In this document: positions 1 to 64,000 of the stretch, piece after piece
Layout of the letters: the number at the start of each line of letters is the position of its first letter
How positions within the stretch are numbered: position 1 is the stretch's first letter
From: Lingula anatina
Taxonomy: Eukaryota > Animalia > Brachiopoda
Direction of reading: 5' to 3'
DNA length: 64,000 nt
Assembly (NCBI GenBank): GCA_051362555.1
Contig: CM120643.1
Location: 8,928,001-8,992,000 of the forward strand
Notes under the pieces: model-generated
The model's database searches: none
What the model saw: only the letters and a program-made list of their open reading frames with translations
Told to the model about the DNA's origin: nothing
Translations under genes and position numbers: made by a program

Positions 1-835
1 TGCTCACATTCAAAACATAGTGTTCTGAAATAGTTTTAGTAAAAAATCTCATAATAAAGTAGCCCAGGGGAAAACTGCCTCACACACAAATTCTTGGTTT
101 CTTTAACAAATATATAATACATTATATATATATCATATGAATGTCACAATTATAATAATTGTAGTAATAAAACACAGTTTACCCAAAAGTTATGAAAAGA
201 GGCTATGAATGGATTTTTATTTCACTGAGAAACTGGTTTAAGTTCATGAAAGGTATTTAAACTTAGTAAACACTAAGAGATACTTCAATATCAACAATCA
301 ATACTGAAACTGTCATTTCCTCTGGCAAGGATTCCTTCAAAACCATTATCATACAAGAAAAAAACATGGTGTAAAAGGTTTGTATTTTATGTACTAGGGT
401 AATTTGCTTTGTCTCACTGGAAAGCCCCTAGAAGTTTTCTCTTCTGTTGTAGTTAAAAAACTTTTCACTAGGTGTCACTTTGTTGTGCCTGACTGGTATT
501 TCAATGTAGCCTTACATAAAAAAGTTCAATCACTCTATCATACATAAAGTATGTTTGCCATCTGGCAAATTCTGGCAGTATAAACTGAGCATATTTGGTG
601 TGGTGTACATAACCTAAATATATCACCGGCCTCTTCTATACCCCCCCCCCCCCCAAAAAAAAGGGTTTTTGTTATATTTTAATACAAGTTAAAACTTGTT
701 TCACATATTCACACCCACTGTGCTGACAAATTGACCACATCAACTTTTCTTCCTGTCCACTTAATTTTCTATTACAAATGCCCTGACTAAAGGCACTTCC
801 AGAATTTTTACATCAATTTTACTCAAGCCATTTCT

Positions 836-3529
836 TCATTCTGACTTCAAGTGGTCTGGGTCACAATCTTCAAGTAAAGATTCGGCATCCTCTGTAAAAA
901 ATACAATGCAGAATGTTCCATATTAACTCAATTAAGTAGTTGAAATGAATATTAGAGAAAATACACAGGGTACAATTGAACATTTGTATATGCAGCCTTA
1001 CATTATACATTATTTACATAATTTATTTCTCAAAGTTGAATTCCATTTACCCTGAATCAGATCCACCTTGTCAAAAAAATAAAAATAAAATAAAATAAAA
1101 TAAAATAAATAAATAAATAAATACTTCACCCTGCATTATCATTATTGTCTTTGTGTCCGTATGTTTTGTCTACTAACAACCAATCAATGAATGACCTTTT
1201 GCCGCAAACACCATAAACCTTTAAGTTCACAGTATCCAATAATACATATAAAATAAACATGCTACTTAAAAATAAGTGGGTGCAAGCTTCACAATTTCAA
1301 ACACCATTTACCTTCTAGGTTTGACATGTCTACTTCCCCGTAATCACCCTCGTCAGATTCCTCGTCTCCTGTGTTCTCGCTAGGTGGGCCGCACGCTGCA
1401 TAGCACACGATGCTGATCAAGGCACCGGGTAAGACGAAGATCAAGAAAAACATCAGCCTAGATGACATCCACACTGACTGGAAGAGATAATCCATATTGT
1501 TAAATTTAAAAATAATTCAAGAATACAAATTTAAGTTATACAAAATGCTTTATTGGCTTAGAGTTCTTAATGTAACAAAGATCAGAATGGGAACATTTTT
1601 ACTTATCTTACAAATGTTAATCTATATTTAATCATGTGTAAACAATTAAAAAATATGAAGATTTATCATTCAAGTCAATGCAAGATAGGTGTTAATGTAC
1701 AGATACTTACTATAAACATAGATATTATTTCATAAAGAATTCTTTGCACTCTCTGTAAGAATCCTGTTCCCCCTTTGGCCTAAAGAAAAAAATGAAGACA
1801 AATACTACAATCTGCCTACTCAGAAATGCATAATTTAATCTAAAAACACTGAGGCATTAAAGGATGAATTTTAGTAGAAAGACAATTTTAATTATTGAAA
1901 ATATACATCTGAGCTGACTTGATCAACACTAATGTGCAAACCTGAATCAGCAATAAATAATTATATTATAATAATTTCAATAATGCCTTCTGAGGTTCCA
2001 GTCTCAATAAGTTTCTTTGATATAAAAACATATAGCTTTGTTTGCATTAGCAAACTAAAACGAGGTAGGCAGAAAAGCCATGTAGTGACAATAATTGCTG
2101 AGGCCACTTCCAGGGGCGGATTTAGGCCGTCTTCAGGGTCTTCCAGAAAACGGTCAGATTTTCAAGTTTACATTGATGGGTATCTAATTTTTTTCTGTTG
2201 GATGACGGTCAAAATTGGAGGTTGAATCAACAAAGATAATTTGGAAGATTGTCAGTAAATAGCTCTGGATCTGCCCCTGACTTCAATAGCAATAATCATG
2301 ATAAATTATAAAACCACCAAAAAGCAATGAAATAAAATTAAAATTCCATACATACAGGTATTTTCCCTTCATGTACATTCTCTAGGAATGCCTCAAGTGT
2401 TCCTATTGTAATTTCCGCTACGCTGAAGTTGGGCATGAAATACAGCCGTGAGCTGGGGTCAAGGACAATCAAGTTGGGCATTGAGATGTACCACATGGTG
2501 ATGTCATTGGCGACCTCATTGTCCCCCATCCAAGCGAACTGAAACTGCCTGTAAGAATGTATTTACATGTAGTGTTATAACTTATATCTTTTCCAGCAAT
2601 ACTTTTATAGAGTATGTGATTCTGGTTTAGAGCCCTCTGACACTTATATGACAGATTTTGAATTATTATTATTATTTTTATTTATTTATTTATTTTATTT
2701 TATTTTTATTTATTTTTTTTTTTTTTTGGCATTCTAAATGAAAACTACTGAACAGTACCGAGCACAGTGCGATTTTGTTTTGAAAAATTAAAATCTGAAA
2801 TATGGGACAACAATTCTATACATCTGATCTGAAACAGTGAGATTCACTAAAATTATTACCATCGTTCAACATCTTGACAGAATTATATGCAACATAAACT
2901 GTATCAACATTTAATCAAATTGTTGAATCAAATGTTTGAAATAATAGTGCTAATCAGTTATATCAAGAATGTATTACATTCTTAGTTACATATCAAACAA
3001 GCTGAAACTGCCTGTACATATATCTGATACAACATGCACTGACTTTATGCTTTTCACCCAGCTGAACAGAAATTGCATGTTAACTTTGTAAGAACATAGT
3101 CAAAAGGGTCTTGTCCATTTTAGGCCAAGAATCCTTGGCAGTAAGCATTTTCACCTTCAACAAAATGCACTGAAAGCATATTATTCAGTACATAACAATT
3201 TACTTACTTGTTTATATCACTGTTCTTTCTCAGCGCCAGAGTTTTTACAACTTCTTTTACTCTAGAAAATAATAAACATCAATCCATCAGCAATAAGGGC
3301 TATGTATATGTATTCTATATTAAATATCCAGTTCTATATAATAACACCTATCAGCAATTTAAATGATGTTTATAAAATGTTGACCTTATTATATATACAG
3401 ATTTCTTCTTTGAACTTATGGAATTCAATTTAATGTTCCAAAAGTGTGATTCTTCTCACCAGTTTCAGAAAATATTGGAAACTAACTTTGATGATTAGTA
3501 TGCCTCTGATGTTGCAACCAAGTGGCTCG

Positions 3530-3583
<54 letters not shown>

Positions 3584-6500
3584 AGAGGCAACACAATTTT
3601 AAAAGTTAGTTTCTGGGTTGTTTCACTGAAAGAACTGAGCCAGAATAACACCTCTTTAAATTTTAGGACAAAACTCTTTCCTACTTTGAACCAAAATAAA
3701 TCAGTATTAGCCCAATCAAAAGAAATATTTTCCCCTGCTTCATAATACATTTTCAGACCATTACTTAATTTAATTTAAATAGTCTGCTTTGAATTCATCT
3801 CAAACTGATATGTAGTGCAAATTTTTTATCATAAAGTTTAGATAAATTTTATTTGTCTGCAAATGCAGTTTTAAAATGCATTTTTCGGATGAAATAAGAT
3901 AAGTGGACAATATCTTTTTAGTTGTAAGCTCATTAAATTGGATATAGAAAGATATAGATGCTAAACAGGGTGAGGGAAGTTTGAGGTCGTCTTTTGGGTC
4001 TTCCGGAAGACGTTCAGATTTTTCAGCTTTACATTGACAGGTATCTTATTTTTTCTGTGGGAAGATGGTCAAAAATGCAGGACAGATCAAAAAAGATAAT
4101 TTGGAAGACTGTCAGAAATTAAAATATCTCTGGGTCCGCCCCTGAGCTGGGAAATAATTGGCAAGTTGGCCGGCGTACATGTTCACCTACTGATGTGTAG
4201 TGCACAGTGGCAATTTAAGGCTATTGGCTATAGTTGGTCAGTGCATTTAAGCAAATCCTCAACCTCTGAACCATTAGGATTCAATTATCTCAAGTTATCC
4301 TGTCAGTATTGATGTCCTAGCATAGAAAATGTACTGGTGAAAATTTAACTAAATGCAGCCTGCAGTTAAGTTCAAGCAAAGAACGCTCCAATTAAAATTA
4401 TTTGCAAACAAGCATGTTATCCAACATTTGCTTTGATGCTGTTTTAATAGGTAATATAATATGCTGTGAGGAATGTGTCTACCTTTCATGTTTGATCAAA
4501 ACATTTCCCTCAAACTAAAAACCCAACTGTTGTCAAAATGAGTATATTAGTTGTAATGTCTTTGCCAACGGTAGGTATTTTGTTGAAAAAAAAAAATCAA
4601 CAGAAATGTAAAGAGCATTAAGAGCCTTGTCTAATAGTAAACAGACTGCTTCTTAATTGACGCTTTAAGTACAGGAAGGAAGTATTATTCAGGAAAAAAA
4701 GGATTTAAAATTTTTAAAAACCTGGTGTTAAAATTTGAGTCAGGTGGTCCAATTTCTACTTTATATACTGTAAAATTTCTCAGATATGTCAACCTAACCC
4801 ACCCCTGTTTTGTAAGTATAAAATGTAGTAACTAATCAATAACTGCATCAAAGTAGATTCATATCAATAATTTTAATGAAGTTTGAACATTATCAATTTG
4901 AATATCTAATCATTATTTTAATCGATATAAGAAGGGGAAGCATATTAGACAATGGAAATCCCTACCAACAAATAAATAAATAAATGATTATGAATAAAAC
5001 ATCAAAAGCATTTTGAAATAAAAATAAATATCATTAGTAAATAAATGTGTAAATCAATTTTATGCACAAGCTGCTTTATACGCACAAATATTTAAAGTTC
5101 AATTTCAAGAAAACTGATTTTTTAAAAAAATTTATCAGATGCTGGATTTAATGGCAATTTGGCGGGCATTTACCAGATATCCTTGGATATTTCAAAATAT
5201 CTACAAATTTTCAGTGTCAGAGCCCTGTAATCAGTATTATGTAAAATCATGAAGCCACTGTCACCTCAGTTACACCAGATTTGAAGAACCCCAACAGAGC
5301 AAGAAAAAAGGAGAAAAAAAAACGTCCAGAGCGCCAGTGGCTAAGTGCCCCACTGCTTGCTGCCCCTGACTGGCTGGCCTTATGCATGGCTCGTGTGGCT
5401 TGAATGTCACGAGAGGTAAATCAGTTTCACAGGGTTCCCAAGGAGAAATTACTGCCTAGGAAACTTAGGCATTAACTAGCATGACATTGAAATATATTGT
5501 GGCTGCATATACACTTTTCTGTTATTCACAAACACATCATGGGCAAAGATGCTCACTTCGTAAATAACCTTACTGTTTAAGTAAAATAATTATTTTTACT
5601 ATACTAATACAAAAATCAAGGGGAGATAATCTTAAGATGTGTTATATTTACAAATGCTGTATGATCACTTTCAGATCTCCCCATGGTGAGCATGCTTTGC
5701 TATTGATTCATGTGTAAATGTTTATGAACAGTTACTGCTTGCTATTTTTCAAAGGGTCTGGAAGTTAAACCCTTCTCAGGCCATATATAAGGTTTCAAAG
5801 GAAACAGCAAAACACTGAACCAACCAACATTAGCCTTAGCGGCTAGGTATATTCATGCACACAGGGTTATAGACTTTTAGTTCTGGAACTGCCTCTACCC
5901 TGCTTGACTTCTGCATACAAGCAATTCCAGACATGGTTCAGGTGAGTATAATTACCATTTTATTTCACACTAATTTGATTTTCAGTTAGCATGAGGTCTA
6001 CCAGTCGGCGGGTGGTACAAAGGACTTTTGAAACCAAACCTTTTTTTCAGTAATTATATCCAAAGTTAGTGCAAGCAAGGAGAGAATGATATTTTCTTTT
6101 GGTGGTAAGCAACTGCATCTTGATTAAGATTTCTTTGTTGTTGATTGGGTATTTAAAGTTTATATATTGCATCAGTTATGTTGTGACCAGTGCTTATTGG
6201 CTTAGTCCTATAATTTTGTATTTAAAAACCACATGCTTCAATTGCATGCTTTATAACAATTAGCCTGGATTTGCTGTGTTTGCAAATTCTCTTTTTGCCA
6301 ATTTTTACAATTTATACCCTTAACATAATTCTTTGATTCCTGTTTTAAACTCAAACTGGATTTTTTTGTAAGTTGATAAATTATTTTCTTTCGGTTTGTG
6401 GATATAAATTTCTCCTAATGTAATCATTGCTGGTATATAAAAAGACCAAGGTGCACTTCAGTTTCAAAGTCAATACCTGCCATTAGCAATATACTGAAAT

Positions 6501-9500
6501 GTCGCTGTGCAAGAAAACTGATGACTTTAATCACACTACTATGTTATGTTGAAAAGGTTTCTACATAAAAACATTTTCGTTAAATTTTCAGTCACAGTTT
6601 GCAATGGATAAAGCACAAATCTAGCAAGAGAAACTAAGCTTTATACACAAAGAGGGAGAAGTTGCCAGAATTTGTGCAAGAGGAATAAAATATTAAAGTA
6701 ACTAAATGCCTCTTTTGTAAACAAGAAACCAAAAACCAGTCTGCAACCAAATAGGGGAGATACAACAAGGCCAACAGCATTTTACTAAACAGAGACCAGA
6801 AATCTTTTCCTGCATTGATTTGAAAGCAAGAACCGTTTACAGCTCCCATCCACAATAGACTCTGTTTAAGAGAGATTCAAGAAAGACAGGCTCTCTTTGT
6901 GCAGAACCATCTGGAATCTCACCACAGATGACGTTGTGTGGCTTCAACTTGCAGACAGATTTCAGTGAGGACAGAGGAACATATTCCAAACAAAGAGTGA
7001 CGTGTTGAAATCTGGAGAAGCAATCTGTAAGTAAAACCTATAATGCACTTTAAAGAGTTTGCACGTTCTTGATTCGACAGATTTCTCTCTCTTTTTTTGT
7101 TTAAATTGCATTCTTCTAATTTTTTAGCTGTGAAGCCAAATGAATAAAAAAATATAAATCTTAGAGATTTAAGTAACTATAATGGCTAAATAAAGCCACA
7201 ATGATATACTCAGTACATGAGGAATGTATATATATAGAATAAAATGGTACTGTCTTCAACATAAATGGATAAACAAAACAAAAAGAAGATTAAACAGACA
7301 TCATGGACCAAAATAAACTAAGTGTAATTTTGTTTACGAAGAAACATTTTCCAGCACCTTCTGGACTCTTTGGGTAACAAAATATCATCTAAATAAGCTG
7401 AAATGTAGACAAAGGGTTGAAAGTTATTTTTAAGTCTTGAACAAGAACTGGTGGTATAAATTTTGGTAAAAAAAGAAAGAAAAAATGGTCAGCGGGGGTT
7501 CATTGACTTTCAATGGGATCAACATTAACCTCCTACCAAGAATGAATGAATTAATGGTATTTCTACACATTTCTTCAATTTTTCATGTCTCTGAACCATT
7601 GACATGCAGAAGAAAAAAGCTATTTGGCTTGAATGGACATATTCTTTTGTAGCCTTAAATACATATCCAAGCAAGTTACTTGTACTGGCTCTGCTACTGA
7701 GACATCAGACACCGACTGAAGGTAAAAGTAAGAGACTCCCAAGGGATTGGACGAGAAAAAAAAACATTTTATAGAGATCATCCCCCCCCCCTCCCCAAAA
7801 AAATTTTTTTAGAAACATTTCCAGAAGGAGGAGGGGGGGGGTAATATGCCTTGAAACAAGTGACCCTTTTTTGAAAGAGTTTTTTAGTATCTGCAAAAAT
7901 ATTCTTTGTGAAAACTACTTAACTTTTGTCAAGTCAATTGCCGAACTTTAATTAATTTTTTTTTTTTTTTTTTTTTTGGGGGGGGGGGGGGGAGAAGGGG
8001 TAAAATGGAGTCTAACATGATTGGGGAACTCCTAACCTCCCGTCCTGTTTGCTGACTGATAAATGGGGCAGATTATGTAATGAGCAGTTAGTATCTCGGC
8101 AGTGCATGTAGTTGCTTGCTGTGTTAAGACTTGAGCTGAGATAATTGGTTTTTCTTACATTTCATCAAAGAGTTTCAGCGAGAATTTTTGCACATCAAAT
8201 TGCAACTAGCTGGCCTCCAGAAGAGAGTACATCTTTACTACTTGCATAAAAAAGAAAAAGAAAAAAAGAAACATAAAAAAGGGAAAAAGAAACAGCCTTA
8301 TTGTCCTTCAACTCTGCTTTGTTAATTTTTACTGACTTAACAATTCAGCAAAAATGTTGGCTCAGGAAGTAACCCAGCCTAGGACAACACTAGGTGACAA
8401 TATCAATGTCTAAGGCAAATCTAACCGCAATCTGTGGCTGCTTCCACTCTTATGAAAACTAGTTATAGAATAACCAATCAGCTTCAAAACTGACAAATGC
8501 ACAGACAACTTATGCACGAGGGGGCTTGCAAATGTGTATGGCTTGATCCCCCCCCCCCCCCACCACACACACACACACACACACACAAGCACAGTTGTCC
8601 TTAAATAACACCTTTAAGAATCAGCAAGTAAGAGGTTTATCAGAGAGAGATTATGTAAGCCTTCAAGTCTTTTTTCTGAAGTCACGCCTAAAAAAATGGT
8701 TTTAGTAAAAGCAAGTCTGGATGTGGTCTTTTTCCTCAGTACTTAACTATACATTTCCAATGGGGAATACCCGCTTTAAGGGTCTGCCGCTAGATGGCGT
8801 GGGGGTGAAAGCAGTCCTTCTAAAATCTCGCAGAATCTCGCTCACGGCTTTACACCAGAGTTTAACATGGATCGTGTGCACGCGTCGCTGACAGTGAACC
8901 AACTCAAACGCAATTTACTTGAATGTGGTGCCATAACATCTGGATGAAAATGTGAATTGACTGGAAGGTATGTGTTTTCTTTTCATTTAGTGCTTGAAAA
9001 ACACGAATGCTAACTATTTTCCTTGAAAAAATCAAAAATTAGTCGAGGTGTGTGTGTCAAATCTGACATGTTATGTACGTGTACATGTAGACTACTGTAG
9101 GTACGAGTAGGCCTACGCTCATATTTTGTTTTAGTAGCACGAAAGATTTTTATACTTAGTAAATGTACTTATTTATTTTCTTTATAAGGTTACCCAAAGA
9201 AGGCCCATATATCGGGGGCAAAGCCTGAAACTGTCGATTTCAGGACCCCAGGACAGCCAACTTCAAGAGCAGGATAAAATGATTACTTCAGGAATCTTAC
9301 CTATCACTTCACATCAGCGGCAAAGATTGATGTAGCCACCAGTAATGCCTACCCTAAAGCTGACTTACAGGCGGCTGTGATGGACAACAACTATTGCCAA
9401 GTGCCATGAAAAGAATAAAGCATGGATAGAGGGAATGATGTAAGTGAAAACAGAGGTCTACTATTAAGAATCGGGCCCAAATATGAGAAAGAAATTATCA

Positions 9501-12500
9501 AACTAGGTGATAGGTGACATCATAGAATTATAATATTGTATCTAAACTAATCTAAATTGTATCTATTTAATGCTGTAACCATCTACCATGCTTTAATGGG
9601 ATATGAATATTTCAGGTTGAGGAACAAACAGCGAAGGACACTGAGTAAGCAAGTTATAACAAGGAAAGAGCGCAATCTGACACAAGGAGAGACAATGGCG
9701 GATCACTGCCTCAAGATTTGGAGAGATAATTGCAGCTACAGAGAAGAAGTATATAAACAAACTGTATGAATCATTGTTGTGTCCAAAACCATTGCAGACA
9801 CATGGCAGTTGGACCTGGACCTGATATCCCCTTTTGGAATGTGTATCTCGTGCACAAATCTGGGCCTAAAGAAAACCTGCAAATACTTTACTCAGTTAGA
9901 AGGCCAGATGTTCATTACGAATCGCCCATTCTGCTATTTTGTTGTGTTTACATTCAAAGATCTGTTTGTGGGGTTGATTCATTCTGACACTGGATGTTTT
10001 TCTACATGTATTTTGCCGAGGATAACTTTTTTTAATGAAAAACACTATAGGAAGTACGTGTCAGCTAGTTTATAGAAAGTACCCCTGTATGAGATGGTTT
10101 TATCTGCAATCACAATTTTGAAGTGCCATTTAAAAAAAAATGTTTTAACTAAAATGAAATAATTTGGTGGTGCTATATTCTTTACAAAAAGTACTTATGT
10201 GTTTATGCTGTTTTTAATAATATTCAACTGTAATGAGAAAAAAACTATGATGCTATTTTGTAAAGTATTTTTAGTGGGATGAAATAATTTGATAGTTGTA
10301 TTTACAGCAAATAATTTGGTTTTTCTGCTTTTAAAAGAATTTTCAAAGTGCTGACATAATGTGGTGGTTCTATTCAAGTAAAATAATTCATAAGTACTAT
10401 TTTGTAAAAAGGAACAAAAAAACTTCATTTGTAAAATGTTTGCTTTCTTTAATTTTTATTTCTTAAACTGTTACAAAAAGTTGTCCATACCTACAGTAAT
10501 CCATTGGCTGAGAAATTGCAGCTATATAATCAGGAAAGTTATAGCACAAATAAATTATCTAAGTATTACATGGTTTCATGGTTTTTACTATGGACTGAAT
10601 AATTATTTTGTTTAAATAAAACATTTGGTTTTGCTGCTTTTTAATGAATTTTCAGAGCGATGAAATAATATGGTGTTTCTACTCAAGTAAAACAATTCAG
10701 AAGTGCTATTTTATAAAAAAAAAAGAATAAAAACTGTTCATTTATAAAATGTTTTCTTTCTTTAAATTTTATTTCTTAAACTGTTACAAAAAGATTTCCA
10801 AACATGCATTATTCCATTGGCTGAGAAATTGCATCTATACATGTACAAATAAATTATCTAACTATACCTAGTTTTATGATTCTTACGATGTACTGAATAA
10901 TTTTTTTTAATAAAAATAATTATTTAATTAACATTACCGGTCATGCTCAATACATCAATAAAAAAGGATATTACTTAATAACACAACCTCATGCGGGTAG
11001 AAGGCTACCGGCACTTATGTATATTTACTGACAACTCTTCTGAAATTACGGACATAAGAAGAAAACGCACTTTGATAAATCGTACTTCCTAGGGGCACTT
11101 TCTTGCTATGGAGCTCTCTTTCCAAAACTTTATAAGTTTTTCCAAGATCAATTAACCTTTCTACGTGTATTCTTTTTGAGGCAACTCGTCTATCTTTAGG
11201 AAATTAGGGGCCTAATTACTGTGCCTGGGTCAAGTTGTAACTGTCCTTTTAACATGGAAGGTGTGTTGACATGGGCAACCCTTCACTTCAAACGAAGCCC
11301 TGAATCCTCAGGAAAATTATGCCCACCTTGCTGACTTTGACATTCAGGTACACAACAATACTGAGGCATGTTTATTAAGGCCAGTGCCACAGTCCAACGT
11401 ATATGATATCCAACATGGCGACTGTGGAAGGACTGAATTCACACTAGCGACACCTGGCGCCAAGCGGGCTGGTATACCTCATTACCCTTACTACAAATCA
11501 AGTTTCATTACTGTCATACCGGGTAATGTACTAGTATTTAAAAAAAGCACTTGTCTGGCATGGAAATTGCTTTATGTTCTGACGCTTGAATATTTTTTGG
11601 ATGACTATTCTTGAAGGGGATGAATTGAAAGGGAGGGGGGGTGGGCAAATGAAAACAGAACATTTTAATTTGTATTTATTTGTATTTAACTGTGACAGCT
11701 GTGCTTGTGTCTGAGAGCTATAAATTGTCACCCTGGGTGTCACAGATCAAATAGAACAAGATCTAATAGTACGTATGTTAACATAGAAATAGAGCACCAG
11801 GAATTCCCTGATTTTCTGGGTGTTGCCTGGCTTGCAGTATTATGAGCCTAAACATGTATGCAAAAAACAAATCCTAACTCTAATTAATCTCCAAGAACAA
11901 CTTTACTGATAATTTCATTAAACTAGTCTGATTTACGTAAGTTCATTTATCTAGATAAACATTAGAAATAAAATTGATTTATCACTTTTTTCTCTGGATT
12001 ATATCACTGAGTCATGTTAGCTTCCACTCGCTGCATCTGTGGTCATTCATAAACTGATTACAATTACTGGTAACTGGTGCAGCAGAGGAGATAACTAAAT
12101 GTAATAGTTATTCATTCTGACTTGGCTTTTAGATATACATGAACACTCGCTGCCCTAGAATTCTAATTTAAAAAATCTTAAAATGTTACTTAATTCAACC
12201 ATTTAACTTGATCTACAAAAATAATATTTCATTGTTTCAGAAAACATACAGCAGTCAAAAGTATCTACACACTTTTAACGAAGATGAGCAACGTCCACTT
12301 TCTTTTGGCGGCCATTATAGTAGCCATCTCATCAGGACAGACTGATGTCGAGCAGCAAGACAGCGAGCAACCAATCAGCTTCAAGACCGAGAAATGCACG
12401 TACAACTTGGTTGTGCATGAAATGGACACCTCACGCTGCCCAACATTCACCAAGGGACTAATACAGGACCAAATACCAGTCCAGGGGAACGAAATCACCG

Positions 12501-15500
12501 CAAAACAAGAGGAACTGGAAGAAGTTGAGGATCGAATAGATTCTTTAGAAAAACAACTCTTGCGGGAGATCGTGAAAAACCGCATCATGAACAGCACGCT
12601 CACTAGGTACGACGTGGCGCTCCAGCGCGCGGAGAGTCTGCTATGGGAGCAGCGCAGCAACATGACTCATCTTTCTGACCGCGTTCAGGAACTTGAGAAG
12701 AGCCTGGAGTACCAGAAGGTGAAGACCAACAGCCTGGACAAGAAACTGTCCAGTGTTATGATCAACGTAGGAGAGGTGATTAACTACGTGGAGAAAAAGC
12801 TACCTAAAGGGACAAATATTTACGAGAAGGCCATTGCAGTCCAGGCAGCATCTGCCGTACAGACATGTGGCATCAGTGATAACCATACCATCTTCAAAGG
12901 TAAGTTACTTACCTGCCAATCCACATTGCTCCTCTACAGGTCCACAGTCAGGGGGGGTTGGGGTTTTTTTGTTTTTTTTTTATTTGAAAAAGTCCATATT
13001 TTCAGAAAAAGAAACCCTTTCTATGCTGGGAAAAAGTCCACTCTGGATAAATTTGATATAGATAAACTAAGGTTTCATGACAAAAATGTCCACATTTTCA
13101 GAAATAGAACCCCTCCCCCCTTTGGCAATTGCTGGCTGAAGGGCTGCTCTATAACATCTTTACATCTTTTCACACTACAGTAAAATACTTTCGTCTTTTC
13201 ACAGCCGAGAAAAAGAGTAAAGAAAAGGTACATGTTCACCTCATCTTAACTCTTTTCAAGTAACTTGTAGGGAAAAGAAGTAGCAAAAAGCGGAGTTCAG
13301 AACAAAAGATGCAAAGGAAAATATTTGGTAAAAAGTTGTACTCCGGATGAGAGATGTAATACTGATGTTGCAGTTATGTCATTAATGTACAGTAAGAATG
13401 TTTAAAATAAACTGAACATTACCAGCACTTAGTACTCAATTTAATTGACTGGAAACTAAGGGCTTGAAAACCAAATTTATAAATCTTTCTAAACACTTAA
13501 AAATTGTACCCTTTGGGGAAAAAAAAAGCTGAATATATTATTTAATGCTTAAAAATGAGACATTACAGCAAACAAAGTCAGAAAGGCAACAGTGAAAAAG
13601 TCTCATGTTACATAAAACAGGATATATTGTCCCAAGTTGAACTATTTCACATGCTTATGAAAACAGAGCGCATCGACCAGAGTGCCTCGGGAGTTTCTGA
13701 GTTGAAAGGTTCACTGCTTCCCTGCACATGACAGGGAATACTCCATAGTTTGCTCTGACATTGCCACATTGTCTAAATACTCGAGTTCGATTATTGGAAT
13801 GACAGACGTGATATTATTACTGTAACAGCTCCTGTAACAATAATGCTCAGGATTAGACTTGTCATTTTTGGTTCTAGCTAAGAGAGATTTCACAAAAATC
13901 ATTTTATTTGTTCAAAAGTTCCTTTAGTTACTAAAAATATGGAAAATTGGATGAGCATTCTCAATCTTTGAGCTTAGAAGAAACACTGGCAACAGAAACT
14001 ACAACTGTTCCAAATTCCTATTAAAAGCTAATAAATAGCCCAAATTAGGATCCGCGTTGAGCCATTAATCTGCATTCTTATGTGTACTTCTTAGGCTCAA
14101 AACTGTTCTAGTTTCACTTTCTAATTTACCAGCAGGTCTAAAATCAATAAACGTGTTCCATACTGACACTATCCACCCACGCTTCCTCTTCTAAAAGGCA
14201 TTAAGTAATGTTCTCATACACTGTAACTAAAATGCTTTTAGACTTTAAACAAGAAAGCCAATATTTGATATCCCCCTCCTCCAAGAGTGCATTTAGAACA
14301 GCAGACTGAGGCAACATTCACATCGAGTTGAGCCATGGTTCTTAAAAGCCACGACCTAAATATGGCAGACGTACATGAAAGGAAAACCGCCTAATCTTTT
14401 AATAGTCTCTCCACCTCTCACAGGCCTCCCCATGTGTCGTCCCTGCGGGGGTACATTCATTAAATCTCGGCTCCATTGGGACGACACATGGGGGGATCAA
14501 ATATGGATCAAATATGGTGACCCACTTAAATTCTTGTTGCGTAATCCCCAAGGAGAATCTATTCACTGTCTAATCAGGAATTAAATGACAGGCTTTAAAG
14601 CAGGTCACCATATTTGATCCGTAGATCTGTAAGTCTGCTGTTCTGAATGTGCTCTAAAACATATAATCTCTTATATCTGAATTAAACTATTAGCATAGGG
14701 AGCCATGGGTGGGATGAATGGGAAATTATTTAGCGGGAAATGAAATTAAGTTTCTGCTTTGATCAATCTTAAGCCTAGGTCCCAACTACGTTCTGGACGC
14801 ACAGTTTTTAGGTTCCTTGCGTCTGGCTAGGATGTAGCTAGATCGCAGGGTAGGAATCATGTAATTGGTGTTGATCATGTCGAAAAAGTTTCTACGTGCC
14901 GTTTGCGTCCTCCAAAAGTCGCACGACTGACGTGCTCCTCACGCACAAACTCCCACGTTTTCCCCATTTTTTGGGCCGTGGACCACACGTAGCGTGGACC
15001 ACACGTTCAGTTGGGACCTAGGCTTTAGGAGATTGACAACAAATTTCTCTACCAGGTAAAGACCCTCCAAAAAGTTAATGCTAAGTGCACTTCTGCTTTA
15101 ACAAAGTGCTATTATAGACTTATTCACCTTGTTTTTCTCATTTTCAACATTTAACTTCATTTATATATCAAGGCCTAATTTAGATACAAAGCAAAAGAAA
15201 ATTCTACACCCTGCCTGTCAAACTAGATATTCCTTCAACTGTGGTTTTACTAGCTTCTCTATTAACCTTTGTACATCTCACACCAAGACGGTTGACATGG
15301 CCTATTTCAAGATATTACAATAAATCAGAAAATTCGAGTGAAAAAAACATCTGTTCCTTACAACAACTGCAGGAAATTCAAATCAACATTTCTGTCAGTG
15401 TTCTTTCAACATGAGATAATTTATTACTGTTTCAAGTCATATATACTGTCACAGCATAATTCCCATTGTCCTCTGAATATTTCTCACTGTAACTTTTATT

Positions 15501-15923
15501 ATTTGCATGCTTGATTTAGGCTGATTCTGCCCTAAGATAAAGGAACAAAACACTGATCTTTTGAACCTTGAGGCTGCAAACACTGTGTAATCATGTGTCT
15601 AAACGGCAGAAAAAAGCATGAATTGCGTAGGATGGAGCAACATAATACCTTCATGTAATTGATGCATGCAGATTTTCACTAAAGCATAAAAATATGGCAA
15701 CAGAAAAAATAAAGTAACAACAGATTTCTCTGGAAATATTCCAAATTATTCCAAGATGGCTGAAGTTAATACATAAAGGGTTGAGTATTTTATTTTGAAA
15801 AAGTCTTCTGTTATCAGGCATTAATTTTTTATCGATAACTTCATTAGCAATAGATTTTAAATTCTGATAACTAAAATATGCCCAATCTAAAACAAAGTTT
15901 AAAAAACGTCTGATATCTGTAAA

Positions 15924-15957
<34 letters not shown>

Positions 15958-18900
15958 ATAACAGAGCATAATTCCCAGTACATCCTAAAAATCAACTAAT
16001 ACTGGCTAGCGACTCAAATATAAAACCTTCTGTGCTTGAACAACATTAAATGAGCAAATATGTTCATTAGCTTGGTAGGGGTCCTGGACGCTTAAAAAAA
16101 AAACACCTAGCGGTCAGTGAGTATCAACATCTGCTCACATCAGTCTGCTGAAGGCCTATGTCCAGGTTGGCTGTAAGCTAACAGTATGAAAGTTTTTTGG
16201 CTTGTCTTTGATAATTTTCATTTATGATCCAACTACCAAGGTAATGAACATTTTTGCTCACAGTACCAGCTAGAGATTAAAAAATGAAACCTCCTGTGCT
16301 TGAAAACCTTTCAATGAAATCTGCACACATTTCAGACTGTGAGGACGTCCACTACCAAGGACACAAGGCCAGTGGGGTATACTACGTGAAGCCTCTTTAT
16401 GGTTCCTGTCCCATCCCAGTATGGTGTGATATGGACACTTTACCTGGAGGCTGGATGCTACTACAGAGAAGGGAGAGTAACAAGGTAAAGTAGTTTAACT
16501 TTTCAGAACCACTGTAAGGCCCCAATCCCATGGGCGACATTGGTCTACATGGACTAACCCATCTTTGTGAGGACTCTCACTGAATGCAATCAGTTTAATA
16601 GTTTTATGAGCCTCCTCCTGGCATAAAGTGGAATAATGAACAGGTGGTGGGTCCTTACAAACCACCCTTTTTGCCGGGAAAAGGTCCACTCTGGGTAAAA
16701 TTTCATCTAGGTAAATGAAGAATCTGTGGTAAAACCTCCACATTTTCCAAAAAACAACCCACTGTTTGAAATTGCTAGCTATGGGCCTGCCCATGGTTAT
16801 GTTCCATCCCTGCATTGTATGCTACGGATAGTCTGCCTGGCTGCTGTAGAGGAGAAGCACAAGGTTGTAATAATTGTGTTAAGCTGTCACATCTGACAAA
16901 ATGTTGAAAACATCACTCACTATCCAGCTGTTGCATTGCTATTCAAATGACGATATGTGGGACACTATTTTGCCTTTGTTTTTATACCTTTTACTTAAAA
17001 TGCTATCAAAATGTTTTGAACTTGCCAAGGAATTTCTTTGTATGTGCACACAAACAAGCACTGTGTTAACCTATGGTTCATATGCAATAGCATGTGCAAT
17101 TCCTTTCTCTTTCTCTATTACAAACGCACACGCGCACACACATACACCCCTATCTATCACACACACACACACACACACACACGCATGCACGCACACACAC
17201 ACGCACACACACACGCATACACACACCTATCTATCAGTTTATACAAAAGGTAAGACTGCATAAATGCATCATTTTGTGAAGGTGACTTATTTTCCCAACT
17301 AATAACTAAAAATCTTCCGCAGGTCGACTTCAACCGCAACTGGGCTGAGTACCGAAAGGGCTTTGGAGATGTCACTCGCGATTTCTGGATTGGCAACGAA
17401 AACCTCTTCCTGTTCACCAACCAGGATTTCTACAAACTGAGGGTGGATCTGTGGGATTTCTATGGCAGCCGTGTCTATGCCGAGTACCTGTTCTTCAAAG
17501 TTGACGGCGAGCGAGACCAGTACATGATCCACATTGCTAACTACACTGGCACTGCACGTGACGGGTTCAGTAAGCACGAGGGCAACAAGTTCAGCACGTA
17601 CGACAACGACAATGACAGCTGGTCCGAGTACCACTGCGCGAAGGACTGGAAAGGAGGCTGGTGGTACAACAACTGCTGGTACGTCATTCTGAACGGGCCA
17701 TATTACAACGAGACAGATGTCAAGTACAAAGGGATTTCGTGGAACGAATGGAAGTCGGAGCAGCTCAAAAAAGTTGAAATGAAAATAAGGCCATCTTTCT
17801 TTTATGATAATAACTGAAAGTTTTAAAATAAAAGAATATCATTTTTACTAGGACACACTCTGATTTCAAGCACTGGGCAAAAGAAGATTGTTTATTGTTC
17901 ATGATCACTAACGAGGGTTTTTTTGTTTAATGTTTGAACAATTTATGGAATGTTAAAGAAGGGTAACTAGTAACGAGAGCTAAGCTGAAGTGTTCACTTT
18001 ATGTTGAATGAGCAGGTCTCTATGATTACATGGCAGCACATGAAATCAGGTGACATCTATTTCTAGCTAATTTCAATGTGATTCATGTGCACGGTATGTA
18101 GTATTTTTACAATTAATTAAAAATATCCTGCATGCATCTGAAAATGTCCCTTAGTCGAATAATTTTTATTTCAATTCAGCAAAGCTTTTTATTTCCCAAT
18201 TCTGACTTTAAAAATAATAATGAAATGCCTTAAAAAATTAATCAAAAGCACACCTGGTGTTAATATTTCCCTCTGAATCTTAGGACTTTGTAAGGTTCAA
18301 GCTTTTGCACCTTCTGCCACAACACAAAAGAAATAATGCTGTCTCTATCATAAACAACAAAAGGCCATGCACTATGCAAAACTCAGAGGCTATTTTCCTG
18401 TTATGAAGTGAAATGGAGGTCATTCCCAAATCTGCACTGACAGTGCTCGTCATGTGAAATGTCAGAAAGATGGACGGCAGTCTAAATTATTCATTCAATC
18501 AAAAATGGTACAATAATTCCAACCCATGTTCAGAGGATGGTCGAGCAAAGGTTCATGAATTAAAACTTTTTTCTTGGGGAATATTATATTTTGCGCTAAA
18601 ATACCAGATAGGATAACTTCAATGAAATATTCAGCCATCATTTCAGAGAAGCACAATAACATGACCTAGGTACACAATCTGTTTTTGGATTATAGCACAT
18701 ATCAAGACAGCTAAGCCCAAATTTTTTTTTTTTTTTTTTTTTTTTTGAATAAAGTCAACTAATTTCCTGATCTGATATTGATATTCTTCACAATAAAAAT
18801 AAGCACGTTCACCTTCACAGCATTCTAGATAGAATTCCAGTGTGGCAAAATAATTTAAAACATGCTTAATAACAGTTTCCATCAATATCAAGGTATAATA

Positions 18901-21900
18901 CCAATAATTATTACAAATAAATTAAAATAAATAAATACACACTGTTGCTTGTTATCATTTATGCATTTCTATCAATAATCTTTATTTTTCCAGATGATCA
19001 ATGACTTTAATGAAGGACTTCAATAAATGATATTCGTTCTTTAGTTCAGATAATCCTTCCATACCCAATATTACTTGAATAAAATAATATGTAGGTTTCT
19101 ATAAGAACCCCCAAAGAAAGGAAAAGGATTGAATATCAGGTTTTATGGACAATTTTCACATCTAAAGACCATGAAAAAATACTTCATTATAACAATATAG
19201 TTTTATACACCATGTTTCTATCACTGTATGTACATGTAGTTAATATCTTCCATGCTATTTTTGAGTCAAATAATAAAAAAATTACATGACAGGGATTAAA
19301 TAAAGTTCCCATAGCAAAAACTTGATGCACTCACAGAGCTAGTTTGGTGTAACCAGTATTTAACTCTTTCTTTTTTTTTCATATCCCCATTTGCCTCGTT
19401 TCGGCAAAAAAAAAACCTCTCACAATTTTCAGCCCTGAGCTTCAGTTTCAGTACAATAAAATATTCACCTGTTATGTTTTGTCAACTGCTCCTCTGCTGC
19501 AGAGTCTATTACAGCTATCACAATCATCTTCCCAGTGCTCGCCATCTCGTTGATGGCAGGGCCGCCTACTTTAGGGTAGAGATGAAAGCGGACTTTGTTG
19601 ATCCAGGCATCCAGGGCCTGCTTAGTTGGTTCTGCTGGAACTGGAACAACAGAGATGCTGGTTTTATCTTTGTAAAGTAAGACTGACATGAAATTATATC
19701 AGATTCTCCATTTTTAACTTTAAACCAGTATAATCTAGAGAACAAAATACAGAAATTTTCATGGATTCTGTTTTTTCTTTGGGAGGGCCACCCTGTAGGT
19801 AAAATTAATTAATAAAACATCAACTTCTCGCCACTGTTTTACTTTTGTCAGCAATTACTGAAGAAAAGATGTGTGACAATTCCTTTAAACTACTGACTCG
19901 TTTTCTTTTTACATACCTTCATATTCTTCATAAACATCATCTTTGAATACAATCACAGTGGATTCTGCTTTGAGACTAGCTTTAATTTCCTAAAGACAAA
20001 ATAAAATAAAGAAAATCTATTTATTATGAAATCCTTTTAAGGACCACTGATTAACACTACATACCGTATCCATATCAAAATACAGGCTACCAACAAACAC
20101 ATACATGATGTGAATATCATTAAAGTAAGATATATATAAAAGCAAATGGCTATATATAAAAGTGATACATATAATAAATATATGAAAATAAGAAAACTCT
20201 CACCTCTGGCAGTATGCGGATCTCACCAGCATAAAAATATGTCTGCACTTTCCTCTCTTGTGCAATTTGTTTGTAGGCACTCTGAAAATATAATTTACCT
20301 GCATTTATCTCACATTTCCAAAGTAATATCATTTAACAGTCAGCAATATCATTACGGTCAACTTAAAACTGACCCATACAAAAAAAAAAGCCAAACTCTG
20401 TGAAAGGTGGCAATAAATGCTTCTTTTATGAGCCTTTCTCAATATAAATGAACAGAGACACAGGTTGACCAAGGTGTTTGAATCTGAACAAAGTCGAACT
20501 CTGATAAAGAGCTATTGTTTATCACTGCACGTTGTTGTAACTCCTCTTCTAGACTTCATTCCGAGTCTGTGTACATACTTGTTGTGTACTTAATGAAAGT
20601 GTTTCTGCTCATTTGAATTCCCATGCAGCTCATCATAATAACCTACCAGAGGTACTGAAAAATGAGGATTGTGGTTCCCCACAAATACGAAGAACACTGC
20701 CCTCATCTCACTGTTACCTAGGGGGCATCTCGATAGTCTGAAGGTTCATTGGTCCGAAAAATGGTAACATTTTCATCAGTTTTTTAATCAAGGGTTCATT
20801 GGTCTGAAAAGGGGTAACATTTTCATCAGTTTTTTAATCAAGGGTTCATTGGTCCGAAAAGTGGTAACATATTTATCGATTTTTTAACTAAGGGTTCATT
20901 GGTCCGAAGGTTCTAGAGTGAACATTCGGACCAATGAACCTTTGGACTACTGCTATGGCCCAGTTACCTACCAGAAGTGCTGACACCTGAGGATCCTGGT
21001 TCCCCACATATACAAAGAACACTGTGTCCTCATCTTTATGCTCACTTTTTGCCTCTCTAAACTTTCCAAGGCTACTTAGGAAGCGGACACCAGGACTGAA
21101 ATATAATTTGTAATAGATAAAATCAGAAATTTCAAAGTAAATTTTTTAAATTGGAAAATAATAATCCCACCATGCGCAAAAATCATATTTGATGTGCACT
21201 ATTCATGACTGTTAACCTCTAACCTTTAATTTTAGAATTAATATTATTCAGAGAATTAAAACACATAAAAGCAATTAGCACATTTATTGAATGCATTTTT
21301 AGTTTTGTTAAATTATGTATACATATTTTTGGTATAATTGATGAAATCAGCTAAATCCAAGTGAATCAATCCAATAAGATAGTTTTACCCTCTCAAATTT
21401 GCAAAACTTATCTTTTTGTTATCTATCGACAATTTTCCTTTCATTCCAGAACCTAGAGACCACACAAAGTTTTTCAGTGTTATTCTTAATATTTTGGATA
21501 AATAGATATCATGACAATTAACATATCAATTTTTAAATAACGCTGACTTCAATAAAATAAATGCCATACCATAAACCAGAATCTTCTCTCAAATTAAATA
21601 ATGAACATTTAAAGTCATCCATAAAATATCAATAACATATCTGTCAGCCAAAATATTGTCTCTAAAGAGACTAATAAAGTTTTCTACTAATGAAACAAGG
21701 CATTTCTATCCTTCATTTGTTTATTAGCATCAATACACAAGAGGTAATGATAAACCCATTTGACCAAATTAATCTGTTGCTCAAATAATTAAAATATAAG
21801 CAAGATTTCTTTGCAAATTTAGGTTAACCACAATCTCAGAGATGAATCTGCCATCAGGGAAGAAGGCGAAAAAAATGTCTTAATGTCCATGGAGCACCTT

Positions 21901-24033
21901 AGGCCAATGATATTTTTGGTTCCTAAAAAGTTGGATAGTCGGAAAAATCTCATTCTTGCAATCAGCTTATTAATACTGCACACATGACTTACCCATCTGC
22001 CTTCTTAGCAAACTGGACAATATCTTCCTTTGTCCTGTCCCCAGTAAAGGTATAGTTTTTGTCTCCTTTAATACTGAAAAGATAAAAACGACCCATCTAA
22101 TGTGTATATTGATATGTAATGTAATGTTTGTACTAGTAGGCACATTTCAGAGTAATCTTTTTTAAGCAGGTAATCTGTATATGAGAATTGAGGGGAAGAT
22201 ATTTAGAAGTTTCAAATAAAATTGGGGTCCATGATCAAGATGTTGGTTATAATGATGGAGTCAAATTAAGTAAAAATTAAGTAACAATGCTAGTATGTTC
22301 TCCACTCAAATTGCCTTTACTAACTAAACAGGTCTCCTGAACATAAATTTTACAGATATTTTATATTGGTTTTACCCCAAAATCTAGATGTTGCACATTT
22401 AATGCAAAAGTAAATAAATGACTTGCTGCAGTTGGCCCAAATTTCTTAAATTTATATAATTTTTTCAAGTTTAAAAATTGAAATATTTACAAGAATGATG
22501 TGATTTTTTTTTTTCTTCAGTCAACAGCTAATATTGAGATATTTTTTACCTCCAATATTTGGATGTCTAGCAGTAAAAACTATCTCAATATTTGCTGTTG
22601 ACTGAAGAAAAAATAACATCTTTCTTATAACATAACACAGCTGATGAAATTCTTCTCTGAAATACTTACAATTTTATAGTAGGAAATCCTCGTACTTCAA
22701 AAGCATGCATCACGGAGGAGTAAGCCGTTCCATCAAGTTTAGCCACCCTGATACCTGTATGGCGGAGTGCGAGTCCAACTTCCGTGAAAATAGGCTCTAG
22801 TTTTTTACAGTGCCCACACCATGGAGCATAAAACTGAAAGCAATGGATGCATATGTACTGATATATAATGTTTAAAATTTTAAAGCAATTCCAGACAGAC
22901 TCTACCATTATTACTTTATAATAACATTGAATTTATCAATTATAAAATCACTTCTCACATTGTTCTTACTATTGGGTAAATGATGCTACAACAGACGGAA
23001 ATTTTAGTTTTCAGATGCAAAACATTATCTCTTATTTTCTGACACATATACACCATTCCCAGTATAGGCTATCAAAACATCCTTGGCTATTTGCTATGCA
23101 AGCCACAACTGGGATTTTCTATCAGATTGTTTTCAGTTCAACATAGACTCTGAACACTGCCCTAATTGATGAAACAGTGTGACTCACCTCTACTAACCAG
23201 GATCCATCCTTTTTCTGCTCAAGAAATCTGAAAAATTTTTAAAAGAATCTTCAATCTCAGTTAAATTGAAATGCAAAGACTCCCTGACCAAAAGCTATAA
23301 AGACGTATAAAAATTATAAACCTTAATTACAAAAAAAAAAATAATAGTAATAACAATAATAAATAAATCAATAAATAAATAAATAAATAAATAAATAATG
23401 GTAAGGTTAAGAATCAGGTTGACGACAAAAAGCCTATTATATAAGTAAAGGAAAGATTAAAACAACAGTACACACTGAAACTGAAGATAAATGTCACTTA
23501 AATTTTACATGTAGCTCACTCTAGCATGTCAATATCTTATGTTATAAATAGCTCTGACTTCTAAAGGCTGATTTATCAAAGTAATGTAAAGATAATTTGA
23601 CAATCTCAGACTGCTTAACATTTTTCTCAAAATAAGAATAATTTAATCGTCAGAAATAATGTTAATGTACAAGACAATCAACAGATGCCTCGAAAAAGAT
23701 CACTCTTAAAAGATCGACAAGGAAGACCCAGACTGATCAACTTCCATCCCATAACACTGACATTAACACTGACATTAGCGCTGCAGATATCAGATAATTA
23801 ATTTCGAAAATCAAACAACAATGGGGACTATGTGCCGCTTACCTTTCGTCTAGGTTTAAAACGCTAGCAGATACGTATGCACCAAGGAAACCTGAAATAA
23901 CAAGATTGGCATCATTATTCTAATGTATTTACTCTTTGTGAATAAATTGCACTTGTTTATAAACATAAAACCGACACATAAAATTACCGAGAACTGCGAT
24001 GACACTCCACTTCCACTTCTCCATTGTAGTCAT
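836..24033 (-). CDS. TMX3: Thioredoxin-related transmembrane protein 3 (PDI family), 14 coding exons, ~454 aa
   Basis: Exons joined at GT-AG sites keep one open frame: 24033-23988, 23891-23843, 23227-23188, 22833-22670, 22073-21993, 21095-20972, 20281-20204, 19989-19917, 19640-19469, 3261-3208, 2548-2356, 1779-1711, 1477-1312, 891-836 (1365 nt). The product has a signal peptide (MTTMEKWKWSVIAVLGFLGAYVSA), a single active site WLVEFYAPWCGHCKKLEP, non-catalytic b/b'-like domains, a TM segment LMFFLIFVLPGALISIVCY and an acidic tail ending HLKSE. This is the TMX3 architecture. Confidence 0.92.
2111..2279. mobile_element. ~170-bp MITE, family A (CAGGGGCGGAT termini)
   Basis: Terminal inverted repeats CAGGGGCGGAT...ATCTGCCCCTG with a 5-bp direct repeat ACTTC on both sides. 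Related copies lie at 3966-4144 and 42997-43158. Confidence 0.85.
3530..3582. repeat. Poly(A) homopolymer of about 50 nt
   Basis: Seen directly in the sequence. Confidence 0.95.
3966..4144. mobile_element. Diverged copy of MITE family A
   Basis: The internal sequence aligns by eye with 2111-2279 and the right end reads GGGTCCGCCCCTG. The left end is degenerate and no TSD is visible. Confidence 0.75.
8473..8520 (+). pseudogene. Degenerate fragment duplicated from exon 1 of the fibrinogen-related gene
   Basis: AACCAATCAGCTTCAAAACTGACAAATGCACAGACAACTT closely matches AACCAATCAGCTTCAAGACCGAGAAATGCACGTACAACTT at 12369-12408 (PISFKTEKCTYNL). Confidence 0.7.
8762..11480. mobile_element. Internally deleted ISL2EU-type DNA transposon (PIF/Harbinger-related) with two convergent gene remnants
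   Basis: AT flanks at 8760-61 and 11481-82, with imperfect TIRs (GGGGAATACC...CAGTCCTTC versus GAGGTATACC...CAGTCCTTC). The plus strand carries a SAP remnant (LTVNQLKRNLLECGAITSG*KCELTGR, 8867-8967) and a YqaJ-like motif RITASRFGEI (9699-9728). The minus strand carries a THAP remnant from 11369 (MPQYCCVPEC...HNFPEDSGLRLK*RVA) fused to a DDE transposase C-terminus (DRRVASKRIHVERLIDLGKTYKVL). Confidence 0.8.
10310..10915. repeat. Diverged tandem duplication of about 310 bp inside the ISL2EU-type element
   Basis: Colinear blocks such as TTTCTTAAACTGTTACAAAAAG and TCCATTGGCTGAGAAATTGCA recur about 310 bp apart. Confidence 0.8.
12284..17817 (+). CDS. Secreted angiopoietin-like / fibrinogen-related protein (signal peptide, coiled coil, FBG domain), 3 coding exons, ~419 aa; nested antisense in the TMX3 intron
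   Basis: Exons 12284-12899, 16336-16484 and 17323-17817 splice in frame (1260 nt). FBG motifs include DCEDV..G..SGVYYVKP, VWCDMDTLPGGWMLLQRR, VDFNRNWAEYRKGFGD, FWIGNENL, FSTYDNDND and GGWWYNNC. A 5'UTR acceptor TTGTTTCAG ends at 12240. Confidence 0.92.
12937..13146. mobile_element. 210-bp MITE with CAG...CTG ends and a 5-bp TSD
   Basis: Flanked by CTCTA on both sides (12932-36 and 13147-51). Related internal sequence occurs at about 16640-16790. Confidence 0.7.
14285..14654. mobile_element. MITE with ~23-bp TIRs, Harbinger-like
   Basis: Ends read GAGTGCATTTAGAACAGCAGACT and AGTCTGCTGTTCTGAATGTGCTC; flanks are CAA and TAA. Confidence 0.7.
14772..15024. mobile_element. PIF/Harbinger-type MITE
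   Basis: Perfect 16-bp TIR AGCCTAGGTCCCAACT with TTA on both sides. Confidence 0.8.
17126..17226. repeat. Imperfect (CA)n microsatellite
   Basis: Seen directly. Other simple repeats: (CA)n at ~8564 and ~15925, (TA)n at ~30419, ~45727 and ~54979, (TG)n at ~33627-33688, (AAT)n at ~39149. Confidence 0.9.
20641..20707 (-). pseudogene. Partial duplicate of TMX3 exon 6 that retains its donor site
   Basis: Reads VFFVFVGNHNPHFSVPL|gtaggt, compared with the true exon VFFVYVGNQDPQVSALL|gtaggt. Confidence 0.8.
20721..20962. mobile_element. hAT-like MITE with an 8-bp TSD and an internal 50-bp tandem array
   Basis: GTTACCTA occurs at 20713-20 and 20963-70, with ~37-bp imperfect TIRs. GGTTCATTGGTC(C/T)GAA recurs at 20743, 20793, 20843 and 20893. 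Confidence 0.85.
22497..22620. repeat. Short palindromic (hairpin/MITE-like) element
   Basis: TTTTTTCTTCAGTCAACAGCTAATATTGAGATA is inverted as TATCTCAATATTTGCTGTTGACTGAAGAAAAAA. Confidence 0.8.
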
Positions 24034-24224
24034 GCGTTTCTCCGAGACCATTGTGCAGATTTGATGATAAAATAACAATTCAGAGTAAATTGTGTTGTAA
24101 ATTTTTTAAAAATTATTTTTTTCTGATATTATCTTTAAAGTTCAATTTAGTCTATATGTATGTGTAAAAATATTACACACACAAGCAAGCATTAACTGCG
24201 AGGTAGCTTTTATTTCCGGTAAAG
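24034..24224. promoter_or_regulatory. Compact bidirectional promoter region shared by TMX3 and PFDN4
   Basis: The divergent start codons are separated by only 191 bp. An ETS-like TTCCGGT motif lies at ~24214. Confidence 0.7.
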
Positions 24225-25924
24225 ATGGCCAAAGTAGCGAAATCAGGAGTAGGTGTTTATTGTTGTGTATTTATGTTATTTTAAGAAAGATCACACTCAA
24301 AACACGGATATATCGCTACCTTATGGCTATAAGATTCTTAAAAAGACAGAATGAATCGTGCTTTTAGTCTTTTTTGAGAGATATATTCTTGCATTTTTAG
24401 GCGCCTCTTAGGCGTGCTCTGCAATATCTGCATCATGTGCTTGGCAACAAAAGTGTAAACCCACATAGCTTTTATTACTACTCTCAGTTTATATCTGAGG
24501 ATCAGAAGCTTATACTCTTGATAGTTGGGGTTAAGAACGTTTGTATGTATCATATCATTATGAGTGGATTTTATGTATTTATTAATCACATGTGATAATG
24601 TTTGGGAAATGATGTGATACAGTTTATGGTAAAACCTGTCTTATTGCTCATTTTTGCAGGAGGACGTCAATGTTACATATGAAGATCAACAAAAGATAAA
24701 TAAATTTGCAAGACATAATGCAAGAATGCAGGATCTGAAAGAAGAACTAGAGGCAAAGAAGGTGATAATGGATTGCACACTTACATTTTTCAGAGATGTC
24801 ACTACTCAGAATAAATAAAAGAAAATTATATAAGTAAATAGATTACTTTATTAATGACAAAACAGCAATCTTGTTCACAAAAGAATCTCTGTTGTTTCTA
24901 AAGTGTACAGTCTGATAATAAGAGCCAGAAAGTTTGACAGTGTGCAAGATATCCCATCTGGTACTTTCAAATCAAATTCTTCAGAAAATAATGATTCAGA
25001 AAAAAAAAGAACAACTTCTTTTTACAAGTATTTGCCACCTGTTGTCTGTTACAGTATTTTTTGTAAAACTACTTCATTTTTACTCTAGTGAAATTGTTAA
25101 GATTTTAGTGATAATGAATTTTTTATCTAGTTTTAATATTGTGTGTTTTAAAGCATGCCTTTAAACCTCAACTTTTAGAAGGAACTTCAGAATCTCCAGG
25201 ATGCAGCTGATGAACTTCTGATGCTGGAAGATGAAGAATCCATACCATATCCTTTCACAAACTTAGCACAATTAAAATATCTTTATCTAACAGAAGTATT
25301 TCTTTTTTGAGAAGGGCAGGGATTATGATAGAGAGAGAGGACACTGTTTCAAAAACCCAAATTCAAGAATACAAAGATGCATTGCAGTCTTGTTACTGAT
25401 TAACAAAAAAAGTATGAAATGTTTAAATTTTACTGAACAGTTCAGCCCTGTGTATTTTATATTGGAAATTTTATTTTCAAAATTTTGTAATGCTGACCAA
25501 CTAAAGGATTTTAATCACAACAACACTAAGCAGCAACTTGCAGCAATTGCTTCTTATAATTTAATTTTTCAAGATAGGCCAGTAATTGGCTAACTTACAA
25601 TCAACTAGATTTTGAAGTAATTAATCATGATGAGAATAGATCTAACTTGATGAAGGTCAGAACTCTCTGAGTGATTTTTCTCAGTCCCTATATTTCCCTT
25701 AACCCACGTGCACATACCAGATTGGTGAAGTATTCTTCAGTGTGTCTGCAGATGAAACCAATGAAATGCTGGAGAGAAGGAAGGAGGAACTGGAGGAACA
25801 GACCAAGAGTATAGAGCAGCAAGTCAATGAACATAAGCAAGTGCTCTCGGACTTGAAAGTACATTTGTATGCCAAATTTGGTAACAATATTAATTTAGAA
25901 GCAGAAGAACAAGCAGAGCCTTGA
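24225..25924 (+). CDS. PFDN4: Prefoldin subunit 4, 4 exons, 134 aa
   Basis: Exons 24225-24248, 24660-24761, 25179-25246 and 25714-25924 (405 nt). Translation: EDVNVTYEDQQKINKFARHNAR...KELQNLQDAADELLM...IPYQIGEVF...LSDLKVHLYAKFGNNINLEAE. Confidence 0.95.
25247..25713 (+). other. U12-type (minor spliceosome) AT-AC intron
   Basis: 5' site ATATCCTTT, branch point CCTTAAC at 25697-25703 and 3' end CAC. Removing it restores the conserved IPYQIG. Confidence 0.93.
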
Positions 25925-26522
25925 AAGTGACTTATAGCTGTGACACTGGGAGTTTTTTTTTTTTTTTTTTTTTTTTTTTGATATGATGACTATTAGAGCT
26001 ATCTGTGTGAAGTGTGTGTGTTTTGTTGAAAATCTAAGTCGAACAAGGTTGGGACACTACTTGTAAATCATAATTGGAGGCTTAGGTATAAAAATAGATG
26101 CCTGTTGAGATACTGAGAATGATGCATCATGATGAAGCAAGTAATAAAATGATAGCTAAGAAAATAAATGTCCCACATTTTTCAGGAGAACCAGATTTTT
26201 ATACTTAAAAATGTTTTCCGACTTCAACAAAAAATAAAAATTAGTAGTACTTTGTACAAAGAATATTTCTCTGAGTTTGAGTGTGCCCACTTATAGTAAG
26301 TGACGCCTCACCTGAAATAATCTGAACATAGACTGAAAAACTTAGTAGTAGAATTAAATGGGGATAATTATGAAAAGTGGTGTTACGTTCACACATATAT
26401 TGTTGCCCTTTAAAAGATAGGCAAGGTAATATATAAGTTCTAAACGGGCTGTCAGCGCCTTTATTTTCGATTCATTTCCAAGTTATCATGAAATTGGAAA
26501 AATGCACTTTGTGTATTTGTAC

Positions 26523-26603
26523 AACTTCAAAATCTCCAGGATGCAGCTGATGAACTTCTGATGCTGGAAGATGAAGAATCCATACCATATCCTTTCACAA
26601 ACT
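26523..26603 (+). pseudogene. 81-bp near-exact duplicate of PFDN4 exon 3 plus its U12 donor
   Basis: Matches 25183-25263 with one mismatch seen. Confidence 0.9.
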
Positions 26604-26605
26604 AA

Positions 26606-27705
26606 GGCCACACTTTTTTAATTTTATGGATGACATCCTGCGCGCGCACCGATTTTCATCCGTTCTCCAAAAAAAAAAAAAAAAATATCCCCCCCCCCCA
26701 AGGAAGTCGGTTGTCGCAAACGTCGTTATTGAATTTGCCGGAAAATGCAATCGGCAATCCTCGGCTAATTCCGCAAGCTCCATGCTGTCATTGTCGACTG
26801 CGGAGACATCCGAGTAGTTCCGAGTGCGGAAAATGAGCTTTCTGCGCATGCGTATTATCACCACGTGGAAATATGGCCGCTTTGCCGTCAAATTCATCTC
26901 TAGCATTAATTTCAAAATACACGACAATTAAAGTCATAAAGGGAACGGGGGCCGTCGTTTTGGATTGGTTTGCCATTGATATTGGACATGGAGATATCAC
27001 CTTTTTACAATTATACGAAAGGCTGGCCGCGGCCAGCGATCATTGCCCGGAAAATTTCAGTGACATTCTGTCCAAAGCAGCACATAGGCTTACCAGGTTT
27101 TTTTTTTTTTTTTGTAGCGAAAAAAGGGTCGACAAGAGCGTCGTGGTATTTGGTGGACTGAAGGTCGGACAGGCCACCCAATAGTTGGCTGCTACGTGTG
27201 AGTCGAAGTAGACAAAATGGCATAGACCGAAATTACCTTTTTTAGATTTGGTAGTAGGAAGCATAGGCCTATCTTTGCTTCATTTTTTAACAATTCTGTG
27301 AAGTGTTCACAATGCTTAAATTTTCTGAGAGTACAAATAAAGACACGCTGTTTATTTGATATTTGTTTTATTGATTGCTATACCAACAGAATGCATGAAA
27401 TAACCTTAAATAGATTTGGTAATATGCAGCATATATATATATTCATGACTTTTTACCTTTCTACGAAGTAGGCCCTATTCACAATGCTTTAATATTTTGA
27501 GAGCATGGATAAAGACATGTTGTTAGTTTGATACGTGTTTTTGTGGTAAATTAGTGTTTCCAGCTGTGTACTGAAAACATAACTTTTCTTAAGCAGTTTT
27601 TTTTTTTTTTTTTTTTTTGGACTGTTTTTTTTTTTTTTTTCGCCCGGTCGCACCGATTTTGGGGTCCCCAGAGGATGTCATCCATAAAAATAAAAAAGTG
27701 TGGCC
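26606..27705. mobile_element. ~1.1-kb non-autonomous PIF/Harbinger-type element, copy 1
   Basis: TIR GGCCACACTTTTTTA(A)TTTTATGGATGACATCCT with TAA on both sides. An inverted sister copy lies at 40062-41050. Confidence 0.9.
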
Positions 27706-28021
27706 TAAAAAAAAAAACAAACAAACAAACACTTGATTGGCTTTTGAAAAAGGAAAAAAAACAACATCAGAAGGGGTATTGAACTCAACCGATTTCAGTT
27801 CGCAGTGGATTAATTATGGATGACAACGTTTCCAAAAGTGTCCGTCAACCCGGGCCGACTGACACGAAATATCACCTTTCTTGTAAACCTACCTTTTCGC
27901 GAGTGCAGAAGGTGCACGAATGGTTTTATAAAAGCTACTCAAAAATTTGTTCAATTTCGCAAACGAAATGCAAATATCGCAGCGAACCTTTCTGTTTCGT
28001 CACTGTTGCCACGCATTTTTG

Positions 28022-28084
28022 TGACGTCACAGAAGCGAAATACATCGTTTTAACTGAACCGACGTCTCGTAGTTACTAGGATAC
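28022..28084 (+). promoter_or_regulatory. Putative promoter motifs: CRE palindrome and RFX X-box-like site
   Basis: TGACGTCA at 28022-29 and GTTACTAGGATAC at 28072-84, 150-200 bp upstream of the ATG at 28229. Confidence 0.4.
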
Positions 28085-28228
28085 AAAAATGCTTTCATCA
28101 TAATAATTTCAAAATGCTGTCGTGACTTTTTCAGTTGTATTTTGTTTTAGTTCGTTTTAGTTCTGTTTTACGTAATCTCCAGGATTATTTTTTTTTTTCA
28201 AATTCTTTTTTTCGCGTCATTTACAATA

Positions 28229-30073
28229 ATGTTGGCAGGCAGGGGATCACAGACGTGGACAAATAATCGTTTTCACTTCGACCGTTTGACAGAAGTCAAA
28301 CGAAAGAAAAAGGGAAAACAAGAAAATAAGAACAAAGAGGTAACGTATACCACAAGATATTTTCCGTAAATTCCCCTAATTTAATTCAACTTAAGTAAGG
28401 CATTTTAAGATCGATTAAGAAATCGAGCAATTAGTCGTTTTTGATAACAACTTCTAATAATTTTATTTTCGAAACTGATTCTAAAAAAAAATCTGAAAAA
28501 TATTTAGGATTGACTTTCTATCGTCTAGGCTGAATATGATTTGAAAAACGAAGCAGGTGATCACGTGAACGGCTCTTCATGTTACTATGAAGACTTGCAG
28601 GGTGCACGCAATGACTCGGTTGTAAGTAATTTCTGAGTATGAAGTAAGGCAAGTTAGGCCGGTTTCTCTATCCTCTGTGACCCTTTTAACAATAAACTCC
28701 GTTATCTTCACATGACTTGATTGAAAATAAAAGTCTTATTGTATAATCTCTAATGAGGGCCTACGAAAACCCTTGCTTTTGTATGCAGCGTTAAGGCAAA
28801 GTAGGCAAATTATACATTTCTCTTGTGACTCATAATCTTACCGATTTATGCAATATTGAAAGCATATTGACAGCAATTAGCTTTTGGCGTCCAAATAAAT
28901 CGAAATGCGAGGTAACATACGGAAGTTCTCACAGTAGTTAAAAAGACTTTAACAGTCTCATTTGACCGAACGATATTTAAAAATTGATATAAGAGTTGTG
29001 TATGGATAATTTGTGTTGAATGATTATATGGACATAGTGAAATTGACATTGGTCATTCAGGAATAGGTCCCAGTACCTAGACTAGGGTAAAATATTTTGT
29101 CGCTACCCCTGCCTTTAAATGTAAACTAGGAAAAATTACCCAAATTCGGAATTGTATATAAGTAGTACAGAACCAGTACATTGCAAGTATTTGAAAAGAC
29201 GGGCACATGTTCATGCATATTACAAAACATAATGCTATTACAAAATGTTCCTGTTAAATGTTTAATGTTTCTTTAAATTCCGTGTTAATAGAGGTCTCCC
29301 GCGTCTTCTGCTCAGTCTGGATGTCACGTACGTCATCCCCGGTCCTTCACAGGGGCAAACGCACACGAGAATGGAACGTCAACTCAATCCTGTAATGTGA
29401 GTTCATTCTTTTCTTTTCTTTTTTTTCTTATTTACTGAATTATCTTATATATTCTTGCGGTTTGCAGGATCTTAGGTTGCTACAAATGTGCACTTTAGAT
29501 TATTTTCATTCTGCTTGTTTTTTTTTTTTTTTTTTTTTTTTTTGCGAAACATCAAACTTTCACCTATAGTTAGCGTACGCTTTTTTATCTTTTCCGTTTT
29601 TTTTTCCACGTAAATATAGGCCCGATTTTATTATTGTGTTATATTATTTAATATATTATCCGTATTCCATTGAATATATCGTTTTTGTCAGCAACGTTTT
29701 CATACACGAATGTACCTGCTGTTATTAAACTGCCAATAAAGGCAATTCTTTCTCCAGAAGATTTTTTCTTATTTTTTAAAATCTTTTTCATGACGATGTA
29801 TATATCTTTTTTATTGGGGGTGTCAAATAGCAGTCATATCCAAAATACAACCTATAATTATAACATTGAATCTCAAGTTTTATTTTCCTAGTAGACATCT
29901 ACTCTGAAAAAACGTCTACCTGATTCGTCCTTTATGTTTCGCAGAAACGTCCATTCCTTCGCTGGTACGAGTACCCCGGATGTGAGAAGCCCGAGGACGG
30001 GATGTCCCTCCGCCCTGGGGAAATGAAGGGAAACAGCGCGTTCGCCTTCACTCACTATTCCAGTCAGAGTTAA
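28229..30073 (+). CDS. Uncharacterised small protein, 4 exons, 145 aa
   Basis: Exons 28229-28339, 28529-28621, 29292-29396 and 29945-30073. All three introns are phase 0, with canonical sites (GTAACG, GTAAGT, GTGAGT; TAG, TAG, CAG), and there are no internal stops. AATAAA lies at ~30263. Confidence 0.72.
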
Positions 30074-30413
30074 CCGTGCCTTAGACTAAGTGTGACATTG
30101 AACTTTAATTTACTGGGATTTATATTGATGAAGCCAAGATTATTTGTGATAGTTAATTGCGTATTACAGCATTAATTTGTTACGCAAAACCTGGAGAAGA
30201 CGTAGATGTGTTTTTTATGATTTGTTTTTTTTTTTTTTCAACGCATTATCTTTACAGAACTTAATAAAAATAATGTTTTTTGTGCTTTGACCTATTTAAT
30301 AGACCTGACGCCAGTATTATACAGTTAAAGGATTATAAAATTATTAAATTGGGTAGCAAAGGATTTTATCTCTTAAGCCTCCTTGGTCAGTCTCTTTTTA
30401 ATTTATTGTGTCT

Positions 30414-30459
<46 letters not shown>

Positions 30460-32006
30460 CATGTGGAGAAATAATCAGTTGAGACATAAGAAAATATTTG
30501 AGCCGGTTTTGTTAACTTGCTTATTACGTGCAATGGATTGTCAATGACGAAAGGAGAAAAACGGAAAAGGGTTTATATTTCACTTTCAGACAAGTCGAGT
30601 AATAAGGCATAATTAATGTCCTAAAAGCCCGTTTTTTTTAAAAGCATTTATGATGGCTAATGGCTAGCTTAAAAATGCCCTTTCAAGTGTCTATCGATTC
30701 TTTGCATTACATTTAAACTGCATTGTTAGTGGATGTTGTTTGCAAGGTCGATGACAGCGGTGAGCGATGAACGACGAACTAATGACCCAGATACATCTTC
30801 GTAGATATATCTAAGTCGTTAGACAAACACAGCACAGCATACGGTTAGAATACATGATCCCAGAAAAGTGACGTTATTCTGGCGTGAGTGTCGTCATAGC
30901 GGTTACGTAACACGTGATAAGAAGGGGTCAAGCACGGTTTTGGAGTTGGAAGGCACAGCGTCAGGTGAGTTAGGCGAGCGATCAGTGCGGGACCATTATA
31001 TTTATCCGCGTCCCAGATTCATGTAGAAAACTTCATGAAGACTTCTGTACGAAGAGGTTAACGTTAAGTAACTGTACATGTAGATCGTTCCCTACATAGC
31101 AGGATTGTTCTGATCATTTTCTAGCGATAACCTGTATGGACATCACCTTAGTGGCATTCCCTTCGCGTCACAGGTCACATGTATATTTAACAGCATGGCG
31201 ACAAAAGGATTTATTCCAGGACTGACAACTGTTTATTGCTGTCAGTCCTTACCCCCACCCCTTCTCTTCAATCAGTGCCCCCCCCCCCTCCCCCCAGACA
31301 CACACACACAGACACAATCACAGAACAAACAAGACAAACCTGGATTGCGCTTTTTTTCCGTTCATTGTGTTTAGTGGACAAAAACCCTAAAGAGCTTGCA
31401 TTGACACGACGCTGTTAACTGCTGCACTTTGACATATGACATGTACGAGACGTAATTTTAAATATACTGATTACCCAGGTCTACAAACACGAAAATGCCA
31501 TTAGTTTATCAGTTCATGTAGACGTACTGTTATGAATTAGTGCATAAACCCATCTTTTTTCACTCTTTGATTTTTTTGTATTTTTTGGTCCTAAAATTGT
31601 GAAGATAAGTTTTGCTTCTGAAACCAGGGACAACAAAATTCACCTATTTCAACCTTCATTTTACAGCTAGCCGCTCAGATTATGAGCTCAATATTGTGCT
31701 CAGTCGCTGAATTAGCCTTCTCCTTCTATTTACTCAAACAAAATCACTGCGGGCCTGTTCGTAACTATTTACTCTTAACCCTGATGTTTTTGTTATAAAT
31801 ATTTATTTCAACAACATGCCACGCACACATTCTCTCAAAGATTTTTCTTTGTTTGATGAAAATATAATATTCTCTTAACCTTCGGCAGCCTACATTTATT
31901 TCCAAAAGTTCTGCATGTAATCTTTTTATTCACTAGGGCGGTCCTTTGCAGGTCTTCTGATCCCAAGGAAAACTTCACCCAAGATAATTTGTTGCAAACC
32001 AGGGAT

Positions 32007-32654
32007 ATGGGTGGAAGCGGTCAAGCCAGTTATGACGATGCTCACGACCCTAAATACGGACCTCCCCATCCTGTTCCCATAGTGACAGCCAATGAGACAT
32101 CCTTAAAAGGCTACGGAACTATTGTGACGTCATATGACGACACAGAAGTGGAGATCACGACATGGCCACAGTCCGGGTGGCGACCGATCTGCCCGGGCAC
32201 TGGGAACCAAGGGGGCATCACAGGCGGGGAGTTTACTTACCTCTGGGACGGCGACTTGTGTCTAGCCACCAACAAAGCCGTCCCCGATGGCGATTACGTC
32301 ATCGGTCGTCTCCCTGCCAACGCAGCACGTGACAAGCGAACGCACGTGTTGGTCCGAGAGGCCAACTACCACCCGGACGGGGGCCAGGTGTTTTTCCCTG
32401 AAGACGGCAGCCCATTCGTGGCCTTACTCGCTCTTCCAGGAGACGACATTGGTTTGAACGATTTCCGCGCTTTCTACTTTGATGGCAGTTTTGGGTTCCA
32501 GATTCACGCCGACATTTGGCACCAGCCCATTTACCCTGTCAACGACTCCGCCGTCTTCCTGGGCAAACAGGGAAAGGTTCATGCGTGCGTTGTAGTCGAC
32601 ACGGTTGAAGAGTTTGGAAAATATCTTCTTGTACCTCTGACGTGTGAGCAATAG
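32007..32654 (+). CDS. Ureidoglycolate lyase (AllA/cupin-like) family protein, intronless CDS, 215 aa
   Basis: Motifs A..TSLKGYG.IV, EANYHPDGGQVFFP, FRAFYFDGSFGFQIHADIWHQP parallel the AllA-family patterns T.E.F.PFG, ERHP.GSQ.F.P and AF....QG.....GVWH.P. First ATG is at 32007. A likely 5'UTR intron runs from donor CAG|GTGAGT (~30964) to acceptor CACTAG (31936). Confidence 0.75.
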   Translation: MGGSGQASYDDAHDPKYGPPHPVPIVTANETSLKGYGTIVTSYDDTEVEITTWPQSGWRPICPGTGNQGGITGGEFTYLWDGDLCLATNKAVPDGDYVIGRLPANAARDKRTHVLVREANYHPDGGQVFFPEDGSPFVALLALPGDDIGLNDFRAFYFDGSFGFQIHADIWHQPIYPVNDSAVFLGKQGKVHACVVVDTVEEFGKYLLVPLTCEQ

Positions 32655-35600
32655 CAAAAAGCTAGTACGCCTATTTCTTGTTTCTAAGGAAAACGGTCAT
32701 TTTGAAAATGAAATTGCTGCATTCTGATGAAAATTGATCTGTGTATTAATGTTACTCATAATGATGAAATTTTAAAACTTTTCAATTTCTACACTATAAA
32801 TGACAGCGTACCCGTAATTGCTGTTTATTGAAATGATTTCAAAAGACTTATTTCATTTTATTTATTTATTTATTTGTTCAATTATTATTTGCAAAATAAA
32901 AAGCCATAGAAATCAGTTGATGATAAAGACTTTTGTTTATGTCTTTATGAGGTATTGGGACATAATTATATACTTGGTCATGAAATAAGTATGAAATTAG
33001 TATGTATATAAATCCTCCAGCCTCGTTATAAATTCAATTGAGCTCATAACAACCGCAAGTTATGCGAATGACAAGAATGACAAAGGATGTCATTAAACTA
33101 ATGATCAGAAAGGAATAACTTTTTCATCATCATTATTATTATTATTATTATTATGAATCGCGAATACAATTAATGCTAATTGCCAGCGATATAACTTGAA
33201 ATCAAAGCAGCCAATGGGACTTTTTAGATTACGCACAAGCTAATTTCAAATGTTTACAAAACTTTTTGACTATACTGAAATAGAAGTGTGAGATATGAGA
33301 CAACTTTTTGTTCAACTTAAGGCGCCTTATTTCACTTGATCATTCTAAATAATAAAATTACGTAGTTTTACATTCATTGTTATTGTATAAATTTCGATCA
33401 TTTGTTTAAACTTTGCACAAGATGAAATGCAAGCAAACCCATTTTATTTGCTAGTTCGAGTGGCTCGAAATGATTCATTTGAAAAAAATTAAGAATAATC
33501 CGATAGTCTGGCTGATTAAACAACGCGTGCGCGAACGCACGCTTACACGCACATACAGCAGCAGCACTTCTCAAAAGGACATAAGGATACGGCTGGTTAA
33601 CCACTACTACTCACGCTTCTTTCTTTTGTGTGTGTGTGAGTGCGTGTGCATGCGTGAGCGCGCATGAGTGTGTGTGTGTGTGTGTGTGTTTAGCTTATTT
33701 AACCCTGGGTACGGACATATATTCCCTCTACCAGGATTGCAGATAATGATGTACACTTTTCTCTGACTCTCACAGTGCAGAGAGTAACCATCTATTTACC
33801 CAGAGACATATCTGTGAATATGTAGTGAAAAAAATCAATCTGTGGCCCTGGTAGAAGGTAGGGTACAGATACCCTTTTGTACTCTATATAAATAGCATCG
33901 CGCTATACTGTTAGCTGATAACCCGGTTTTTGCTAGGTAAACATTGCCCCCGTTACACAACGTTACTGCTGCTTACGTGGCACTTGTTATCAATATCATA
34001 GAAGTAGCTTCTATGTCAATATGTTGCAGGATAAAGTAAAAAAAAAGTTTGCATGACTTTGCACAATAGGTATCGGCGCTTAAAACACCGGTTTTATTGA
34101 ACTTGATACAAATCCACATAACAAAAGTAAAACAGAAGAAAGATGTAAAATATGAAAATGCAGGTCTGTAAAAAAAATGGCACATTTATTTTGTATTCAA
34201 GTATCAAAATTAACATCATTGAGTAATATATGGATGGGCTTCAGCTGACGTTTAAAAAATGAAACAAAGATTAAATACAAAAATGAAAAAGATCTTGAAT
34301 CGTGCTGAATATATTTTAACGGACCCCTTACCTTGTTTGTATTACTCACTCACCATTGAATGTCACACTATTTATAGACGAGAACAAAAGGGCATCGCAG
34401 TACCGGCACATGATTCTGAGTAAGGCACGTCGAATAGACTTATTCAGGATTATTAGAGAATAACGCATTGTCACATGAGCGTGAACTTAGCTTACTTTGT
34501 GAAATACTTCCTGGTACTTGCAATTCATTAAATGGGGTAATTGTTGGGTAATTAATAAAGTTTGCATTGTTCTCAAATGAATTGCGTTTGCGTTTGGTTG
34601 CACATGGAATTTTCTGCTAGCCTCTAAAATAATAATAATAATAATAAAAGATAACCAAAATTATAAATATATTATATATAATTATAATATTTATGTAATT
34701 TTCCCCAACTAATCGGTGTAAAATATCCAGTTTAATCCAAATCTATAATCCAAATCGGTCCAATTGGATCAGTTTGACCTTGGTTAGCTGCAAGGAATTG
34801 TGGGAGCCTCCTCAATGTTAGTAAACAGAGCGCTTCCCTGGACGCGAACGGGCATACGTGGTGCGCGGCACGTCCAACTACGCTACGTTCTGGCGGACGC
34901 AATCTAGGTCTTGGCCGTTAAGGCGACCTTCCCCTTGTCTCAAGCGACGTCACCCTTGAACGCTGTCTTCTACCTGAAAGGGAAAACGTTGTGAAAAACT
35001 GATCGGCAGATCGGTATGTATACAGGCGTACCCTAGCTGTCATTAACGTTTTTTATACTCCCTCTTACGTCTATCATTTAACATAAAAATCATCGATCGA
35101 TATGAGTGGATGTAAAATTATTCTTAATCACACGTCATATGGATCAATATGATATTCATATACTACCCTGAAATGAATACAGATGAAGTTTCACACCGTT
35201 CGACCTTTTCGTTTCGTTTTTCATTTATGCCGACATCGATTTTTTTTCGTATTCGCTACAGCACCAGATTAACCTGAAATGGTCTGACACAATCCGTAAC
35301 TGCGCACATTCCCTTACAGATCAGAAAAGAAAATTAAATCAAGATAAGGGCAAATGCTGTATATGAGAGGGATATTGGGAGTACACAGCTTGATCTTTGT
35401 CTTTAAATGTATCGAAATTGGTAATAAATGCATTCAAATTGGTCGAATTTTATCGACAGATGCTAACCTATTTCTCTCAGCAGCGTCCTCGTTTCACCTC
35501 AAACATTATGATAAGCAGTGCGCACTGATAAACATAATTAATTTAGAAAATACGATTTTTCGGTCAGTCTGGGGACGTGGTATTTGATATGCAAATGAAA

Positions 35601-38600
35601 AACATTTAATCAATTGTTATTAGAAAGAAGAGCGCGATAAAGTGGCGTGGCGAGGAACAGATAAAGGTGTGATTAGAGGAACTGTTTGACCTTAAAAGAG
35701 TCGTTCCCGTCACCTTCAAGCTCTGCTCACGTGACGTGGAATATATTAACCCACTATTTTGACCTAGTCTGTCCTGATTCCCGATTGTGAGAACGCGTTA
35801 AATGTAAACAGCACAAACCTGCCTAAACAATGTTTTTATCGATCGATTGCCAATTCCCATCAATTTTGTTAAGAAAGAAGTCACCAGAATTGCATAACTG
35901 AAAACATGCATCAATATTTAGAATTTGTTATTATTTTGGGGTAATTGTTGCAAACCGCAAAGGTAATAAAATAAGCTATTTATCTTCTTAAAAAGTAATT
36001 TGAGGTTATTTACGACGCGACGTTTCACCCGCGCAATGTCACATTGTCGGTGCAATATCCGCATCAGCCCTGTCAGCTGAGGTCGTATTTGTTTACATTG
36101 ATTTTCATCCAACTATAGCGTAGACGTCACTCATTCTCCCAGCTAAGTTCGTGCATTTTTTTTGAAAGCGGCTAGATGCGTAAGATCGCGTTTGCTGTTA
36201 AGATGAAACTTATTAACATTTTCAGAAGAATTTAACATTGATTCACCTGCATGAATTCCTGAATGGCTTGAAAATTCAAAAGGCAACAATGCGAAAATAA
36301 ATCTTCAAGTGACGCGTTAATAATGCAGTTCCGCATTATGCGCCGATGTAAGACTTTTCCCAGCAACGATTAACATCATTAACACCTACAATTATGCTAC
36401 CCGGTAAAATACTTTTCAAATGCTAGAAATTATTCATTCCAAGAAAATGAGGACGTTTTGGTCGTCACGTTTGACTTTTTTGTCATTAACTCGGTGAACA
36501 TTGAGTGATTTGGCTAAGTCGAAGAAAAGAGAACGCTACTGCTACCCTAGACCACGTTAATACTTACAACAGTCCTACTGCTGCATGCTGCGTTGTCTTT
36601 CTGGCCAAAGCAAAAGAAATGTGGATATATACATGCAGATAACTTTAATCTAACCAAAAATAACACTAGACGGAATGTGATTGGAGGAATAAGAATTTCA
36701 GGGCGGGATTTATGATAATTATCCCTTGTTTGCCAGGTTTTTCTCTGGACTACGTGATTTTTGTAGCGTAGTCTATGGCGGATCTAGTAAATGTGCCTGG
36801 ATGATCATTTGAATAGCTGGCTCTTGCTTCTATATTCCCCTGTGTTGCGTTCACATAGAGATTGAACTGTATTCGCAATGTTATTTTTATAACTAAGAAA
36901 TCTTCAAAATTTTCCTTGCGATTGTAAACATAAATGTTTTATAAGCGATGGATTTATCTAGACTACCAGGAAAGGAATTTTGATGCGCGCTTGACAGTTA
37001 ATTGATGCTTTCTTTTCTTGGTTAGGTTATTTTAGATATTACACATTAAAAAAAAAAACATCGATAAAAATGAAATTGCCTCACCTTTGTAGTTTGAAGT
37101 AAATATCAATTTTTAAACAGACTTAAAATGTAGAAAATTATACTTAGTTCAAAGCTAAGCAGATTTGCATTTTTGCTCTTGATTCAAGTAAGAAAACATT
37201 CTGTGAAGACGCACGAAAAGACTGCGAGAGGCGACACTCCAAACTGGACACCGAATCTCTCTACGATCTCTCGCACAGCGTCAGAAACTCAAACGCACCT
37301 CATCGTTTTTGGTTTCTATCCGATTTACTCTTTTCGTTACCAAGAAGACAGATGATACATTTTTGGCGGTATAAATATAGGTATGACAGCATCAGTTAGA
37401 ACAATTAAAGATTAATAAGCCTACCAGCTGCCACCATCACGAGTTTCACTATAAGGAAATGGAGACCCATAACACAGTCAAGTTTCAGTCAAGTTTTGGG
37501 TTATTGGAAATAGTGTTAGTAGGCCAATAATAAACGTAGAGAAGCAGGGGTTGGGGGTGGTGATCCTCTCTTTCATATTTATAATCTTATTTTGTAAATA
37601 AAAAACGAATAAATATGAATAAGAATTGCCAACCCAGCCCACCACCTTATGAGAAAATAAACACTGAGACCAACAGAATAATGTTTCTTGTGTTGTATTT
37701 TATGCTACAACTTTGTGTGGGTGGGAGAAGAGGGTTGTGAAAGGGCGGCTGAACCTTTCAGCTTCTCCCCTTTTCTTGATCTCTTTGGTCTGTTAAAGAA
37801 ATGAGCTCCGAAATACAAGGATATAGGGCCTATGGACTTATGCCAATATGAATATTTCAGCAGTTCACGCATTCACTAGCTAGTGTAACCATATGTGCTT
37901 ATCCTTGCGGTTCCAAGTTTTGATTCAGAACACGCATCAGTTAAAATGATAATAGGCAACTAATCATAAGTAGGTATGAGAGTACTAAAAGGGAAACGTA
38001 TCTTTTTAATTCAATGTGGTTAGCCAAGTTGTCGGTCAATCCAGAGAACACAGTGACGTAAACTGACATCACGTGACTGCGATCTACCCTTGGGAAGCTC
38101 AATAACCTTCATCGCGGTAGTCGTTCTTTTTGTGAACGGGGCCAGGCATGGTGCGCTTGGGAGGTTTCCGATGGTCGTCAAGTGGCGTAAGTAATATCGT
38201 TTAAAATGTAACGCATCTGGGTTTAAGGTCGATTTCGTACCAAATAAAATGGCATGAAGTTTGTGATGATTTTGAAGGAGAGGTTATCCCGTGGAAATAG
38301 GAAAATACACATTTTATGGTGCTAAACTCTTTTACAGATAACCCATTTTCACAGTGTTAGACTTGCTTTGGGTTGGAATAGTTACGTAGTAAAAGAGCAG
38401 AGCACACTGCGTGACTTTTAGCATGCAAATGTACCCAGTGTAGGACTATTGCTTTTGAACAGGATCACTGAGAGACCCACGCCACCGATAATTGGCTTCG
38501 ATTCATTACCCCGTATATATATCTCCACCTTTACTTTAATCTACGCATTTGTAATAGAAAATATGCTTTTGTTTGCTTAATATATGACCTCCTAGTGTAA

Positions 38601-39148
38601 CTGTAAAATATCAATCTGTTCAATGATGCTGGAAACCCCTCTTCTTGGAACTGGCTATTTTGATCAATCCGATAATGGGGACTTAACCCGAGTTGACCGC
38701 AGCAGATGTTAGCGGCACGTAGATACCGATAGTAAGCGTATGACGCGTAGGTTGTACTTTTAGCAGTGAATGTTGATAAGCTAGTTTTGCCGCTGGTATA
38801 TAAAGGTGTATATATAAGGAACAAGATAGGTGGTGATTGCGTAACGTTTTATTTTACACGCTTTTAATTTAGGTTAACTTGGGCTGTCATTAGTAATTCG
38901 ACACCTTTTCTTGGGCTGATTTGTCGAATTAACGTTAAAGGAAAATGTGTACTTTCTGTTTCAGTTTCCAAGCGATATAATACTAGGCACCTTTTTTACC
39001 TTTCAATAGTTGTTAAACCTATACCTGATGAAGTGATTGGAAATGATAACAGCAATGCATAAGACTTCAGGTGCCCTCAACCATAAGGAAAAGCGTCAAA
39101 ATGTAATTTATTGGAAATTTTGATGACATCAAATGTATGTTTCTACAC

Positions 39149-39207
<59 letters not shown>

Positions 39208-40061
39208 AATAAATAAATAAAAATAAAAAATATAAAAAATCGATGGATAAACAAACAGATATATTAAAGTAATTATATACTGATAAAAGTACTGGGCCTA
39301 GAACTGTTACATAAACTAACGCATAATATAACATTGTACGTCTGTTAATTGTCACTATTTCTACATTTAAAAAGAACATTTTACGGATGCTAGTATGCGT
39401 AGGCCAGAGGTAAAACAGCCAATTTATTTATTATTTTTTAAAAGACTGTAATACTGATCGGCTTATCTTGAATAACCTTGAACCCCAGCGCTCGTGTGAC
39501 CGACCTCATATTGAAATTTTGAAGCGTGTTTCCTTTGAGTCGACTTAGCGACTGGCAGTGCTTAGTCAGTGTTTGAAGGTAGTGTATTTTGTTTCAGTTG
39601 CTGTGACTCATATAATTACTGAGTCATCAATCCCTATTATCGTGTTACGTGACATGTTTGTTGTAAGTCTTTAAATGCTTAACTTTAATAAGCAGGCAGT
39701 AAGCAACATATGCCTTGCAGTTACTGAGCATCGTCTCTTTTTTTTTATGATGCAATTTTAATGAATGAAAATCGGGACATCTCCATAAACAGTCAGAACT
39801 TTTTCAAACTTGAACTAGCCTTGCAATGTTGACAAAATTGTACTTTCTGTGCATTTTTTAAAATCAGATTTGAATCTTTCTGTTCTCTAATGTCGCTGAC
39901 ATAGGTGTATAAATTCATTTTTAAGGAATTTCATCAACTATGTTGGAGACATTTAATAATTCACAATGAAGCCCTTTGAGTAATGTCACGTAATGTCTTT
40001 GTATGTAGATCATTTGCAATGTTATTCTACACTATCCCTTTTTTTCTATTGCGTAGTGTAA

Positions 40062-41050
40062 GGCCACACTTTTTTATTTTTATGGATGACATCCTCTGGG
40101 TACCCCAAAATCGGTGCGAGAGGGCGAAAAAAAAAAAAAAACGGTCCAAAAAAAAAAAAAAAATACTGCTTAAGTAAAGGAATGCTGTCAGTACACAGCT
40201 GGAAACACAAATTTTACCACAGAAACACGTATCAAACTAACAATATGTCTTTATCCATGCTCTCAAAATATTAAAGCATTGTGAATACTTCGTAGAAATG
40301 TAATAAAAAAGTCATGAATAGATATACTTTTTATTACAAAATTTATTAAGGTTATTTCATGCATTTTGTTGGTATAGCAATCAATAAAACAAATATCAAA
40401 CAAACAGTGTGTCTTTATTCGTATTCTCAGAATATTAAAGCATTTTGAACACTTCACAGAAATGTTTAAAAAAATGGTGCAAAGATATGCTTAATACTAC
40501 CAAATCTATTAAAGGTCATTTCGGACGATGCCATTTTGTCTACTTCGACTCACACGGCCAAACTGTCAGGTGGCCTGTCCGACCTTCAGCCCACCAAATA
40601 CCTCGACGCCCTTGTCGACCCTTTTTTCTCTACAGAAAACCTGGTAGCCTATGTGCTGCTTTGTACAGAATGTCACTGAAATTTTTCGGGCGATAATCGC
40701 TGGCGGCCGCCAGCCTTTCGCACAATTGTAAAAAGGTGATATCTCCATGCCCAATATCAATGGCATACCAATCCAAAACGACGGCACCCGTTCTCTTTAT
40801 GACTTTAATTGTCGTGTAATTTGAAAGTTATCCTAGAGATGAATTTGACGGCAAAGCGGCCACATTTCCACGTGGCGATAATACGCATGCGCAGAAAGCT
40901 TATTTCCTGGCAAATTCAATAACGACGTTTGCGCCAACCGACTTCGTTGGGGGCTGGGGGGGGGGGGATTTTTTTTTTTTTTTTTTCGGAGAACGGGCGA
41001 AAATCGGTGCGCGCGCAGGATGTCATCCATAAAATTAAAAAAGTGTGGCC
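40062..41050. mobile_element. Non-autonomous PIF/Harbinger-type element, copy 2 (inverted relative to 26606-27705)
   Basis: Same TIRs and TAA flanks. The interior is the reverse complement of copy 1 with indels. Confidence 0.9.
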
Positions 41051-41504
41051 TAAAGTCTAAAGAGGTCAATGAAGTCTTGTTTGTTAATCAGAATTAAGAA
41101 GTTATGTGTAAGAATCCTTGAGTGAACATTAAATGATTGCATCTGGTTATTGTCATCTGAGTTGGATTTCCTCATGGCAATTTAAATGTAAAGATTTTTG
41201 ACCACTAATGTGGAAAGCTGTATTAACGCATTATCCACCCAAAAAGTTTACAACCGTGTCTGCATTACGAGTTTGTTCTTAATTTTTATTCTTTACCATA
41301 TGCAGCGGTTCCAGACATACACTGTTTTGGCAACAGCATTATTTACTTTTGTATAATTAACGTAATACTTTGAAATTGTACTTTCAAATGTTCAATGTTT
41401 CTGAAAACATTTGAACAATGACCTTTGCTTGGTGTTATAAGGCTGCATTAATTAAGTTTACCATGCATGGTGCCAAACTAAACATTTTTCTGCTTCATCC
41501 ACAG

Positions 41505-44500
41505 GTTCTAGATATGTGGCAGTTGCAAAGACCGGTGTTTTTTTCGAAACCTTTTCTTCGACATTGACAGCAACAAATACTTCCAAGGGCCGCATAGCTT
41601 CAGAAGGTGATTATAGTAAGTACAGCCATGTCCCATGCAAATTGAGTCTGCCACAATAATAACATGTGGGGTCTGACAAGAATGGAAAACTGCAAATTAA
41701 AAAGTTTGCTCAGCAGGTTGCATCTCAAAACATATCTGATTTATGGGTCTTTAAATAACTGATGAGAAAGAAAAAACAAGGGGATGGTTCGATAATGATA
41801 TTATGTTATGCTTGCCAAATAAATCTTTGTCCAGAAAGTCAAAATTTATCATCAAAATTATTCCTTCTAATTCATCATTACTCTCAAATTTAGACCTAAT
41901 TTAGATTTAGCATTTATAATGCTGCTCATGATTGAATTGGATTCTGGTAAATTTCACCTTTACGGGTAAAAATTACAAGTTAATTGCTTGAAAATTAGTT
42001 TATTGATGATAATTTTCTTGTGGAAAGACTACTGAAATTTTTATTGACAAATTACCACTAACATTTTTTCTGCTTTATAATGGTATAATGCATATTGTAT
42101 GATTGTAATTGAAAGTCAATTTAATTAAGGCAAGTCTGCTCTGTTTTCAACCTTACAATTTCAGGTTTTTATAATTTTATGTGGGGGTAAGAATTTTTTT
42201 TTTCTGATTTTCACATATTTGGAAAGCTAACTTCTTTGGAATGAAAATGTCAGGTTGTTTGGTTCCTAATCTGGTTATATGTATTTATGTAGAAAAACAA
42301 GGTTAGTGTGTGTCTTTTATCAGTCTTTTATTGAAAAAAATTGATAAGGAAAAAAGAAAAATATTTTGTAGGTGATTATATAGCACCAGAATTTACTTTT
42401 ATTTCTATGTCATGAAAACATGTAGATAGACCTTTTGACTTTTCTTAGAAGTTGTTTATGTATGCATTGGTCAATTTTGCTTAGCCTCTTTTTCAGGATT
42501 GCTGATGTCAATATTTCTTTTCTAATAGTACTGAATATGTAAATAAACATGGAAATGAGGCTAAGTGAGGCTCACTTAGCTTACATGAATAGAAAAAGAT
42601 AGGTCTATAAAGCAAAACAGTATAAAATGTAGATGTACTATGTTTACATACCTGTGGTCAGAATGCCAGCCTCTGGAACAGGAGGATGTGAGTTTGTCCC
42701 TTTCTGGGGACATGCAAGTTCTTCATAAGTGGTGCGTACTGTCTACATACTTGACACTCACCATTTGGGGGTTGAGATATTGGTAAAATGTGTGATCTAG
42801 CGGTGAAAGATACTGTTTGTGTGCTGGAGTTCAGTACTTCATGCAGCAGCTGGGCTGTTATATATATATTACATAATATATATATGTTATATGCAGATGT
42901 ACATATACATATATTACATATTTTATCTTCTCTATAGGGAGTGAAAAACATCTACACTCAGTCTGAATAGAGGGCTGAAAATAATCCCAGACATATCAGG
43001 GGCGGATGGAGGCCGTCTGGGTTGACAAAGACAGTCAGATTTTAAGGTTTACATTGATGGGGTTCTAATTTTTCTTTTGGAAGATGGTCGAAAATGGAGA
43101 ATGGATCAACAATGTTAATTTGGAAGACTGTTCAAAAATACCTCTGGATCCGCCCCTGCATACTGTCATCTTATTCTAATGTAATGATACTAATCCACAA
43201 TGAGTCACAGTGAGGTGTGGTGTATGAGAACCAGGTTTTTTTCTTTTTACTTCAATCTCATATGGTGTATTAATTAAGCCAAGGGTAGGATTGCGGTGGC
43301 ATTATATCATCTAAGCGTGTCTCATTTTGTATGGGAAAGGCAGGCCTGTGGTTTAAATATAGAACCTGTCTGTGGTTCATCTGGTGTTGACATTTATATG
43401 GGTAGCAAGGTTGTTAATTTAACCTACCTTTTATATGCAGGTACTCTTGATATCTTGCATGAATGCTTGTGATAGGAAAAATGAATAGTCTTACATTTTG
43501 TGTCATGACTCATTTCATTTGATATATGTTTATCTTTTTCAGGCCATTCTTTTTTTACTAAAAGAAAGAAGTAAAGGAAGTTGCTTCCCAAAAGAAGAAG
43601 ACGGACATTAATAAGGTAATTTTATTTATGTTAAGTTTATGAGGTACATGGAGCCATTTTATGCCTTGAAGGCCTATGCATATTAATTTGGAATTGTCAG
43701 CCTTTAAATGTATATACATGGGCTGCATACCTTGTATTAAAAATCTGCATTTATACTAATTTTTATAACATTTAAGGGATAACAACTCTTCATCTGAGAT
43801 TTCAAATTAAAAAATAAATACAATGTAAACAACACATAGAAATATGATAAATTCCATTTTACCAGTAAAATGGCGGTAATCACCAATGTTCTGAAATCAG
43901 TGCTTGCAATAAAAAAAAACACACTTAAAAAAAATCCACTGACTTTGAATGCAGGAACGGATTCATTAACCAATAGGAAGTATGGGAAAATTGTCCTTCA
44001 CACCAGGAAAATCTGGTTTATGGCGTGAAATAGAGAGTTGTCATCCTTTTAAGTTTGGCACCGAAATTAATCAAATTGGAGGGAATTGTAGATGATGTGT
44101 GGTTTTGGCACCAGTTTATTTAAAAACATAGCCATGGTATATGTACTTGGAGGAATAAACACACTTTCAGTGAGTCATCATATTGAGCACACATAGACAG
44201 TCATGAAAAAACATATAATGATACATTTCCATATCTTCCATAATTAAGTAAAGGACCTTAGGGATGAAATTGACTATAATGGGCTTATGTGCATGATCAA
44301 GGGGATTGGATTCCCCAATTTGACCAAATATTGGAAAATATTTGATATTATAAGATAAATAAATGATGTGCATGAAGATGTATGGTTACTCATCCTCTTA
44401 AATTATGGAAAGTAGGCTATGAAATGCACACCCACCAGTGCCATCAAATATACCTGTGATTCTGGCAACTTGTGATCTCAGCAAGATGTAAAAAAAAAAA

Positions 44501-45724
44501 AAAAAAAGCATGAAGAATTCATGCAAGCTTTTGGAATTAAGAGATATCTAACTAAACTTGACAAAAAGAAATGACATTTTTTAAAGAGCAAAGATTGTGC
44601 TTATTTAGTATACAACCATACTTGATTCAGTAAGGAAAGTGTTGATCTGGTAGATGACCGATGACTGAACTTTTCAAGTACATACACTGTAGCTCAATGC
44701 AGGTGTCCTGGTATGACATCTGAAATGAATGTTTAAATATGTAATAATGCCCTGTGATGTGAAAATTAACCGAGAAATATTAAGTCACACATGCCAAAGC
44801 ACTCTTTGTAAAAGTCGAGGTTAAGCTTGACAAAATTGTTTCAGTTGTTTAATGGGGCTGATTGTCTTTCAACAAGGTTGCTAGGCAAATTTAATCTTAA
44901 ATATGGCGTTTAAATGGGTATAGCAGCTAAAATTATTTTTCTTTTATTTGTTCATATTTTTAGGAGAGGGAAGCGAGAAATCCTCAGTGCGAGTAAATTT
45001 TAGCATTAAAAAAAAAAAAAAAAGCAAGATTTTTTCAGGGTCCCTAACCAGCACCACATTTTACAACCACTGAAAACAATGACCAGTAGTGCCTTCCATT
45101 CTCCTTAACCGAACTGTCTGACCTTAAAAACATTTTGCGACACAATCCACATTAACACTGTTTGCATGGTTAACCTTATGTGACAGTGAAGGTTACTTAT
45201 GGCTTGAAAACTCATCCCTGGGATGTAAATTCAGTAGTAAAAATCTAACATTTTTTCTTTCTTTTCAGATTGCTAACTGCAGAGCACCTGAGGCGTTTGT
45301 ATACAACCCAATCACTGGAAACACCCTTAACCTTAGAGTGTGGTTGATCAACACGGATCAAATTTCCTAGCAAGGTAACTATATCCTCTAGTAATTCTTA
45401 ACAGTATCTGAATTCTGCTCAATTCAATGCAACAAAATAACTTAATTTTGATTTCTTTTAATTTTTATCTTAGCAGCATAAAAACTAAGATGAATGAATT
45501 AAGTAATTTAATTAGTAGAGCAATTTAATTTAATTAGAATGTTAATGAAGTAACAGTTACTGTTTTGCTTATGTCCCTCAACCATAAAAATTGTATAATT
45601 TAACCTATGTATAAATTTATTCTAATTTTTTTTAAAATTAATATATGTTGAATATGTGGTCCTTTACTAAAATGTACCTTGGAAATTCCAAATTTCAGAC
45701 ATCAATATACGGGAAAAAGATGGC

Positions 45725-45772
<48 letters not shown>

Positions 45773-45864
45773 GTTTCAAGGCACATTTTGGCCAACAGTC
45801 ATATTTCAAATTTTAATTTGTTAAATGCAATGAAAATTTTCATTTCAGTTAAGCATTTTCCACC
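41505..45864 (+). other. Predicted spliced 5'UTR exons of the PNO gene
   Basis: Candidate AG/GT-bounded exons at 41505-41615, 43543-43615 and 45269-45374, with a final acceptor TTTTCATTTCAG ending at 45848. An in-frame TAA at 45850 precedes the CCACCATG start. Confidence 0.55.
42997..43158. mobile_element. MITE family A copy
   Basis: CAGGGGCGGAT...ATCCGCCCCTG with flanks CATAT and CATAC. Confidence 0.85.
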
Positions 45865-48800
45865 ATGTGGAAAGCAGTGACCAGTAAAGCGGTCCAGGCA
45901 CCACTAAGGTGCCGTGCGAGGGCCATCGATAAAGTCCTTTTACGTCAACCACACAGAACATGGCGACTGGCAACAGTAGAAGCAGTTCGTCCCATGGCTT
46001 CAAAGCCCGAGAAGAGCTCCGTGCGCACAATGCAAACTGTTTCACCCATGCCAAACTTGGTGGAGAACAATACCCGTGAACCTGTACCGAAGCCCAAAGC
46101 AGAGGCGGCCTATGCTGCCATGGATGGAAATGAAGCTGCCGCTTACATTGCATATGCCTTGAGTGACATTTCATTCATTTACCCAATCAGCCCTGCCACC
46201 TCAATGGGGGATCACATGGACAAGTGGTCCGCTGAGTCCAAGAAGAATATCTTCAACAGTGTTGTCGATGTGAACATGATGCAGTCGGAGGCTGGTGCAG
46301 CAGGTTCTCTTCATGGGGCTGTGGCAGGTGGTTGTTTGGCCAGCACATTTACAGCTTCCCAGGGGTTGCTTCTTATGGTTCCCAACATGTATCTCCTGGC
46401 TGGAGAGCTCATGCCTTGTGTGTTCCATGTTTCCGCTAGGACAGTGTCTAAGCATGCCCTTTCCATCTTCAACGATCACTCTGATGTCATGCATTGCAAA
46501 TCGACAGGCTTTGCCATGCTGGCATCGAGCTCTGTACAGGAGGTCATGGACATGGCTTTGGTGTCCCATGTCGCCTCATTAAAGTCAAGGATACCTTTTC
46601 TGCACTTCTTTGATGGATACAGAACTTCAGCAGAGGTGTCTAAAATTCAGCCTATACCACATGCTGACATTGCCAAAATTTTTCCCTATGAAGCACAGCA
46701 GAAACATCTGAAAGAATTTGCTCTCAATCCAAATGAGCCTAAGATCAGGGGTACAGGTCAGAGACCTGATATCTTTTTCCAGTCCACGGTGGCTGCCAAC
46801 AAGTATTATTTAGCTTGCCCAGGTATTGTACAGGAAACCATGGATGAGGTGTATGCTCTGACTGGACGCAAGTATGACCTGTTTGATTACCATGGATCCC
46901 CAACTGCAGACCGTGTGGCAGTAATATTAGGCTCAGCATCAAAGACACTCGAAGAAACAGTAGACTTCATGAACAGAAATGGTTCCAATGTTGGTGTGGT
47001 GGGGGTGCATCTTTATCGTCCTTTCTCAGATGAACACCTGTTGAATGCTATTCCCAAAACAGCCAGAAAGATTGCTGTCCTTGACAGGACCAGGGAAGAC
47101 GGGGCTTTAGCCCAGCCACTTTTCATGGATGTAAATGTAGCTTTCAGTAATGCCAATAGGCAAGCGTTGATCACTGGCGCCACATATGGGCTGGCCTCAA
47201 AGGAGTTCACACCAGAAATGGCTGTAGCTGTGTTTGATAACCTTAATGCAGAAAACCCCAAGATGCAGTATGTGATAGGTATAGAAGATGATGTGACGCA
47301 CACTTCCCTGCCCTATGGGGAACCCATTACCACTGTGCCCCCGGGAACCAAGCAGTGCATGTTCTGGGGTCTTGGATCGGATGGCACGGTTGGAGCCAAC
47401 AAAGAAGCCATCAAAACTATTGGCTTAAACACAAATCTGAAGACCCAGGGCCACTTTGTGTTTGACTCCCACAAAGCAGATGGTATCACAGTATCTCATG
47501 TGAGATTTGGCCCTGAGGAAATCAAGTCGGAGTACATCATTCAGTCTGATGCAGATTATGTCTCTTGCCATCACCCTTCCTATGTCGAGAAGTTCCATCA
47601 GATGTTAGATCCACTGAGCGAAGGTGGCACTTTTGTGCTGAATTCCCCATGGACAACAATGGAGCAGATGGAAGAAAACTTACCAGCTATATTCAAACAG
47701 AAGCTTGCAAAGAAGAAGGCCAAGTTTTACAACATTTCAGCAAACAAATTGGCACAGAGTCTTGGACTTGGAAAACGCATCAACATGATAATGCAGACAG
47801 CATTCTATGAGCTTTCTGGAGTCCTTGAAGTGGATGAGGCTATTGCTTTATTGAAGAAGTCCATTGAGAAAGCTTATGGCCACAAAGGTCCTAAAGTAGT
47901 GGAAAGCAATAAGAGTGCTGTGGATGCAGCAAGGCAGAGCCTGAAGAGAATTGACTATCCAGCATCGTGGGCCCAGGCCACTGAAGGAGGCAAGAGAGGA
48001 GAACATACAAAGGCTACAGAGTTTGTGGAAAACATCATGAACCCAGTGCTGGCTCTGGAAGGTGACAAACTCCCAGTCAGTGCCTTTGAGCCAGGTGGCC
48101 ATATGCCCATTGGTACAACTCAGTATGAGAAGAGAGGTATAGCCCCCCAGATCCCAGTGTGGAAGCCAGATGCCTGCACCCAGTGCAACTACTGTGCCAT
48201 AGTATGCCCGCATGCTGTTGTGCGCCCTTTCCTGCTTGACAAGCAGGAGACCAAGAATATCCCTCCCGGGTTTGAAGCCAGACGTGCCAAAGGAGGTTCT
48301 GAAGTGTCTGGTTACCATTACAGTATTCAAATCTCCCCCATGGATTGCACAGGCTGTGAGGTCTGCGTGGAGTCCTGTCCAGATGATGCTCTCTACATGG
48401 CACCTTTTGATGAAGTCCATGAGAAGTACCGTCCACACTGGGAGTATGCTGTCAGTCTTCCTGAAAAGGGAGAGATTGGAGACAAGTTCTCAGTCAAGGG
48501 CAGCCAGTTCCAGAAACCACTTATGGAGTTCTCTGGGGCATGTGCTGGCTGTGGTGAGACTCCCTATGTGAAGTTGGCCACACAGCTGTTTGGTGACCGT
48601 ATGGTGATTGCCAACTCCTCTGGCTGTTCATCTGTGTGGGGAGGCACTGCCACCACCATTCCGTTCACCACCAATAAGGATGGTCGTGGTCCTGCCTGGG
48701 GAAGGTCTTTATTTGAGGACACAGCAGAGTATGGCTTTGGCATGAAACTTGCAACCAAGAAACGACGTCGTGATTTGAGAAACAAAATGCTCGTAGCCAT

Positions 48801-51402
48801 GGAAACATGTAAGATTAGTGATGAGCTACGTGGGTTATTTCAAAAGTGGATCCAAAACATGGATAAAAATGACCAAGTGGAGATCCTTGCACCTATGATG
48901 GAAGCTTTGCTGCTGAAAGAGATGGAAAACCAGCCAGACCTGGTCAAGGTATATAATGACAGAAACCTGTTTAGAACACAGAGTCACTGGCTTATTGGTG
49001 GAGATGGATGGGCTTATGACATCGGTTATGGTGGAGTTGACCATGTGCTGTCCAAGGGAGAGAACATCAACATCCTTGTTCTTGATACAGAGATGTACTC
49101 GAACACAGGAGGCCAGGTCTCCAAAGCCACACAGTTGTCCACTGTCACCAAATTTGCTGCCTCTGGTAAGAGACAGAATAAGAAAGATCTTGGAATGAAT
49201 GCAATGCTCTATGAAAATGTCTATGTAGCATCAGTCGCTATGGGGGCAAGCTACAACCAATGTGTGCAAGCCTTTAAAGAAGCGGAATCCTTTGATGGCA
49301 CATCACTCATCATTGCCTACTCTCCATGTATCGACTGGGGTATTGAGATGAAGAATATGATGCATGAACAGAAGGAAGCAGTTGATTCTGGATACTGGCC
49401 CCTGTACCGATACGATCCACGCCGTGCTGAAAAAGGAGCCATACCTTTCCAGTTAGACTCAAAGAAAATCAAGGGAGATTTTGAGAAGTATCTACATGGG
49501 CAGAACCGTTTTGATCAGTTGTTCAGGAAGGATAAGTCCCTTGCTGAAGGTCTGCACGGTTCCTTTGAACATAACACATTGCATCGTCATGAGAAGTTCC
49601 AGAAGATGGCCATGGATGAAGTGGAATACCTGGAATACTTGAAGGCCTTGCATGGGGAGGAGTTATCTACAGAAAAATCCATTGTCCTGTACGGCTCTGA
49701 AACTGGAAATGCTGAGGCATTGGCAGGGGTGTTTGCCTCCGAACTTTTGAGAAGAGGTATCAGAGCAAAGTGTTTGGCCATGGATGACTTTGAGGTGGAT
49801 GACCTACCAAAGCATTCAACTGTCTATTGTGTGGTGGCAACATGTGGACAGGGAGAGTTACCAGGAAACTGCAGGGACTTCTGGGAGCAGCTTTCAGACA
49901 AGGACCTCCCTAGCGACTACCTGGAGAACACAAGATTTGCTGTGTTTGGACTTGGTGATACTTCTTACGTGTTCTACAACGAAGCCGCTAAGAAGTTTAA
50001 TAAACGCCTGGAGGAGCTGGGTGGAAAGAGGATCTTGAATCTTGGCCTGGGAGATGACAAGGATGAAGAGAAATATGAGACTGCGTGGAATGAATGGTGT
50101 CCCAACCTGTGGAATGAACTCGGCACACCACCACCACCACAAGAACTGCTGCCGCCTACATATAAAGTTAACATAGATACCACTGGAGACATTTCTGCCC
50201 CTACAGAAGCCCTCACCCCAGCAGGCTCTAAGATAATACCATTGACCAAAAACGTCCTCTTGACACCTCCGGACTATGACCGTGACATCCGTCATTATGA
50301 GTTTGACCTGAAAGGATCGGGGATGACATACAGCATTGGTGAATGCCTAGGCATCTATCCACACAATAATCCAGAGGAGGTGAATCAGTTTTTAGGCGAT
50401 TGTGGCATCAACCCTGAGCATACAGTTACACTGGAGGACACTAGTGGCCGCAAAGAACCCCTTCCTCCTGTCATCTCAGCTGGACGCCTCTTTGGGGAGG
50501 TACTGGATATTTTTGGCAGACCCAGCAGAAGGTTCTATGAGACTATGAGCATAGCAGCATCAGATCCAAGTGAAAAGAAGGAACTAGAGTACATCTTGAG
50601 TAAAGACGGTGCCGACAAGATGAAAGAGCTGGTGAAGGAGACAGTGACCTACGCTGATCTGATGAAGAAGTATCCATCAGCAAAAATGCCATTGGATTAC
50701 ATGGTTGACCATGTCCCCCGCATTAAGCCACGCCTGTACTCCATAGCCTCGGCCTCCGAGATGCACGGAGACATGCTGCACTTGTGTATAGTGAAGGACG
50801 ACTGGAACACCCCCTCTGGAAAGTACAGAGAAGGCACGTGTACCAGGTACCTACAACACTTGAGCAGAGGTGACAAAATAGACCGTGTGGCTGGGAAAAT
50901 CAATGCAGCTGGTATCAATATCCCAGACAACCATAGGCCGCCATTTGTAATGGTTGGTCTTGGCACAGGCCTTGCACCTTTCCGTGCTTTCATCGAAGAG
51001 CGCGAGGTGTCGAGACAGAGAGGTGAAGACGTAGGCGAGATGGCATTGTTCTTCGGGGCCCGTTACAAAAGAACGGATTACACGTATGGAGATGAGCTAG
51101 AGGAGTACCACTCCAATGGGAAGGGGGTTCTCAGTGTCTTGTCCACAGCCTTTTCTAGAGACCAAGCTCACAAGATTTATGTGCAGAACCGTATCTCTGA
51201 ACACCCTGAGGTCATCTATGACTATCTGGTGAAGAAGAAGGGCTATTTCTACCTGTGCGGTCCTGCAGGTAACGTCCCTCCACAGGTGCGCAAGGCAGTT
51301 GTGGAGGCCTTTGTCAAGTGTGGAGGCCACACGCCAGAGGAAGCTGATAAAATGGTGACAGACATGCAGATTGAAGGAAGATACAACATTGAGGCTTGGT
51401 AA
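45865..51402 (+). CDS. PNO: Pyruvate:NADP+ oxidoreductase (PFO plus CPR-like fusion) with a probable mitochondrial presequence; intronless, 1845 aa
   Basis: PFO motifs: MDGNEAAA, YPISP, MQSEAGAAG, FTASQGLLLM, GLGSDGTVGANK, GTTQYEKRGIA, two 4Fe-4S motifs (CTQCNYCAIVCP, CTGCEVCVESCP), FSGACAGCGE, and the TPP motif GGDGWAYDIG...YSNTGGQ. These are followed by a flavodoxin domain (YGSETGNAE, FGLGD), FAD motifs (PRLYSIAS, GTCTRYL), NADP motifs (GLGTGLAPFR, FFGAR, AFSR, KIYVQ, YLCG) and a terminal Trp. Confidence 0.96.
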   Translation: MWKAVTSKAVQAPLRCRARAIDKVLLRQPHRTWRLATVEAVRPMASKPEKSSVRTMQTVSPMPNLVENNTREPVPKPKAEAAYAAMDGNEAAAYIAYALSDISFIYPISPATSMGDHMDKWSAESKKNIFNSVVDVNMMQSEAGAAGSLHGAVAGGCLASTFTASQGLLLMVPNMYLLAGELMPCVFHVSARTVSKHALSIFNDHSDVMHCKSTGFAMLASSSVQEVMDMALVSHVASLKSRIPFLHFFDGYRTSAEVSKIQPIPHADIAKIFPYEAQQKHLKEFALNPNEPKIRGTGQRPDIFFQSTVAANKYYLACPGIVQETMDEVYALTGRKYDLFDYHGSPTADRVAVILGSASKTLEETVDFMNRNGSNVGVVGVHLYRPFSDEHLLNAIPKTARKIAVLDRTREDGALAQPLFMDVNVAFSNANRQALITGATYGLASKEFTPEMAVAVFDNLNAENPKMQYVIGIEDDVTHTSLPYGEPITTVPPGTKQCMFWGLGSDGTVGANKEAIKTIGLNTNLKTQGHFVFDSHKADGITVSHVRFGPEEIKSEYIIQSDADYVSCHHPSYVEKFHQMLDPLSEGGTFVLNSPWTTMEQMEENLPAIFKQKLAKKKAKFYNISANKLAQSLGLGKRINMIMQTAFYELSGVLEVDEAIALLKKSIEKAYGHKGPKVVESNKSAVDAARQSLKRIDYPASWAQATEGGKRGEHTKATEFVENIMNPVLALEGDKLPVSAFEPGGHMPIGTTQYEKRGIAPQIPVWKPDACTQCNYCAIVCPHAVVRPFLLDKQETKNIPPGFEARRAKGGSEVSGYHYSIQISPMDCTGCEVCVESCPDDALYMAPFDEVHEKYRPHWEYAVSLPEKGEIGDKFSVKGSQFQKPLMEFSGACAGCGETPYVKLATQLFGDRMVIANSSGCSSVWGGTATTIPFTTNKDGRGPAWGRSLFEDTAEYGFGMKLATKKRRRDLRNKMLVAMETCKISDELRGLFQKWIQNMDKNDQVEILAPMMEALLLKEMENQPDLVKVYNDRNLFRTQSHWLIGGDGWAYDIGYGGVDHVLSKGENINILVLDTEMYSNTGGQVSKATQLSTVTKFAASGKRQNKKDLGMNAMLYENVYVASVAMGASYNQCVQAFKEAESFDGTSLIIAYSPCIDWGIEMKNMMHEQKEAVDSGYWPLYRYDPRRAEKGAIPFQLDSKKIKGDFEKYLHGQNRFDQLFRKDKSLAEGLHGSFEHNTLHRHEKFQKMAMDEVEYLEYLKALHGEELSTEKSIVLYGSETGNAEALAGVFASELLRRGIRAKCLAMDDFEVDDLPKHSTVYCVVATCGQGELPGNCRDFWEQLSDKDLPSDYLENTRFAVFGLGDTSYVFYNEAAKKFNKRLEELGGKRILNLGLGDDKDEEKYETAWNEWCPNLWNELGTPPPPQELLPPTYKVNIDTTGDISAPTEALTPAGSKIIPLTKNVLLTPPDYDRDIRHYEFDLKGSGMTYSIGECLGIYPHNNPEEVNQFLGDCGINPEHTVTLEDTSGRKEPLPPVISAGRLFGEVLDIFGRPSRRFYETMSIAASDPSEKKELEYILSKDGADKMKELVKETVTYADLMKKYPSAKMPLDYMVDHVPRIKPRLYSIASASEMHGDMLHLCIVKDDWNTPSGKYREGTCTRYLQHLSRGDKIDRVAGKINAAGINIPDNHRPPFVMVGLGTGLAPFRAFIEEREVSRQRGEDVGEMALFFGARYKRTDYTYGDELEEYHSNGKGVLSVLSTAFSRDQAHKIYVQNRISEHPEVIYDYLVKKKGYFYLCGPAGNVPPQVRKAVVEAFVKCGGHTPEEADKMVTDMQIEGRYNIEAW

Positions 51403-53935
51403 ATTGTTTGAGCAGAGACATTCCCCCCTTGGTTGAAACTGCGTTGTCTTTGGAGTCCATAGCAATGGGAGAGGAATACCACACAAATATACTAAGATTT
51501 TCAGTGAAAGACCAGTTGCATTATCTATTATCACAAGCTTTGTAGATGTCCAAGTTGATGCCAAAGCTTTTTGCCCTTTAAGTATTCCACATAGTAAATC
51601 AGTTTATTGTGATCTTAAACCCATTTAGTATAATAATTCAGTATAATAATTGATATTGAATATATAAGATTTCTGTAAAACTGAAGGCAACCAATTATCC
51701 CAGGAATATTGAATCATTAAAGTGCCTTAAATATCTTGACAAGGGCAGGTGAATAAAGGCATAGAATTGGTCAGAATCATTAATTTAAAAAGTTGCCAGT
51801 ATCTATTTTAATTAATAGGTTGTCAGAAGGACAAGTGATTCATTGTACTGTAGTGGAAATATAAAATTGTCTGTGAAGGGATGCCATTACCTGACACTTA
51901 CACAGTACAACAAAATGAGGGATGAAAAACCTGTGCACGAATATATCAGTAAATTGTTGTTACTTAAAAATAACTGTGAAATCAGGCACTGTTGTATAGA
52001 CGAGAACAACAACTGTTGAACAGCCAACTTGACTCTCAGCACAAGTTCGTCAAAACAGGTAAATTGTACATAAGGAATTTTGGCACCATAAATGTACAGT
52101 TGTTAACAGATTGTTTCTTAATACTTCTATTGCTTTTCCGTTAAGATTTTTCTTGTTAGTTTAGTATCGTTTTAGTGCACAGTCTGCAGAAGGCTTTGGT
52201 AAGTTTATTAAAGTATAAATAATATATAATATGAAGTATTCACTGCGTATTCCTCCGTGCTATGTAGGGTTTGTTAGTTTTGGGGAGAAAATACCACATG
52301 GTTTTGGCTGATGAAGTGGTCTGTTAAAATTCCATGTAATCTGTGAATACATCTTTTCTTTTAAGAGTACTGTTACTTTGAGCACGTGCTGTATTGTAAA
52401 TATCAGTGTTCATCCATTACTATTTTTGTGCAGGGGGTAGGGATGCAACAAATATTGTTTTTTTTTTTTTCATTTTTTTATGTATAATTGCTTTTTATGT
52501 AATGGTATACACACAGAACTTTGTTGATTCTTCAGCTGCATATGTTAAGAGCTTTTCTCAGAAACACTGTTCCCTCGATACCTTTGTTTTTGGTGTCGAG
52601 GTTTTTCTTTCGTAAATTGATCTCTTCAGACTTCTAAACCAAATGGATACCAATAGATTCTAAAAACTTCTTGTTTGTTATTAAGAATATGATCTATATA
52701 GCTATATAATTAACCTGTCTGTGGGTTTGTCAAAGCAGTACAATACTTGGTTGAAAAATGATATAGCGAAAAAAATTACATTTAGCTTTTAAAAAAGTAT
52801 TAATGAGTGTCAAAATGTAATTGAATTGTGATATCTTTGATGCAGCTTAGCATGACCAATTTAAAACCGGTTACCAGGACTGCCCTTTTATTTTTATTTG
52901 ATTTTTTTTTCTGGCCATCAAATATGTTTATTGTGATCAATCAAATATTTTAATTTTGATGCCACTCAGTTTGTTAAGATTCAGAAAGTGTTATGGTTAT
53001 GGTTATGAATTAAGTAATATTAATGGAGTATATTATTAATGAAGCTATAATATATTTGATTATAATTATTTATTTGATGAGTGATTATCTTTGGCATAGC
53101 ATAATATACCAGACATGGAATAGATGACCCTACACAGTCGTAAAGTTAATGGGACTAGACGTTGTAATATCTATGTGAGAAGTCGAGGTGGTATAAAGGA
53201 CATATTTGGAAATAACCACGATACAAGTCAAGGTGCTAGAAAGGACAGTGGTATCCACAATACAAGGACAGTTTGAAAAAGGGGTTGCATTCAGTGATAT
53301 TGGCGTGAGAACTTGCTTATGAATGCCCCAGACTTCCTCTGAATTTGCCTTTGATTTCTATACGTGTGCTTTCTCAGGCCTTGGCTCCAGCAAGTACTCC
53401 ATTGAAAACTATCTTGTGATTTAAAAAAGAAAATCTCTGAAGATTTGAGACAACAAAAAACTGACAGTTTCTTTGATTTATTAAAAAGTCTGCAAACAAA
53501 ACAGTTTTCTGGCATTGAGAATTTTTTCAAACTGAAAAACCAAGTATGTGTTCATCTTATATGATGTAAACATATTTTGCAACAGGTGTTTGCCAAGAAA
53601 TTGTATTTATTTGAGATCAAGTTTTTCCTGTTGGGCACCAATGCTAAATTGATGTTAATTTATTCAAACAAATCTCCCAACAAACTTTTTTTCAAAAAAG
53701 TCATTGTATAATCTCAGTGTTAGCTATTTATTTGATTTGCTGCCCTGCTATATAATTTTATGAATGTGTGAATAATTGTAACTGGTCTTAAAAATCTTAA
53801 ATTAATATTATTCTTACTAGGATGATTAAGATACTCCAGAATGAGTCTGACACCATGTAATATGTCTAGTTAGGTGGTATAACTGGAAATAAATTAGTTT
53901 GTTGAGTTCTTTAGTGCTGTTATTTGTTCACATAT

Positions 53936-54113
53936 CTAGGGTAGCGCTAGCTAACACTCGCCAATTTGGCCAAATGCTAAAACTGACTGAAATTGGCTAA
54001 ACAAAGTAGGGTTGATTTGACTTATTTTAGTCAAATTTAAACCACTGGGACAAAATAGCAATGAAAAAGTAGTAATTTGTCTAAACGAAAAAAAATGGCT
54101 AGCGCCACCCCAG
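53936..54113. mobile_element. 178-bp MITE with a 5-bp TSD
   Basis: Ends read CTAGGGTAGCGCTAGC and GCTAGCGCCACCCCAG, with CATAT on both sides. Confidence 0.75.
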
Positions 54114-55463
54114 CATATGCTGACTCCATCCCATGAATTGCTACTGGATTATGTACCGGGTAGATGAAATATTCTTCCCATAATGTTTTCCGAATTTGAA
54201 TGTTAATGCTCATTTTAATGAGAAAAAAATGTTGAAAAATGTTGTACTCCTTTAATGTTACATATGGGACACAGCATAAGATTTTAAACATGACTGAATA
54301 CACAAAGTTGAAACCATTTCTTGTTAAACTTTGAGGACAATCACAAGCTAGAAAAAAAAAAAAAACTAAACAAGATACACTGCAGTGTAAATGCCATGAA
54401 TTAATTGATGTCAATGAAAATAATCTTATTTTTCACATGACAAAGCTTGATTTATAAGATTGTTACAGTTTGGCAAGTGTCAAGAAAGGAGGACCAAAGG
54501 TTGGTTGGGAGCAGTTTATCCCAGGAAAATACATTGATTTAATTTTTCAGGAAAACTATCCTTATATTACCTTGTAAATTTAAAGAGCACGTACACTATA
54601 TATACATTCCATAGTAATTGTTCTAATTATGGGCAAGAAAAGGCACTCTGATGGTCCATTAGGTAACCTTCATGTTAAATAAAGGTATTAAAGGAACTAA
54701 TTAACCCATCCCAGCTTTATTTGCAAAGTTGAATTTTTGGTGGGAATAGACAGAAAAAAATATTATTTTCCTATGCGTTCACTTTATTGGGTTCGATATT
54801 TTTTTCCATTTCTAATCAAATAATAATTTTTAAAAATACCAGCTTTAAAATTGACATAATTCCTGCACATTTCAAATGTAAATACCAACACCAGGCAGTT
54901 TTATTTGAGAATTTAAACAGTTTTTTTAGTTTTTTAAAAGTCTGAATTGGGAAAGGAATTAACATATACTAGTACTGTATATATATATATATATATGCAT
55001 CTTTGCAGGATATATGTAAACAAAGAATAAAAAACGAGTTTGCTTTAAGTTTATACATCCCGTGCAACGCAAAAAATTCACCCCCTCCCCATTGTTTGCT
55101 CGCAAATGCACCCGTTATACTGGACTTACGCCACGTTTTGAACAGTGATACGATAGCTAGGCGAAAATTGCATGGTCTCTAATGTTTATTTCCTCGCCAC
55201 GGTATTTACAATCAATTAGAAATATTGACGCGAAAGAAGGCCCTACGTGCTATTCTAGTGTTTTGGGGAAAATTATATTGTTATGGCAAGTTCCATTGAA
55301 ACCCTGAGGGGTTCCTAAAAGCAGAAAAAATATTTAATTTATTCCTCACCTGACAATGCATTTACTAACGGCTATTGTTATTGATTGCATTAGAGGAGCT
55401 GCTATTTTAAGCAACCCGCAATTAGGTCAAAAGCAGTGCATCACGGGACATCCTACATTCAAA

Positions 55464-58400
55464 ATGTCGAGCGACGAAGAAATTTTCGAAGTGAGTGCTT
55501 TAAATATGTGTTGGATATAATTTGGTGTGTTTGTATGACATATAACAAAGTTGATCATATATCAAAGATCGTGACTGAAGTCTGAATATACGTTAAAGAG
55601 TACAGCTGAGATGAGTGAATCCGTTTACGAATGCTAATCTGTCGTGTTTACATTTTGAAATGAGAAACTCGGTTTTAAAAAACGCCTAATTAGAAGTTGT
55701 AAGTTTGAAGTAATTATTTTGTTCTCATTTTCGTTTTAGTATTGTTGATATATACACTGAACATTGTGTGTGGGCAAGTACTTTCAGGAATTCAGTTTTG
55801 GCATTACTTCATTTTCACACTGACAAGTTGCACAGTTAAATTTTTTTTCAATTTTTTAATATTTTTGTCAATACAAAATTTTAGAAATAGTACAGTTAAT
55901 TACACAAAAACGTGTATTTAATCCATGTGCTTAAAGGTATTTTATATTCCCCCACATATACACAATGTTTATTTTGTAATTTTTTGTTACCCTTCAGGCA
56001 GGCTCTTTCCCCTTTTGTTCCCCATTCAGGAGGTTAGGAGGTTTAAGACACACACACACACACACACACACGTGCTTTGGAAGATACATTGTATCAAATT
56101 TTATTTCCAATATTTCACACTCTGTGGCCCAAAATTCTTTCACTTTGCCTTACTTTACTATACATGAACATAGGGACAGTCGGGCTGACGTCACGCGCCT
56201 TAGCAACCGGCATCTGGGGTAAAACAAGTCGGGCAACATGGTGGATCGCATTGACTTCTATGTAAAAGTTGGCAGACTTTGTCCGAAGATATCATACTCC
56301 ACAGTGCCTGACCACTTGTGTCAGTGAGGATGAGTTATTTACCTGGTCGATTTCCTTTACAGGCTTTTGTAATTAGCCGCTGCTCACCTGGTTAAGAGAT
56401 AAAATCGGCCTTTATATAACTGCCGATCGTTATCTGTGATCGGGAATTTTACAGCAGAAGATTTTGAAAAGGCAGTGCTTGACCTTTTGTGTCTGGCGGG
56501 TTGAATCATTTACCTGGACTAATGAGTTAGCAGGCCTTTGTAATAAGCTACTGTTTAACTTGTTACGGGATAAAATTGGTCTTAACTGCATACGCAAATG
56601 TCCACCCTAAGTATATACATGTAGGCCTACATAAGTTGGTGAAATAGGAATGGCTTCTTAGAACTTGGATCGTAAGAAAGGCCTAGAAAATGTGCAACAC
56701 TGAGAAGTTATTAGAATAAGATTTCTATAAATTGTGATTAAATCACCTGCTGCTGCAATAGCCAGGGGAACGGGATAGGGGCAATGTCATCGGTCCCATG
56801 GCCTCTTTGGTCTGTATACAGTACATGAATATTAATGCAAGCCTGGGAGGGCAGCATAAACAGTTGCTTGCTAACTTTTTGGAAGAGAAGACACGTGGTG
56901 TTTCCTGTATTAATATTGGCAGCTACGCGTCTATGAGTGTTTACAATCTTATAATTATTGTGCACTTTTCTGGTACGAAAATTGGCGAAATATCATGGAA
57001 GACAGAACGCTAAGTTTCAAAACGTGCAAGGTTAAAATTAAATTGAATAACAAACACGGTAATAAAGCTGTATGTTATTTTACCAGTTAAGGTCGCTTTA
57101 TTTATGGCAACTTTTTTTATTTTACTTGATAACTTAATGATTTAGACATTAACTCACAGGTTTGTCAATATATTGACGTACATATTTTTTCTTATCTTTA
57201 AACTCAATTAACTTACAGCAAAAAATTTCGACGTTAGAGTCCATTAATTTTAACTAAAAGAATTGATATACCGTCACACATGCCAAAACAAGATGCAATC
57301 TCAATTTCTTGTAAATATTACTAATTAATTCCTGTACAAATGACAAACATAAATACCAAACAAGGTACAATGATTTTCTCCTTATCTATAATAAAATGAA
57401 CTATACACACATACACAAATCTCGTAGTGCATGTATAGCTACTAGTATGACCAAATCTTGTTTCGATCAACAATCCCGTCTTTAGTCACGTCTGCACAAT
57501 CTATAGCCTGCAACAGTCGTTTACTTTTCCGTTGATCTTTGAAATTTAACAAATCCAATTAGATTTTATCAATGTGTTGGTAGTGTCACCTGGTACACAG
57601 CAAGCTTCCACCATTTAACTTTTGTACGTGCCTGAGAGTTAAACGGTACCTGTGCAATTCAGTAGGCCTGCAAAATCTACTCGTATGTGTCAGCAATATG
57701 CAACGTCAACAGTTATTAGTACCATTGAAACCTTCCTTGATAATATCAGTTGCTTCCATATGGTTTTCTTTTCAAAGAGATGTGAATATTATGCTCATCC
57801 AGGTAAGCAAATGAGTCTTTGCAATCTACCACTGTAAGATTCCCGATCACAGATAACGATCGGCAGTTAAGGCCGATTTTATCTCTTAACCAGGTGTGCA
57901 GCGGCTGATTACAAAAGCCTGTAAAGGAAATCGACCAGGTGAATAACTCAACTTCACTGACACAAGTGGTCAGAAACTGTGAAGTATGATATCTTCCGAC
58001 AAAGTCTGCCAACTTTTACATAGAAGTCAATGCGATCCGCCATGTTGCCCGATTTGTTTTACCCCAGATGCCGGTTGCTAAGGTAAAGTGCCCGGATGAC
58101 CGACTGTCCCTATTACTCTGCTTGGAAAATTCTTAAATCAAAATTTAAATTGCCTGTTCATGCCTATCTCCTTTACTTATCATGTGACAAATTTCAAGTT
58201 CCCATGTCTTTATTTAGCAGGTAAATATCAAGTGGGTAACTTCTGAATCACATTTGAAAGTGGAATCTGAAAAAAAAAAAAGAAATGGTGTCACTAAAAT
58301 TTGAATAACTTTTGGTCTAAATTAGATAGGTCCAACTTTTTAATGTTTTATTCATACTCAGATATGTAGTTCTCTGTGCGTAAAATTTCAGTTCTGTAGC

Positions 58401-59959
58401 TTAAATTGAAAAAAAAAAAAATCATGTGTGGACCCTATTGTAGAGATTTCTTTTACCATATGTTATATTTTCAGTGGATGTGTTCATATTACATAAACAT
58501 TTGTTTACCATGAATTTAGAAGGTTTTTGCATCAATCTGGCAGTAATGGTTACTTTTCTTCCATGTTAAAGGTTGATGAGATCTTAGATGAAAGAAAGAG
58601 GGGGAACACCACCCAGTATTTGGTACGCTGGAAAGGGTTTGGACCCAGTGAGGACTCATGGGAGCCAAGAAAAAACTTGGGCAACTGCACGGAGGCATTG
58701 GAGGTGTATTATAAAAAACATGCCACACCAAAACCTGTAAGTAGTTTTTTGAATTAAATATTGAAATCATTATTTAAAGTAGTCCTTTTGAAATGAGATT
58801 CGTTGACCCTTATTTTTCCTTGAATAAAGCAAGAAAACTTATTATGAGATGATGATGGTAACTGTCTTCTAAACTTTAAAGCTTCACTTATCCCAATATT
58901 TACATTAATTATTTGGGGGGAAAATATTTCCTTGTTCCATTTTTAATGACAAAAGCATTTTCTGTCATGAACAAAGTTTTGCTTTTAGAAAACTTTAATT
59001 TTAAGTCTTCTTTTTCAAGTGTAGCAAACAAAACTGATTTAGAAAATAAATCTGGTTTGTATTCTTAGTCAGTAAGTAAGTAAATGCCATAATATTACAT
59101 ATTTTAGCCTGCGAGCCCAGGGCGTTCAACAAGATCCACACGGTCCTCTATGAAGAAGGCAGTTGTGCCAAAATCTTCTGCAAAGGAAACCCGGATTACA
59201 GCAGCGGAGACCAAGAGTATCACAAAGTCAGCAGTATCTGAACAAAGTGCACAAAAATCTGTCACTTTGACGAGATCTGCCTTGAGGCAGGTGTACACAG
59301 CAAGTGAAACGGTAAGAAATGGATCAGTATACAGAGTATACTAGTATAATAAAGAATTTACAGAATGTTCATTTTTTTTATGAGTTTCCCTGCGATTTGG
59401 GATGCAGGGAGTCCAAAATGTGAATCTGTAATTTGGTCATGGATTTACAGGGCAAGCCCGACCACCAAACCCCCAAAAAGTTGTAACCTATACAGCCTTC
59501 TTTGGAAATGTGGGCCATTTTTTGAGGCCTTGACTACCAAACATGGCGGAGTTGGTTTCAATTCCCACTCTGTCCAGTTTTTTATCCTTGTTTAAATCTC
59601 ATTTAATGGTTCAATGATTGATGAGACTGGTATCAGCTAGTGTATGTGTAATATTACAGACCACCCCAGGGCTCTCCAGAACCCCCCTCAGGACAAGAGC
59701 AAAGTTAGACTTTGAAGAAGCCAAAGATGCCATTTCAAACAGACTGCGCCAGGGTGCCACCACCAGCACCAGAAGCACCACTGTCACCACCAGAGGCAGC
59801 ACCAGCACCACTTCAGGCAGCACCAGGTCAAGAGCTGTAGGAAAAAAGTATCTGCATGTCACTGCGGCCGACATACCTCTCATCATCTTAGTGGCCATCT
59901 TGTTGTTTATTTGGATCTCCCTGATGTACCAGTTCTTTTATGCAGCCAAAAAGAAATAG
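55464..59959 (+). CDS. Chromodomain protein with a C-terminal transmembrane anchor, 4 coding exons, 231 aa
   Basis: Exons 55464-55490, 58572-58736, 59108-59311 and 59660-59959, all phase 0 (696 nt). The chromodomain reads [48 protein letters not shown]/K-rich linker leads to IPLIILVAILLFIWISLMYQFFYAAKKK*. Confidence 0.88.
56173..58110. mobile_element. ~1.9-kb non-autonomous DNA element with ~285-bp TIRs, in intron 1 of the chromodomain gene
   Basis: 56173-56457 is the near reverse complement of ~57830-58110 (GGGACAGTCGG...CCGACTGTCCC). The flanks can be read as a TA or an AT duplication. Confidence 0.88.
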
Positions 59960-60663
59960 GTTAGTTCTTTTTTTCTACATAATGTCTCCTTTTGTATTTA
60001 TATGAATATATATAAATATCTTGCTTTTGATGTGTACTTCTGTATTTATATGAATATATATATATATATTTTTGCTTTTGGTGCAGTTTATGTGGAAAAC
60101 ATGGGATGTGATTTTGTTTCTCGATTAGAGAAATTAAGAAAGGAATAAATACCTACTAAACTGAAATAAATTTAAGGATTAGCCTTAATTAAGACTCTTG
60201 GATAAGTAAACACTTCAGTGAAAATATAAGAGACTTTTTAGTCAATCAACCAAGTCCCTGACAATTAGAATTTCAATATAAAACAGGGGAAAACAGCAAA
60301 ATTAAAAAGAAAAGTCATTTTGAAATATTTTTAAGTTTTACAGAGCTGATTCGGTGTCCTTCCACTTTACAATTTTTTTTTGTAACCAAATACCTATATT
60401 TTAATAATTTTTTTTTTTTTTAGGGTTTTACTATTTATTGAAAACCAAGGGATACTCAGTTCAACGCAAGAGCAATCAAACAGCAGCAATCATATGTGCA
60501 GAAAAATTGAAAAGGGCCAATGATATTGCCATGATATTTTTACTCAGTACACTTGGAAGTCTTTCAGCATCACCTGATAGGGACAGTCATAGTGAATGGC
60601 TAGGAATTGCAAGTAACTCACAGAAATATAAAGTGTGCATATAGTATCCCCTCAAATGTCATT

Positions 60664-60954
60664 CAGGCCTACCCAACTACCAGACTCGACACCAAATGAC
60701 CCTGAATTCACCGGTAGATCTGACCACACTACCCATTTTTAAGGTGTGCATCAGTATGCACTTCGAAGTATCAGACGCGACACCGCTCTTGCCTAGTACG
60801 CGATGTGATAGTGATGATTCTCAGCAGGATCACATCTCAAAATTTGTTCCGGGGTATGATACTGTGAAATGAGTACTGAAAACGGGTAGTGTGGTCCAAT
60901 CTACCAGTGAATTCAGGATCATTCGGTGCCGAGTCTGGTAGTTGGGAAGGCCAG
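60664..60954. mobile_element. 291-bp MITE with ~75-bp TIRs and a 5-bp TSD
   Basis: Ends read CAGGCCTACCCAACTACCAGACTCG and CGAGTCTGGTAGTTGGGAAGGCCAG, with TCATT on both sides. Confidence 0.85.
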
Positions 60955-63900
60955 TCATTGTAATTGAGTTAAGTTACACATTTTGTTCAGCAGCTGAGAT
61001 ATGAGATTTGAATTTTTAAAAAATTTTACTCATCTTTAATTACTGTATTCAAGTGTCATAACAGTAGTTCAGACGATAGACGAACAGTGGTTCAGACGAT
61101 AGAGGTATTAGATCTAATCCTCTTTCTTAAACTTAATTATAGCCTGCAGAGATGGAACAGTATTTAGTTAGACAGTCGTGATGGACTGAAGCTGGGACTT
61201 AAATATAAATTATTGTGACCAGTTGGAATATTGTCAATACTAACTGGCAATTTTTTCAGTGCACTTTTATTACAACTGGGAAATGGGTCTTTGCCCAAGA
61301 AGAGATTTTATTCTAAGAATTTGGGTTTTATTTGCTGTAGAAACAAGTTTTAGCAACCAGATGGCGGTTAGGAGATTTTTATTTGTATAGTTGATGTAGG
61401 GAATTTCTAAATTTTGGAAATATGTATAAATTATTGTACAGAACCACAACTAGGCTATAACATAAAAATCATAGGTGATATTTCAATATATTATACGTGA
61501 AATAACACGCAAAGCATAGGACTGAGAAGGGTTAAAAAATCACACACTTTAATGAAGCCTTTCAGTGCTCATTACCTACTTTTATATTATCAGAGAGAAT
61601 CTCATGTAAAGCACAATAAAGCGTGAACACACTTGGCAACCATCCTGGGCCTGAGAATCACAGCACCAGTATGTGCTCTTTATGCAGACATTGAGCATTT
61701 TCCGTGGAATTCCCTGTTTTATATTTGATTCTGATGGTTCCTGAGATTAGTCCTGAGATTCGTCAAGGGTCCCATGATAAATGTTCAGAATTTTTTATTT
61801 ATTTATTTATTTTTTATTTTTGAAACCTAGGCTCATGTGTGTTTATGGCAGTATATGTGAAGAGTAACATGGCAACTTGTAGTGCATTGAAACCCAGGGT
61901 GCCACTGTGAACTTGGTTATTTTGTTAGAGGAAAATATCAATAACAACTGAGCAATCTTTATAGAAAACTTGGTGTACATTTTGAAAATGTATGTTCAAT
62001 TAAGTACCTCCTTTTTTGTATTGTTGGATTTTACTTCAAACTTATGGAAAGTTAACATTTGTATATTTTACGTTTGGTCATAATATTTCAATTTCAGAAG
62101 TAAAATATTGAATAGACCATTAATAATGGTGCCTAATTACCTAAAGATGTTAATGAAGAATCTATTTTATTGTGCATACATGCATTAAAACATTTTAAAG
62201 CTTAAAAGCACATCTGCATTTAGTTACAAAATACTTGTCTGAAAAAACTTGCAAATTAAGAATTATGTATATATGAATACAAACATGATATGTCTTTGTT
62301 GTACCTTTAACGCTGATCTTCCAGATTTATTTTTAGAAATGGTGTTATGCTGTATTTTATGTATTACCTCGTACATATATTTTTTTTATTGATGATGTAT
62401 GTATGATACCCTTTTGGATGATAAATAAACGTGAGTGAAACTGATTTTTTTTTATACCGAGTTGATTGTGTTTTCAGTGGTGGATACACGTGTCAAGGGG
62501 GAGCTGAATTAAGTGTCTGGTTTCCAGTTTCTTTAATAAAAACTAACCTGGAAATTAACCAAAAACTTGTCGTTTTTCAAAAAACGCACCTGGCAACTAA
62601 GAACTGGTTTCGTTTTTAAAAACGATTCCGGTGTTTCATTATCTGAAGTTATCTGATGAAATAAGTCCGTACGGTGCATGAATGTTTGTTTCTTTTCAAT
62701 TTGGTTAAAATACCAGCACTTGGCCGATTTTGATAGTTTATCGATTCACTTTCCATCTTGATATTTAATTAACATTGTACCATATTTTAACAGATTACTC
62801 ACCCACATTGACTATCCATCTTGTATGCTTTTGACAAAGCTGAGCAGTAAATGTTCAGAGTAGTATAATCTTTATATCCATGACATTTACCCTAGATTCC
62901 CGTATTGCCAGCTCGATCTTGATTTCATATATAACCCATAGTAGCAATACCAGGGTCTAGCGAACAGCAGCAACTCGGGGGCGTTCTTCTTCAAAATTCT
63001 TCCTGGGGCGCTTCCATATTTGGAAGTCACACGTCACAGCTGTGTCCGCCTGGATCCATATTTGGAAGTCATAAGTCTCGTACATCAGGTTTGGCCGCCT
63101 GGAGCTGCCTTTCCTGCCTTGCGCTGAATTTTCGTGCAGGCGAGACAAGAAGCAATTAAAGTGCCTGACGCGGAGTTAGAAGTTTGAATTGAAAATATCT
63201 TGCAGTCGAAGGTCAGTGCCACAATACAGGCAACATTCTGCTGTAAAAACTTATTTTCGTGTAGCCATTGCGCAGCCCTTATAGTGGTATCGGGCACGCA
63301 GTGTAGCTGTCAAATTTGGCACACGGCAAGCACGTGTATTGTGCACGTGTATATCTCAGAACTAAATGTTCTTTGATAAGCAAAAAATACAAAAACATTG
63401 GATATATCTTTTCTTTCCGAAGCATATTATTTATTTTTTCACTTTACATCTTAAATACAGCAAATAAAATTAAATAAAGCAGAATTAAATTTGTTTTACG
63501 TTTTATTTTGGTCTAATGACATTCAACTGCAGATTCACTGCGGAGCAGTTCTATTTGATTGACGGAAACCTAACATGGCCGCTGGTCTTCAGTGCTAGTA
63601 AAAGCGACTCCACCACAAGGTATATTTAGCAAGCTAGCTTTTACGTTGCTCTGACACTCAGGGTATGACATTGTAAAATCACATAAATTTTTAATTTCAA
63701 ATTCAATTTTTCCTTAGGTGTCCAAGCTACACCAACTATCCATCATATTGCTCTCTACAAACAGTACATTAGCTTATTCATCAATCTTCTCATTAGCATA
63801 TTTATTGACATACCAGTTAAGATATTCATTAATGTTATATGTAAAATTCTCGTATGACTATTAAGATCCAGAGAGAGAGCATGCATATTTGGGTAGATTT

Positions 63901-64000
63901 AAACATTTCATTGCTCTCATTGAAGACTAACAGAATTTTTTTAAAGTTGTGATTATTGAATTGACTTTGGAAAAGTGTAGGCTTGGTTGGCTCTTTCTGA

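Follow-up and report, generated by a model that had tools for sequence, protein, structure and literature searches.

A transcribed pyruvate:NADP+ oxidoreductase gene in the brachiopod Lingula anatina and its relatives in other animals

The brachiopod Lingula anatina carries a complete gene for pyruvate:NADP+ oxidoreductase (PNO), a PFO-CPR fusion, within the 64,000-nucleotide stretch of contig CM120643.1 analysed here (the window; positions are counted from its first letter). The gene is transcribed, mitochondrial import of its product is predicted, and the reading that we consider likeliest is that the enzyme serves as a bypass of pyruvate dehydrogenase (PDH) at low oxygen. The Lingula PNO is a genuine addition to an established enzyme family; within its group of animals, our searches found a single passing mention of the enzyme and no study of it.

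Priority for the statement that animals have PNO is taken: the Alvinella genome paper reports it, in one sentence and a sequence, from Alvinella, siboglinids, other annelids and some non-chordate bilaterians (PMC12403961; here and below, statements on the literature refer to the excerpts retrieved for each PMC number). UniRef, moreover, automatically names the Lingula protein pyruvate dehydrogenase (NADP(+)). The earlier note's description of an 'unrecognised' branch of animal metabolism was therefore too strong. Nevertheless, the excerpts of PMC12403961 yielded no phylogeny, gene structure, intron history or expression of PNO, nor a brachiopod or chiton copy, and they include Lingula only in a supplementary species table. 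No other report of an animal PNO was found in the literature searched, and no phylogeny, assay or localisation of one, which is a weak negative, given that names written with a colon were missed and most subscription journals lie outside the search. In the excerpts of a 2026 review, eukaryotic PFOR is assigned to protists and neither 'animal' nor 'metazoa' occurs (PMC13768988), while a passage on land animals rests animal adaptations to anoxia on NADH-dependent pathways (PMC6732389). PNO in animals would surprise most specialists. If our reading is true, a conserved and expressed PNO in brachiopods, chitons and annelids would give invertebrate malate dismutation an iron-sulfur step that does not depend on PDH, and the debate over vertical versus lateral origins of eukaryotic anaerobic enzymes can be tested in animals amenable to culture and assay.

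The enzyme and its transcript

The PNO open reading frame (45865-51402, + strand) begins with ATG, encodes 1845 residues and is open under translation tables 11 and 1. Pfam and PDB matches show a complete PFO module of the homodimer type followed by FMN, FAD and NADP domains in a single chain. Pfam identifies POR_N (residues 96-326), PFOR_II (348-451), POR (504-691), EKR, Fer4 (763-845), TPP_enzyme_C (1040-1150), Flavodoxin_1 (1274-1411), FAD_binding_1 (1459-1662) and NAD_binding_1 (1696-1801). In a PDB sequence search, residues 85-1250 match the PFORs 6cin and 1b0p at E=0, and residues 1271-1845 match cytochrome P450 reductases (CPRs) at about 1e-79. On the DNA, the PFO module with its TPP, CoA and three [4Fe-4S] sites spans 46117-49614, the flavodoxin-type FMN domain 49684-50097, the FAD-binding domain 50239-50850, and the NADP-binding domain, with its SR..K.Y and YLCG motifs and terminal Trp, 50950-51399. 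The top database match is the Lingula anatina protein XP_013418498, which is near-identical (100% after rounding) with at least one difference, at residue 72. This entry carries two labels, uncharacterised at NCBI and the automatic UniRef name given above.

The cofactor sites are intact. The TPP and substrate residues Glu142, Arg192 and Asn1080 and the GDGW motif at 1046 correspond to Glu64, Arg114, Asn996 and GDGW...N of the Desulfovibrio africanus enzyme, the pairing of Asn1080 with Asn996 resting on the YSNTGGQ motif, and the CoA loop of PFOR is retained. Twelve cysteines are present for three [4Fe-4S] clusters (CxxCxxCxxxCP at 771 and 828, plus Cys893, 896, 921 and 1155), and both ferredoxin motifs keep their four cysteines in 28 of 28 rows. 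The diflavin part has Ser1764-Arg1765, K1770, Y1772, Ser1626, Cys1798, Glu1843 and Trp1845, whose roles we take to be those of the corresponding CPR residues. Among the 20 full-length animal rows, Glu142, Arg192, Leu199, Asn1080, the four proximal-cluster cysteines, Ser1626, Cys1798 and Ser1764/Arg1765 are invariant, as counted apart from gaps and one mis-ended model; a search for animal-specific signature residues gave one alignment column only. The earlier note's claim of a complete 1845-residue PNO with PFO motifs and FMN, FAD and NADP modules is borne out by the reading frame, the Pfam and PDB matches and the cofactor motifs, and from these intact motifs the enzyme is very probably active.

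Each half resembles a known system, with differences. The homodimeric bacterial PFORs of Moorella (6cin) and D. africanus (1b0p) are collinear with residues 85-1250 and share the TPP site, the CoA loop and the 12 cluster cysteines; they reduce free ferredoxin, whereas the Lingula PNO has a fused diflavin module instead. In addition, the YPITP of D. africanus reads YPISP here. CPR shares the FMN, FAD and NADP domains, RxYSIAS, GTGxAPF, AFSRxQAHKxYVQ, YxCG and the terminal Trp, but the Lingula module has no membrane anchor and is predicted to run towards NADP+.

Ahead of the PFO module lies an 85-residue N-terminal extension (45865-46119), a predicted mitochondrial presequence by composition and amphipathicity. 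Its first 40 residues include 9 basic and 2 acidic ones, with an amphipathic moment of 0.78. A similar basic extension is found in 14 of the 15 animal-clade proteins examined, the exception being an Owenia model that is perhaps truncated, and in the PNO of Diplonema. From this presequence-like extension, we consider a mitochondrial location of the Lingula PNO quite probable.

Four RNA runs that carry the label of this species (X12, X13, X15 and X18) were aligned to positions 38000-57000, with 6-25% of each run read. The reads tie the coding exon to non-coding upstream exons by GT-AG introns, from two first exons, giving a gene of about 19 kb (approximately 35.0-53.9 kb) versus 5.5 kb for the reading frame alone. 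Four leader joints, all GT..AG, were found: 38186>41505 (13 reads in X15, 6 in X18), 41615>43543 (55 in X15), 43615>45269 (33 in X15, 73 in X18) and 45374>45849 (42 in X15, 36 in X18, 1 in X12). These define the 3′ end of first exon 1b (38127-38186), leader exon 2 (41505-41615, with the ATG of a 17-codon upstream reading frame), leader exon 3 (43543-43615), leader exon 4 (45269-45374) and a last exon that starts at 45849 and contains the whole coding sequence. On the short side, reads across 38186>41505 extend up to 60 letters. No forward splice joint was found in the RNA reads inside the coding sequence, where depth is continuous. The 3′ UTR of about 2.5 kb (51403-53893) has depth up to the bin 53216-53849 and then a drop; X18 read ends fall at 53875-53887, with AATAAA at 53888. 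In the three stranded runs, 98-99% of depth lies on one strand, as expected for a plus-strand transcript. Hence, spliced RNA reads show PNO transcription, whose absence the earlier note had named as telling against its reading.

The second first exon lies farther upstream. Loose read ends before 41504 (24 in X15, 53 in X18) match positions 34983-35013, which are unique in the window, lie outside the read-aligned stretch and are followed by a GT donor. We infer from this match a joint between exon 2 and the 3′ end of a non-coding exon 1a at 34983-35013, and hence two first exons, of which the farther one is more used. Exon 1b adds two further upstream reading frames to the 17-codon one in the leader.

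The animal clade and its origin

Among the best 120 database matches, 18 full-length proteins are 67-100% identical to the Lingula PNO, after which identity falls to 58% or less. Animal orthologues at 66-76% identity include those of the chiton Liolophura, Owenia and the siboglinids Lamellibrachia and Ridgeia, along with 15 more. A homologue search and PNO phylogeny, as the earlier note had proposed, place all of these in one animal clade nested among protist PNOs. In a 111-row FastTree, from which rows shorter than 1500 residues were left out, the clade has 20 rows (the 18 full-length matches and two siboglinid proteins) and 100% support. It recurs at 100% in all seven distinct trees, built with FastTree, IQ-TREE LG+G4 and LG+C20 and from each half of the protein alone; the smaller trees are hand-picked subsets of 21-44 rows, all trees are unrooted, and support is SH-aLRT only. 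Lamellibrachia and Ridgeia lie in the same clade as Lingula, and the Alvinella pompejana PNO has the YPISP, SARTVSKH and terminal RYNVEAW of the Lingula protein, a comparison of motifs only (PMC12403961 supplement). Searches for shorter homologues gave no additional named animal.

Within the protists, the animal clade belongs to a larger cluster that also takes in Euglenozoa, Rhizaria-type sequences and one further group without taxon names. The euglenozoan PNOs (Euglena, Diplonema, Entosiphon, Namystynia) have the same domain order, all checked motifs and the pocket residues Ser/Gly/Arg/Val, are 53-57% identical to the Lingula PNO (7 rows, including E. mutabilis and not E. gracilis), and are the best-tree sister of the animal clade in several trees. 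The grouping of animals with Euglenozoa has SH-aLRT values of 82 (FastTree), 95 (LG+C20) and 93 (one LG+G4 tree), and the sister is left open in four other trees; AU tests reject neither animals with the Rhizaria type (p 0.24) nor animals with the taxonless group (p 0.07). A repeat tree also falls within the 82-95 range. Compared with the Euglena PNO, that of Lingula sits in a multicellular animal, has its coding sequence in one uninterrupted exon preceded by a spliced leader that starts from either of two first exons, and is known from sequence and transcripts.

Both halves of the protein fall among protist PNOs in separate trees, which contain PNOs only and no bacterial PFORs, and protist PNOs outscore bacterial PFORs as matches to the Lingula protein. 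By its place among protist PNOs, the Lingula PNO appears to descend from a single eukaryotic PFO-CPR fusion clade. When prokaryote genomes were scanned for the CPR half, with sensitivity to close relatives only, the 102 pattern matches included no relative. A fresh fusion with the animal's own CPR was also considered and is ruled out, since the CPR-like module groups with the protist PNO modules (in a tree without animal CPR) and matches them at 44-52%.

The ancestor shared by brachiopods, chitons and annelids already had the PNO gene. To trace the gene's intron history, we scanned metagenomes and recovered 77 PNO loci, of which 23 (14 animal-type, 9 others) were examined for splice sites. The animal-type loci have GT-AG introns of 323-2634 bp at 13 positions, some of them shared (codon 645 in 9 loci, 1289 in 7 and 1454 in 6). 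The protist side has introns of 55-243 bp at 14 positions, from six of the nine other loci; of the remaining three, two yielded no splice solution and one no row. None of the 13 animal positions coincides with any of the 14 protist ones, though protist sampling is thin. Once spliced, L001, L008 and L011 read through without a stop codon and group inside a 19-row subclade with the siboglinids; indeed, every intron-bearing locus placed in the tree falls in one annelid-side subclade, and gene-call fragments from the siboglinid cluster and from two others are likewise interrupted at about 1454. Annelid-side copies thus have coding introns, while that of Lingula has none; outside that subclade, three full-length calls on contigs of 0.36-2.0 Mb (P0006, P0123 and P0007) suggest further genes without introns. 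Given that the Lingula coding sequence is uninterrupted, and that the animal introns are unshared with protists and confined to the annelid-side subclade, the simplest reading is an intron-free ancestral animal PNO with gains on the annelid side. Loss of coding introns in Lingula is possible.

On balance, we lean towards a lateral origin, in which a marine protist would have passed PNO to that ancestor a single time, as a coding sequence without introns. The fuller account is more tentative, and we hold it a little short of an even bet: a single transfer from a euglenozoan- or rhizarian-type marine protist to the brachiopod/mollusc/annelid ancestor, followed by addition of the leader and of lineage-specific introns, the enzyme, presumed to be oxygen-sensitive, still serving as a PDH-independent anaerobic branch in mitochondria. 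The alternative, which concerns origin only and is a serious possibility, is vertical inheritance from an early eukaryote with loss from most opisthokont and animal lineages, the Lingula gene having lost its introns later. It draws on the sister group, with animals and Euglenozoa united in some trees only and neither alternative rejected, and on the taxonless group near the animal clade, which could contain opisthokonts. Published excerpts also have eukaryotic PNOs forming one cluster (PMC6993867) and suggest inheritance from an annelid or bilaterian ancestor (PMC12403961). However, among the 120 best matches listed, most of them without a taxon name, no fungal, choanoflagellate, sponge, cnidarian or deuterostome full-length PNO appears by name, and the nearest named relatives among them are euglenozoans and rhizarians. 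The intron positions, 0 of 13 matching and all intron-bearing loci in one annelid-side subclade, likewise speak against vertical descent.

Predicted metabolic role

By the chemistry of PFORs, TPP would decarboxylate pyruvate and the acetyl group would pass to CoA; by that of PFORs and CPRs, the electrons would run through the three [4Fe-4S] clusters to FMN, FAD and finally NADP+. No free ferredoxin or hydrogenase would be needed, and the net reaction would be pyruvate + CoA + NADP+ -> acetyl-CoA + CO2 + NADPH. Such a PDH-independent route from pyruvate to acetyl-CoA and NADPH is, as a prediction from the protein sequence, well supported. When the respiratory chain of a burrowing animal stalls, NADH would be high and PDH inhibited by it; PNO would place the pyruvate electrons on NADP+ instead and keep up the flow of acetyl-CoA, which could go into lipid or, in malate dismutation, yield acetate and substrate-level ATP. 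Reverse, CO2-fixing operation was considered and rejected on redox potentials, by which NADPH is too weak a donor.

A mainly low-oxygen role is fairly likely by analogy with Euglena and with annelid rhodoquinone markers. Lingula, Owenia, the siboglinids and Alvinella are all burrow, tube or vent dwellers. In Euglena, mitochondrial PNO is in use under anaerobiosis (PMC8611851, PMC6856725), and the rhodoquinone COQ2 exon is present in annelids that have PNO (PMC12403961). Furthermore, the PFO match ends at residue 1167 of the 1231 residues of 1b0p, so that the C-terminal arm of the D. africanus PFOR, a domain that protects that enzyme from oxygen (PMC5020499), is missing from the Lingula PNO.

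These carriers, the absent oxygen-shielding domain and the co-occurrence with rhodoquinone markers all weigh against the main rival to a low-oxygen role, which we think unlikely: that the chief job of PNO is to furnish ordinary respiring mitochondria with NADPH and acetyl-CoA, constitutively or in particular tissues, for lipid synthesis or for antioxidant or sulfide defence, and not survival of anoxia. On its side, Diplonema PNO is not regulated by oxygen, Euglena PNO is also active in aerobic mitochondria (PMC8611851), and algae express PNO at ambient oxygen (PMC6732389). In Lingula, depth per 1000 million letters read (an RPKM-like value) is 90 in X15, 68 in X18, 1.3 in X12 and 1.0 in X13, a 60-90-fold range between runs whose sample conditions are not stated; expression is thus high in two runs without stated hypoxia, and tissue or stage accounts for the range as well as oxygen does. 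HIF-type RCGTG sites are not enriched near either first exon, with 163 and 50 of 500 shuffles, respectively, reaching the observed count. A low-oxygen bypass of PDH nevertheless remains our preferred reading.

The substrate itself was considered from the pocket. In the D. africanus PFOR, the pyruvate pocket is lined by Arg114, Thr31, Leu121, Ala219, Ile843 and Asn996 (PMC5020499). Three of these differ in Lingula (Thr31>Ser109, Ala219>Gly298 and Ile843>Val924), all to smaller side chains, and the substrate range of PNO may therefore be wider. A preference for another 2-oxoacid, such as the 2-oxobutyrate formed when threonine or methionine is degraded, is nonetheless improbable, as is a main function as general electron donor. 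The smaller side chains, set against a pyruvate-specific D. africanus enzyme, and the acceptance of 2-oxobutyrate by many PFORs (PMC13768988) would favour such a preference; however, Ser109, Gly298 and Val924 are common to rhizarian rows, one further taxonless group and all covering euglenozoan rows (6-7 of 7), and Euglena PNO oxidises pyruvate (PMC8611851, PMC6856725).

Residence in the Lingula genome

The claim that PNO is intact and resident in an animal genome is upheld by the splice joints, host repeats, CpG depletion and orthologues on large contigs. The introns of the leader are rich in AT, and the repeat families within them recur at other places in the window. An element of about 1 kb in the first leader intron (40061-41051) has an opposite-orientation copy at 26.6-27.7 kb (inverted pairs I1, I3-I9, I11, I15 and I16), at 90-97% identity for most arms, and a repeat at 43028-43158 recurs at 2147-2279 and 4008-4139. 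Pfam matches in the flanks are to fibrinogen-C (two pieces), thioredoxin-like pieces, prefoldin, ureidoglycolate lyase and a chromo domain, from seven reading frames above the curated cut-off among 154 submitted (PNO was among those submitted, and the ureidoglycolate frame was entered twice). The earlier note had described ordinary spliced neighbours and shared repeat families. The repeats do recur as it said, but the nearest upstream reading frame, ureidoglycolate-lyase-like at 32008-32654, is a single coding exon.

The GC3 of the coding sequence, 0.50, lies inside the 0.35-0.72 range of six neighbouring coding pieces. Across 300 synonymous shuffles, the codon junctions hold on average 160 CpG and never fewer than 139; the gene itself has 44, and the GpC control gives 78 versus 87. 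We take this depletion to reflect long-term gene-body methylation of the kind found in invertebrate genomes. With spliced GT-AG leader reads, host repeats in the leader introns, CpG depletion and GC3 in the neighbours' range, it is virtually certain that PNO is a real gene of the animal.

It is hardly conceivable that the gene is a contaminant, or a chimeric join in the assembly, from a parasitic or symbiotic protist such as a gregarine, euglenozoan or foraminiferan. In favour of that idea, the coding sequence is 48% GC against roughly 30-40% in the flanks and has no intron, and mislabelled PNOs do exist, as one labelled as from the amphipod Hirondellea groups with rhizarians. In practice it is refuted by the spliced reads, which span AT-rich introns containing repeats of the host and connect the coding exon with leader exons as far as 10.9 kb upstream; the GC3 value, the CpG depletion and, among the matches listed, a closest relative in the chiton at 76% identity versus 58% or less for protists also speak against it.

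The orthologues sit on contigs of 60 Mb in Liolophura and 62 Mb in Owenia. Nine runs labelled DNA, a label that is guessed, contain at least half of the sampled words. Finally, 26 of the 27 coding variants listed are synonymous, these 27 being the best supported of several hundred (27 of 40 listed variants lie in the coding sequence, with 623 more beyond them); short of a full dN/dS, the listed variants show a purifying pattern.

Genes flanking PNO

Upstream of the pyruvate:NADP+ oxidoreductase gene (PNO), a ureidoglycolate-lyase-like gene was found on the forward strand at 32008-32654 (Pfam PF04115, E = 1e-9). It has one coding exon, lies 2.3 kb upstream of the non-coding PNO exon 1a, and shows little CpG depletion (CpG o/e = 0.94). 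It is a second intron-free, microbial-looking gene adjoining PNO.

On the downstream side, a spliced chromo-domain gene (PF00385 in Pfam; 55464-59959, forward strand) begins about 1.5 kb past the PNO 3' end. Its product carries a C-terminal hydrophobic stretch, as judged by eye, and loose RNA read ends at 55492 are similar to the chromo exon. Within the first intron of this gene sits a 1.9-kb element (56198-58083) with inverted arms of 215 nt that are 95% complementary.

PNO structure and its relatives

In the PNO 3' UTR, 276 letters at 53128-53405 are swapped for 26 others in 103 reads of X18, a Lingula RNA run. This difference is a length polymorphism, and probably reflects an insertion in the window's allele.

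The animal-clade PNO at L008 (3503-17610), a locus from the metagenome scan, contains nine coding introns, whereas Lingula PNO has none. Six of the nine are in phase 0, and the sites mostly read AG/GT...AG/G. The comparison of the two genes offers a clear case for the study of intron gain.

A PNO labelled Hirondellea gigas, an amphipod (P0030), clusters in the trees with rhizarian-type sequences, outside the animal clade, and is likely a contaminant or symbiont transcript. Two JGI proteins, P0460 and P0488, join PF02906 and PF02256, both iron-hydrogenase domains, to a PNO-like diflavin module. The diplonemid-group PNOs P0025 and P0031 (~2050 aa) carry additional PF13499/PF00036 (EF-hand) domains, hinting at calcium control.

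Other features of the window

The 299-aa ORF at 12284-13183 (forward strand) matches no Pfam family above the curated cut-off, and a DDE transposase fragment at 11018-11203 (reverse strand) gives a weak Pfam match under that cut-off. Finally, an 84-nt duplicate (25183-25266 and 26523-26606; 98% identical) looks like a coding exon, close to a prefoldin match at 25703-25921.
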